From contig MU008172.1 in assembly GCA_010909165.1 (NCBI GenBank), positions 1,116,001 to 1,180,000 on the forward strand: a DNA stretch of 64,000 bases, written 5' to 3'. The notes under the pieces are model-generated. The model was not told the origin of the DNA. It worked only from the letters and a program-made list of their open reading frames with translations, and ran no database searches. This stretch comes from Anthoceros angustus. Its lineage: Eukaryota > Plantae > Anthocerotophyta. Shown here one piece after another: positions 1 to 64,000 of the stretch. Position 1 is the stretch's first letter, and each line of letters opens with the position of its first letter. A program made the translations under genes and the position numbers.

Positions 1-2950
1 GGCATCTATCTGTCACACAAAATGTGGATGTTCACAATAGCGACTTCAAATGCCCAGAATTGGGCCAGCAACGCCACCAGCCTCTCTCACATACCACGAC
101 ACCCATCGCTTCCGTGTCGATGCCAACCAAAGAATGTATTTAACCTTGTTATATTGTCAATGGACAACATTGGATGGCATCACCGGGCTTGAGGAGATGG
201 TCGACACGCCAATGCCCCGTGGTACGAGGCATTGGTAGACTGGCATTTGCCAACACCAGGTATAGTCGGCGATCGATTCTTTCCGTTGCGTCCATCGGAA
301 GGCTATCGCCGCAACAACGCCCGTAGTTCTCCTCATATGCGAAGATGTATGCATGCATCGAGAAGAGTTTTCCATGCATCAAGACATGGAGCTCCCAACA
401 GCACCCAAAGACACCACAATGTGGCGGAGAAGGCCGCAACCTCCATTTGAAGACGAAGCATTCCAAACTGGCGTCGCCGACGCATTGCAGGCCTGCACTA
501 GCTGTTTGCCATAAGACGTTGCAAGTGGCAGATGCCGGTATCCTAGGTGTTTATTTCTACAGTAGGGCACACGCGGGTGAACATGCCATGACGACCGACA
601 ACAAGTGCACACAGTGGCCGGAATCGCCGACTGCAGGATGTCCCGTGTGGAGTTTTGTAGCACTTCCACAAAGGGTGTGTGTAAGAAGCGAAGTTGTTGA
701 ATTGAAGTAAAGTTGGAAAGCATTGCCTTCCCAAAGTTCACCAGTACTAAAGCGTGTTTGTCACTCGAGCTTGACTCCCATTCTATTTGCCGCACACTTG
801 CTTGCATATGCGCACTCTGCCGGCTTACCTTACACATTTCTCGCAACTGCCACCGGACCGCCATGGATGGCACACCCGAAACAGAGCCTTACTACTTGCC
901 CGAACTGTCTCAGCCAATTACAGACACCCAACACATGGAGCAGCTGGTATCATTGGCAATGGCGAACCCGCCCATAGAGTACCGCGAAGGCATAAGGCGT
1001 GCACGACGGCACAGTTGTGGTGGCAGTGCACATTCAGGTTCTGAGTCCGACTCTGAGCGACCAACTCCACCGCCAAAACCAGATGGCATGATGTGCCGCT
1101 GCCTCCAATTTGGAGTGCAGCCTCGGGCCGGTGGAAGGCGATGAGAAGGTGTGGGCGCACTGATTCGATGTGCACACCCCATATGTGTGGGGAGGGGGAG
1201 AGGGTAGGTGGGTGCTCCAAGTCATGGAGGCAGCAGGGTTGCCGGAAATGCATCATCGGTTTGTCACAGCAAGAGCAAGTTTGGAGGATGATGGGCCGTT
1301 GCCTGTGCTGCGGCCTGAGCAGCATCGGCCGAACGGGAAAGTTTGGGGAGCTTGCGCAGAAAGGTTGGGTCTTGGGTTCCTGGGTCGAGCAAAGGAGCTC
1401 GCAATATTCGTGCACCAAGCAGTTGAGGCACTCCGAGAGAATTGGCGTGAACACATCGTCGTCCTCAGATTTGAGACTGCAAGGGAGAAATTGTATTGTG
1501 ACGCCATGTTGGGAGAGCACTTGTTCACACTTCTGGTGGTGCAGAAGGTGGCCCAATTTGGAGAAATTACCTCGTCACCCAACAAGGCTGATTGGATTGG
1601 TGGGAACTTGCGACGCCATTGCAGGAGGAGGCACATTTCACAAGTGGATGTGGGGAAACACATATATGTGCGCGAGAGGGGCCCTATTGGGATCAACGCT
1701 GCTACCTTCGTGGATCGCCCATTATGCGTTAAGGTCCATGCTTACATCTACAAAGATGTGGCATTGTCACTATTGTGAAGCAAAGAATTGATGGGGCAAA
1801 CTTCTGCTGTATCACGAGGGTTTTGTTCACTCACAATGTGGTGGACCATTTTGTCATATGATTTCAAAGTGAATGACGAAGGCCATTACTACTCGAGGCG
1901 GCAGACATGATCGCTGAGGCCCGCTTCACCTTGGCCGGAGGACGACTTCATGCCTTGTTGGCGGGCGATCACATGGGTACCTATTCGACAAGGACATGGA
2001 GCCAAGGATGGAGGTATATGAAGGCGAGTTCTTCATGCACAAGAGCTCAATGAAGATAGGAGTTTGACGTGGGAGGTGAGTGTGCTCGTTGTTGTTCTTG
2101 TGCAAGATTTGGTATGGCCGCAAACCATGACGGTTTTGAAAGCCGACGGCTCCAAAATGTGGTTTGCCTTTGTTTACGTTTACCACCAAGGATTCCAATC
2201 TTCAATCCACCATTGGAAGCACGGCGTGGGAGTGCGATGTTGTATGCGCAAAGGCTCAACCATGTGACGCCGCCATTCCGAGGACTCAAGCCCAAAGCTC
2301 GCTTTTGTCTCCATCTTCACACTCACAACAGAATCGAGTCGCTACACTTCTAAGAACAACAATGTATTCGCATGACAATCGAATCGTTGATCCTGTTATC
2401 CTCACCATATCGCAACGGACATCCGCATAGCCGCAGCTCATCAGATGACCGACCGTCTGGGTACATTGTCCATCTCGTATGGGTTGGATCGACGACATGC
2501 CACTTCCGAAAATACGGTTTTAGGGTACCGAACAACATCACCATGTCACGGTTTTCCACAAGGCACGCCCCGGCCCGGATACCAAGACAAGACAAAAAAA
2601 GCCAAACGCTCACAGGGAGAACCCGCCCACCCGGTGCGAGCAAGAGTGGAACCCACCAAGTGGATGTGGCGTGAGGTTTCCAAAGATATTTTAAGGGAAG
2701 GTGCATGAAAAAGCGAGCATGACAAGAGGCTGCGGACCACGCGTGGGAGGGCTTGGATGAACATAATTACAAGGGAGTTCACGGGCCCGATCGACAATGG
2801 AACTAGAACTGGGGACCTCAGCTCCGGTGTACCAAGTAGGGAAACTATTTTTTACTATAGATAAGTGAGAAAGAGGGGACGGTGCGGTTGGAGGGAAGCA
2901 TGCTGCACCCATTCAAGTAGAGAGAAGAGTAACAGACAATGTAACAAACT
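1..2950 (+). other. Degenerate coding-like region of unknown family, probably TE-derived, running off the window start
   Basis: Overlapping broken + strand ORFs (713-1144, 1170-1778, 2064-2267, 2445-2708) with no clean exon structure. It includes a Cys/His cluster (WHCHYC...HSQCGGPFCH, ~1759-1857) and is followed by AT-rich repeats. No family recognised. Confidence 0.3.
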
Positions 2951-5650
2951 TAGGCTTGTGTGACGGAGTCTCTCCCATACCATCCGTTGTAACCTTTTTG
3001 ATCACCATAACAAGAACTACAACAAAAAAACGTTACATAGGCAGCAGGTTTCTAGTAGTGATTGGCAGCCCAAGATAGAAATGAGTAAAGCAGACCAGGA
3101 GGCAGAGCCTGGGGAATAGACTTAGACTTTGATACATTTCACACGAAGTACAGCACACATTAGAACTCTTTTTTAAATTTGAACTATAACTACCCACTTA
3201 CAAGTTAAACTACCACAAAAGTCTTAGAGAAGTCTCAAGCGTATTGCAACACATATTGGAACTTTGTTCTTACAAGTAAAATTAGGATGGGCGTGGTGAG
3301 GTGTCCACATGTCGGTGAAACTTATGAAAACTTTCAACAAAAGAAAATGCTCAAAAGTGCATAGTATCCAACATCCATCCTCTAATTAGTTGAATATTTG
3401 TTTCACCTTTAATTAAAATTTTAAAATCAAATAACCAGTTATTTTTACTCTTATTCATGGGAGAACTGTATTAGTTCTACAAGAAACCCCTACTAGTACT
3501 AGCAAAATAGAAAGAAAAACCCATATTCATAGGCTATCTACACAAGTAGATCCTGCACCTTTGTAGACCTTGACCATAATTTCGTTTGGCAAAGTTGGCC
3601 ACAAAGTCATGCAGTTTACAAAATAAGAGTTTGAGACGTCTCAAGTATATTACAACACACATTGCTACTTCGCTTTCACAGTTCTAATTTCAAATGCTCA
3701 CTTACAATTAAAATTACAACAAAAGATTTTCAAAAGTCTATATCAAACTACAACATACATTGCAACTTAGTTTTTACAATTCAAATAACAAATACCCACT
3801 TACAAGTAAAATTACAACATAAGAGTATAAGAAGTCTCACGATTACAACAACACATAGCATACGCCATTGTTGTTCTTGTGCAGCATTTGGTATGGCTGC
3901 AAACCATGACGGTTTTGTGAAAGCCAGACGGCTCCAGAAAATGTGGTTTGCCTTTGTTTACGTTTACCAGCCAAGGATTCCAATCTTCAATCCACCATTG
4001 GAAGCACGACGTGTGGGAGTGCGATGTTGTATGCAGGCAGTGGCCAACCATGTGACACCGCCATTCTGAGGACTCAAGCCCACAGAGCTCTGCTTTTTGT
4101 CTCCATCTTCACACTCACAACAGCATAACTGGAGTCGCTTACACCTTCTAAGAACAACAATGTATTCGGCATGACAATCGAACTGTTGATCCTGTTATCC
4201 TCACCATACTGCAACGGACATCCGCATAGTCGCGCCTTATCAGTATGATCGACTGCCCGGGTACATTGTCCATCTCGTATGGGTTGGATCGACGACATGC
4301 CACTTCCGAAAATACGGTTTTAGGGTACCGAACAACATCACCATGTCACGGTTTTCCACAAGGCACGCCCCGGCCCGGATACCCAAGACAAGACAAAACA
4401 GCCAAACGTCTCACAGTGGAGAACCCGCCCACCCGGGTGCGAGCATGAGTGGAACCCACCAAGTGGATGTGGCGTGAGGTTTCCAGCATATTTTAACGGG
4501 AAGGTGCATGAAAAAAGCGAGCATGACAAGAGGCCAAGCGGACCACGCGTGGGAGGGCTTGGATGAACATAATTACAAGGCGGTTCACGGGCCCGATCGA
4601 CAATGGAACTAGAACTGGGACCTCATCCGTGTGTACCAAGTAGTGAAACTATTTTTACTATAGATAAGTGAGAAAGAGGGACGGTGCGGTTGGAGGAAGC
4701 ATCGCACCCATTCAAGTAGAGAGAAGAGTAAGACAATGTAACAAACTTAGGCTTGTGTGACGGAGTCTCTCCCATACCATCCGTTGTAACCTTTTGATCA
4801 CCATAACAAGAACTACAACAAAAACGTTACATAGGCAGTTTCTAGTAGTGATTGGCAGCCCAAGATAGAAATGAGTAAAGGGACTGTGAGGCGAGCTGGG
4901 AATAGACTTAGACTTTGATACATTTCACACGTACAAAGACACATTAGAACTCTTTTTTAAATTTGAACTATAACTACCCACTTACAAGTTAAACTACCAC
5001 AAAAGTCTTAGAGAAGTCTCAAGCGTATTGCAACACATATTGGAACTTTGTTCTTACAAGTAAAATTAGGATGGAAGCGTGGTGAGGTGTCCACATGTCA
5101 GTGAAACTTATGAAAAACTTTCAACAAAAGAAAATGCTCAAAAGTGCATAGTATCCAACATCCATCCTCTAATTAGTTGAATATTTGTTTCACCTTTAAT
5201 TAAAATTTTAAAATCAAATAACCAGTTATTTTTTACTCTTATTCATGGGAGAACTGTATTAGTTCTACAAGAAACCCCTACTAGTACTAGCAAAATAGAA
5301 AGAAAAACCCATATTCATAGGCTATCTACACAAGTAGATCCTGCACCTTTGTAGACCTTGACCATAATTTCGTTTGGCAAAGTTGGCCACAAAGTCATGC
5401 AGTTTACAAAATAAGAGTTTGAGACGTCTCAAGTATATTACAACACACATTGCTACTTCGCTTTCACAGTTCTAATTTCAAATGCTCACTTACAATTAAA
5501 ATTACAACAAAAGATTTTCAAAAGTCTATATCAAACTACAACATACATTGCAACTTAGTTTTTACAATTCAAATAACAAATACCCACTTACAAGTAAAAT
5601 TACAACATAAGAGTATAAGAAGTCTCAGTCGATTACAACACATAGTACGA
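2088..5650. repeat. Tandem duplication, ~1.78 kb unit (2088-3866 / 3868-5650)
   Basis: Collinear copies starting 'ttgttcttgtgca...ggtatggc.gcaaaccatgacgg'. They differ mainly by 1-3 nt indels in the first half and are near-identical in the second half. Confidence 0.95.
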
Positions 5651-5810
5651 CTCGCTTGTACAATTCGAATAACAAATACTCACTTACAAGTAAAATTACA
5701 ACACAAGGCTGTGAGACATCTCACTCGAATTTCAGCACACTTTGTAACTCTGCTTTTACAATTCGAATAATAATCACCCACTTACAAGTAAAATTATAAC
5801 ACAAGATTAC
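5410..5810. repeat. Degenerate ~97-bp AT-rich minisatellite
   Basis: Core CACTTACAA(G/T)TAAAATTA(C/T)AAC at 5487, 5585, 5681 and 5779 (spacing 98/96/98). Related cores occur near 3195, 3270, 3700 and 3797. Confidence 0.8.
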
Positions 5811-6747
5811 AATATATGTATATATTTTAATAAGTTGGAACTCCAAATATGTGCACATCGAGCCTTATTAAGCGCCACTTCCACCTAAAAGAAAAATAAA
5901 AAGGGAGAAGTTTGCAAGCCCATGTCTCAAACGACATCTTTTGATATGGATGATAGTAGGTAATTTAAATTAGAAAGATATATATGATCAAAAGAAGTTG
6001 GGGAGACTTCATGTAGAAAGAAAGGAAAAAACACTATCTTCACCGAATAAAAAGGGTTCAACCCAACAAGGGGCACCAAACCAAGGGGGACTAACTCCCA
6101 CAATCACTTTTCTCAAAACTACCTACCGCCCTAAGAATCTCGTGATCGGGGATAAGAAAGGGCTTACCTACCACCGCCGCCGAAGAAACCGCCTCCCCTG
6201 CACTAGTCGCCATCTTGTAGACCTCGTTCGCCAACGCTCTTTGCAGGGATGGACACCTCTTGCCTGAAGAAAGACATAATATAAGAAAGGGGAAAACTAA
6301 CCCCTTTCTTGCGGTCGTGGTAAGCCTTAGCACAGGCCTCCAGACCTACGTGATTAAACGTAATTTATATTTATAATAGGTAATAAACTTTAATATCATT
6401 TAAAATAAATATTAAGAACGCGTTACGACGTATGTAATTCGTTTGTCTCTCACTTCGTGTTGTACTTTTCAGCTACCATACACTGCAATGAAGGGTATTT
6501 AGTGTCTCGGACAGTGAGCTGGTGAGGAGGACCGGCATACCAGCTATGGCTGCTGGCTGATTTATAATTGTGGTTATTGCTCGTCACAGGTTGGGTTGGG
6601 TTGGGTTGTTTGTTAGCATCCCAGAAGCAGGAGGCAGTGCAAGAGCCACACCAAGACCCTGTGCAAGAGCCAGAGCCGAAGCCAAAGCAAGGGCTAGAGC
6701 AAGAGTCAAAGTAGAAGCAAAGGCAGCAGAGGATCTGCGAAAGCAGG

Positions 6748-8339
6748 ATGAACAAGGTTGTGTGCCCTGAGTGCCGGAGGGCCACGGAGGTGGTGGTGGA
6801 CCATGCAGCGGGGGACATGGTGTGCTCCGAGTGCGGCTTGGTGCTTGAAGCCCACTCCATAGACGAGTCCTCAGAGTGGAGAACATTCTCCAACGAGTCC
6901 GCTTCCAACGACCCTGTCCGTGTGGGAGGCCCTTCGAATCCCTTGCTCACGGACGGTGGCTTGTCCACCATCATTACCAAGCCCAATGGTGCGCAGAGTG
7001 ACGCCATGTCGTCGCTAGGCCGGTGGCAGAATCGGGGCTCCAATCCTGACCGGAGCCTTATCCTTGCTTTCCGCACGATTGGGACTATTGCTGATAGGTG
7101 CGTTCTGGAAGGGTGTCATTTGTGGATGGTGAGAAGAAGCTTGGATCTGATGGTTGGTGGAGGTAGGGTTTGGCTCTAGTTGTGTTTGCTTGCTTGCCTG
7201 GTGCGTTGTGCTGACTTGCGGTGCTGATTGTTGCAGATTGGGACTAGTGTCCACGATAAAGGTGTGTTGAGTTCCAAATTACACGTTCGGGTTGTGCTCA
7301 TGATGCAATGAAAGCCCTGCTTGCATTGCATAAGGGCGTTGTGTAATGGGACCCTTCGTTGTGAAGGATCGGGCAAATGAGTTGTACAAGAAGGTGGAAG
7401 ACCTCAAATCCATTCGGGGAAGAAGTCAGGATGCGATCCTGGCTGCTTGTCTCTACATTGCTTGTAGGCAAGAAGATAAACCTCGCACTTTCAAAGGTTA
7501 AAATATTTGCAGTGTGACTTGTGGTGGTTTCTATGTTGACTGTTAAAATGAGGTGAGTGTTCTGAATTTTCTAGCTGGTTTTAGAGATTCGATCTGTTGC
7601 AAACGGAGCCTCCATCAAGGATATTGGCCGAGCAACTAGGTATATTGTGAAGCAGCTGGAAGAGGAGATGGGTGAGCGCATGGAGATGGGCTCAATCCAT
7701 CCTAGGGACTTCTTGGTAAGGTGCTGGATACGTGCTTCATTTCTTAGAAGAAAGTGGTCCGGCTCCCCTAACTTATGCAAGGCTGTGTGCTCATGTCTCT
7801 CCAGAGGCGATTCTGTTCTCATTTGGGCATGAGCAATGCCACTCTGAGAGCCACCATGGAGGCTGTTGAGACAATAGTGGACCTTGATATCAGGTGATCC
7901 ATTGCTAGCTGAAAGATGTATTCGAGGCTTTATGGTGGAATGTATCACCACTTACGAGGCCCCGTTGCACGAGCTATTGCAGAAAAAGCCCAATATCGAT
8001 TGCAGCTGCAGCAATATACATGATTTCCGAACTTTCAGGCGAGAAAAAGCCGTTGAAAGGTATCCTTATCTGCTATACTGCCTCCATCTTGACTGCTATC
8101 CTGGCCTCCATCTTGACTGCGATCCTGGCCTCCTTCTTGATTGCTAAAGCAAATGCAAGAAGTATCGAGGTGCTGACATGGCTCATCTTGACTCTGCAGA
8201 CATCTCTCTTGTAGCTGGTGTGGCAGAGGGAACAATCAGGAATTCATACAAAGATCTCTACCCACATGCACATAAGCTGGTCCCAGAATGGTTTCTCAAG
8301 GAAGGCAAATTCACCTTGAAGAATCTTCCTGCTCCCTAG
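6748..8339 (+). CDS. TFIIB: Transcription initiation factor IIB (7 exons: 6748-7097, 7237-7261, 7367-7496, 7585-7715, 7805-7893, 7983-8059, 8200-8339)
   Basis: Zn ribbon CPEC...[17 protein letters not shown]-reader [10 protein letters not shown], cyclin repeats [28 protein letters not shown] and [12 protein letters not shown]...[18 protein letters not shown] introns keep the frame. Confidence 0.97.
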
Positions 8340-10699
8340 ATTTGGGCGATGTGCCTTGTTAACCTCAGTGTAGAGCTTTGTGTTCTCAAGCGACCTCGGA
8401 CCATAGTTCGGCTTCTCCGTGACCTTCGCCTTCTGTTGCCACCTTGTATGTCTTGATGGGTAATACTTTCTTTCGCGCAGACTAATCGTGGATAGGCACG
8501 CATGCGTCACGACATGCAAGATTGGATATGGCTTACTGATAATTCACCGCCACAAGATGTAGCTCACTAATAACCTATGATCAGAAGATACGTAAAAGTT
8601 ATAACATTAGGGGGCCTTTAGTGGATACTTCCTGTTCGGTCCCAAATGGGTTATGATTTTGATTTATTTTTAAATTAGGGTTACTATCAGCATAAGGGTA
8701 TGCAGGTGCTGTTAGTCCAGTTGCCTTATTAAGCAAGTTCAGTTAGTCGATGTACCACTTAACTCACTAAGCAAGTTCACGCATGGTGAAGTATCATGGC
8801 GTGCAGGCTAAGCCTTACGATAGCACTTAGTGAAGTGCGCTGGCTTGCAAGCCATGCCCTAGGACAACTAATACGGCTGATAGCACCAGGCTCTGTCGGC
8901 AACTGAATCCTCAGGTTTGCTGGTCGGCAGGGGAAAGCTTAGGCGGCAAGATTGCTAGAGGTAGTGATAGTGCTTGCATGCTAGTACACACGTAAAATGC
9001 CAAATACAGAGTAGCCGTTAGCATGTAGCTAATGCTAGGACAGATTCGTGAACAAAGGCAGACACAGGTAGGCCTAACGGAATTTAAGTCCCATGACGGA
9101 AATCCGTCCTTAGTGGACTTAAATAAAATTCTTCTTCTTCTTCTTCTAACCATTTATCGTAGCCCTTTGAAAATAAACCATTAATTTATCAACCGGGGCG
9201 TTCCCTAACTGCCGAGGGCTGCTTATCTTGGCTCCAAGGAGTAGGCCGCCGTGCCCACTTCTTGCTGCTTCTTACTATGGATGATAGGAGATCATCAAAG
9301 AGTTGGGGGGTGTTAGTCATCCACACACCCAAGCTCTGCCACAGAGCCCTCTCCTCCCAACCTCTCAACATACAGCTCTCAGGTTCCCTACTCATGGCTA
9401 CCGAAAGCTCCCTAGCGAAAACTGCCTAAAGTTTCCATACGCTCCCATAACCTCTCTAGACTTCTCAAGGACTCTCCACACTCCCAAGGCCTCTCAAGGC
9501 TCCCAGCACCTGTGTGGAATCCACAACTTCTAGGCTCTCAAAGCCAAATGACATCTTCTAAGCCTCTTCACAACCTAACTCCTTTTAATTACATTTCTTA
9601 CTCCTTTTATTCACTCTTTAATCCACTGACCCAGTTAATCTCATATTCCACGGACTGGTCCCTTGTAGGACCTTTTTATAAAACCTAGGAATGCGAGCAA
9701 CCACGAGTACCTACCCAATCATGTGCTTGTGAAAAGACTGTTTTGAAAGGGGCCTTGGCAGTCCATGCCCTGACAGCCTGGTCACGACTCCTCAGGCCCT
9801 CTAGCAGATAAGTGTTTCGTCTCCTCTCCTATACTGTTGAGGACCCAGATACTTCTGACAACGGCTTGTGACTTCGACCCTGCTCTCGTGGCTTAATGAA
9901 CACACTCTGGAGGCAACTAGCTGAACACAATGACAGATCACTGGTCACACACTTGTTACTAAATGCAGGATAAGGAAAAATGGGGAATCCCCTAGATGCT
10001 AGGCCTGTAGACAAGATCCTTGATCACTGTCAGAACAATTTCTCCACATACACATGCACAATACTCTGTACAGATGATGGCACTTTCCATACTCACACAA
10101 GTGAAGACAAGCATGCAACTGTGAGGCCTGTGATCAGATGTTGTACAAGACCTGCTCTAGGCAGCAAGACCTAACAACAACGAAAGACCAGGACGCACGA
10201 AGAAGGAACTGAATGATGCTTCCCGCCTAGAACTGGTAGGGGACCCCCTTGCTCTAATACATTTTCCAGCCAGCCTTGGCTGGTCCTCCAGCTTGGGGGA
10301 GGCATACCTCCGCCACATATCCCTCCATCAAGGTAGCGTCTTCCGCTTTAACAGCTTCCCTGGCTAAACAAGGAAAGCACTCTGCTGGCAATGCTTGCTG
10401 GCGGGAAAGAGCCGTTCACGCACACCCTTCCTCACACGCTCAAACTTGCCACTATGCATAATCTTGGCACATTTTAATTTCTATTCTTCTCCCCTTCTCC
10501 TCTATGTATCAAAATATTTTTAATTAAAAAATAGTTTTGTAATCTTCATTTGCTATACGTAGGGAAGCGTAATAGGTACTACCAACCTAATTCACAGACG
10601 GTGTATGACCCATGGTGCAGCAGTAGTGAATGAAAACACTTTCATGGCGCTCTAACCTAGGTTGGTGGCTAGCACGCGGTGGTTGCATAGTGAGGAGCA

Positions 10700-11632
10700 A
10701 TGGAGCAGGAGCAGGAGCAAGAGCAAGAGCAAGAGCACGAGCAAGAGGAGGAGCAGGTGCTTCTGGAGATAAAAGCGGGGCGCATGACACTGGAGGGCAC
10801 GCGAGTGGTAGCAGACACGCGCAAGGGCCTGCTGCGCCTTATGCGACTGCCGCCTGACTCTCTGCTGCATGTTCGGTGGGAGGGAGCCGGGGGTGAGGTG
10901 GAGGACGACCAACTCGTCTTCCCCAACGAGGCCGTGTTCGAGAAGGTGACGCAGTCCCCGGGCAGGGTCTACATCCTGCGCTTCCTGCACGACTCCCGCA
11001 AGTTCTTCTACTGGATGCAGGGCCCGCCAGCAGCGCAGGACGACCAGGAGCTGTGTCGCCAGGTGAACCAGATTCTCAACGAGGACGATTCCGACTCGGA
11101 CCAGCCCCCACCCGGTCAGGACCCCGAGCCGGAGTCGGAGCCCGAGCCCGAGCCCGTGGCCGCGCCCGTGCAGCTCATCGATCTGCAGCGCATTCTCAAC
11201 AACCTCAGCCAGCAGCAGGTGGGAGCCCTGCAGTTGCCGGCGCAGGCTCAGGCGCAGCAGCTCAAGGACCAGGGCCCCGGATTCACCGATATCTTTAGGC
11301 CCGAAATTGTGCTGCCGCTGCTGGAGCAACGCGTGGTGGACGAAAGGCTTGCGCCTTACTTGCCGGAGGGCATGCGAACGCTGGAAGACATTGCCGACTT
11401 GATTCCTAGTCCGCAGTTCCAGCAGCAGCTAGATGCCTTCACTGCAGCTGTTCGGAGCGGCCAGATTGACCTTACGCAGTTTGGGATTCATCCCTCCACG
11501 TTCGTGTACTCCGTATCTGGATTTTTGGAAGCCATCGAAGACCTCACGCCCGCCGTTCCCGACATCGAAACTCCTAGCACGGGAAAGGACCAGGACAACG
11601 ACACCGATATGGATTGCGCGGAAGAGAAGTGA
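10700..11632 (+). CDS. RPN13: 26S proteasome ubiquitin receptor RPN13/ADRM1, single exon, 310 aa
   Basis: N-terminal PRU domain (LLEIKAGRM...VVADTRKGLLRL...FPNEAVFEKV...GRVYILRF...FFYWMQ) and C-terminal UCH-binding region (SPQFQQQLDAFT...SGQIDLTQFGI). Confidence 0.93.
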   Translation: MEQEQEQEQEQEHEQEEEQVLLEIKAGRMTLEGTRVVADTRKGLLRLMRLPPDSLLHVRWEGAGGEVEDDQLVFPNEAVFEKVTQSPGRVYILRFLHDSRKFFYWMQGPPAAQDDQELCRQVNQILNEDDSDSDQPPPGQDPEPESEPEPEPVAAPVQLIDLQRILNNLSQQQVGALQLPAQAQAQQLKDQGPGFTDIFRPEIVLPLLEQRVVDERLAPYLPEGMRTLEDIADLIPSPQFQQQLDAFTAAVRSGQIDLTQFGIHPSTFVYSVSGFLEAIEDLTPAVPDIETPSTGKDQDNDTDMDCAEEK

Positions 11633-11766
11633 GTTCACCGTTGAAGGATCGTTGTCCACGTTTTTGTCTGTTACAAATTTTGATAGCAAGGGTTACAAGC
11701 TTTCCAGGCTAACACCGAGCAGTCCTTAACGTTGAGCCCCTCTCCCAACATCCGCTTCGATCGAGA

Positions 11767-13495
11767 TCAACTCAGATACTCGGGCAAGGCTTCACCATTT
11801 CCATCCCCGTTACCGCCAACACGCGAAAGCACATCGGGCGCCCCTTTCTGATCTCTTGCTATCTGCGGGCATCGGGAGCTCCTGACGTCAGTGAGCAAGA
11901 TTAAAAGAACGCATGACTCCGATTCACTACGTTTTCTTCTGGAACTCACCAGAATTTCTTCGTCCAGATACGAGATGATCAGCTGCCTTGAGTATGTACC
12001 GGCTGCAGTCCAAGTTTGAGCATTTTCAGCACTTGGAACGCTGATAGATGTGCGACAAAGACCAGGAAAACATGCACATGCGGTTGAAAAGGGCGCGAGC
12101 ATACAAAGAGGTAATTTCAAACCGTCGTTGACTGTCTGCTTCACAGTTTCGGGAAAGTTCTGATAAACACCAAGCAGTTGGTCGACCACACCCTTCAGCT
12201 GTGGTGGGACTGTGCCCTCTGGAACGGCAGGAGTCTCCACTGTTCCCTCCACGTATTCTTCCTTCAACTTCATTGGCCCCTCTACAACCAACTTGGTACT
12301 TAACCTCACACTACTCTTTATCTGCGAACCACAGATGACAACAAGTTCCGAACATGGCCTCACATGCTGTGACATCAAAGATTTAGCTAGCCTAGGTCAA
12401 CAAAAACATTTACTGCTGGATCCAAATGCACTGGCAGCCCTGTCCCCAGCCACAGGAGTGAACTTACGCTATTGAGAAGATTAACTGATGCTACGACAGT
12501 TGCACCTTCTTCTGCAATCGTGACAGTCAAGGAGCTGATATTTACGAATGCTGACGGGAACCTCCTGAAATAAAAGCATCCTGAGAATTAGTTCAAAGGC
12601 ATTTTGCAACCACCTGCAGAAAGAAGCAAAGCAGGAGTGTCCAGACTTGTGTGACACCTACTGCAACACCAATCGAGCGGCTCTCAGGCCAGGTGAACCG
12701 GCTCCAGCCCATTGGAAGGACCACACCCCCTCCAGCAACGGAGAGCTGCAACAACAATTCCAAGGAAATGAAATCCACATCCCCCATGTACAGAAATGCC
12801 CTGCATTGGTCATGCTGACTGCAAAAGCACACAACCCGCAGATCCCCTTCTGGTTCTTCCCAGCCAAGTCGGTGACGGCAATGCGTAGGGTACATGAGTG
12901 AGGCGTGCTCAAAGGAGAAGGGCAAACGTGAATGCGTACGTGGTTGGTCTGGGGGTGGGATTCAAGCGTTCCAAGCTGAGTATTTTCTCATTGACATCAA
13001 CGCGCCCACTATCACTCCCAGTACCTGAACTAAATGCTTCCACGCCACCCGTGTCCTTGATCTGCACGGCAACACGGTGGTAGGTGGTTTGGACGACATG
13101 ACAAAGTAGGGCAACGGAGAGAAAGGTGGGCATCCGAGCAAGGAGGAACTAAATTTACCCTGGGCCAGTGAGATCTGCAATCCTCCTAGGTAGTCCTTGC
13201 TACAGCAAAAGAATGGGTGGAGACCAACCGCCAAAAGAAGGGCCTCCTTGGCAGCTACTCGCTCCATCTCTTTGGCAAACTGCGCCGTGCTGGTGCTGGT
13301 TGCGGAGGGGAAGCTGGCTTTGCATGCCCATCCTCTTAGAACGACGGGTGATTTCACAGAGCCGTGAGATGGAACGCTGGGCGAGAGCGTGCGCGGGCGA
13401 AGCCGCTGGCACTGGCCTGTCGAAGGGCGCTCCACAGAGAAGGGGGATGCGCGAAGGAGAGCCAGATGCAGCTGCTGAGTAAGAGCAACCGCCAT
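11767..13495 (-). CDS. FBN7: Plastid lipid-associated protein / fibrillin, FBN7 (PGL34/PAP13)-like, multi-exon
   Basis: Transit-peptide-like N-terminus, then AKEMERVAAKEALLLA|IKDTGG...RVDVNEKILSLERLNPTPRPTT|SPLLEGVWSFQWAGAGSPGL...KLVVEGPMKLKEEYVEG...ISYLDEEIL|IARDQKGAPDVLSR, which matches the fibrillin-7 subfamily. Confidence 0.9.
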
Positions 13496-13761
13496 GGCGG
13501 TCAGGTGTGCGCTCGATTTGGGTGGACACCGTGAAATGACTTGGAGTGGAGCGGTGGGGAATGGTTTAGGGCATCTCCCACCTCCACTTGTCCTCGTTCC
13601 GCATCCCTGCCCCAGCGCACACCACATCTTTCGAGTGGGGTCCGCCACGTTTGTCCGGCTGCCTTGTATGCTGCACACCGTGATGCCTGAGTAGTTTGCA
13701 GTTGCCATTGCCAGTACCCAGCTACTCTTCGGGATCGCGGATCGCAGACCGAGCTGCAGTC
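13496..13761. promoter_or_regulatory. Putative bidirectional promoter / shared 5' region
   Basis: Only 266 bp separate the divergent ATGs of the fibrillin (13495, -) and D27-like (13762, +) genes. Confidence 0.55.
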
Positions 13762-15417
13762 ATGGCGGCAGCTGCATCGGGGCAGTACTGGGCTACAGTG
13801 GCCGCCCGTGGGGGACCGCACTCCCTGCCTTCTTGTTCCTCCTCGTCCTCCCTATCGTTGAATTCCCAGGTCCAATTCTGCGGGCACGGATGTCTAAGCA
13901 CGCCCAAGAGCAGGCGCTGGAGCTATAGCTGGCGTCCTTCACTGCAAGCTCGGGCGCATCTCGTCTCTGCTCCTACCTAAGTTTTCGAACTGCCGTCCGA
14001 TTACCTACTCTACTGGCAGCAACTCACAGTCTCGTGGCACAATCTTGCAGGTTGAAACGCCACCTTCGCCGTCTGCTTCGGAAGCTTCTCCTTACCAAAA
14101 CACCTTCCTGGATGATATCTTTTACGGAATGTTCCGAAGTCAGTGTCAGCAGGTATGTCCTTGAGCGCAGTTGCAGTTGCAGTTGCAGTTGCACCACGAG
14201 TAATCACGCCCTGCAGCTTGGAACGTCACCCATCTGTTGCACTCTCTCCAGGAGTTGGGATGGAAATCCAGCAATCCAGAATATGAGGGCCTGATAGAGG
14301 AGTCTAAGCGCCTTCTCCGGAAGCATCGTACCAAGACAGAGGTCGAGGAAGCAACGGTGATCTCTCCCGTTCTATGTTTTGCTGGCATGGTCTCCGCCGC
14401 TTGCTTTCGCATTCATGCTGACCTTGTGAAGTGCAGGTCCGAATTTTGAGATCGCTGTTTCCGCCACATTTGCTTCCTCTGTTCAAGCGCCTCATTCCAC
14501 CTATTGCTGATGGCAAGCCTGCTGCTATTCTGCTAGGTGACAAGACACACTCTCTCCTCTGCCCCTCTCAAAACTCTCATTATCGTCTGGCCCTCTCAAA
14601 ACCCTAGTCCTACAAGCCTGCTGACAGCAGTGCATATTATGTGCAGCAAGAGTGACTCAGGCCACCTGCCAATGGCTCATGGGGCGCTGCACGATGACCG
14701 AGGTGCAGCTAGCAGACGGGTCGACGCTGCGGAGCGGAGTAAACTTCCTACTCCTACACATTCGCAGTGCCATTTATTTGGTTGTGGTGTCCCAGCCCAG
14801 CAGCGCTCCTTACACAGCTCGGTGCAGGTTTTGGTAGAGAAGTGCAAGTACTTGCAAGAGAGCAAGTGCGCGGGCATCTGTATTCACACCTGCAAGATAC
14901 CTACCCAGGTGAGTCGAGTTCTTCATCTTTTGTGAACAGTCCATGTGCCAAAACATGCGCAGATGGTAATCGGGCCTAGGGTATTCAGGCGTTTATCATG
15001 GGCGACATGGGTGTACCGCTTACCATGGAGCCAAATTATGAGGATTTCAGCTGCCAGGTCTGTTCGTGACCACTCATGTGCTCGTCACACACACCTCATA
15101 TGGAAACAAAAGGGGACTGATTGTCTGACTTTTGCTCTCGATTTTCTTGTCCAGTTCAAATTCGGCGTGGAGCCCCCGCCCCGTGAACAAGACAAGGCAC
15201 TTTCCACCCCTTGCCTAGATGCCTGCCCTATTGCAGCTGCACGACAGAATATTAGATCTCTCCCAGACTCCCAGCAATGCCCGCAGGTATGTCTGGAATC
15301 CCCCACTTTTCTGCCTGCGCTCTCGCATCGGCCGGCTGATGGAGGCAGAAATGGATACTCATTTAAAGAGCCCCTTGTATGAAACGTTCCTTGCCTGGTT
15401 TGTCACAGGTCAGCTGA
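13762..15417 (+). CDS. Beta-carotene isomerase D27-like protein, multi-exon; first donor site and last exon approximate
   Basis: FLDDIFYGMFR, YEGLIEES, VRILRSLFPP, ARVTQATCQWLMG, VLVEKCKYLQESKCAGICIHTCKIPTQ, MGVPLTMEPNYEDFSCQFKFGVEPP. This is the D27-family Cys motif. Confidence 0.92.
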
Positions 15418-15959
15418 CGAGGAATGATACTCCGTCGGAGTTGAACGCAAACAGTCACGTTTCTTTTTCTTCTCTTCATGTTGCATAAAGTCCTCTTTTC
15501 CGCATGTTTCATAGTCTTAAAAAGACTACCTACTACCTAGCTGAAGGAGGTGAAGTTTATCTACGCACCTGTCGAGAATTGAACTCACTTGTCGGGAGTG
15601 AGGCTGACTACCGAACCCCCCGAGGGGTGATTCAATAGGGTAATGCAGAAATAATTGTTACAAGTAATTTAATATTTAAATATAATTTAATTAAAATTTA
15701 ATATTCGTAACTAATATCTATGCCTAGCTTCCTACATATGGGCTAGTCTTCATTCAACTTTTTGGTTCAGAGAAGCTGATACTTGCAAGCAACCAAATAT
15801 AATAAAAAATAAGCAAGCAACCAAATATGATAATAAATAAGCAATCTCCACTTACATTGATGTTTTTCAAAATAGCGGATGAGGAGAAGGATGATGAAAT
15901 TATAAGAGATGTACACTTCTTTTCTGCAAGTATAGTTGCTACTTCACAAGAAAAAGTAT

Positions 15960-16910
15960 CGAAGCTAGCACCTAGAAAGCGACCAATTGGAAGACCTCAA
16001 AAAACAACATGTGGGGTTCTTGTTCTATTATGCAAAGGAACAAGCAAGAAGATGAGGATGCCCAAGGGGGATGAGTAAAAGAAATGGAAAGGTCCTTATA
16101 CTAACTGGTTTCAAGTCCATTTATGGCCCCCTATAGAAACAAGCATTATGAAGCATAGAAATTTTGCTATTGCATTGCAGTATCGTAAAACTACCCATGG
16201 AAAGCCCGGAATGGACAATCCATATAACAAGCTAATGTTTGGGTCCTTGTACATTTGGTTTGACTCTAAGACATGAGAGTTGAAGCCTAGTACATACAAG
16301 CTTGCAATTAGGGAAAATTTTACAGTATCCGCACCAGCTATCAACATGACAGCTTTGAAAGATAGACATGACGTGAAGAAGGAATCAAGTGATACACCTA
16401 AGTAGGGCAAGTTGCAGATTTGGGTTTTTTGGGAGATGGCAGCGATAGCAGCATGGCGGCAGTGTGGTGCGTGTGGTAACTTATGTCGTTATGCCGGCGT
16501 TGGGCCCCCGTGGTGGGGGCTCTGCAACTAGCACATGGGCCGACTTTGCCGGTGTGTGGAACTCCAATTGTCAACCTTGGGGTCTGCATGTGGATATCGG
16601 TACGCCTAACCCATGGAACCCACAGGTTGAGGGGGTTGTTGTGGGAGCATCAGAGTTCTCCCCTGCACATCCTCATCACTTTGACTTTTCAGGAGATGCC
16701 ATTGATTCTGGTGCTAACGTGAGGAAGGAGCATGGTGATTTCTTGAGAACCTTGAGGGATGATGGAGAACCAATTAATGCCCCTCTTATCCAATCCATGT
16801 TGAGGGGTATTATTCAAGCTAGAGCACCTAAATTTAGTGGAAACAGAAACTTTCAAGTTAGCATTGATTGGACAAGGCAATTTCATGAAACGAGAACTCT
16901 CATGATGGTC
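15960..16910 (+). mobile_element. Pogo/CENP-B-like DNA transposon remnant, frameshifted and interrupted
   Basis: AT-hook-like KRPIGRP, then KGPYTNWFQVHLWPPI...GSLYIWF, then a CENP-B-type HTH-like segment LRTLRDDGEPINAPLIQSMLRGII...FQVSIDWTRQF. Stop codons present and no DDE domain seen. Confidence 0.5.
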
Positions 16911-18726
16911 CTATCAAGCATCCGCTACCACAGCGACCCTAAACATTATTCTTGGTGAGGTTGTAGGGTAGACGCTAATTGCAGTAGATGCTGGAAGGTT
17001 CACATATTGCTATGGCTGATGGCTGCTGATGCTGCAATATGTGGTGCTGCCCTCTGCAAACGTCGGCCTTCATGTTAGAGGACATTGAGGAGGTGCCTTC
17101 TCTGTATGAGCAGCTGCCTGCGAGTCTGGGCAAGGCAATAGCATCCATTCTTGCAGCCTGGGCGCATCTTTAATCGCTTGTAGCCTAAACATCTCAGCAG
17201 CTTAATCTGAACGTTCGTCTTCATCCATGGGAGCAGGCTAAAGAAGAGGCGTTGGTCACGGTATTCTCGCTTAGCTGCTGTAGTGGGCCTTGAGCAGGAC
17301 ATTATGAGCGAGCACTGGTCTGCTTCTGCCTCGCCCCCACTTCACCAATGTGGTGATCGATTTGTCTCTGGAGCCTGCACTTCTATATTCCTTGGCTGCA
17401 CACGTCACGTCATTGTGTCATCATTCATGGGCATTAGGGTTTGAGCTGGTATGAGCTCAAACCCTGTTGATGTCCTGAGCCATGGAGCAATTCGAGCTCG
17501 AGCTCGCACAACAATGTAGGTACGTGGTTTCTTTGGGCTGCAGTTGCTAGCATTTCAATTGATTTGGCATGTTTCTTTGAGCTATCATTTCATTACGCTA
17601 AGGTTGGTCCTACTTTAGAGTGCCCTGCTAAGTCTACTTGTTAGCATTACATGTAATGCAAGGAACACCTTGTACAAAGGTGTTCCTTGCAACCTGCTGC
17701 GATCCAACGCTTTCATCGCTATCCAATTGAAGTAGCCTGGAATAGAAAAAGAATGTGTGCGATGATAATGATGGATTGAAGGTGCTTGTGGAATACCAGG
17801 AAGTTGTGGAATTAGGTGGTATCCTGGATCCTGTGGGTTGCAGGGTTCTTGGGGCCTCCGGCACTGGCATCCGCGGGAACGGCGACGCGGATGGGTCACG
17901 GATATATACATGCGGGATGGGAGGATGGTGGGACCCACATGCTGGGGAAAGCGACCCGACCACCATTACTTTACTTTGTGGGGAGGTAGGTTCAGCAGGG
18001 CGAGGAGGATTAACATTCATAATACGTTTTCGAAAACCCATGACAAGATGCCATACACAATGAATGCGGTGTAACTCATTGCAGTACCCACCATCTCCCC
18101 AATCACTACTGAATCTGCATGCATTTCGGCAACAATTACCGCCGCTCAATTCCCGCAGCCTGCATTGTAACCACTGCCTTTTATGTACCTTATTTGGGTT
18201 TGCAGAATACGAGTAGGACAGAGTGTTTGTACAGATACATATATGTTAGTACATCTGTACTGACATAGGCCTTGGTCTTGAAGCGTAAGAAGCGGGGCCA
18301 AAGCCAACCACGTTTTCTTCACTCCAAACTTTCGGAGTCCAAAGGCGAGCATTTCTTCCCATTACGTATGTACTTTTTCCCCGTGATCATGAATGACGGC
18401 GAGCAGGTTGCGGGCCGGGCCGGAGGCCCGGAGCCCCTAGGACAAGGACTCGGGGCGGAGGCATAGTACATCGCGGCAGGTCCACCAACCTACTAATGTA
18501 GCACCAATGTAACTTATGTACTACTTATAACTTTGTCGATAAAAGTGGGGCCCACCTCCGCCTCCGCCTTCGCCTTCGCCTTCGCCTCTGCGCCCGCGGC
18601 CGCGCTTGAGGATGCGCCTCGCCACCGCCGGGCCGCTGCTCTGTGCCTGTGCCTGTGCCTGTGCCTGCGCCAGGGTTCCAGGAGCCTCCGCTGTTCCGCT
18701 GCTTCCTGAACAAAGCGGTTCCAAGA

Positions 18727-21700
18727 ATGGCGTCCGAAACTGTGCTCGTCGCTAACATCCCGTACGACGTGTCGGCCAAAGAGCTTGCTGACTTCTTTGA
18801 AAGCAAGGTGGGCACTGTTTGCTTTTGTGAACTCAAGGCGAAGCACTACAAATGGCGACATGACGGCTACGGTTTCGTGCAATTCCAAGAGAGGCATATG
18901 TGCGAGTGCGCTATTTCTATGGCGGATTGTCACACTTTGATTCTCAAGGACAGTCTTTTGAGGGTGAACTATGCTAGGCGGGATATCAAGCTCAAACCCA
19001 AGTATGTGCCCACGCGCCTGGATGCTGGCTACTTACATGTGGGATGTCTCTTCAGCGCTGCAAGGCTTGGTGTCTTGTGGCCTTCCTCGAACGCCAAGCA
19101 GCCTGTTTCCGTTGAATTTGATTTTGACTGCGGCATGCTTCGACTCTTTATCACCCTGGACGGCCCTGCTGCTCTTCCGGCAAGGGCCAAGCGGGAATAT
19201 AAGATGGAGTTCCCCTTCCGAGACTTGTCTAAAGTGGACCCTGTGCTGACCGGACCACACAACAAGGCTCTGCTTATTCAGGTAAGCCACAGTAGGTGAC
19301 ATGTGAAATTGACTGTATGGCTGCTCGGCCTTTCTTCTCAAGAGCCTGCCCCTTACATTGTGGTTGCCTTGGGGACGTCGGGATTATATATCTGGTCCCG
19401 TGCCTTTGTGACGACCGCTACTTTGTGCTTGGTATGCCAACAGTTCGCCCGTGATAGAGCCTGAGTGAGCTTCAAGATATTTCCAACTTCAGTTGTTGTA
19501 TTTTGCAGCCCTGGTCTCCTCCTCGGATCTATAAGCGTCAGCGTGATCATGACGACATGGGTGTTCACTTCTTTAATCTCCTGGCAATAGGGGGTGGAGG
19601 AAGCAATGGGTATAGTTACCACAGGGATGAACCTCAACAACCCTGGGTACGCACCGTGGACTTCACTTCCAACTGTAGCATTGGTCAGTCCTTCGCATAC
19701 TGCGTGGAACTACCAGCTGCGAACACAGCCAGCTTCAACACCATACTTCACAGATTGGAGCGCTTTCACCTCTGTTCCTCGTCTGGGCCTTCGGGAGCCC
19801 TTGCTCTGGAGCCAGCATTTGCCTTCGCAGATCTTAACAGCGTCATTGTCCCGATTCTCACCTCCCCACATGTTACAGAGCTTCCCTTCGGAATCCAGTT
19901 TCTTCTACACCACCTCCTGCACACCGGTACTGTAAGTGGGCCATGCCTTACTCCACCGTTCTATGCTATGCTCTATCCAGAAGGATGTCAGCTGCCACCC
20001 ATCACGCAGAGGTATGCTAGCCTTCAGATGCCCATCGAGATTGTGGAGAACGCTCTGGTCAAGCTCTGCAGGCAGATTGAAGTCTGTTATGACCCTCTCA
20101 AGTACATGAAGGAGCAGTTTCAAGTGTACAGTAGTGGAAACGGAAACGGAAACGGCCACCCACCCAGATCAAATGCCATCGAGTTAGATGATGGTCAGAT
20201 GAGAGTTCACCGTCTTATGGTGACACCCACCAAGGGTGTTTTTATGGGTCCCGAGATAGACGTTTCCAATCGTGTTACCAGGCAATACAAGGATTGCATT
20301 GACAGCTTTTTACGCGTCTCCTTCGTAGAGGAGGATTGGGACTATCTCCCTTCTGCAAGTCTCTCTGTTCCCCTGCAGGGTGGAGCAGCTTCAGGACTGC
20401 GCCCAGATAGATCTGATGTTTACAAAAGGATCTCCCGGTTCTTGAGAGAAGGATTTAGCTTTGGAGGTAAGAAGTACGAGTTTCTTGCCTTTTCATCAAG
20501 TCAATTGAGAGAGCAATCCGTGTGGATGTTTGCCGGCTCTCAGCATGGCTTGACAACCCAACATATAAGAGAATGGATGGGAGACTTTTTGAGTATCCGG
20601 AACGTGGCAGAGTGTGCTGCAAGAATGGGGCAATGTTTTTCTTCTTCCACTTCAACTCTCAAAGTCGAGAATCATGAGGTAGAGCATCTTGAGGACATTG
20701 AGAAGAGAGTTGGAAGTGTTCGGTACTGCTTCTCAGATGGGATCGGGAAGATCTCAGAGAGCTTTGCTCGTGAGGTAGCAGCCAAATGCGGATCCAAGGT
20801 GTCCGGAAAGGTGCCATCTGCTTATCAAATCAGGTATGGTGGGTACAAGGGCGTGGTGGCTGTGGATCCTTGGTCCCGTTGGAAGCTGTCTCTGAGGAGC
20901 AGCATGAAAAAGTTTCCATCTCAGCATATCGACTTGGAGGTGCTAAATTACACCCGTGTGATTCCTTGTTTCTTGAACCGCCAAATCATCAGTCTTCTGT
21001 CTACGCTGGGTGTGGCAGCCTCTGTCTTCCAACAGATGCAACATAATGTGGTACAGCAGCTGGAAAACATGTTTCATGACGTCGCAGTGGCCTTGGAAAT
21101 TTTGGAGGTGTCTTGTTCAGGCAACAACCATTTTGCCAACATGGAGATGCTGCGGGCAGGATTCTCACCTCGCTATGAGCCACATCTGCATGGCCTACTG
21201 CGAGCATTCCGCGCTCATCAGCTCATGAACCTTCGAACAAAATCACGCATTTTGGTTCCCAAGGGTAGATGCTTGATGGGTTGCTTAGATGAGTGCGCTA
21301 CCCTCCAGTATGGAGAGGTTTTCGTGCAGGTGTCTCCTGCACCCGGAAATCGACTCTTTCTGGATGATGGGCTTGGTCGGTTTCCATCCTACCGAGGAGT
21401 ATACCACGATCAGAACCCGGCCCATGTGGTGCACGGCTGCAGGGTGGTGGTGGCCAAGAATCCCTGTGTGCACCCTGGAGACGTGAGAATCCTAAATGCT
21501 GTGGATCGCCCACAGTTGCACCATATGGTAGACTGCATCGTATTTCCACAGTTGGGCCCAAGGTCAGCTACTTGCAAATGCTCTTCGACTTTGCTTTCCA
21601 AACGTTTCTCACACACAAACAAGGCTGCCTGCTTCTCATCCTGATGTCCGTTCTGCTCAGGCCCCATCCCAACGAATGTTCGGGAAGCGATTTGGATGGT

Positions 21701-22751
21701 GACTTATACTTCGTGAGCTGGGACTCAAATTTGGTGCCGGACTCCATGGATGTACCCATGCATTACACTCCAGCTCCCAAAAAGCTTCTGGATCATTCGG
21801 TCGCCGTGGAGGTATGTTTGTCAGGCGCGATATCTTTACAAGCGAGACTTGATTGTGCTGCAGGAAAAACAGTAGTAAGGCCTGAGACGTTGTCGGTTTT
21901 GGCAGGAGATCCAGCAGTTCTTCCTGGATCACATGTTGAACGACAGCCTGGGCGTCATCGCTAACGCGCATGTGGTCCACGCTGATAGGTCTCCATTGCA
22001 AGCCCGGGACCCGAAATGTCTGGAGCTCGCCAAGTTGTTCTCCATAGCTGTTGACTTCCCCAAGACAGGCTGTCCCGCAGTCATGCCCGTCAACCTGCGA
22101 CCCGACGAGTATCCCGACTTCATGGAGAAGGGGAACAAAGAGAAAACTTACGTCTCCTCTGGAATCCTGGGCAAGCTGTACAGGGCAGTGAGAGATGCGT
22201 CCACCGAGCAGCAGCCCATTCCAGTGCTTACGAAATCCGACATCGCTGCAGCCTTCGACCGTGATCTCATTGCTGAGGGCTTCCAAGAATATGTGGCGGA
22301 GGCCGCCTTCCTGAAAAGTGAATACGATGCGAAACTGGTTGCCCTTATGAACCAATATGGCATTGAAACGGAGGCAGAGCTGGTAAGTGGCAACATCCTG
22401 AACCTCTCCCGCTACTACAAAAGAAGGACTGGAGATGTGAAGGAACGAATTATGTTTGCCATGGCCTCTCTGCGAAGACAGGTAAAGAGATGGTTTGATC
22501 ACGGCTACCATGTGGGCGAGGATTTGGAAGCAGAGAGCCACCCACAGGGGATGTCGCATGCTCTCGTGGGCTACACACCGCAGCACGACATCTACGCCAA
22601 AGCATCCGCCTGGTATGTTGTAACTTATCACCCTGATTATGTCAACGATTGTGAAGTCACGCCGTTTTTAAGCTTTCCCTGGATCCTGTACGACAAACTC
22701 ATTGCCTTGAAGACCCAAGCCAGGAACAATGACCCTTGCACCCAGATGTGA
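18727..22751 (+). CDS. RDR: RNA-dependent RNA polymerase, RDR-alpha (RDR1/RDR2-like); exons 18727-19281, 19509-21562, 21661-21811, 21906-22751
   Basis: N-terminal RRM (TVLVANIP...GYGFVQF), FLAFSSSQLRE, AARMGQCFSSS, FSDGIGKIS, SAYQIRYGGYKGV, AKNPCVHPGDVR, catalytic PHPNECSGSDLDGDLYFVSWD, AVDFPKTG, KASAWYVVTYHP. Confidence 0.97.
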
Positions 22752-24190
22752 AGGCCTACTTGGAATACTCCGTTCCTAATGTGGAACTACACACTCACAG
22801 ACCTAGTTCGTTCACCTTTAACTCCAGAAGGACGAATCGCCTCATTTTGAGTCGATCGTCCTGCCCTTCCGGTCTTGTGTTCTTTTCGACCGTCCCCTTC
22901 ACCTTCGGATCCTTGAGCGAATTACGCTGAGAGCATAAGGAACATGGGCAAGAATTCTCCCAGTTTCAAGGCTGGAAGTGCCTGGGCATCGGACGTGCCG
23001 AAAAGATCCTTCCCAACCAGCATCGCAGACTGTTTGAGTTTAGCGAGCTGTTGAGCTTGGCGAACTGTTGAGTTCCTCCGATTTTCCAGTCTGGAAAATT
23101 GGTTGGTGTAAATTGGAGACTCCGATGAGCCCCATTTTTTCAGAGTGTTCTAGCATGTCTGCGGCATTCTCCCCGACCGGAGATGCTTTCTTGGTGGTCC
23201 ATGGCATGGCATGGTGGTGACGAAACCGCTCTGAACATTGTGGGCGACGATTACGGGGCTCGTTTCTTTTTTCTTTAGAGGTATGCATGGAGGAGATGGG
23301 CATATTAATTTTGGTGCACAGGTGGATTTTTCCTGATTTAATTACCCTCGAAGAACTGCAAACAGCCTAAAATGGAAAAAACCCCATCCGGCCTTCTGGG
23401 CTAAACATACCTTATAATTTATTCACAGTTGCGCGTCCCACAAAGCAAAGCAGCAAGGAATGCATTGCATGTTCATGTCCCTTGCCGTCAACATGGTGGA
23501 CCCCACTTTCCGAAGAGGTTCGTCATCGCGGTTGATGTCCCGTGACTCCCGTCCGAGAGGAGGTTCGTCCTCCGTGTACTGACGTGGCCACAAGGCCGTA
23601 CTCTTGGCCTTCATGGCCATCGATGGGAAAGCGTTTCACACATATGTACGTACATGTATGTATATTTGGAGCAGGGAAGGACGGCACGTCATTCATTTCC
23701 CGGGTCTGCTATTTTTCTTCGACACAGCAACTGCGATAGCCATAGCACATGGCATCATGATGCCGCCTGGCTAAGTGTGATGAAGGGGAGAGCCTGTCTC
23801 ATGGAAACAGGCTACGGGCCCGACCGAAGCGAAGCATGCGATGGGTCCAGCTACCGCCCCTAACAACACGCTCCCAGCGGACAAGACATTAGGAATGTGT
23901 TCTAACCGGAAGAGGGAGATGGAGGTGGCAGGGACAGGCTGCGGAACAGCCTGCAGAAAGGAAGCGCTAGCTGTTTTGCAGTACCTGCCAGGGAAAACGG
24001 ATACCTTTTCACATGGGTCTCCCGAATGGAATGTGCGCGGAATAGTCTAGTTGTCTCAGGACGGCTGTGGCTCGCCACGTTTAAATTCCTCCTCTCGCTC
24101 CATGGGGCACTTCGCGGAGGAGCGAGGAGAGCTGAGGAGTCCATCTCTTGCGTTCCGTGTCCCAATTCGGGGTTGCCGACGACAAGAAAA

Positions 24191-27142
24191 ATGTGGACGA
24201 CTGTGCACCTGCTGATGTTTCTGCTGGCAGGAATACTCTCTGAGTCAGCCTCCCTTCAGATTAAGGAGGATATCCATCAGCCCCTCTCGAGAATACGATT
24301 GGACAGGAGTCGAGTTCTCTTGGATGAATCTGTGTCCGTGTTTGCTACACCGGACCTTCTCGGGTCCCAGGTGCCTTCCTTACCTGGGTTTCAGTTTGTA
24401 GAGGATTGAAATTGTGAACAAGATATCAAGGTGCTTGCCCAACGTCCAACTTCTCCAGGGAGAGACCTCTGGCCTCGTCACAGTGACATTCAAGCGGCCC
24501 TTTGGAGCAGCAGTAACCGACTGGATTGCTGTTTTCTCGCCAGCCAACTTCGAGTAACTGTCTACATCTGTCTCTTCTTCTTCCTTGGCTTGCTTTTCAA
24601 GATTCTGGGGAATGGGCTTCCTCTGACCCGCAGCACTCTGTTTTGTGACTATCCTCAGCTCATCACTGTGTAAGCCAGGCGCCAAGACCACAAACAAAGA
24701 TCTTCCGCCGTTTCTGTGCACCTCTCCTATCAAGGTAGGGCGGGCTTCCCACTTTTGTCATCCACCTAATGACTGAGTTATTTCTGTTGAGACACAGATT
24801 TGTTTACTCTGGACTTCATTCCCGTGCCTAGTTTCAATACTGCAACTACTCTTCAGCCGATTATGGGCAGAATGGCGCCGGTTCCCTGAGATTCCGGCTG
24901 ATCAACCAACGGTCTGACTTTTCCTTCGGCTTTTTCGAAGGCGACTTGAGCAACGTAAGGTCAAAAATTTTTATTCTGCATAGAGCATGCCTAACATGCA
25001 GAGTCAGGAAACCTTTGGGTTGTTTGCTGACGCTGCTCAAACTGTCGTGTCAATTCAGCCGGTGCTACTGGCCATCTCTAATACAGTACGTTTCTTCAAT
25101 CCTAAGGCCCCAGCGTATGTAAGGCTGGCTCAGGGCTTTGCTTGGAATGAGGTGGGTGCATGGATACTCATCCTTCATTGTACAGGATCATCGGCAATCC
25201 TATTTGGCTCGTGTTTTTTGCAGCTCTTTTAGAGGGGCATGGACCTTCAGAAAGTAGCTGACAAACAACAGGTATGTTAACAGATGACCGTCACCTGGAC
25301 GAGTGGTTACAGCCTGGATGATGGCATCCCGTTGGTAAGATGGGGACCTCAAGATGACAAAGAACAGCTTACAACAGCTGCTGTCACTCTTACATATGCC
25401 CGCAGTGACATGTGCGGTAGGGCTGCTGGTATTGTTTTGAATGTGGAGTTTGAGGATTGGTCACCTGAGTTTGAATGAGTTCGTTGTTTCATACAGGTCC
25501 TCCTGCCAGTACAGTCGGATGGAGAGATCCAGGATATTTCCATACAGGATACCTGAAGGACCTTTGGCCAAGTTACAAGTAAGGGCAAATCCGTGCACCC
25601 ACTATTGGTTTGTTTCATTTTTGATTCCTTCTGGTACTGTGTCCGGGTATTTTGGCATGCATGAGGTCTTGGCTCGGTATGCAGGGAAGCGAGTAACACA
25701 GATAGACATATTGTCATGCAGTTACTACTACAAGGTGGGTCACAAGCTTTTCAATGGTAGCTATGTCTGGGGAGAAGCCCTTTCTTTCAAGTCAGCTCCA
25801 TTTCCTGGACAGAACTCCTTACAACGAGTTGTCATATTTGGCGACATGGGAAAGGTTGCCTCTGATATGGATATCTGGTCGCCAATGTTGCCATGTACCC
25901 TGAGCAGTTGCAGTTTTCAGTTCACTTCGTTCACAAGGTGCTGAATGTCACATTGTCTACATGCTTTCAGGTGGAACGTGATGGCTCCAATGTCTACAAC
26001 GACTACCAGCCTGGAGCGCTGAACACAACTGATACGCTTGTGCAGGATTTAGACAACTTTGACATCCTGTTCTTGATAGGCGATCTTTCATATGCCAATG
26101 GATACCTTTCGGAATGGGATCAGTTTACGGAGCAGGTTGGGGCTATCGCGCGTCGTGTTCCTTTCATGATAGCGAGTGGGAATCATGAAAGGGATTGGCC
26201 TGGCTCAGGTTCCTACTACCAAAACACTGACTCGGGTGGTGAATGTGGAGTAGTTGCAGAGACAATGTACAGCATGCCGTTGAAGAATCGGGCTAAGTTC
26301 TGGTAGAGAGCTTCAATACCATGTGGAACAGTCGTCATTGCATCAGGTCTGTGTGTGCTGAGTGGGAGTCCCAAGGTTCACTGGCTTAATGGCAGTGGGA
26401 TGATGTTTTTTGCTAGGTATTCCACTGATTATGGTCTATTTCACTTTTGCGTGGCTGACACTGAGCATGACTGGAGAGAGGGATCGGAGCAGTATAAGTT
26501 CATCGAAGAGTGCTTTGCCTCAGTTGACCGGCAGAAACAACCATGGCTGGTTTTTATTGCACATCGTGTTGTGGGGTATTCTTCTGGATCCTATTACGCC
26601 TACTCTGGGGGCTTTGGTGAACCTGGGGGCCGTGACAGCCTCCAGGGTCTTTGGCAGAAGTACAAGGTGGACCTGGCTTTCTATGGTCACATCCATAGCT
26701 ACGAACGCACATGTCCTGTGTATGAGGTATCGGACACTGTGAACCCGTATAGAATGCATTATCTTACCGCAAGGTGGCCTGTAGTGGCTCAAATCTCCTC
26801 ATATTGGAATGGTTTTTGTCTGTTTGCATGCAGAACGTATGCCTCAGCAACGAGCGACGTCATTATTCTGGCACCTTCAATGCGACGATACACCTGGTTG
26901 TGGGAGGGGGAGGAGCAGGGTTGGCTGACTTCACCACTTTGAACACCTCTTGGAGTCTGGAAAAAGACCACGACTTTGGGTTTACAAAGCTAACGGCTTA
27001 CAACCAGTCCTCACTTCTCCTGGAGTACAAGCGCAGCAGTGATGGTCAAGTATATGATGAGTTTTGGATCAGCAGGGAGTATAAGGACGTTTTGGGTTGT
27101 GATGGAATAATTCCTTGTCAGGCCATTACGCTAGCGACCTAG
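24191..27142 (+). CDS. Purple acid phosphatase, nucleotide pyrophosphatase/phosphodiesterase type (PAP1/24/27-like), multi-exon
   Basis: Signal peptide, LINQRSDFSF, MTVTWTSGY, and metallophosphoesterase motifs FGDMGK, GDLSYANG, GNHERDWP, AHRVVGYS, GHIHSYERTCP. Confidence 0.95.
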
Positions 27143-27384
27143 ACTCTTCGCTTCCTGTAGGTGTGGTGGCTGCGGTAACAATCTATTTGTTGCCATCTAT
27201 TCCAAAGCACACATGTTACTGTGTTCACGGTACCGTGCGGTTGGTAGGAGTTCTTGAGACAATGACATCACGAGGCTAGCAGCTAGCAATTATAGACAAT
27301 TACGCACCAGACAACTGACACTAGACAACTAGTTAGTATCAGTCATAGAGGTCAGTAATATGTCCAGTTCGCAAGGGTCATGTG

Positions 27385-27654
27385 TGTAAGAACTAGCTCA
27401 GACACAACACAGCCTGGGCAACACACAGGATCAACACAGTTTGCAGACACAAGCAGAGGCAATGGATGGCACACGCAATAGCACCACTGGCTTAGATAGG
27501 CTCCACAGTACACATCAATATGGTGCACAGGGTGCTACATATATAGCCCTTAGGCTAGGCAACTATCGAGGAGGTAAGCCCTAGACTCGAGAGTGCAATA
27601 TCCTAGTATATCCTAATATACTAGAGTAAGTAGCAGAGGATTGAATCTCTAACA
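27385..27654 (-). repeat. Copia 3' LTR (270 bp)
   Basis: tgtaagaac...tctctaaca, abutted by a polypurine tract (GAAGGGGGAG on the minus strand, 27655-27664). Confidence 0.93.
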
Positions 27655-30613
27655 CTCCCCCTTCAAGCTAAAGCTACTTACCGATGCCAAGATCCGAACG
27701 AAAATGTGCAAACTTTGCGCCGCTGAGCGCCTTGGTGAAGATATCCGTCACCATCTCCCCGGTGCGGAGGTATGAGATCTGAATCACGCCTTTGTCAACT
27801 AAATCGCGCACATAATGAAAGTGTATGTCCTAGTCCTGCGTTGCCGCCACGGCAATCAAGGTTTGCAAGCTGTACATGCGAACTACCGAGGAGAAGGTCT
27901 CCTCGTAGTCCAGCCCTTTCACTTGAGTGAAACCGCGAGCCACTAGTCTCGCCTTATGCCTTTCCAGAGATCCGTCAGCATTATACTTCTTCTTGAAAGT
28001 CCACTTGCAGTCGATGACTTTTCTCCCGGGTGGCAAATCAACCAACGTCCAAACGTTGTTTTCAAGCATCGAATTATACTCAGTACGAATAGCTTCATTC
28101 CAGAACTCACCTTCAGGTCCGTTTCGTGCTTCCTCAATTGTGAGCGGATATCATCTTCGAGAAGAAAACACCATTCGTCCGCCACCATGTTGAGTCGGGC
28201 ATTCTCGAGGACCTTCCGCAAGGCCGAACCCTTGTCGACCGCCTCGAATAGCCGCTTGGTTCGCCCTCCGCATCCTCCAATGCCGGAACTAACTCCTCAA
28301 CTTGCCGCAAGCTCTTCCGAGTTTCCTCCTCAGAATTCCTCGGAACAATAGGTGGTATGACCTCACTTGGGATGTCCTCACCATCACCCTCCGGTGTGTG
28401 GTGATCCTCTTTGTCATTGGTGGATCCGGACAAGGAAGGTGTCTGGATAAACTCGTAGTCGAGGTCCGTGTAAATGTACCGTTTCCGTGATGACTTCCAA
28501 TGTTGTTCTCAGCGAACACGACATCAGAACTTTCATGCATCTGCTTGCTGACGGGATCCCACAATCTGTAAGCCTTTCGCTCATTCGCATAACCAATGAA
28601 GATGCACTTGATGCTTCTGTCGTCCAACTTCTTCCGCAATTGCTTAGGAACATGCACATATGCTACACAGCCAAACACTCTCAAGTGTGAGACATTTGGT
28701 TTCTCACCAAACCAAGCTTCATGGGGTGTCATAGAGCCACCTAGCGCCATGGTAATTGACATATTTTGTATGTGTACCGCCGGTGCCACTGCATCTGCCA
28801 AAAAATTTTGGCATCCTGCTTTCCGCTAGCATACTCCTAGCGCCATTGCAGATGGTACGATTCTTCCGCCGATCCTCGCTATGGCGTGTACCTTGTCACA
28901 ATCGCCTCTCAATTCCGGCATTGCATTCATCCTTGAAGAGTTTACTCAAATACTCTCCTCCCCCATCAGTTCGAAGTTTCTTCAACTTCTTTCCGGTTTG
29001 TTTCTCCGCAGTCGCCCTGAACATCTGAAACTCTTCTTCCGCAGGAAGTACATCGCTATTCTCCTGCTGTAGTCGTCGATAAACGAAATATAGTATCTCG
29101 CCTGTATCATCCTTGCTTCCACTTGCATTGGTCCGCAAAGATCAGAGTGGACAAGTTCCAAGACTTCTTTTGCTCTCTTCGTGATAGAAACATAAGACCT
29201 ACGGGGATGCTTGCCTTTCATACAAGCGTCACATAGACCAAGTTCTGCCTTCTGGAGCTCCATGCCTGTCACGAGCTTCTTCCGCTCCATCTCCAGGAGA
29301 AACTTCAAGTTGGTATGCCCAAACCGCTATGCCACAAGGCATTTCCACCTTTCTCCGACATCGCCGTAACCTCTTGGTCGTGGGGAACCTCCATCCGTAC
29401 AAGTTCTCAGACGGTGGCCTTTTACCACCACATCGCCGTGCATCTGACCATTCTTCAGAAACAAAACTTCCTTCTTTGTAAAAAGGACCTGCAGACCTGC
29501 ATCGGTCAATGGTGCCAGACATGAGATTTTTACGTAGGTTCGGTACAAACAGCGCTCCTTCCATTGCCTTGACCTCGCCGTCGAGCAATCTGAGCCTGTA
29601 CTCCCCCACACCCTCAACGCTTATCTCGCTATCATTCCCTAGGCGCACCGCTGTCTTCTCCCTCCTGTAGTCTGGAAGGAGCTCCTTATCCTTCACCATA
29701 AAGGATGTACATGCAGAATCTATCGTCAGGTATCATTTCGCTTGTGTAGCACGCTGCGGCGATACTTCTTCTGCGAGCGTTGCCTCCGCAACCTCACCTT
29801 TACTCTCACCCTCCGTGAGATGTGCGGTCTTCCGATCCTTGCAATCCTTCTCATAATGACCATACTTGAAGCATTTCCAGACCGCCCCTCTTCACTATTC
29901 TCTTGTCCTTCCGTCTCGCGAGGACTCCCCTTGTCCTTGTTCCGGTTGTTCCGCCCTTCCCTTGATGAACATCGCATGCTCCGGACTGAAGATCCCGCCA
30001 TTGGCCCAATCAAGGCGAGTCTCCTTCGCCAACATCTTAGAGGTGACCTCCTCCCATGTGAGAGTGTCTTGGGCTATTAGGAAATCTATGAACCCCGACC
30101 AAGCTTCGCATAGAACGATATAGAAACATCTTCTGTATGTCCTCCTGGATAGCAAAGCGCTCGTTAGCGATGCTAGCGTCAGAACATTCGTGAAAGGTGT
30201 CGATGTGCTTTCGCAAATCGCCTCCTCGAATACTTCAATGTCACACGACAAAACAAGTGAAATACTTCACCGCTCCTTCGCCATATTTCTCATTGAGAAG
30301 ATTCCAAATGTACTCCATGCCCTTGTCCGGTTCTCCGACCTTCACTGGACCGCCAGAGAGATTCATATAGGAGAGTCAGACTTGTGGTCTCTCCGCATCC
30401 ATTCTCTCGCCTCTCCCTCATCTTCGGTTTCGCTCTTGCCTCAATGCCATACGCCCTCCGCCATCGCGTAACCTTCATGGACCTTTTTCCATACATGGAA
30501 CTCCGCTCCATCAAACACCCGCCCTCAAGGCCGCGGTGGTTACTGAGCCCATCGCCATCACAACTCCGTCCTCTCTTATCAAGTCTCGCGATTAGTGTTC
30601 CCGCCTAATACCA

Positions 30614-30866
30614 TGTAAGAACTAGCTCGACACAACACAACCGGCAACGCATGTGATCAACACACATGCATACGGAGGCAATGAATGGCACACGCAATAG
30701 CACCACCGGCTTAGATAGGCTCCACAAGACATCAATATGGCGCATGTAGCTACATATATAGCCCTTAGGCTAGGCAACTATCGAGGAGGTAAGCCCTAGA
30801 CTCGAGTGCAATATCCTAGTATATCGTAATATACTAGAGTAAGTAGCATAGGATTGAATCTCAACA
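30614..30866 (-). repeat. Copia 5' LTR, copy 1
   Basis: Homologous to 27385-27654. Followed on the minus strand by PBS-like TGGTATTAGGCGG (30601-30613, resembling tRNA-iMet TGGTATCAGAGC) and flanked by TSD ATGTG. Confidence 0.9.
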
Positions 30867-32036
30867 ATGTGCTACCGGACATTGTCCCAACATCACTCAA
30901 AACAAAACTTCCTTCTTCGTAAAGGACCCGCAGACTGCATCGGTCAATGGTGCCACACGACATGAGATTTCTACGTAGGTTCGGTACAAACAGGCCCTTC
31001 CATTGCCTTGACCTCGCCGCCGAGCAACCGAGCCTGACTCCCCACACCCTCGACGCCTATCTCGCTATCATTCCCTAGGCGCACTGCCTTCTCCCTCCGT
31101 AGTCTTGAAGGAGCTCCTTATCCTTCACCATAAAGGATGTACATGCGTAATCTATCGCCGTGTATCATTTCGCTGTACGTAGCACGCGTGCGACATTTCT
31201 TCTCACAGCGTTGCCTCCAAACCTCACCTTTACTCTCACCCTCCGTGAGATGTGCGGTCTTCCGATCCTTGCAATCCTTCTCATAATGACCATACTTGAA
31301 GCATTTCCTGACCGCCCCTCTTCACTATTCTCTTGTCCTTCCGTCTCGAGGACTCCCTTGTCCTTGTTCCTTGTTCCGTCCCTTCCCTTGATGAACATCG
31401 CATGCTCCGGACTGTTGAAGATCCCGCCATTGGCCCAATCAAGTAGTCTCCTTCGCCAACATCTTAGAGGTGACCTCCTCCCATGTGAGAGTGTCTTGGG
31501 CTATTAGGAAATCTATGAACCCCGACCAAGCTTCGCATAGAACGATATAGAAACATCTTCGTATGTCCTCCTCGGATAGCAAAGCGCTAGTCGAGAAGGC
31601 ACATTCGTGAAAGGTGTCGATGTGCTTTCGCAAATCGCCTCCTCGAATACTTCAATGTCGCCACACGACAAAACAAGTGAAATACTTCACCGCTCCTTCG
31701 CCATATTTCTCATTGAGAAGATTCCAAATGTACTCCATGCCCTTGTCTGGTTCTCCGACCTTCACTGGACCGCCAGAGAGATTCATATAGGAGAGTCAGA
31801 CTTGTGGTCTCTCCGCATCCATTCTCTCGCCTCTCCCTCATCTTCGGTTTCGCTCTTGCCTCGGCAATGCCATACGCCCTCCGCCATCGCGTAACCTTCA
31901 TGGACCTTTTTCCATACATGGAACTCCGCTCCATCAAACACCCGCCCTCAAGGCCGCGGTGGTTACTGAGCCCATCGCCATCACAACTCCGTCCTCTCTT
32001 ATCAAGTCTCGCGATTAGTGTTCCCGCCTAATACCA

Positions 32037-32294
32037 TGTAAGAACTAGCTCGACACAACACAACCGGCAACGCATGTGATCAACACACATGCATACGGAG
32101 GCAATGAATGGCACACGCAATAGCACCACCGGCTTAGATAGGCTCCACAAGACATCAATATGGCGCACAGGGTGCTACATATATAGCCCTTAGGCTAGGC
32201 AACTATCGAGGAGGTAAGCCCTAGACTCGAGAGTGCAATATCCTAGTATATCGTAATATACTAGAGTAAGTAGCATAGGATTGAATCTCTAACA
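32037..32294 (-). repeat. Copia 5' LTR, copy 2 (part of a duplication)
   Basis: Same LTR, PBS, TSD and host flank as copy 1. Confidence 0.9.
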
Positions 32295-32405
32295 ATGTGC
32301 TACTGGACATTGTCCCAACATCACTCCGAAAACAACAACATCACTCCGAAATCAGAAGGCACATTCGCAACAGTGAAAAGATAGCCTGTTGCTGAAAGAG
32401 GCAGG

Positions 32406-34249
32406 TGTCGCGCCACAGCCGCATAGCAGGCATGAATACACATGTTATGCCATCAAAAAGATTCAACCACTTTCTACAGGACTTCGTGAATCACACCCAC
32501 AACCACATGAGTCACTACATCCGCATTCACACAACGCGCATAAATGGCAAAAATCACTCCATTTGAGCGGCTCTCCTCCTATGCACACACCACACTGGAT
32601 CACACACACCAAAAAAAACGCCTCGATCCGTCTGTTCTCTTGAATCGACATCAACAATCCACTCTAATGACGGATTGTCGACTTTTGTAGCCTACACCGC
32701 CGATCTTAATCACCGCCCGAATTCAAGGGCCGTGATCACGCCCGCACACGCCGGAGATCTTCGCCACGAGCCTTAATTATGCTTGTCCAGATTCTAAGCG
32801 TATGGCTCATGCCATGATGCCATCCTATCTCTACACTCACGCCATCACATTTACAAGATATGCATGCGCCTGGTGCCTACACCACTTATCCCACACACTT
32901 ACACCGACACACACACGTTATCACACCTGTGTCCTACCGCCTATCCTACCTCTATATGCCATGACAATGGCGCCACAGCCGCATAGCGGCATGAATACAC
33001 ATGTTATGCCATCAAAAGATTCAACCACTTTCTAAGGACTTCGTGAATCACACCCACAACCACATGAGCTGTCACTACATCCGTACCACAACGCGTACAA
33101 ATGGCAAAAATCACTCCATTTGGAGCGGCTCTCCTCCTATGCACACACCACCGCTGGATCACACACACCAGGTGCACCGAAAAACGCCTGGGATCTGTCT
33201 GGCTGTTCTCTTGAATCAGACATCAACAATCCGCTCCCAATGACGGATTGCTGACTTTTGTAGCCTACACCGCCGCCGATCTTAATCACCGGCCCGAATT
33301 CCGAAGGGCCGTGATCACGCCCGCACACGCCGGGAGATCTTCGCCGCTCAGCCTTAATTATGCTTGTCCAGTATTCTAAGCGTATGGCTCATGCCATGAT
33401 GCCATCCTATCTCTACACTCACGCCATCACATTTACGATATGCATGCGTGGTGCCTACACCACTTATCCCACACACTTACACCGGACACACACACGTTAT
33501 CACACCCGGTCCTACCGCCTATCCTACCTCTATATGCCATGACAAGTCACCCAACGCAGAGCAGTGCATGGATACACATGTTATGCCATCAAAAGATTCA
33601 ACCACTTTCTACAGGACTTCGTGAATCACACCCACAACCACATGAGTCACTACATCCGTACCACAACGCGTACAAATGGCAAAAATCACTCCATTTGAGC
33701 GGCTCTCCTCCTATGCACACACCACACTGGATCACACACACGTGCAGAAAACGCACGATCATGCTTTATTCTCTTGAATCGGACATCAACAATCCACTCT
33801 AATGACGGATTCGACTTTTGTAGCCTACACCGCCGATCTTAATCACCGCCCGAATTCAAGGGCCGTGATCACGCCCGCACACGCCGGAGATCTTCGCCAC
33901 GAGCCTTAATTATGCTTGTCCAGTATTCTAAGCGTATGGCTCATGCGGCCATGATGCCATCCTATCTCTACACTCACGCCATCACATTTACAAGATATGC
34001 ATGCGTGGTGCCTACACCACTTATCCCACACACTTACACTGGACACACACACGTTATCACACCCAGGTCCTACCTGCCTATCCCTACCTCTATATGCCAT
34101 GACAACTGTCGCGCCACAGCCGCATAGCAGGCATGGATACACATGTTATGCCATCAAAAAGATTCAACCACTTTCTACAGGACTTCGTGAATCACACCCA
34201 CAACCACATGAGCTGTCACTACATCCGTACCACAACGCGTACAAATGGC
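32406..34249. repeat. Terminal repeat array (+ strand): Y 32406-32548, X 32549-32966, Y ~32967-33105, X 33106-33544, Y ~33545-33680, X 33681-34104, ac, Y 34107-34249
   Basis: A ~565-bp Y+X unit repeated three times plus one extra Y (~143 bp) adjoining the element body. Confidence 0.92.
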
Positions 34250-35300
34250 CCCCCTGCCAAAGTCGGGCTGCTCGAAAGAACTGGTTGCGTTGTGTAAGTA
34301 CCACTTTGGCACTCATATGCCATAAAATCGCCGATAAAACCTCCGGAACATGCCGTCTCGAAGCTGTGGTTCAGACGGTTTATCATGCTCCATTCTTCCT
34401 GTGGCCAACAGCGCGGCCACACGCCGATCTTCTGGGTCAAAATATTCATCCACCTGCGCTTTGCCCAACCGCACCCGCTCCTTGGCTCAATGGCGAGCCA
34501 TGAGCTCCTCCTCTTCATCACTATCCGGTTCAGTCTTCACTCGAGGCAGCTGCGGGCCGTTCAAACCATTCACATAATATTGTTTTTCTATACACTGAGC
34601 CCTAAGAAACTCCCCCACATTGTCGTTGAGCAGATACCAAGATTCCAAAGTGGCCTCATCCCATTCCAACACTCCTGTGCGTAAGCAAGCAAACACCCTA
34701 TAAAAAGCTCGCGGGTAACCAATGGCAAAACGCCCCGCTTTCTCCCTATGCAGATGACTTAACCACACTTTCGACTTCAAATCACCGGCTTCTTTGTGCT
34801 CGACATTAAGAACCCTTCGTGGCCAATGATCAAACACCTGATGCATGAACAGATGATGTTCCAGTTTTCGGAATGCCCCTTCACAATAACTGGTCCATAC
34901 GAAGCTTTGCCTGTTCATGCCCCTTCCTGCCAGCTCAAAAAGATCTCGATGATCATAAGGAAAACTCTCAATGTTGCAGATCTCATGATGTGATTCTACA
35001 TACAGCAAAAATGCTTGCAACTCCAGAAATGTCTCGGGTCATTCGGGCTTGCCAGGCTGATACTTCCTTACCAAAGGCGTTTTCCATTTGTCTTCCCATG
35101 GCCTGTCTGGAAACTGTGGAACACTTGTGCTCATTCTCCGGAAGCATGACTTGCAAGTGTGGTCCGCTTCCATATCCATGTCAACCACCTGTGTTGATCC
35201 CAATGGGAATCCTTCACTTGATACTCTTTACAATTTGGAAAACGGGTGCCGCTAGTGTTGGTCAAACAACCATATGAACTGATTGATTTCTGGAAGACTA
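34250..35300 (-). pseudogene. Extra ORF of unknown function downstream of integrase; longest open segment 34487-35020
   Basis: 177-aa protein-like segment (FLLYVESHHEIC...YPRAFYRVFACL...KTEPDSDEEEE) in the element's sense orientation. Boundaries uncertain. Confidence 0.5.
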
Positions 35301-36084
35301 CCTATGTTTGCAACTGGCTTTGCAAAGCGAGTGTCAGGCCTGTTAATCAACACAAGCTATCCTGATTGAAATGACTGAATTCCAACTTCATCTCACCTGT
35401 GAGTCGTTCAGTCACTGTTACTTGCCGTTTATGCAGCAAACAGACCATGCACCCTCCACTGCTCGTGCTCATACCCAGATGCTTGATGCCATGACCACCC
35501 TAGCATCTGTTCTCCACGCCCCAGTCCTTCTGTGATCACCTCCTTCTCACTCGTCACTTGAGCTGCCTAGGGTCCCCATCTACAACCTACAACCTGACAA
35601 CAATTTGGATGATCGTTAGTCGTGCGCTCCGGCTACCTGATGCTCCATGTCAGACGCTTCCGCACTGGAATAAATCACCGCGGCGAATCGCCTTCCCGCA
35701 CACCCACACGGGCGGTTGCCGCAATCGGCCTCCTCCCGACATGCACTGTGACAACTCACAATCGCTTACCTTCCTCGCACCGCCTCTTGAGAACCGATGC
35801 ACTCAACACATGTACTTCTCCAGCAGATCTCCGACACTTCTCCAAGAAATCGCTGAATTCCCCAACCAACCGCAGAATCCTCTTGTTCCCGCTAATCCGT
35901 TGTTTACACTTGATCGCTCTCGCGCTTGCCGCCCATACTGCATGCCTCACATAACCCGTGTATCAATAAGGCAAATAACGGGCTTTATAGGCCTACCCTT
36001 CTTATTGACGTTCTTCGCACACCCACACTCTGAGTGCGTGTTTCATTCGGCCCCCCAGCTTCCTTTCGCCCTAACTTTTCCATC

Positions 36085-36230
36085 GTACATTTGTGACAAA
36101 ACCATTCTCCTTCTGGAATCGCCTTCAACGGTGGCCGAAGACAAAAGACATGATACCCTTGGTTGCACTGATCACACAATAGCATCAGTTCAGGATCAGT
36201 GATTTGACCACATTGTTCGCATGGCAGGTC
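36085..36230 (-). other. PHD finger at the integrase C-terminus
   Basis: CEQC...MLLCDQCNQGYHVFCLRPPLKAIPEGEWFCHKC is a complete C4HC3 PHD finger. Confidence 0.95.
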
Positions 36231-36397
36231 AACAGGTGGCTTCCATGCCTGTGGTTGTATCCGCGTGTCAAGATTCGGCAAGTGGCACGGGGCCAGATGC
36301 CGCATATGTTCCTTGCACCGGCGCCCGTCTTGCCCTTCCAACTCGATGACCCCTTGCTCACCAACGTTCACCACTCACAAAATTAACCGTCCCGTGC

Positions 36398-37300
36398 TCA
36401 CGTCCAAAGTACCAGAAGGACGGTGTTGCAAATAAAGTCACCTATTTCGAACTTTCTGGCCTTTGGTTTCCATGATCCTCCTCGTGTGAATGCGTACCTC
36501 AGCTGATCTCGGTGTTGCGCGATAGCCAGATTGTCCATTGCCATGGGTATCACCCGTTGTAACAACTTGGCCCAGTTTCGCAACTCTGAGCAGCATTCAT
36601 TCACATTTTGTGTCCAATCCACTGGTTTGGAATACGTGTCCGCCACTATGTTGGGTAGCACAACATTCCTGCCAAACATGATATAATAAGGATCAAGTTG
36701 CCTGTGGCTGCTCAGACATCGATTCTCAGAGCCCAAGGCAACATACGGTAGTAACTCATCCCAACAGTTAGGCTCGACCTCCGTGCAATACTTGCGAAGA
36801 GCATCCTTGAAAGTTTGCACCTTTCGCTAAACCATCACCGAGGATGATCCCGGATGCGCTATGATCTATCAAACTCCGATCTAACAACGCTTGGAATTCA
36901 CCAATTCGCTTCTCGATCCGTCAAGACCTCCGCATGCCTTCCATACCGCCAAAACACACTGTAGGAAAGCCCGTGCCGTGAACTGTGAAGTTCTGACTGG
37001 AAGGAAGGCCAATTCCACCCACTTGGAGAAGTGTTCTATCATAAGCATACAATGCTTGTTGCCTTGCTTGGTCAATGGTAGCTCGCATGAGGTCAACGGA
37101 CCATCGAAAGAACAATCCCGAATGGGCAGCGAATGCAACACCACATCCCGGCCGTTGAACCTCGCTTAACCGCATCAAGCAAAGACACCTTGCCACCACT
37201 CGCCGACATCTAATACATTCCTGCACCAAAATACGCACTCTTCAGCATATGATGCGTCCTTTTTACACCGAAATGCCCAAGTGTCTTGTGCACTTTACTC
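36398..37300 (-). pseudogene. Gypsy integrase (Zn finger + rve core), frameshifted
   Basis: HKTLGHFGVKRT, WSVDL, MIEHFSKWVEL, QTFKDALRK...WDELLPYVALG, PYYIMFGR, NLAIAQHRDQLRYA. Confidence 0.9.
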
Positions 37301-37619
37301 ACTATCTGTTCTCGTTCCTCTATAGGAGGAACCACTTTACACACTCCATGATCCGTCATTAATAACTTACCATCCCTCCATGTGTATCTCATGATTTTCC
37401 GTCGTAACTTTTGAATGGCGGCAGCATCCAGTCCAACTACCTGTCCTTCCTTCAATAGCTGAATAGCATGCCCATACTTCCATATGTCTCGTCCTCCCTC
37501 ATTGAGTTGTTTTCTTCCTTCCTGATGTGCGGCCATGAGTGCCATATACATGCTCGGCATGTAACGAGTATACCCAAAATCCTACCGCGCACCGGTCGTA
37601 TCCTTGTTATCAGACACTG

Positions 37620-37960
37620 GGTTTCTGCTAAGTCCATCAGCATTGTGGTGTACTTTGCCTGCCCGATGTACTATATGCATATCGTATTCTGACAGTAGCA
37701 ACGCCCACCTTGCGAGCTTGCCACTCAACTTCATGTTCATTAACAACAACGGCCGTGATCACGAGTTGGAAGCTCCGAACAAATAAATTAAGTGTAGAAC
37801 CGCCCCACACCAGCCTAAACATTCAATTAATGATGAGTAATTGGCTTCCGGAGTTGTTCGACCTACTGCATACGCAATCACTCTTTCTCTTCCTTCCTAA
37901 TCCACCTGCAAGGACGATTCCAGCTTGCACCCACTCAGATATGAGTGAATGGTTTGTCAA
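37620..37960 (-). pseudogene. Gypsy RNase H, frameshifted
   Basis: Fragments VIAY..RSN, DH..L, GKLARWALLLSEYDMHIVHRAGKVHHNADGLSRNP across frames. Confidence 0.85.
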
Positions 37961-37965
37961 AATCA

Positions 37966-38585
37966 GGCCGCTTGAGCATAGGCCTTTCTGACAACTGGTC
38001 CTTTAACTCTTGCCAAGCATGTTCATGTTTCGCTCCCCGCAATCGGACTCCCTTCTTCATCGATCACACTTTTGCAAGTGCGCTCATGTTTTGATGAATC
38101 GATGATAATAGTTGACGAGTCCTAAGAATGCTCAACGCGACGCCCTTGGTCTCGCATAAGATTGACACCTCGCACTTTGCTAGTTGCGGCAAAGACGCCT
38201 CCGCACAATCTTGTGACCCGATATTCTATCTCCTTGTAAGCAAACTTGCACTTCTTTGATGTGCCTTCCCCGTAACCGAAGCCTCTGCAGCAATGTTTCG
38301 AGGTGTTGAATGTTCTCCAAACCGTCGCGAACACTAAATGTCATCAATGTAACACTCACGAATGGCAATCCTTGCAACTCCAAGTCTCGCCACCACGAAG
38401 TAGATGGGCGCCAACCCAAAAGGCATCGCCTCCCATTCCCACAACCGTTTTGCCCCAAGGCCGTTTTGCATTTGTCTTCTTCCTCAATGACGATTTGATT
38501 GAAACCAGAGCTAAGTCCAACGTCAGAAATACTTGGCTTCAACGCGCCAAAGATTTCATCCGGGGTAGGCATGGGATATCGATCC
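37966..38585 (-). pseudogene. Reverse transcriptase, copy A; further copies at ~39135-39745 and ~40950-41575
   Basis: RYPMPTPDEIFDAIGEAKYFTTLDFRSGFNQI...KTAFW...MPFGL...CYIDDI...KCKFAYKEIEY...LRAFLGLVNYYHRFI, consensus of the copies. Confidence 0.92.
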
Positions 38586-39939
38586 TCGCTCGATCTTCAC
38601 ATATTTTCCATACATGAGTTGAATGCCCACTGCTTTTCCAATTGCTCCGCACTATTTGCAGATTTGTGTACTTGTCCCGACGGTTTGGAAACTCTCCCTT
38701 CACCCATCATCCATGCGACCTTCCTTTCTTGTCGACTTGCGTTAGTGGCTATTCCCACACTCACCAACCATTGCACACAAGTCGATCAAACGCTTGTCCC
38801 AAGTTTACATCCGAAGCTCGACACACCTCGCGTAGGTGCCGCCATCACAAACCCATCGCTGCTCGCCTACGATCGTGGGCTCCCCCACTTCCTCACCATT
38901 CATATTCAATACCATGCCCGCCCCACCTCGGCGAAGGCATATGACACCGACCAAAGGTGGGCCATGCTCTCCGGGCTCACCCACAATGTTGACAGGATAA
39001 TGTGGCAGCGTGTCCATCCTATTCACGCCACTGCCTCGCCTCCTCAAGGATCCCATCCAGGTTCCGCTTGCTTGGTGTGGTTAAACTTTGCCCGAGTATT
39101 TCCACACTCGCAATGTTCGCCCAAAATCAGCCGCTTGAGCATAGGCCTTTCTGACAACTGGTCCTTTAACTCCTGCCAAGCATGTTCATGTTTCGCTCCC
39201 CGCAATCGGACTCCCTTCTTCATCGATCACACTTTTGCAAGTGCTGCTCATGTTTTTGATGAATCGATGATAATAGTTGACGAGTCCTAAGAATGCTCAA
39301 CGCTGACGCCCGTGGTCTCGCATAAGATTGACACCTCGCACTTTGCTAGTTTGCAGACGCCTCGCACAATCTTGTGACCCGATATTCTATCTCCTTGTAA
39401 GCAAACTTGCACTTCTTTGATGCCTCTTAACCGGATACGCAAGAATGTTTCGAGGTGTTGAATGTTCTCCAAACCGTCGCGAACACTAAATGTCATCAAT
39501 GTAACACTCACGAATGGCAATCCTTGCAACTCCAAGTCTCGCCACCACGAAGTAGATGGGCGCCAACCCAAAAGGCATCATTCCCATTCCCACAACTGTT
39601 CTTTGCCCCAGAAGGCCGTTTTGCATTTGTCTTCTTCCTCAATGACGATTTGATTGAAACCAGAGCGGAAGTCCAACGTCGTAAAATACTTGGCTTCGCC
39701 AATCGCGTCAAAGATTTCATCTGGGGTAGGCATGGGATATCGCTGATCCTCGCTGTTCAGATCTTCACATATTTTCCATACATGAGTTGACTGCCCACTC
39801 GTGCTTTCCACCTGTTCCGCACTATTTGCAGCATTTGTGTACTTGTCCTGACGGTTTGGAAACTCCTCCCCTTCACCCATCATCTGTATGCGACCTTCCT
39901 TTCTTGTCTGACTTGCAGTTAGTTGTGTGGCTATTCCCA

Positions 39940-40850
39940 CACTCACCAACCACTGCACACAAGTCAGATCAAACGCTTGTCCCAGAAGTTTACATCTGTA
40001 AGCTTCCGACACACTCGCGTAGGTGCCGCCATCACAAACCCATCGCTGCTCGCCTACGATCGTGGGCCCCCACTTCCTCACCATTCATATTCAATACCAT
40101 GCCCGCCCCACCTCGGCGAAGGCATATGACACCGACCAAAGGTGGGCCATGCTCCGGGCTCACCCACAATGTTGACAGGATAATGTGGCAGCGTGTCCAT
40201 CCTATTCACCTGTTGTGACTGTCTGCCCTCCTCAAGGATCCCATCTAGGTTCCGCTTGCTTGGTGTGGTTAAATCTCGGTGCTGCCTGAGTATTTCCACA
40301 CTCGCAATGTTCGTCCAAAAACTGCGGAGACGATGAGCGTATGACCCTGTTTGTACCGCGTCAATGATGAACTCCTCTCCCAGCCAGCTTCTGATCTTTT
40401 CATAGCTTTCTTTTACATGGTCTCTCTTGTCGAAAGCTCCGCAAACATTCTCGCAGTAAATACCAACATGCCGGATTGCACCGCTGCACTTCTCTCAGAA
40501 TCCGTGTTACTTCCTCCGCCAACAGACACCGCTGTTCTCGCCACGTCCAAATTTTGGAGAAGGTCTTGCACTCCCATCCCGCAATCACCATGTCAACCGG
40601 CATCTTATTGCCTCGGACTGCGTGCTTTTCCTACCAACATCACATCGGGAAGTCCGGTCCGCACCCTCTTACGGCTTCCATGCTCGAAGCTCGACATTTT
40701 TGTAGCTTGATAATCCCGGATTTGGCCACCGCCCGAGTCTTCTCATCAATCTCTACACACGTATACTCCGATCCGAATCCCACATCGAAACACACTCCCG
40801 CTACTAATTCCTGAACACAACTCCATGAGGTGAATTCCTTGTTCATGAGC
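39940..40850 (-). pseudogene. C5 cytosine DNA methyltransferase domain (DNMT3-like) inside pol, copy B, frameshifted in this assembly
   Basis: Motifs in canonical order: I IHLMELCSGISSG (~40801-40835), II YTCVEID, IV VDMVIAGWECK (~40566-40598), VI (L)ENV (~40445-40453), VIII IIDAVQTGSYAHRLRSFWTNI (~40306-40369), IX EPTIV...AMG, X RCKLLGQAFDLTCVQWL (~39947-39997). Confidence 0.9.
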
Positions 40851-41739
40851 ACGCCATTAAATCACTTGGTTATCGATCCGTAGCTCCGACTCTCCCACGA
40901 TCGCCGCTTGCACTCCCGGTATACAGAGTGAACGGTTTGTCAAAATCGTGCCGCTTTGAGCATAGGCCTTTCCGATAACCGGTCCTTTAACTCCCGCCAA
41001 GCATGTTCATGTTTTGCCTAATCGCCATCGGACTCCTTCTTCATCGATCATACAATACTAAGTGCCGCCATGTTTTGATGAATCGATGATAATAGTTGAC
41101 GAGTCCTAAGAATGCTCTCAACGCAGCGACGTCCCGTGGTCTCGGCATAAGATTGACAGCCTGCACCTTTGCTAGTTGCGGCAAAGACGCCTCCGCACAA
41201 TCTTGTGACCCATATTCTATCTCCTTGTAAGCAAACTTGCACTTCTTTGATGTGCCTTCAACCCGAATCGAGCCTCTCGACAATGTTTCGAGGTGTTGAA
41301 TGTGTTCCTCCAAACCGTCAAAACACAAAATGTCATCCGTAACACTCACGAATGGCAATCCTTGCAACTCCAAGTCTCGCCACCACGAAGTAGATGGAAG
41401 CCAACCCAAAAGGCATCGCCTCCCATTCCCACAATGCTCTTTGCCCCGTAAGCCCATTTGTCTTCTTCCTCAATGACGATTTGATTGAAACCAGAGCTAA
41501 GTCCAACGTCAGAAATACTTGGCTTCGCCTAATCACCAAAGATTTCATCCGGGGTAGGCATGGGATATCGATCCTCATTGCTCGATCTTCACATATTTGC
41601 CATACATGAGTTGAATGCCCACTCGTGCTTTTCCAATTCCCGCACTATTTGCAGATTTGTGTACTTGTCCCGACGCTTGGAAACTCCCTTCACCCATCAT
41701 CCATGCGACCTTCCTTTCTTGTCTCGACTTGCTAGTTGT

Positions 41740-42605
41740 GTGGCTATTCCCACACTCACCAACCATTGCACAAGTCGTCAAACGCTTGTCCCGGTTTACA
41801 TCCGAAGCTCGACACACCTCGCGTGTAGGTGCCGCCATCACAAACCCATCGCTGCTCCCCACGATCGTGGGCTCCCCATCTCCTCACCATTCATATTCAA
41901 TACCATGCCCGCACCTCGGCGAAGGCATATGATCGAGCCAGACCACCGCAGGGCCATGCTCCGGGCTCACCCACAATGTTGACAGGATAATGTGGCAGCG
42001 TGTCCATCCTATTCAATTGCTGATCGCCCGCCTCCTCAAGGATCCCATCCAGGTTCCGCTTGCTTGGTGTGGTTAAACTTTGCCGTTATTTCCACACTCG
42101 CAATGTTCGCCCAAAATCAGGAGACGATGAGCGATGACCGCTTTGTACCAAGGCCAATGATGAACTCCTCTCCACCTTTTCATCTTTTCATAGCTCACAT
42201 GGTCTCTCTTGTCAAAGCTCCGCAAACATTCTCCAAGAATACCAACATGCCGGATTGCACACTTCTCTCGAATCCGTGTTACTTCCGCCAACAGACACTG
42301 CTGACCACGTCCACTTGGAGAAGGTCTTGCACTCCCATCCCGCAATCACCATGTCAACCGGCATCTTATTGCACCGTGCTTTTCCTACCAACATCACATC
42401 GTTAAGTCGGTCCGCACCCTCTTATGGCTTCCATGCTCAAGCTCGGTACATTTTTGTAGCTTGATAATCCCGGATTTGGCCACCGCCCGAGTCTTCTCAT
42501 CAATTTCTACACACGTATACTTCGTGATCCGAATCCCACATCGAAACACACTCCAGCACTACTAATTCGAACACAACTCCATGAGGTGAATTCTTGTTCA
42601 TGAGC
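41740..42605 (-). pseudogene. DNMT domain, copy C; a partial C-terminal copy A lies at ~38745-39125
   Basis: The same motifs recur: CGIRITKYTCVEIDEK, PVDMVIAGWECKTFSK, LENVCGAFDKRDHV, AHRL. Confidence 0.88.
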
Positions 42606-43179
42606 ACGCCATTGAATCACTTGTTATCGATCCGTAGCTCCGACTCTCCCACGATCGCTTCACTTCTTCCGCAATTGCCGGTGATTCGCCATACTTGCAT
42701 CTGTTGCTGTCGAACACGCTCTCTTTCCAAAGCTTCCTTCACGGTGGTGTACCACATACATGTCATTCGATGTGGTGCCTTCTTCCGACACCTCATGACG
42801 TGCCAGGTCCTGTGTCTCTTCCCACACCTCCTCTCGGTGAACACTTTGCCGCAAGCCGTGAATGCCAAGATACTTTGATCTTTCACCATGCCTCCTCATG
42901 TCCAGAGGAATTCTGGCAACATGTGTGAAATCTCCATCTCGCCATCTTGGCCTATAGAATGCCTGAGTGCGGATCCACCCCATGGCTGGTCCATGCGTGG
43001 CATCCGCCTCCTAACAACACATCATAATTTCGCATCCGAAACGACAATGCACTTCCACCACACATGCGTCGCCGCTACTTATACTCTATCCGATCGGATC
43101 GCGAGTCATCCCCATCACTGTTCTTTGGTACCGCATGTGGTGATCCGACTCACATGGCTTCAACTTGTCTCCATACATT

Positions 43180-44560
43180 GAGCGCCTTGCACCCGTGCCC
43201 CAAAGACCGGATCCGCACTGTCTACTAGCACACACTCCGGCAAAGCCATTGATGACCTCTCGTTCTTGGTTCTTCACCAATGCTATGCCACCTTTCCCCG
43301 GTCTGGTTTTAGATGGTCACCACGTAGGTGACAAGCCCGACACCGTGCTCAATTCAATGGCTTCCTTCTTAATCCAGCCCGCATTGCTTGTCCGAACGGC
43401 CAGCCCGACCCTGTGTCACGCAAACTTACCAAGGGTGCATCCATGGCTTTTTCTAACAGACTTCGTGATTCTGAGCTACCTCCTCCCGATGTGGTGCCGC
43501 CTCGCCCGAACTGTCAAGGATTTGGGCATTCTCAACTGGTTCCTACCCCCACCAGTCTTCACTTTCACATCCTTACCAAATCAATGCTTCCCTTTGATCC
43601 GACTTGACCTTCCACATCAACGCAAACACATCTTCGTCCGAATCATATGTTTCTCGCCGACGACATGTCCTTCTTTATGCTTACGCCATGGCCAACCGCC
43701 TTGCACCAGACTCACCCAAGAAGGCCTTCCGAGTGTAACTCACACCTGTCGCTTGTCTATTGTTCCATCTCCTAGGCCCTTGGGCTTGAGCTCAGATGGG
43801 CTTGCCAAGCGCCTGCAGCCGGCTTACCACACGCCCGCAAGCTTCTTTTTACTTTGACCCGCCAACACGATGCTCACACTCATACGCCTTGTGCGGCCCC
43901 TTACATCGTAAACACTTGTCAGACGTTTTGGAGCTCACAGCACTGTGGGCCATTTGGTCCTTTGACGGCGAATCCCTGCGTTGAGTGTTCACCTGCATGT
44001 GCTCGCGATAGTGGGACTTCCCATGCTGCTTATGGGTGTTCGAAGTACTGGCATGTCCTCTGACCACATTGTGCTCCTCCCAGTAGGCATTGGTGACAGC
44101 ATCTCCTTTCATAACTCTCTCGGCCATCTCGTAGGCCTGTTCCAACTCATAGTCTGCCCCATGTAACATATGCAGAAAGTTGGCGATCACCCTCCTCTGC
44201 CTTCCTGGCAAGGCTGCAATATATATTTGCGCTGCTTCCCTCATGGTTTTCACCTTGGTGTCTTTCACCACCGTGCAGTCAGATTGCATCTTAGTGGCTC
44301 ATTTGGTTTGATCACAAACTTGACAACTCCCGGATTTTCTCAATGGACGCCAATCGGAAACATCTCAAAGAAACTTGACGAACATTTCGGCCCACCGATA
44401 AGTGATAACCTCGATTAGATGAACTGATGAGCCCGGGTTCGTCATCATCGATCTTGGCAGCTTTCCTTGCCCGTTTCATTCGCAGCGAAGTATGAGCATC
44501 CTGCAAAATCTTTTCTTTACAATCACGATAGTGTTAAAGCTTCACCAGCCAGAAATGCGC
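43180..44560 (-). pseudogene. Gypsy gag (Zn knuckle) and start of the aspartic protease
   Basis: ORF 43849-44289 with CLRCKGPHKAYEC knuckle, a second knuckle remnant CKAVGH near 43685-43705, and VLVDS(G)AD protease-like motif near 43210-43235. Confidence 0.65.
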
Positions 44561-45235
44561 TCATCTTTCTAAGTGCCATCTCGTGCGTGAATTCGACTTA
44601 TATTTGAGCACCATCTCATCGATCGCCATCTAAATTTCTCTTCAAAATCAGCCGAGACATACTACCGTGTCTACCCGTGAACACATCATTTTTGCTGGGC
44701 GCTGGTTCATACTCCATCCTGGCGCCACCACCACTCTCTTCAAAATCAATGGATCTGATAGAGTGTGACTCCACTCAACCGACCACCGCCTCGGGAACCG
44801 AGGGAGGTCGTGCAATGTGGTTGAATGCTTCCGATTTCGGTGTGCTTTCGTTCATCCACCGACCGAGTAAAACACCATTGCCAATCCCTCCCCCTTCGAG
44901 AGACTATATAAGGCATTCCACAAAGTTGGTGCCGCCTCCCCGCGTCTAGTCCGCCAACCATGCCAGTTTGTCGATCACCTCATTCCAGAGGCGTGGCCAC
45001 AAATCACGGCTCATTCCCAGTTGGCCCACTCGAATGGGTCTCGCTCGCATAAACAAAGAACGAATAGTCCAAAGCGCTTTCACGGCAATCTACCATGGAC
45101 TTATCGGTATGGTCCACCGTCTTTGGATCATCGACTTCAGCGTCCTCCGTTTTCCGCCCGAATCTTGGCTCCTCTGTCGAACCCTTCGAGTCGCCTTGCT
45201 GCCTCGTGTGGCTTCACCAAGGGGATTGTTGATGC

Positions 45236-45661
45236 AAAATCACTCCATTTGGAGCGGCTCTCCTATGCACACACCACACTGGATCACACACCGTGCACAA
45301 AACGCCTGGATCCGTCTGTCGTTTTGAATCGACATCAACAATCCGCTCCCAATGACGGATTGCTGACTTTTGTAGCCTACACCGCCACCGATCTTAATCA
45401 CCGGCCCGAATTCCGAAGGGCCGTGATCACGCCCGCACACGCCGGAAGATCTTCGCCGCTGAGCCTTAATTATGCTTGTCCGTATTCTAAGCGTATGGCT
45501 CATGCAGCCATGATGCCATCCTATCTCTACACTCACGCCATCACATTTACAGTATATGCATGCAGTCAGGGTGCCTACACCACTTATCCCATACACTGGA
45601 CACACACACGTTATCACACCCAGGTCCTACCTGCCTATCCCTACCTCTATATGCCATGACA
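45236..45661. repeat. 5' terminal repeat X only (~426 bp)
   Basis: Matches X of the left array from 'aaaatcactccatttggagcgg' to 'tatatgccatgaca'. Y is absent here. Confidence 0.92.
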
Positions 45662-45962
45662 CAGGCAAGGGAGAAAATCGATGTGAAGGGCATCAATTGT
45701 GGCTCTTTATTCGCTTTTAGACATATTCCGACGAATCCTTTCTTGATACGACCTCGCAGCGTGTTGGGTATTGTGATTTCACACTGGGGACCATACACGA
45801 AGGCACGAACACTCACTGGTGGTTTTATTTCACAGGAGAAAAACTCCGACAGGCACAAACTCTGGTAAAACCCATCACACAGTCTACACACTGATAGATC
45901 TAGTACTGGACACACAAACTGGGAGACAGTTCCTTATTTGGAAGGGGGGCCCAGGCAAAAAC

Positions 45963-48900
45963 CTAAGCCTCCAAGTGACGGTCCCCTTGTTCACTCTTAA
46001 CAGCAGCCTGCAGCGTCTCCGTCATCATTCGAGCGGCTGCTTCCAACGACATTCCTTCCATGTTTGAGGCGCAAGATTTGTCGGCGTCGGGCCAATACTC
46101 GTCCGTCGTCAAAAACTGAAAATGGACATGTAACCAGGCATCGTGAGCTTAAACGACTACAGGAAGGGCAATGCGCGGAAGGAAATTTCAGCTAAACAGG
46201 CAGCGCTCACCTTCACTTGTAGCTGAAGAGATTTGACGTAGTTGATTGCTTTCTCCAGCATGGTTACCAAATCCACCTGCAAGGACGCAAGCTTACAGGT
46301 TAAGCAAGCTGGCGAGCTATCACTATAAAGCAAGCGGGAGTGTAGAAACTTGCGCACCTTGGAGCCGTTGGGAACGAGATCTTGCAGAACCTTGAGCCTC
46401 TCACTTATTCGCTCTCGCCGATGCTGCGACAAAGGGCAAGAGTGCAGAATGTGAGACGTGAGGTTCGAAATGAGCTCGACTAGCGGGCAATTGATCAGCC
46501 GTGCGATGCATTCAACCAGTTGACTTAAAGCTTACCCTTGCAGCGATGCTTTGCGGATCGTTGGCACTGCCCTGCCTAGCCCTTGGCTTGAGATTAGTAT
46601 TGAGCGCGGGACCTACGCTCTTGTGGCTGGCTGAAGTAGAAGTGGAGCACGCCTTGGTCCCGCCTGCGACAGCTGCTTGCACTTGCTGCCCCTGCCCCTG
46701 CCCCTTTGCATTGTCCTGCAATTCAAGCGGAATCAGCCTGAGCCACGGTGGAGTGACGCTCTCCGCGTTCATGAAATTAGAAATTTGCGCCTAATGAAGC
46801 AAAATACATGTAGGCAGTCAGGACGAGCTTACCTTAAGCCTCTTGCAGGCGGGATCCTGCGTGTCGTCCCCGTTCAGCCGCTTGCGCTGACTACACTCGT
46901 TGCTATTAACTTCCACACGGGTGGGGCTGACGTGAATATGATTGCCAGCAGTGGCGACTACGGCGCGCCCGCTGGTATGCACGGGCGCTAGATTATTCAC
47001 CTTGTTGGACTGCCAGGAACCAACGCCAGCAGCGGCAGCTACAGCCTTCCGGGCAGCCTGTGAGACATTGTCGGAATGGCTGGCTACCCACCCGGTGATG
47101 CTGCTGCTCAAGCTGTCCAGAGTCATGGGCTGGCAATAGCTGCTGCTTGCAATTGCTGATCCCAGGGGTAGCTCGAAAATATTTGCCGGCAACGACGTGG
47201 GCCACGACCGCTTGCAGTGAGAATTCCCCTTGTCGTAGGCATGCCCCATGTCGGTGCTCATGCACGGCGTGGCGTGCGTAGCATACTCCCCTTTCACTGC
47301 GACACTGGAGGTGGCGTCCGACACGACTCCCCTTGTGCAAGTGCTGATACCCAGAGACGACAAATTGGGAAGATTATGCTGACTCCGGATCCGCTGCCCC
47401 CCCTCCTCTTGGCTCGCTTCCAAACTCACTCCCTGTAGACTCTCCAGGAACGAGGTGCAGGCAACCACGTCTAAATGAGGTGTCGGAGAGGAGGACTGGG
47501 CATGTGGATGGCTGAATGCTCTGAGCGTGGCCATGGATCCAGAGCTGTTCTTGGTATCGGCGCGCGCACAGCTGGCGAAATGAGCATGGTCCTGAAAATT
47601 GGTCATCTGAATTCCAGCTCCGGATCCGTCGACGCCTGCACTGCTGCGCACTGCTGCATCTAGAACGGTAACTCGCGGAGAATCATCAGACGCTGGAGGC
47701 ACTCCCCCGAATCCCATCGGCTGTGACAGCTGAGAGTTAGCACAGGGCTGATGCACATGTACAGGGGGCCCGGGGTTGGATCCGCTGGCCGAGCCGATGG
47801 GGTAGGCAGGACGCACGCAATCCATCACTCCTCCTGATGATTCCAAGCTCCCGAACAAAGAATTGGACTGCTGCATGATGACGCTGCCTGGCCCGGGCGA
47901 GGGGACCCGGGCCTGCAGAGGCCTGGTGGACATCACTTGGGCCGTGGCCACCGCAGTTGCAGATGCTGCATCATGGCTTTCCGAGGCCTGCATGTTAAGC
48001 ACGCTGCGAGGGGAGTTCCCGGCGCCGGGACCATGACCCTGCGCGGCCGGGCGGGTACCGCTGCTGCTACCGCCCCGCGGAGGGGTGCAGAGAGGAGCCA
48101 ATGGCATTGGACCCTCTTCGTACTTGCAGCGTGGCCTCGACTCCTGGCCTGGTGAAGAGTCGCGAGGCGCTCTGGTGCAGGTGCTGCTCTCAGCAGGCCT
48201 AGGGAGGCTCTGACTCACCAACTGCATGGATATGGCCGGGGCTATTGGACTGACGGCAGCGCCACCATAACTGCATCTGGCGGCTCCGACGCTCAGCTCC
48301 TGGATGTCGTCTTCCAGAATCAATTCGGTTGGATCCAAAATGAAGCCCGAGTCGCCTGTAGCCGGCCACGACATGTCCACACGCTGTCTCTTGGCCCCGC
48401 CCGACAGGTCAGTCTGGGTGCCGGAGTGGACGCCGTCGCTTGCTCCTGAAGAGTGGCTCGCAGCATCCACGTCGCTAGACGTATGAGCTCCTGAGGGTGC
48501 ATCGCCCGAGCCCGTGAACGTGCAAGTGCCTTCGTCGATGTCGGCCCAGGCGGCGGCCCAGCTGGGGCAGTCTTCCGGCCAGCCGCACGACTGAATGAGA
48601 CTGCCGATGTCGCTGCTCAGAGTGTGCAAGTTCATACCACTCCCAGAGCCGGAGCCGGAGCTGGAGCCTGGCTGCGGAAAGCTGGGATGGCCATACAGGA
48701 AGGTCGAGGCCAATTGGTCGTCCGGACCCAAGGACGCGGACGCGGCCCGGAGCGTAGTCGACGATGACGGACTTCGAGCAGAAGGCGGCTGCAGGTTGAA
48801 GAAGGGCAGGCGAGGGTTGGCGCCATGCAGGAACACATCGGTTGTACCGTGCAACTGGGACTCGGCCAACCCTGTTCCCACTCCCACTCCTGCAAGGCTC

Positions 48901-49247
48901 TTGGGGAGATGATGATAGTCGCGATGCGATAGCAGCCCCAAGCTGGACGCAGCACCTCCGGATCCTGCGTGGAGACCTGGCAGATAGCTGCTGGGAGACA
49001 CAGGAGTCTTGCCCGCTTGCAACAGGCGGGGCGTCTGGCTTGCAAAGCTGCCATTTGCCGTTACAGCTGCAGCTTGGTTAACGTTGGCACCGCACATGCC
49101 CACCATGGAGAAGTTGTCGTTGCTGGCCAGCAGATGGCCGGCAGGATGCCAAGATGAACGCAAGATACCCGGATCCTTGGCTAAAGGGTTGCAGTGCAAC
49201 ACCGTCTCTGTCATATTGGCAGTGCTCCTGGACGAACGGAAATTCAT
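45963..49247 (-). CDS. RSL1: Class I RSL (RHD6/RSL1-like) bHLH transcription factor, ~984 aa; exons 49247-46833, 46790-46536, 46423-46358, 46276-46211, 46115-45963
   Basis: [26 protein letters not shown]|[22 protein letters not shown]|[22 protein letters not shown]|FLTTDEYWP is a bHLH plus RSL domain of class I. All introns are GT-AG, phase 0. The start codon is assumed from the longest ORF. Confidence 0.92.
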
Positions 49248-49839
49248 AACTCGGACTGGTCTGCTCCAATGTCGAGGTCCAGTTGTAGATCCGATATATA
49301 GATAAAAGAGACCACAGGTGCACCAGGTCTCTCACCAGTGTTACTTGTGAACGCTGTCTTATTCCACGATGCTTGAAGAAAAAATATTGAGTAGATACTG
49401 GATGCTCACACGAGTCGACATGAGTCCGAGAATAATCTCTGAAAAAATTGCTAGCAGATCAGTCCTTGCAGTGTGTACAGTGAGGTGAAAAGTCACACAC
49501 GTTTGTACTTGCAGCAGGAACCTGGAGCCAACAAACATGTGTCCACACGTAAATACATTTGGTGACAAACCAGACTTAATAAGGGCAACCAGAAAGTGTG
49601 TAAGAGCAACTAACCAGGAAGAACTGTATGCATCAGCAACTCTCCCCAAAAGCCAGCGCCGTGACTTTTAGACAGGAGCATGCTCGAGCTAAGTAGTGGA
49701 GCAACAACCAGTAGACAGACCTGGAAGAGGGCCCAGCCACAAGAGGAAACAAGTTAGTGGCATCGTTAGTGAATCCAGCTACTACTACTTGTGTGGCGCG
49801 GGGAACGGAATCACGACAAGACAAGGGTCATGGGAAAGC

Positions 49840-51702
49840 GATGCAGGGATGTGGACTTACTTTATACTCCACCCGCAGAAATGAAAAGAGTGTTGGTGTT
49901 GCAGACTCGACTTCGCATCAAATGAGCCAGGCGCACTCGTTTGAGCTACTGGTTCACAGTCGGAATAGTGGCAAAGCACACATGAAAGTAACTAATCCCA
50001 GATTGATCAGGGTCAGCAGTCATAAGCCAGCCTTCCAGCAGGTGCCCTCAGCATAGTCTCAAACACACACTAGCTCAGCTTAGGGTGGGAGAGCAAAGAA
50101 ACGTGTGACCCTCGAAAGGTGCTCGCGTTGGGTGATGGTCTGGGCACAGTCGGAATATTATTTGCATCGGTAGAGTGGAGGAGCGTGTACGGGTGGGACA
50201 GAAGGCAGGAAAGGCATATTGATGAGGCAGGTCTGATTCAAGAGATTACTATCGGTGGGGGAGATATTTAATGTCTTCATCCTTGAGACTGAGGCTAGGC
50301 GGGGAGAGTGGAGGATGAGGTTGAGAAGACCCCTGGATGTTGCATTCACATCGGGAGCAAGAATGAAGAGAAGGGCAAGAAGAAACAGGACACCAAAGAA
50401 AACGAGGCTAGACGGAATATACAGAGGAAGAAGGGACCAGGGCACACCCTTGGGAAGGAGAAGGCAGATGAGGCCAAAGGAGGTAAGTTAATGGGCAGCA
50501 GCAGCAGCAGGAGTTGAAGACATAAAATAAGCAAGGGTGGAGTGGAGAGGTGTATTTACAGAGGAGAAGAGAGGAGAGGAGAAGACGGCGGTGCAAGAAT
50601 GAAGCTCAGGCGGACTTGGTCGGGACGTGTGTAGGTGGTGGCAGCCGCTGTGGAAGTATCAATCTTTGAGCAAAGCCCCTCGGAACCTTGTTAAAAACTG
50701 AACTGAGCTGAGCTGTTCCTGCACTCGATACTCCAGCTTGGGACTCGGAGGCGAAGATGATGTCGTGATGATGCAGGGATGTGGACTTTATACTCCACCC
50801 GCAGAAATGAAAAGAGTGTTGGTGTTGCAGACTCGACTTCGCATCAAATGAGCCAGGCGCACTCGTTTGAGCTACTGGTTCACAGTCGGAATAGTGGCAA
50901 AGCACACATGAAAGTAACTAATCCCAGATTGATCAGGGTCAGCAGTCATAAGCCAGCCTTCCAGCAGGTGCCCTCAGCATAGTCTCAAACACACTAGCTC
51001 AGCTTAGGGTGGAGAGCAAAGAAACGTGTGACCCTCGAAAGGTGCTCATCGCGTTGGGTGATGGTCTGGGCACAGTCGGAATATTATTTGCATCGGTAGA
51101 GTGGAGGATGTGCATGGGTGGGACAGAAGGCAGGAAAGGCATATTGATGAGGCAGGTCTGATTCAAGAGATTACTATCGGTGGGGGAGATATTTAATGTC
51201 TTCATCCTTGAGACTGAGGCTAGGCGGGGAGAGTGGAGGATGAGGTTGAGAAGACCCCTGGATGTTGCATTCACATCGGGAGCAAGAATGAAGAGAAGGG
51301 CAAGAAGAAACAGGACACCAAAGAAAACGAGGCTAGACGGAATATACAGAGGAAGAAGGGACCAGGGCACACCCTTGGGAAGGAGAAGGCAGATGAGGCC
51401 AAAGGAGGTAAGTTAATGGGCAGCAGCAGCAGCAGCAGGAGTTGAAGACATAAAATAAGCAAGGGTGGAGTGGAGAGGTGTATTTACAGAGGAGAAGAGA
51501 GGAGAGGAGAAGACGGCGGTGCAAGAATGAAGCTCAGGCGGACTTGGTCGGGACGTGTGTAGGTGGTGGCAGCCGCTGTGGAAGTATCAATCTTTGAGCA
51601 AAGCCCCTCGGAACCTTGTTAAAAACTGAACTGAGCTGAGCTGTTCCTGCACTCGATACTCCAGCTTGGGACTCGGAGGCGAAGATGATGTCGTGATGAT
51701 GC
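49840..51702. repeat. Tandem duplication, ~0.93 kb
   Basis: 49840-50772 recurs at ~50770-51702, near-identical, joined at 'gatgc'. Confidence 0.95.
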
Positions 51703-53699
51703 GGGGAGGTCCAGTTGGAAGCAATGCAATAGGAGCCGCCGCCGGCGGCCGGCTCCGGCTCCAGGCAACAACCACAGTTTCAAGATCTCCTACCCTGTCT
51801 ACCCTTGGAGGTGAAGGGGAGAAGCCGAGGGCTTGAAACCAGGCGAGCCCAGGTGAATGAGAGACCTCAGCCCCGGCTCCAAGCCAGCAGAAAGTCCCCG
51901 GCCCCGAGAGAAGCCGAGGCTCGCAGCTGGCAAGCCACACCGAGGAGCAGCAGGCCCCTGACCGCAGAGGCGCAGCCGCCGGCGTCCCAGGACAGGGTAG
52001 GGGGGACGCCCCCGCTTGTAGCCTTCATAAAAGTGCTTGTTTGGGTAGGAAGTGCGGGAAAGAGAGTGGGCGAATTAGGTTGGGAAGTCGGGTCCTGACA
52101 TCAAGCAAGGATAGGGGATGGGCAGGGCAGCTTCTGGGTGAGCGAGGGGAGTCCAATCCCAGTAGGCTGCCCGACACTAGAGTTGCTAGGGCTGTGTAGC
52201 TGGAACAAGAGGGTGTAGCTAAGCTATAACGTTCAGGGCTCAAGTCAAGAGCTGGGCTGAGCACACCTGGCTAAGTGTATGTCTAGAGCTGAAGAGGTGT
52301 GAAAGTAGACTAGCTAGTAGTGCACGGGGGACCGACCCCGGCACGGCCCAGCGCACAAGAAAAGGCGATAAAAGATTTCTAGGAGCTAGTGGTGGGAGAG
52401 GAGAAACTTGCTTGCTGCTGCTGTTTCAAGTCGTAGAGGACTTGCTGAAGAGCGCGCGCAAGTATTGCAATCCTACTCGTCACTTCGGCTGTCACCCCGT
52501 AGCCACCCCCTAACACCTGCAGTCCTTTCAACCCATTGCGCCGTCAGAGCAGTCCGCGAACTGAGAACCCGAGCAGAAACTAAGGCGGCGGCGGTGGAGG
52601 AGTTTAGCAGGAACCGGCGAGGACAGGAACAGCAGAGCAGACGGACTTGTGTGCGAGTGCGAGAGACATGAAAGACATGGTCTAGGTTGGTGGCGTCAAG
52701 GGATGCGTTGGCTGCAGCGGCAGCAGTACAGCGTTGGAACACGACAAGATAATGGGTGGGAGATGCAAAGATGCGGAAGCAGGCGCGCTCGCAAGCAACC
52801 TCGAGTGGTTGCAACCGAGTTCAAGGGCCGACGGAGAAAGAGGCGGAGGATCCAGGTGAAGGGCAGGCACACTAGCGAGACGTACGTAGTCTGCTGCAGA
52901 AGCTCTCCACCGTTGTGACCAGGTTGCTGACAGCAGAGGTCGGGACAAGGGTGGAGCAGCAGCCTAGGCCTGAAGCAGGTAGGTGGTGGAAGACGGAGTG
53001 AGCCTCGATGTGGGAAGGGAGAAAAGCGGGAGGCTCTGAGAGAAGAGTTGGGGTGTGAAGCAGCAGCTACAGAAGATCCAGAGCATAGGTTGAAGGTCGG
53101 GTAGCGGCGTCCATGGCTAGGGGGTGGGAAGCTGGCGACAAACCGAGCGGTGCGACGAGAGGAAGAGGCACGAAGATTGTGACTAGACGGGGCAAGCTTG
53201 GAAAAAGTTGGCAAGGCTTGCACAGACACAGTGAGGAAGGCCTAGGCCAAGGCGAGTGAATCTCCACGGCACGGCACGGCGCAGCGGAAGCAAGGAGGCA
53301 GCTTGCAAGGAGCAGCAGCGAGCGAGCGAGAGCAGCGGCGGCGACGAGCGGAAGAGAGGGGCTAGCGAAATGGCGAGAAGGGGGCACACACGCACGCGGA
53401 AGGAGCGAGAGACCGAGAGAGCGAGAGGAAGGAAGGCGAAGGCGCGGAGGAGGGAGCGGGGGAGCGGACAGGCGTGGGCACCTTAACAGGGGCCCGGGGC
53501 CCGCGCGGGGAGGGGAGGGAAGGGAAGGTGGTAGACAGAGGTGAGAGAGTGAAGGGTATCCACCCACTGGGTCGAGGTGTCAGACTGGTACTACAATGCC
53601 GTTCCGTAGGAGAATAGAAAGGGAAAGTGATGCCGATGGATGGAAGGGAAGGTAAGGGAAGCAAAAGGAACGCCCGCGCGTTGACTCCAAGTATCAACG

Positions 53700-54485
53700 G
53701 AACGGTGGCAGCGGGCAGAGGGCAGAGGGCAGAGGGCAGCGGGCAGCGGGGCAGCGGGCAGGGCAAGTTGCGCGCGGGTCCCGGGTCCCGCCTCCCGCCT
53801 CCCGCCTCCCTGCTCCAGTCCGGGTCCCCGGCCGACAGGTGCTGCCACTGCCTGTCGGTCGCCTGTTCCGCTACACACCGCTTCAGGCCAAGAAAGGCAA
53901 AGGCGGAGGCACGCAGGCGGTGCACGACCCTGCAGCCGGGCCCGCTCCCGTTGACAAACCACTCGCTCCGGGACAAGGCAACATGCGGCAGGCGAGGCGG
54001 GGATGTCACCGCCACCTCACCGGTGCCTAGGCCACGTGCATCCCAGTGCGCTGCCAGATTCCCCGGTTCCCCGGTCACTTTATCTTCCGCCACACAGAGT
54101 CCTATGGGCGTGCAAGGGCAAGTGCAAGCTGCAGCGCAGCGTGCAGCGTGCAGCGGGGGGATGTCATGGCATGTTCGCCTCGTTGCGGGCCCCTCGCCAT
54201 CATGGCGGGGGACGGGACAGGACGGGACAGTGCGGCACGGGACGGGACAGGACGAGACAGGACAGGACAGGACGGGACGAGGCTGCACGGGACGGAGGAC
54301 GAGCAGACAAGGGAGGCCGCCACATCCAGTCCTCCCCAGCCCCATCAGCTACTACCCCCACGCCGTGAGCCGTGACAATCCATTGCCCTGCCCTGCCCCT
54401 TGGAACCGTGTCAAGCCGCCGCTACCTCTTCCTGTTCCTGTTCCTGTTCCTGTTCCTGTTGCTGTTGCTGTTGCTGTTGCTGTTT
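53700..54485. repeat. GC-rich simple-repeat cluster: (GGGCAGA/C)n, (A/GGGAC)n, (CCTGTT)n(GCTGTT)n
   Basis: Visible at ~53712-53765, ~54208-54300 and 54431-54484. Confidence 0.85.
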
Positions 54486-57430
54486 GCGGCCGCGGCCCAG
54501 CAGCATGTCTACCGCCTCACAAGTTGCACACCTCCAAATTCTTTGGAATTCACCCACCGGCACGACTCTCTCTCGCTCCCCCACACACATTACATTACTC
54601 TTTGTGTACACCTTTTACTCCATTCCGTAGGCTTTGCTTTACAATTCATCCTCAAGCACGTAGGTCCAGGGATAATTTTATATTAGATTTCATAATGAAC
54701 GGGTTTTATCATGGGACTCATCACTCAAACATATAAAACAAATATTCATTAAATAATATATTATTATCAATCTAAGTTAAGTATGTTTATAACAAATTAA
54801 TGGAAGAATTTGAAATCGGGTGGGGTCAGATCACGGTTGGGATGGGGTGCTACCCAGCTCTTGTTGTTGAAAAAAATCCTATGGGATCGCCTTTTATAAA
54901 AAGCCCTACATGGTTGCATGCTGTAAAAAGCCCTACGTGGCCGCCCATTGCAATGCCTTTCAAGGCTACTATGAATCAAATTCACAATCAAAGAAAGTGA
55001 AATAATATGAAGGCTGAGAAAGAAAGAGAAGCCAAGGAGGGAAGCCGTACAATCCATCAACCATGTTTGAGAAATGACAAAGAACACAACTCATTATTAC
55101 ATAAGAAACCCACTTGAACTTGCTATACTTGGAGTCTAAAAATTCCCCCTCCTTAGATTTTCATTGAAATGCTCTAAGATCATGCTTATTTACAACATTG
55201 TGTGCATTGAGTATGACTTCTTCCTCTTCTTAGACTTTTATTGAAGTGACATAACATCTTCATTCATATTCACTTTGTTCCCTATAAAGTAGACACCATC
55301 GTCATAACCCAAAGCAAAACATCTATATAACGGAAAGTCATACTCAATCAACGTTCCCTCTTAGGATCTTGCCTAGGGTAGAAAGCTCATGCAATTCCCA
55401 CACCCACCTCCAATAATATACGACAAATATTTTGTAGCATTATGTGATGTCACTGTTACTAAGAAAAAAACTTTTGAAGTTCAAAACATAAGGTTATTAT
55501 TATAAATAATATTAATATAATTATAACAATAAAAGAAAATTAAAAAATTACTTATAATGTATACCATGGATAAGTTTCGAGATAGCTTGTTAACTTATTC
55601 ACAACCATGGATATAATTATATTCCAATGTATGTAATCACCATACCCACAAAACCTCGCAAAGAGTTTGGAGATCATATAAAACTGTCAAATTTTGGTAC
55701 GTACAAAATATTTCAACTCCTCGGACTCGTATTTCGTACCACAAGAATATTATATTATATTTCTTACAATGAATCCAAGGCTTGTGAACTTGAGTGCACA
55801 ACATGTTTATAATGTGTAATTATAATATTTAAACTAGAATTCTTTAATTTTTGACGTTTTATTTTTATTAATAATTTATTAAATATTAATTTTTTCTGCA
55901 AGATTTTCTAAAATAGGTATAGAAATATGAAACACTCGAGTAGTATCTACACACATATTACATACATATTTGGATCAAAGTACGACAGGCAGCACATGTA
56001 CGTGTGTCCGTATGACGTTGAACCCTCATACGTGTGGTGAGATCTTTGTTCCTGATCCGGGCATGCGGAACAGCGGTATGTACATATGTACAGTACTGGC
56101 TACCCTAATATGCAAGCAAGCCGAACCCGGGAGCCGGGACCCAGGGGGCTGGGGAACTGGGGGGCTCGGGGACTGGGGGACTGGTCTCTCCCATTGGGAT
56201 CTTTTCATCTCTCAACAACCCTCCAGTGAAGTGGCAAAAAGCATACAAACCGCCTTTTTGGTCTGAGGATCTTCAGGATCTCTGTTTCATGCACCAGCGC
56301 CAAAGTTCTACATACCGTCCCCTTTCTAAGTTGGCTTCCATTTCTCCGTCTGATTACCACGCATACTGCTCCACCGACAGTATGGGGCGTGACACGCCCT
56401 GTAGTGCTGCACCCGGCACCCTGCACAGCCACCTTGACGGTGACAAACCGGGTGACAGCAGTGACGCCTACTACTTGCACACATTTTATATGTAGAAACG
56501 TACTCCAGGTGCAAAAGTGCTCTGATATACTACATATTCTACTACTTGCTCAGCCTACCTTCGCCTGGGCCCTAGCCCGGCCTAGCCCCTAGCTCTGACG
56601 AGGGGCTTAACATAAGGCTCTATATAAAATTAGCAACCCCCTGTACTGTGACTAGTGCAGCCAGAAGTCCATGAGAAGCTGCTTCTACAAACTAGAATCG
56701 GAATGGAATGGGAATGGGAATGGGAATGAGAAGGGGATCGGAATGGGAATCACTCTCCAATTATCAGTTCAGTTCCCGAGGAGCAACCGATGAGTTGAGT
56801 CACAATCCGTGCGGCGAGCATGTAAACCCCCAACAGAGGAAGGTGATACATATCTAGCTATCTCGACGAGATCAACTCTGAAACACATTATCATATCCTA
56901 CTATTGCCTCAACATCAGCAGCATATCCACCTTCCTATGTCCCACCTTCAGCTACCTGCAGGTGCAGCCAGCAGGGCAGGCAAATATCCTATGCTGTCGA
57001 CTGTAACTGTTCGCAGCTTACCCACTTTTCCAACTTGTTCAATAATTCAGCTACTGTGACTCATTCCACGCTTTCAACCAGCGCTATAGTAGACAAGCCA
57101 TGATTCATGTGGACAGCCAGGGCCTGTCTGCATGCCTACCTAGTAAGTACCCTGCCTTGCTCAAGCGTACCAGCTGCTTCACTTTACACTTTTCTCTAGA
57201 TCTGCCCGAGCATCCACTAACTGCTAAGCACTCCTCGGCCAGCTTACCGCAACACGCACGCTTGTCGGATCTTTCAGGTAACAATATCAGTCGTCAAGGA
57301 AACGACTCTTGCTGCTTATCATAGAGTGGCTGGCCCGCAGAGTCGTGGCCACCCAGCTTTCCTCCCATATTCCTCATCCGCTACGATGCAAAACAGAAAA
57401 CAATGAGCATCTTCACTCCAACTTTCTCTC

Positions 57431-60400
57431 TCTTCATGCAGCCTGGCTGACAGATCTTGCGTGGGCTTGTGGTAGAAGTCTTTGAACATCATGATCGCGA
57501 TGTCCACCGTACTCGGCTGTGAAGCATGTTACTGCGAACCTTCATATGTAGGTATTAAGATCAGGGACGCGACAAAGCCAGTTGAGGGCTACATCATCCT
57601 TAGAGTGTTCATGATGCTTTCTTGTACACGTGGCTCTTTATTGAGCCTACTCACAATGGTCATAGGGCCATCCGGTCACCCGCAGGTACACATGTCCACC
57701 GAGAAAATCACCGACAAAGCCAAAACCTTGGTATGGGCTTCCAAAGTCGGTTGGGATGTGAAGCATGTGGACATATGGCATGATCCACCGCTAAATGGCC
57801 CTAAGCTAGATAACAAAAAAAGGTTCGCTAAATTAACGAGAACAAGAAAAGACAGCTTCAGACGCCTAACAACCGTCTAATATATATATAGGTACATATA
57901 ATTAAACATTTCGTTCTAATCCAAGTAGACCGGATTCTACATTTCGCTCTATCACGAGAGATAAACCTCTATTTCGATTTCACCTAAGACTTCCGTCTGG
58001 TAAACGTTTTTCTTCACCAATTGTAAGGATTTTCCTAATGAAAAGCAACTTCAGATCAGTAGTTTAAAATAGTAAATGAACAAAAGATTTGCGACTAAGG
58101 AGCTTAACTTTCCAGCAGGGGTTCCGATCAAGCTACTGCAGTTCGGTTCCTTGTAACAAACGCTGCAGCTCCCAGTCTGGTTTAGATTACCGGCTGTATT
58201 GTCCCACCGCCTCCCCCATCTTTGCAGTAGTGTAAACGGTAGCTGGTCCTGAACTTTTATACAGATTGCACTTACCTCAAAATGCTAACCACATCACGTC
58301 CTTCGTTCTGCAGCTATTTACAGCATAAAGCGAACTTGCCCTTGTGGGCCTCCAGCTTTTGCCTGGGAAACGCCGGCACCTACATTTTATGAAACCTCCA
58401 CGGAGAAGAATTCCTCTGCTTGGTTCCAGAGGCCCTTTGGGAAACGGCTTTCTAGACAAAAGAAGTTGGGTTGAACCAAGGCAGCAGACAGCTCACCAGG
58501 TTGAGCCGGCCTAGAACTTCCGGCCGTGTAGAGTTCTGAGAACCTTGAGAAGCCGTCAGATGCCATTGATGGCAGACCTCTTGCCCTCCTAGAAGTCTCC
58601 AGAGCATCGCTACCTGGTGATGAAATTGATCCCTTGCTAGACGCCCTGCTAAGGTGAGAGTCTCTCGCACGACCCAATATGGAATCCAAGTCTGTAAATT
58701 GGTAGCCAGGTCTAGACACATTCCTCATCAAAGGCTTTCTTGGAGAACCAGCAGTTTCTGCTGTCTGTCTGTACCAGCTACATTTAGTCCTGGGTAGCTT
58801 CTTAGTACCTTTGCTCTGACAGCCAACGTCCATATCTAATCCAAATTTTCCAGCATTTGACGACTTTGCTTCCACGTCACATAATGAACCTTCTCCCGCC
58901 CCACCGTCTTGGAAGGCTCCATCTAATCCATAATCTTTCCCTACCTGTTGTTCATCCCTGTTGGAGGTCTGTCCGACTATCTCAAATTTGCTGAACCTCT
59001 CTGCTTCCGTGTCATTCTGTAACCGGGATTTTGTCCTGAATAGTTTTTTGTGCTCTTGTTGTGACAGCCAGCATCTAGATCTAATCCAATTGTTTCAGCG
59101 TCTGCTGACTTTCCTTCCATATCACAGAATATACCTTCAAAAGTACCTCTGTCTTGCCAGCCGTCTACTTCATCATCTTTCCTGGCCTGCATGTCAGACT
59201 TGCTGCGCCTCCCTGCTTCAGTGGCATTCTTTGCCTTGTTGGATATTCCTTCCTTGGCAGTTCATAGAAAGACACTAGACTCTTCATGCAGCCTGCTGAC
59301 AGATCTTGCGTGGGCTTGTGGTAGAAGTCTTTGAACATCATGATCGCGATGTCCACCGTACTCGGCTGTGAAGCATGTTACTGCGAACCTTCATATGTAG
59401 GTATTAAGATCAGGGACGCGACAAAGCCAGTTGAGGGCTACATCATCCTTAGAGTGTTCATGATGCTTTCTTGTACACGTGGCTCTTTATTGAGCCTACT
59501 CACAATGGTCATAGGGCCATCCGGTCACCCGCAGGTACACATGTCCACCGAGAAAATCACCGACAAAGCCAAAACCTTGGTATGGGCTTCCAAAGTCGGT
59601 TGGGATGTGAAGCATGTGGACATATGGCATGATCCACCGCTAAATGGCCCTAAGCTAGATAACAAAAAAAGGTTCGCTAAATTAACGAGAACAAGAAAAG
59701 ACAGCTTCAGACGCCTAACAACCGTCTAATATATATATAGGTACATATAATTAAACATTTCGTTCTAATCCAAGTAGACCGGATTCTACATTTCGCTCTA
59801 TCACGAGAGATAAACCTCTATTTCGATTTCACCTAAGACTTCCGTCTGGTAAACGTTTTCTTCACCAATTGTAAGGATTTTCCTAATGAAAAGCAACTTC
59901 AGATCAGTAGTTTAAAATAGTAAATGAACAAAAGATTTGCGACTAAGGAGCTTAACTTTCCAGCAGGGTTCCGACTGCTACTGCAGTTCGGTTCCTTGTA
60001 ACAAACGCTGCAGCTCCCAGTCTGGTTTAGATTACCGGCTGTATTGTCCCACCGCCTCCCCATCTTTGCAGTAGTGTAAACGGTAGCTGGTCCTGAACTT
60101 TTATACAGATTGCACTTACCTCAAAATGCTAACCACATCACGTCCTTCGTTCTGCAGCTATTTACAGCATAAAGCGAACTTGCCTTGTGGGCCTCAGCTT
60201 TGCCTGGGAAACGCCGGCACCTACATTTTATGAAACCTCCACGGAGAAGAATTCCTCTGCTTGGTTCCAGAGGCCCTTTGGGAAACAGCTTTCTAGACAA
60301 AAGAAGTTGGGTTGAACCAAGGCAGCAGACAGCTCACCAGGTTGAGCCGGCCTAGAACTTCCGGCCGTGTAGAGTTCTGAGAACCTTGAGAAGCCGTCAG

Positions 60401-61131
60401 ATGCCATTGATGGCAGACCTCTTGCCCTCCTAGAAGTCTCCAGAGCATCGCTACCTGGTGATGAAATTGATCCCTTGCTAGACGCCCTGCTAAGGTGAGA
60501 GTCTCTCGCACGACCCAATATGGAATCCAAGTCTGTAAATTGGTAGCCAGGTCTAGACACATTCCTCATCAAAGGCTTTCTTGGAGAACCAGCAGTTTCT
60601 GCTGTCTGTCTGTACCAGCTACATTTAGTCCTGGGTAGCTTCTTAGTACCTTTGCTCTGACAGCCAACGTCCATATCTAATCCAAATTTTCCAGCATTTG
60701 ACGACTTTGCTTCCACGTCACATAATGAACCTTCTCCCGCCCCACCGTCTTGGAAGGCTCCATCTAATCCATAATCTTTCCCTACCTGTTGTTCATCCCT
60801 GTTGGAGGTCTGTCCGACTATCTCAAATTTGCTGAACCTCTCTGCTTCCGTGTCATTCTGTAACCGGGATTTTGTCCTGAATAGTTTTTTTGTGCTCTTG
60901 TTGTGACAGCCAGCATCTAGATCTAATCCAATTGTTTCAGCGTCTGCTGACTTTCCTTCCATATCACAGAATATACCTTCAAAAGTACCTCTGTCTTGCC
61001 AGCCGTCTACTTCATCATCTTTCCTGGCCTGCATGTCAGACTTGCTGCGCCTCCCTGCTTCAGTGGCATTCTTTGCCTTGTTGGATATTCCTTCCTTGGC
61101 AGTTCGCAGAAAAGACACTAGACTCTTCATG
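57431..61131. repeat. Tandem duplication, ~1.85 kb, including most of the last exon of the SCAPER-like gene
   Basis: 57431-59290 recurs at 59281-61131 with junction microhomology CTCTTCATGC. Indels cluster near the junction. Confidence 0.95.
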
Positions 61132-64000
61132 CTCAGTTCTTGCTGGACAACATCTCGATTGCGGTCACACCCAAAGCATGCTGCTAGCAGTGTCCCATTT
61201 AAAATCGGAGTCAATTGTCTGTCACTGAAAAAGGTGAAGGGAAGGTCACATATCTGCAAGCAAACGCAACCCATCACATTGTATGTCAGCTGAAGACTAA
61301 GTTACAGACCTCAGGTGATGCATTCAGGTCGAATGATGATCACCGCCACATGCGAACGAACAAATGCTTTACCCGACTGGGTGCACGCCTCATACCTTGT
61401 GCAAGATTGTGGGGCTTTTACCCCAGCGAAGAACAGCTTGGTTCTCAGGGTGCAACAAAGCGAAGTACCCAACTAACAGAAGTGTCTCGAGTAGAAGAGA
61501 GGCAACCTGATAAAACCAAAGTAGTGAGGAACCGGACTGTCATGTTGATGGGATGCAAACTAAGACATAAGCAATGGAATACCTGGTCGGTTGTGTTCTT
61601 CCACTTGCACGTACAATGCGATAAGAGGAAGCTAATCAGGTGGAAGAACTCCATTCTTAAATCTGGCAGTGCCTGTTGCATTCTTGCACCCTTAAGTACT
61701 TAGGTGCAACAGCGAGATGGAAGAATGTGGAAAGAGCATGCTCATTCAGAATGTTAGCCACAAAGAAGTAAAAGAAAAGAGCCTTACCAACATGTTTTGA
61801 ACAAGAAATAGATCGAGCCTTGCCAAATTGTTCAGAATCCTGAGGACACTAGTAGCTACTGCATCAAAGTTCGATGGAAGCGCTGCAGCAGCCTGTTCAG
61901 GAGAAGACCGTGGGTTGGCTTGAAGTAAGACAGCAGTGAGCAACGAAGGGAGGCCAATTAACCCAGTCTCCAGGGCCACAGATAATAAAAGTTCCTTAGA
62001 CCGAGACCCATTGGTAGGACGATGCTGATATGTATTGTCCCTGACCATCGACAAAGTGTTGCCAGAAAACAAACTAGGCTGCACTGAGAGAGTTTTGGAA
62101 GTGTTCCAAGAGGACATATGCTCCTTCATCATTTCATTTTTGGAGATTACTGGCACAGTTGTGACATTTTCAACTTGCAGGTCTCTTAAGTCACCTAGTT
62201 CACCTGCAGTGTCAAAGGGATAGTCACAAGCTTCATCTGTAGCACTCAGACTTGTGCACACATCTCCATTTGCACCATCATGCTCCTTCACTGCATATCC
62301 GTTTCCACTTTCAGATAGAGTCACTGCCTTTGTAACCTGCACTGCATGATCAGCACTTCTTGTGGACACCCTGTCACTTATGTTTACCATACAAGTAACA
62401 GGTGCCTCAACTGATGAGCTCCTATCTCTGTGGCCTGTGAGGGTTTCCAGCAACTTTAGACCCAGAAGAACCGTGACAGGGATGGGTGCACCTTCAACAA
62501 GTGGCCTGTCAAAGAGAGCAAAGAGATTGCATAACCTGTGAAGAACTTCACAACCAACAATCAGCTCTGCCAAGTCATCCTGCATGACCAGCAACCTATC
62601 ATCTGTACAATGGTGCCCCATAATTGCTGTGATTGATAACAGAAGACCTTCCAAGACCTCCCCCACTACTTCAAGCTTCTCCTCCACCAGTGTTCTTTCC
62701 ACACATGATTCCTTCAAAGCAACATGGGAAGTAACTACTGCAGTAGCAGAACCTAGACTGCAAAAATTCTCCAAAGCAGTAGACAGCATGGGTACCAAAG
62801 GAGGCAGGAGATTGCGGGCAATGAAATAACTACGGTTGACTGGTAAAGACAACAGAACCAAGAGGAGATGCAGCAGTGCAATGGTGCTTCTAGAAGTTTC
62901 TGGTTTGCTACTCTGTGATGCTGGAAGAGCAGTTGCAACATAATCGAGAAGCGCAGCTTGCCGTGCAGCATGTAGTTCTGCTTCCTTGCCATCAAGATAC
63001 TGCACAGAAATTCAGGGAAGCATTACTCATGGTAGAAGAAAGCTCTATTGAAGAATAATTAGACAGCAGCATCTATGAATCGTACTTCCAGACATCAAAC
63101 ATGGTGAACCACAAGATAGATGAAGTGCGGAAGCTGACAAACCTTCACAACTTCTCCAATAACTGATATTGGAACCCCTGCCTTCCTTGCATGTAGAGAT
63201 CTCTGCAAATCTTGCAGCAGCCTTCCTATCTTGCTGCGAGCTATGCTGGTGACTGAGTTTAAGCCAACTCCTGCACCTTCTGGACTGGTAGGAGGCTCCA
63301 CAAATTCAAACTTGCGAGCTGCAAGTCGCTGTCGGAGTCTCTTTACCCGTTTCTTCAAAGCCTGCTGACTTGACATGTTGCTGGCATCAGAGCCTGCATT
63401 TATCAGTCCACTGTTAGTCACTCCCTTGAATCTTCCTAAGCTTCCAGCATCCCTTTCAGCTGCGTCACTCTCTGTAGCTGGGCCAGAAGAAACTCTCAAT
63501 AAGCGATCTCCCCCCGATGCCAGCCTTGCAAATGCATCCCTAGATTTGCGAGAGGGAGAATCAGTCTGGAAATCTCTCCTCTTATCGCTTTTGTCAGGCT
63601 CAGTACCAGCCCTTTCTCTAATTTGCTCTAAGTAAACCTTCCGACGGGCAGAGCTTTCTCGAAGCTTCTCAGCAAGCCTTTGACCTAAAAGCATAGTCTC
63701 TTCTTCCTGAGCTTTTGCTCTTACTTCCTTCTTACGTACTTGCTCAACCGCACGGGCCTCACGAGCAGCACTTGCAGCTCTACGTTCCTCCTCCCTTCGG
63801 AGATTGGCCTCAGCCTTCTTACGCTGGGCATCAGCAATGCGCTGCAGTCGTTCTGCTTCAAGCAGTTTGCGGCGTTCAAGTGCAGCCTCTTCCTTGGCTA
63901 AGTCCTTCTGTTTGATCCTAATATTTTGCAGCCTTTCAGCTCTCCTTAGTTCTGAGTCCTGCAGCTTTTGCTGTAGGGACAGCTTTTTGTTCTCCTCATT
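60228..64000 (-). CDS. SCAPER-like (S-phase cyclin A-associated protein in the ER) plant homolog, 5'-partial; exons >64000-63143, 62999-61788, 61672-61583, 61506-61396, 61253-60228
   Basis: Coiled-coil region (ERRKLLEAERLQR...YLEQIRERA), LKKRVKRLRQRL, LRMEFFHLISFLLSHC, LLLVGYFALLHPENQAVLRWGKSPTILHK|ICDLPFTFFSD..LTPILNGTL, and C-terminal FP...AEEFF. Confidence 0.85.

Follow-up and report, generated by a model that had tools for sequence, protein, structure and literature searches.

A Ty3/gypsy integrase with a C-terminal PHD finger predicted to read unmethylated histone H3, in an element that also encodes a DNMT3-like domain

The feature under study is the C-terminal PHD finger of a Ty3/gypsy integrase, and this integrase–PHD arrangement prevails in a large gypsy family that has been described in part. 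Judged by its residues, the finger likely binds the unmethylated amino-terminal tail of histone H3 and would thereby tether the integration complex, a reading to which we assign a probability of roughly 60%. Target-site choice appears a more likely use of the finger than a DNMT3A-like reader/writer unit formed with the DNA methyltransferase (DNMT) domain of the same element, and as relatives lacking the DNMT keep the PHD, the finger is likely not a dedicated partner of that enzyme. Coordinates refer to the window, i.e. the whole 64,000-nucleotide stretch of DNA that was analyzed.

The finger is encoded by a stop-to-stop frame on the minus strand (35988–36374; 129 aa), in which residues 52–96 (36087–36221) supply all eight ligands of the C4HC3 pattern. 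It scored 45.8 bits against Pfam PF00628 (cut-off 24; E = 6e-12), and a PDB search returned the ATXR5 PHD (5VAB, E = 2.4e-16) as the closest solved structure, followed in this order by fingers of CHD4, PHF12, Lid/KDM5, UHRF1, and BAZ2. The AlphaFold model based on 47 sequences exhibited pLDDT values of 92–97 across residues 51–100 of the frame, and the modelled finger superposes on the PHDs of UHRF1, ATXR5, BHC80, and BAZ2A with an rmsd of 0.9–1.4 Å. The family HMM attributed the first ~40 residues of the frame to the end of the integrase C-terminal region (36264–36437, minus strand). Between the integrase core and the PHD frame the window carries one in-frame stop, just before 36374, and one frameshift near 36435; in the relative P0001 (78% identical), a single frame connects the integrase core with the first part of the PHD. 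Together, Pfam, the PDB, and AlphaFold corroborate the preliminary description of an intact C4HC3 finger at the integrase C-terminus, in the position of a chromodomain. A Pfam chromodomain was detected neither in the 95 relatives scanned nor in 107 window frames, and the label chromovirus was rejected on this ground. The proposed KDM5-PHD1/BAZ2-like class held as well, as an ATXR5/KDM5-PHD1/BAZ2 type without aromatic cage, based on PDB matches, fold matches, and residue mapping. The identity of an ADD domain as in DNMT3 or ATRX was rejected: the finger is a canonical PHD, the 60, 50, and 60 PDB and fold matches listed include neither a DNMT3 nor an ATRX chain, and the sequence upstream is that of integrase alone, without the extra GATA-like finger of ADD domains.

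With P0001 as the query against 1.84 billion representatives we obtained 6,582 matches, of which the best 150 were analyzed, a sample slightly biased toward PHD-bearing matches, as the query contains the first PHD residues. Within it, 144 of the 150 integrases are followed by a PHD after a median gap of 10 residues, the other six ending inside the integrase or within 70 aa of it, too early for a judgement, and the eight ligands are complete in 129 of the 132 PHDs that reach the last cysteine. The same junction was present in 77 of 80 metagenome loci; viral contigs yielded one weak locus, without PHD. This bears directly on the view that the finger has no role in the element and stems from a recent capture of host sequence or from a chimeric assembly. 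The many indel-rich tandem duplications of 1–2 kb, which render the window assembly unreliable, would accommodate such an origin, but the recurrence of the integrase–PHD junction across relatives and metagenome loci refutes it, and we consider it extremely improbable.

We mapped the residues of the finger onto the contacts published for ATXR5 (PMC5499861) and KDM5A-PHD1 (bioRxiv 715474), as given in the available parts of these sources. The pocket for A1 of H3 is complete in the window (L65, P87, G89, and W91), and among the 144 PHDs from the best 150 of 6,582 matches it is retained at P87 in 133, at G89 in 104, and at W91 in 131. The essential R2-binding aspartate, D68, is present in the window and in 135 of these 144 fingers. 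The second R2 acid of ATXR5 and KDM5A is replaced by an asparagine (N71) and is an aspartate in only 9 of the 144, and the K4-contacting glutamate of KDM5A is a proline (P61), as in ATXR5, with glutamate found in 63 of the 144. The candidate cage positions, which we take to be those forming the K4me3 aromatic cage in other PHDs, are occupied by P51, M64, and G73; a tryptophan at 73, before His-1, occurs once among the 144 PHDs, and an aromatic residue just before Cys1 three times. The missing cage as the mark of an H3K4me0-type PHD is a principle that we adopt from the accessible text of bioRxiv 715474. Since the A1 and R2 residues are kept and the aromatic cage is absent, reading of unmethylated H3K4 is predicted; the best prediction that the sequence affords is a finger that binds the free H3 amino terminus and prefers unmethylated K4. 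Complexes of ATXR5, BAZ2A, UHRF1, and ORC1b with unmodified H3 are among the top fold matches; close matches with other readouts are UHRF1, solved with unmodified, K4me3, and non-histone peptides, and Ehd3 with K4me1. As far as PMC5499861 and bioRxiv 715474 describe them, the ATXR5 PHD and KDM5A PHD1 share with the window finger the fold, the A1 pocket, the R2 aspartate, and the lack of a cage; the window finger differs by the asparagine noted above and by its fusion to an integrase instead of a histone-modifying enzyme.

The same residues can be set against a role apart from the insertion site, in which the target of the finger is the intasome or a non-histone partner, be it in integrase multimerization, through an H3-like host factor, or in chromatin assembly on the cDNA. 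PHDs of the same class accept H3 mimics as ligands (PAF15 and Stella for UHRF1), the ATXR5 PHD mainly tunes its own enzyme according to the accessible part of PMC5499861, and across the family the K4-pocket residues vary next to a fixed A1/R2 pocket. We nevertheless regard such a role as rather unlikely, as the entire pocket for the H3 amino terminus is conserved across a deeply diverged clade and the finger occupies the position of the targeting domain known from gypsy elements, the chromodomain, in the literature available to us.

In the targeting reading that we prefer, the protease would release an integrase–PHD protein, whose PHD would dock the intasome on nucleosomes with unmethylated H3K4. 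Insertion would thereby be biased away from H3K4me3 and active promoters, by analogy with the chromodomains of chromoviruses, and the DNMT would likely act on the element's own cDNA or on the new insertion. If the PHD does avoid H3K4me3, it would represent a compact natural module for keeping integration off promoters. That chromodomains target gypsy integrases is established, whereas for the PHD such a role is so far a suggestion in the papers found. For a PHD-bearing gypsy of Chlamydomonas, the available text of PMC9940879 gives intergenic insertions at 2.6 times the chance level, a bias that may reflect selection according to its authors. The insertion context in the window, with the end of a bHLH gene ~500 bp away and a copia element 110 bp away, decides nothing on targeting.

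The element spans 13.3 kb on the minus strand (32406–45661) between two 4-bp target-site duplications, CCTG (left copy, 45662–45665; right copy, 32402–32405). Its minus-strand order is repeat A, probable gag and protease, DNMT, reverse transcriptase (RT), RNase H, integrase, PHD, an extra frame, a G-run, and the 3' repeats. The 5' copy of repeat A (45236–45661) starts with TGTCA, and no tRNA primer-binding site was seen after it in the window. The probable gag and protease region (43100–44600) was delineated by eye, with a zinc-knuckle-like Cys/His motif near 43900, and gave no confirming Pfam or blast match. The DNA methyltransferase that the preliminary description placed in the same element is real and lies outside the PHD frame, upstream of the RT. 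Its first copy, with approximate ends at 41850–42640 and motif IV at 42340, precedes the first RT copy; the second, approximately 39905–40880, displays motifs I, II, IV (Cys ~40579), VI, and VIII across frames and scored 76 bits with the family HMM at 40138–40458. RT pieces, identified as three tandem copies by Pfam and the family HMM, cover 38390–38590, 39542–39754, and 41212–41588. The RNase H pieces (37684–38033; Pfam and family HMM) are followed by the integrase, with no DNMT in between. The H2C2 zinc-binding and core domains of the integrase (36431–37320) are frameshifted and were recognized by PF17921 (32.6 bits) and the family HMM (170 and 28 bits). The extra coding region beyond the PHD (34250–35980, minus strand) matched no Pfam family, and comparison with 81 loci and 151 proteins gave nothing similar; it contains an open frame of 183 aa (34490–35038), part of a longer broken frame between the PHD and the 3' repeats, for which weak SUKH/SMI1-like atlas leads all stayed below 0.9. 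The G-rich polypurine tract (34249–34258) directly precedes repeat B, the position it also has in relatives. The 3' repeats follow as B-A-B-A-B-A-B (32406–34249), ending in GACA. Given a family layout of B-A-B, stutter is the probable source of the two additional AB units.

Besides these repeats, the DNMT–RT stretch is present in three tandem copies, and the repetition of the RT is probably assembly stutter too. Tandem duplications of 1–2 kb, differing mostly by indels of 1–3 nt, were observed at 2089–5640, 29459–32335, 37943–42658, 49840–51710, and 57430–61132. Indels exceeded substitutions in most duplicate pairs (100 versus 77 in one pol pair, 20 versus 12 between two A repeats), a pattern that we read as long-read error combined with assembly stutter, so that copy numbers in the window are unreliable. 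The many frameshifts of the window copy are probably in large part long-read error as well. The CpG observed/expected ratio was 0.88 for the element and 0.65–0.77 for host genes, and given this low depletion the copy may be of recent origin and less damaged than its sequence suggests.

Several of these traits allow the element to be classified. It has a DDE-type integrase, the gypsy order RT–RNase H–integrase, and a short target duplication, and carries a DNMT3-related domain inside pol that is frameshifted in the window and in one frame in relatives. The repeats are split in the DIRS-like manner, A-coding-B-A-B, both in the window and in 5 of 77 loci, in which both ends were covered and the 4-bp duplications were exact in three and had one mismatch in two. 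The available description of Phygy in REXdb lists an NCGN target site, a tRNA primer site, and no extra domain; this label was rejected, since the duplications read CCTG, ATAT, AATG, and AAAG and no primer site was seen.

Within the split repeats, the B/A junction of the window (34100–34110, minus strand) consists of the right-end motif, 2 nt, and the left-end motif, and lies one base off the family palindrome GACAGCTGTC. An exact GACAGCTGTCA forms the internal junction in 10 of 77 loci (L007, L045, L048, L052, L063, L065, L066, L067, L071, and L074), high-GC and DNMT-less ones included, a count that considers the first two pattern matches per locus, with many loci ending too early and L066 and L071 seemingly redundant. 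The palindrome GACAGCTGTC often sits within a longer CATG...CATG-like palindrome and is preceded by a G-run, and again no tRNA primer site was seen after repeat A. According to the accessible part of PMC1180852, the foamy virus integrase cleaves a palindromic LTR–LTR junction of such a kind. By analogy, this suggests a possible way for a DDE integrase to work in an element with split repeats, namely by cutting the internal palindromic junction.

With one DNMT fragment as the query, searches of a word index and of the PDB gave no match, and the family HMM did find the domain. The DNMT profile of the family retrieved DNMT3A first in the PDB (E = 7e-17), ahead of DRM and HhaI. In the alignment, from which L069 was left out as it contains a stop, the catalytic cysteine of motif IV is kept; of 94 rows, 54 have a glutamate in front of it (E-C) and 13 the usual proline (P-C). 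The position of the domain differs between relatives. Among the best 150 of 6,582 matches, 33 proteins carry the DNMT between RNase H and integrase in one protein (RT-RH-DNMT-INT-PHD), 27 more are partial, with their start inside or ahead of a DNMT located in front of the integrase, and one has the DNMT before the RT. The latter order is shared by the window and by the low-GC copies among the 80 metagenome loci, while seven loci, mostly of high GC, encode RT-RH-DNMT-INT-PHD in a single stop-free frame. In three relatives (P0074, L059, and L065), no DNMT intervenes between protease and RT or between RNase H and integrase, and all retain the PHD with its H3-binding aspartate. Nine proteins with RNase H adjoining the integrase lack their upstream part and were, except for P0074, not counted as DNMT-less.

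Integrase trees were calculated from 133 of 213 rows, those of unknown layout being dropped, and from a second set thinned to 54. The elements with the DNMT before the RT form one group with the window (0.99; the same split reached 97.6 in the second tree), and the DNMT tree unites them likewise (0.997) except for P0081, which stands apart on a long branch. L059 and L065 nest within the DNMT-bearing group as sisters to P0057 in both integrase trees (0.895; 95.7), which points to a loss of the DNMT; for P0074 the domain may have been lost or never present. As the trees have no outgroup and P0013 shifts its position between the two integrase trees, we limit the claim to one DNMT family in two positions. 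No informative relative among the best 150 of 6,582 carries the DNMT and lacks the PHD. The PHD kept without a DNMT, together with the variable DNMT position, indicates that the PHD tracks the integrase and not the DNMT, and the best explanation is that the DNMT constitutes a separate, movable, and dispensable module that is not needed for the job of the PHD. Co-occurrence of PHD and DNMT was observed in part: many relatives unite both in one polyprotein, whereas the three DNMT-less ones keep the PHD by itself.

In animal DNMT3A, an ADD domain reads H3K4me0 beside the DNMT3 catalytic domain. Like DNMT3A, the window element encodes a DNMT3-type domain and a predicted H3K4me0 reader in one polyprotein; unlike DNMT3A, its reader is a canonical PHD behind the integrase, up to ~1,000 residues away from the DNMT. 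A coupling after the DNMT3A model, in which the PHD brings the DNMT to chromatin with unmethylated H3K4, or activates it there, and fresh insertions receive methylation immediately, is in keeping with the DNMT3 type of the enzyme, with the 33 complete and 27 partial proteins among the best 150, with the lack of DNMT-bearing relatives devoid of a PHD, and with the seven stop-free frames, in which the DNMT could stay joined to the integrase–PHD part. Yet in the clade of the window RT and RNase H separate the DNMT from the integrase, the PHD is unchanged where the DNMT is absent, none of the matches listed makes the finger an ADD domain, and motif IV mostly reads E-C instead of P-C. Furthermore, the DNMT of KnitGypsy-Dnmt3 alone was inactive in yeast, a result that its authors call inconclusive in the available text of PMC5890265. 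CpG depletion as a trace of self-methylation was also rejected, as the median observed/expected ratios of high-GC loci did not differ between DNMT-bearing (0.56, n = 10) and DNMT-less ones (0.61, n = 4), in a comparison of small numbers from different hosts with some redundant loci. We therefore consider the coupling possible but unlikely, and the DNMT3-like reader/writer pair put forward in the preliminary description gives way to target-site choice as the preferred use of the PHD. Quite unlikely as a whole is a broader scheme in which a green-lineage gypsy clade would have rebuilt the DNMT3A logic in its particle, the integrase PHD picking H3K4-unmethylated nucleosomes, the co-packaged DNMT methylating the incoming copy, and the DDE integrase cutting the palindromic junction (GACAGCTGTC) of a split-repeat, tRNA-independent cDNA. 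The clade offers a clean system in which reader and writer functions are separable, as its PHD is fixed, its DNMT occupies either of two positions, and members without a DNMT serve as natural controls.

Compared by description and not by sequence, the window element matches the type of KnitGypsy-Dnmt3 (de Mendoza 2018, PMC5890265), for which the available text reports an intronless DNMT3-like domain in a gypsy pol and DIRS-like repeats (Fig. 4c legend). Both share the DNMT3-like domain in pol, the split repeats, and a streptophyte host; in the window, the DNMT precedes the RT, and the RPN13 gene, 43% identical, sets the host apart from Klebsormidium nitens. The term PHD does not appear in the main text and three supplements of PMC5890265, and its Fig. 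4c or main supplement may show one. A pairing of PHD and DNMT3 in a gypsy element was not found stated in the literature searched, a set exclusive of subscription papers, Repbase, the cited thesis, and bioRxiv supplements. The data suggest that Gypsy-DNMT3 elements are a widespread family.

PHD-bearing gypsies of green algae, mentioned in the preliminary description, are indeed known from Chlamydomonas (Gypsy-7a_cRei, PMC9940879; REM1), and fusions of PHD or chromo domains to transposons are common according to the accessible literature. Like the window element, Gypsy-7a_cRei (PMC9940879) and REM1 are described as gypsies whose polyprotein includes a PHD, a domain proposed to keep harmful insertions in check. 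Unlike it, Gypsy-7a_cRei has no DNMT listed and is drawn with two LTRs in the part of PMC9940879 at hand, and descriptions of REM1 call it a chromovirus whose integrase is truncated and reversed. Chromoviruses carry a chromatin reader on the integrase tail as the window element does, theirs being a chromodomain and that of the window a PHD. EpiLTRs (chromo, DAM, and DNMT; bioRxiv 2026.05.21.726589) likewise combine a reader with a cytosine methyltransferase, but as described there their DNMTs are sister to DNMT4, whereas the window DNMT is DNMT3-like.

The genes flanking the element in the window (TFIIB, RPN13, D27, RDR, a phosphatase, and bHLH) are plant-like. The RPN13 gene (10694–11629, plus strand) has both domains in one open frame, and its product shows 43–49% identity to the top named relatives, from liverworts, moss, lycophyte, seed plants, and Klebsormidium. 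This makes the host a streptophyte distant from all of these named relatives, perhaps a hornwort. An RNA-dependent RNA polymerase gene lies at 18610–22748 (plus strand) and the bHLH gene, with a frame of 837 aa, at 46160–49331 (minus strand). A Ty1/copia element with LTRs (27385–32294, minus strand) ends ~110 bp from the right end of the gypsy element, and an AT-rich array of ~98-bp repeats (3155–5805) is located inside a duplicated block.

Beyond the PHD, high-GC relatives such as L030, L034, L066, L075, L078, and L079 extend by a long tail of ~300–450 residues, which matched no Pfam family except for one weak Tudor-like match; the median tail among 121 proteins from the best 150 of 6,582 was 273 residues. 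The window and the low-GC copies have almost no tail. In L032, the RNase H region of one family member harbours an insertion of a second one, and in P0036, P0087, P0152, and one further aligned relative a G-patch domain lies between DNMT and integrase.

Follow-up and report, generated by a model that had tools for sequence, protein, structure and literature searches.

A DNMT3-like cytosine methyltransferase and a PHD finger in the polyprotein of an apparently dead Gypsy retrotransposon from a likely seedless land plant

Introduction

Whether a land-plant retrotransposon can carry its own DNA methyltransferase is the question raised by this locus. The window (the whole stretch of DNA analysed here, 64,000 nucleotides) contains an element in which a sequence-only reading had stitched together, across frameshifts, the motifs of a DNMT3-like cytosine-5 methyltransferase (C5-MTase) and had placed them between the protease and the reverse transcriptase (RT) of a Gypsy retrotransposon. 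That the element is a Gypsy retrotransposon with a DNMT3-type domain is almost certain.

Elements of this kind are already known from algae in print: the accessible text of PMC5890265 (de Mendoza et al. 2018) describes KnitGypsy-Dnmt3 from Klebsormidium nitens only. New here are a likely bryophyte host, the breadth of the family across green algae, two domain orders that track the tree, a Glu-Cys catalytic loop and a PHD finger. The preferred reading, considered likely as a whole, is that a dead Gypsy copy sits in the genome of what is probably a seedless land plant. Its polyprotein places a DNMT3-like domain between protease and RT and adds a PHD finger behind integrase, and intact relatives would probably package the enzyme and methylate their own new DNA.

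Layout and boundaries of the element

The features of the element are given below from 5′ to 3′ on the minus strand.

32406..45661 (-): whole Gypsy element, 13,256 bp as assembled, termini TGTC...GACA; ends and flanks inspected
45662..45665 (-): 5′ copy of the 4-bp target-site duplication (minus-strand CCTG)
45236..45661 (-): 5′ repeat A, about 425 bp, no B after it (self-BLAST, 88-90% against three 3′ copies)
43852..44298 (-): gag-like ORF piece with a Cys/His knuckle at its end (translation; no Pfam match)
42897..43289 (-): aspartic protease, frameshifted (36.4 bits against a maximum of 18.7 in 60 shuffles)
41807..42590 (-): DNMT3-like domain, copy C, more damaged, directly 3′ of the protease (47.1 bits for 42549-41807)
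40918..41588 (-): RT plus the beginning of RNase H, copy C, lacking the RT N-terminus (142.5 bits, profile 116-357 of 456)
39923..40841 (-): DNMT3-like domain, copy B, the best kept of the three, with motifs I-X (195.0 bits)
39740..39748 (-): deletion junction (about 39744), with loss of about 105 profile positions from the linker and the RT N-terminus; the same in copies A and C
39128..39757 (-): RT, copy B (129.4 bits; PF00078 E 1.6e-4)
38741..39126 (-): C-terminal DNMT part, copy A (53.3 bits)
37672..38596 (-): RT with the whole of RNase H, copy A, leading directly into integrase (156.1 bits, profile 117-456)
36464..37413 (-): DDE integrase with H2C2 zinc finger (276.3 bits; PF17921 E 8.9e-8)
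36087..36221 (-): PHD finger 3′ of integrase (PF00628 E 6.3e-12)
34487..35190 (-): extra 3′ ORF, start approximate (translation)
32406..34249 (-): 3′ repeats B-A-B-A-B-A-B, B about 143 bp, with a short purine run before them (self-comparison)
32402..32405 (-): 4-bp target-site duplication, 3′ copy

The Ty3/Gypsy order of protease, RT, RNase H and DDE integrase is present, as are TG...CA ends and a 4-bp target duplication (4-6 bp expected), and the earlier assignment to Gypsy stands. The ORF piece at 43852..44298 is probably gag, to judge by its position. Six-frame translation also finds a motif I piece just upstream of the aligned part of copy C (42549-41807).

The DNMT-RT block occurs about two and a half times, with RT 3′ of each DNMT copy. 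The protease comes just before the first DNMT, and the last RNase H passes into the integrase, so the true order is protease-DNMT-RT-RNaseH-integrase-PHD. The proposed position of DNMT between protease and RT thus holds as an order, but directly adjoins the protease only in copy C; copy B stands after copy C's RT-RNaseH because of the duplication.

Two equal LTRs, one per end, are absent: A lies at the 5′ end and the B-A-B array at the 3′ end, where a single A-B unit would yield an A...B-A-B split-repeat layout. Assembly duplication makes the count of 3′ units uncertain. At the first B/A junction (34104-34107), two bases lie between the CA end and the TG start, as in an uncut integrase attachment site. 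The split repeats would suit a circle with two repeats that is opened at the B/A junction and then integrates; the two-base CA/TG spacer agrees with this reading, as does the purine run that precedes the first B.

The extra 3′ ORF (34487-35190) has no Pfam match and no match to the tails of relatives. A SUKH/Smi1-like identity was considered and not accepted, all Atlas leads being below 0.9 (best 0.88).

The methyltransferase domain

Six-frame translation of copy B gives C5-MTase motifs I, II, IV, VI, VIII, IX and X in order, on the minus strand and in three frames. Against a DNMT profile of 330 positions, built from 137 full-length related domains, copy B aligns over positions 1-330 (window 40841-39923) with 195.0 bits, 7 frameshifts (written X) and 0 stops; 40 triplet shuffles reach a mean of 16.1 and a maximum of 20.9 bits, and the opposite strand 15.1. 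Copy C scores 47.1 bits (profile 19-303) and copy A 53.3 (190-330), with null maxima of 22.4 and 21.0. The motif series claimed across frameshifts is therefore all there. Relatives were found with the sole open piece as query (138 aa at 40081-40494, covering motifs VI and VIII), so the match over motifs I, II, IV and X, which lie outside this fragment, is not circular.

Taken alone, the 138-aa ORF has no Pfam match (E<=0.01) and no match to a solved structure (E<=10), and PF00145 is absent from the Pfam scan of 101 of the 165 window ORFs of at least 100 aa; Atlas ranks PF00145 first for this open piece (score 0.93). Among the 33 relatives scanned, 17 match PF00145, 15 of them above the curated cut-off. 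The ranking among known methyltransferases was made with a profile of 30 relatives, the window fragment by itself matching no solved structure: this family profile finds DNMT3A (E 4e-26) and DNMT3B/3C, then DRM (2e-14), HhaI (3e-9) and DNMT2 (8e-3), and DNMT1 is absent among its 55 solved-sequence matches. The DNMT3-like character proposed earlier is borne out at this level.

Copy B retains 38 of 48 strongly conserved columns, including the catalytic Cys, ENV and both motif-VIII arginines, all of which are kept in 35-37 of the 37 clade relatives. Its departures are local. Next to the catalytic Cys it reads Lys-Thr, versus Gln-Gly in 37/37 clade relatives; motif I has Cys for Phe (0/37 in its own clade, 17/124 in the other); and the sequence just 3′ of motif IV is garbled. 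The Glu before the catalytic Cys had been read as a change from PC to EC in this copy. It is instead the commonest form of the family, found in 120 of 195 full domains (Pro in 64) and in all 19 DNMT-before-RT domains, and both forms occur in both DNMT clades.

The domain is intronless, unrearranged and inside Gypsy pol, and it runs on into the RT linker. Features of host genes (a C-terminal DUF3444, rearranged DRM motifs, multiple exons) were looked for in the window domain and none was found.

The PHD finger

The best solved relatives of the PHD finger (among the best 60 of 69 matches) are those of ATXR5, KDM5 PHD1, CHD4, DPF3, BAZ2A and UHRF1, which are readers of unmethylated H3K4. The cage position is Gly in the window, as in 92 of 101 relatives. 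Animal DNMT3 proteins likewise pair a reader with a writer, in their ADD and catalytic domains. Within the 23 DNMT-before-RT proteins, PHD is retained in just two. The Selgy clade was considered as a PHD carrier and set aside, the accessible text of PMC6317226 holding no PHD.

State of the copy and quality of the assembly

None of the three blocks has the RT profile positions up to 115. A search for this N-terminus elsewhere in the window gives at best 18.9 bits, which is background level, and a scrambled order was rejected as the cause, since the sequence is found nowhere else in the window. From the DNMT end to the first RT motif there are about 59 codons, versus 142-228 in 17/17 relatives measured. 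One X1 short-read contig (depth 34.5) tracks the linker to 39744 and then turns into other sequence; two more carry other sequence upstream of 39744 and track RT from there on. Related copies therefore hold the missing RT part, as X1 contigs continue past 39744 on both sides. The deletion appears to be real, and a copy lacking the N-terminal part of RT is predicted to be dead, unable to copy itself.

Over the 1,785 bp of flank at 45716-47500, a further X1 contig (depth 8.85) shows 21 gaps and no substitution. X1 is accordingly taken, on this match, to be the same organism or nearly so, and the 21 gaps mean that the window carries indel errors. As a rough guide, most listed element pieces have X1 depths of 25-57 (9-44 for contigs with the 3′ ORF), and related pieces of RT, integrase and the 3′ ORF stand at about 3-6 times flank depth; one contig follows the host flank to within 55 bp of the element. 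Thirteen X1 contigs fall in 39450-43400, none 99% alike; the DNMT core is barely covered at 85%/80% likeness, which permits no inference either way. The run search returned 1 DNA run and no RNA run among its matches.

Near-identical tandem blocks of 0.9-1.9 kb, differing mostly by indels, lie at 2089-5649, 29455-32342, 37914-42658, 49840-51710 and 57430-61155. Gap openings exceed substitutions in 9/9 tandem near-duplicate pairs, versus 6 gaps and 14 substitutions in the LTR pair of a neighbouring copia element, and such blocks occur alike in host, copia and Gypsy DNA. They are probably long-read assembly duplications, and the triple copy and most frameshifts appear to be assembly error. Copies A, B and C, two of which the sequence-only reading had meant to combine into a consensus, are probably products of assembly and not independent of one another. 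Dating by comparison of the 5′ and 3′ repeats A was abandoned, their 15-48 substitutions/kb being in the same range as the probable artefact copies. The CpG observed/expected ratio of the element (0.88-0.92) resembles that of the neighbouring copia (0.94), so the element bears no special methylation scar.

Relatives, domain orders and phylogeny

The 138-aa piece has 263 relatives at E<=1e-3. Of 33 scanned (26 long and 7 short, from 150 listed), 26 have RT or integrase. Among 348 proteins examined, 328 contain the DNMT domain: before RT in 23, after RT in 95, directly before integrase in 43, and with neither in the record in 167. Because 161 of these 328 also hold RT or integrase, the domain is a family trait, as had been supposed, and not a one-off capture.

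All named relatives are green algae (Closterium sp. NIES-53/54, Scenedesmus, Monoraphidium, Chromochloris, Haematococcus); no named land-plant protein occurs among the relatives, and no protein named Klebsormidium among the matches. In Closterium the DNMT precedes RT, and in chlorophytes it follows RNase H. Relative P0322 (2,358 aa) has the order of the window, protease-DNMT-RT-integrase-PHD, in one open frame.

The FastTree DNMT tree, made from 161 non-redundant domains of the 195 plus the window, and without host DNMT3 or KnitGypsy sequence, splits the two domain orders with support 1.0 and places the window with Closterium in a group of 38 of 162 tips. The RT tree (69/97 rows, 1.0) and the integrase tree (91/121 rows, 0.925) agree, both placing the window in the DNMT-before-RT set. 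In an IQ-TREE check with 48 rows, the clade split has support 92, no branch of at least 95 holds the window, and the five nearest rows all belong to clade 1. The end branch of the window is long (1.08), and its closest relatives are 33-38% identical over DNMT, 48% over RT and 45% over integrase; at such identities no recent donor is seen.

Two further observations concern these relatives. A subgroup of about 1,230-1,340 aa (P0315-P0320, P0373, P0374) has a protease and a Pro-Cys DNMT and ends about 100 aa later without an in-frame RT. A G-patch domain lies near the DNMT in the chlorophyte-type relatives P0032, P0393, P0409 and P0410.

Genomic neighbourhood and host

The host assignment draws on the genes around the element. 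An RNA-dependent RNA polymerase (RDR) gene of the RDR1/2-like type lies at 18610-22751, 10 kb from the element. Its best 120 named matches, of 1,750 matches in all, are all land plants (top named lycophyte 52%, moss 49%), and algae, hornworts and Selaginella do not figure by name among these 120. In a 28-row tree without algal outgroup, hornwort or Selaginella, the gene falls among bryophytes and lycophytes (0.978), beside a liverwort and on a long branch. GC content near 50%, short introns and dense genes fit a hornwort, for which the accessible text of PMC7027989 gives 49.6% GC and a mean intron of 173 bp. The land-plant host claimed at the outset is therefore well in keeping with the window: at the level of lineage, the host is very likely an embryophyte and, somewhat more probably than not, a hornwort.

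The Gypsy element lies about 300 bp past the stop codon of a bHLH gene (PF00010, 45960-46600), which we presume to be of RSL class I from its appearance. At its other end, about 110 bp from the Gypsy 3′ end, starts the copia element (27385-32294; LTRs 27385-27654 and 32037-32294), whose 5′ part is duplicated. Compact host genes at 6715-7176, 10694-11629, 14537-14932 and 25866-27139 encode a TFIIB-type zinc ribbon, Rpn13, a D27-like protein and a purple acid phosphatase. An AT-rich array of 96-98 bp repeats (3155-5805) is itself within a duplicated block, and no tRNA genes were found in the window.

Comparison with described systems

The closest described system is KnitGypsy-Dnmt3, compared here through the accessible text and the Fig. 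4c legend of PMC5890265, its DNMT position in pol being shown only in the figure. Both elements have an intronless DNMT3-related domain with canonical motif order inside Gypsy pol, and both combine DIRS-like split repeats with Gypsy domains, the window's layout fitting the Fig. 4c legend. The window differs in its likely embryophyte host, its PHD finger, its extra 3′ ORF and its apparently dead state. 'PHD' has 0 occurrences in the text and supplements of PMC5890265 that were searched. The sequence-only reading mentions neither the PHD finger nor the split repeats, which are the best links to the known element.

SymbioDIRS-Dnmt3 of dinoflagellates is likewise a retrotransposon-borne DNMT3 with split repeats, and among these domains it alone was found, in the yeast test of PMC5890265, to produce de novo CG methylation. 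It differs in being a DIRS element and an independent capture according to that paper, whereas the window has a DDE integrase and a target duplication. The sequence-only reading had named Klebsormidium and dinoflagellates as the precedents; kinship with the Klebsormidium kind holds, but the family extends through green algae well beyond these two lineages.

Among the algal relatives, Closterium sp. NIES-53/54 pol (P0061, P0323) and P0322 share the DNMT-before-RT order, the Closterium proteins lacking PHD. Chlorophyte pol proteins (Scenedesmus sp. PABB004, Monoraphidium neglectum, Chromochloris, Haematococcus) share the C-terminal PHD but have DNMT between RNase H and integrase. All these relatives, which look unpublished, belong to the same DNMT clade or its sister, with identities of 30-48%. 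Host plant DNMT3/DRM (Yaari et al. 2019, PMC6453930) share the DNMT3-type catalytic domain, in canonical order as in DNMT3; in the accessible text, however, the DNMT3 of non-flowering streptophytes has a C-terminal DUF3444 and DRM has rearranged motifs, neither of which is seen in the window.

In PMC12344493 the phrase 'streptophytes and dinoflagellates' is repeated; its accessible text and table do not include Anthoceros, Marchantia, Closterium or Scenedesmus, and its supplementary trees may show more. The accessible text of PMC10952607, PMC7027989, PMC11982613, PMC6317226, PMC8557442, PMC6453930, PMC5182422 and bioRxiv 10.1101/2021.11.30.470311 contains no such land-plant element. No report of a DNMT-carrying Gypsy in land plants was found in print, subscription papers, theses, Repbase/Dfam and figure panels lying outside the scope of the search.

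Proposed mechanism and alternative explanations

In intact relatives, the DNMT would be made within pol, packaged in the particle and freed there by the protease. The freed enzyme would write 5mC on the cDNA before or at integration, and a new copy would thus enter a methylated genome already marked, either passing as host DNA or setting its own silencing; both ideas appear in the accessible text of PMC5890265. The PHD finger, resembling readers of unmodified H3K4, might steer the integrase to inactive chromatin, and PHD and DNMT together would form the same reader-plus-writer pair as the ADD and catalytic domains of animal DNMT3. Active methylation of their own cDNA by intact relatives is put at slightly under an even chance.

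It is unlikely, though worth serious weight, that the domain has instead been retained as a module that binds nucleic acid or SAM, or that it works on RNA, with no DNA methylation, the Glu before the catalytic Cys marking the change. The prevalence of this Glu (120/195 full domains, 19/19 DNMT-before-RT domains) and the local departures in copy B point that way, as does the yeast test in the accessible text of PMC5890265, in which the Klebsormidium Gypsy domain gave no methylation. The authors called this result inconclusive; human DNMT3B was negative in the same test, but dinoflagellate retro-DNMT3s (DIRS) were active and produced de novo CG methylation. Retention of the catalytic Cys in 159 of the 161 tree rows, of the Glu of ENV in 160 and of the motif-VIII arginines in 157-160 also argues against a mere binding role, as does the presence of both Pro and Glu forms in each clade. 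About equally improbable is an algal source, with no old land-plant lineage of elements: either a soil or freshwater alga passed the element on horizontally, or the window is itself from a charophyte alga. All named relatives are indeed algae, and the host RDR test was made without algal outgroups; yet the closest relatives are too distant, at 33-38% (DNMT), 48% (RT) and 45% (integrase), for a recent donor to be seen, no alga is among the best 120 named RDR matches, and in X1 the contig with host flank to 55 bp of the element and the related pieces at about 3-6 times flank depth are likewise evidence against it.

A one-off capture of a host DNMT3 into an ordinary Gypsy, or an assembler chimera, is largely refuted and very improbable. 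The many assembly duplications in the window are in its favour. Against it, the domain has no introns and no host C-terminal domain, protease, DNMT, RT, integrase and PHD follow in that same order within a single open frame of P0322, the DNMT, RT and integrase group with the same relatives, and the X1 contig of depth 34.5 contains the linker 3′ of the DNMT. The preferred reading of a DNMT3-carrying Gypsy family also allows a wider history, which is offered tentatively and is rather less probable than not. DNMT3-Gypsy may be an old clade of the whole green lineage (chlorophytes, zygnematophytes and bryophytes), in which the DNMT moved once, from behind RNase H to before RT, with mostly a Glu-Cys loop, a writer joined to a reader of unmodified H3K4 and integration from a circle cut inside the repeats; it would have been carried onto land and would write 5mC on its own DNA in land plants.

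Significance

The window copy, being apparently dead and poorly assembled, is a pointer and not a test object. Intact relatives are plentiful in algae, and with their natural Glu and Pro forms and both domain orders the question left in 2018, whether the Gypsy DNMT is active and on what, can be tested directly. For the land-plant side, the accessible text of PMC10952607 reports that CHH methylation is nearly absent in Anthoceros agrestis and that its transposons carry CG and CHG marks; a host of the hornwort type would therefore be a clean background for the contribution of an element's enzyme. If land-plant transposons do carry their own de novo methyltransferase, part of the transposon methylation of bryophytes might have a source other than host CMT, DNMT3 or RdDM, and mobile copies would be among the DNMT3 genes counted in such genomes.
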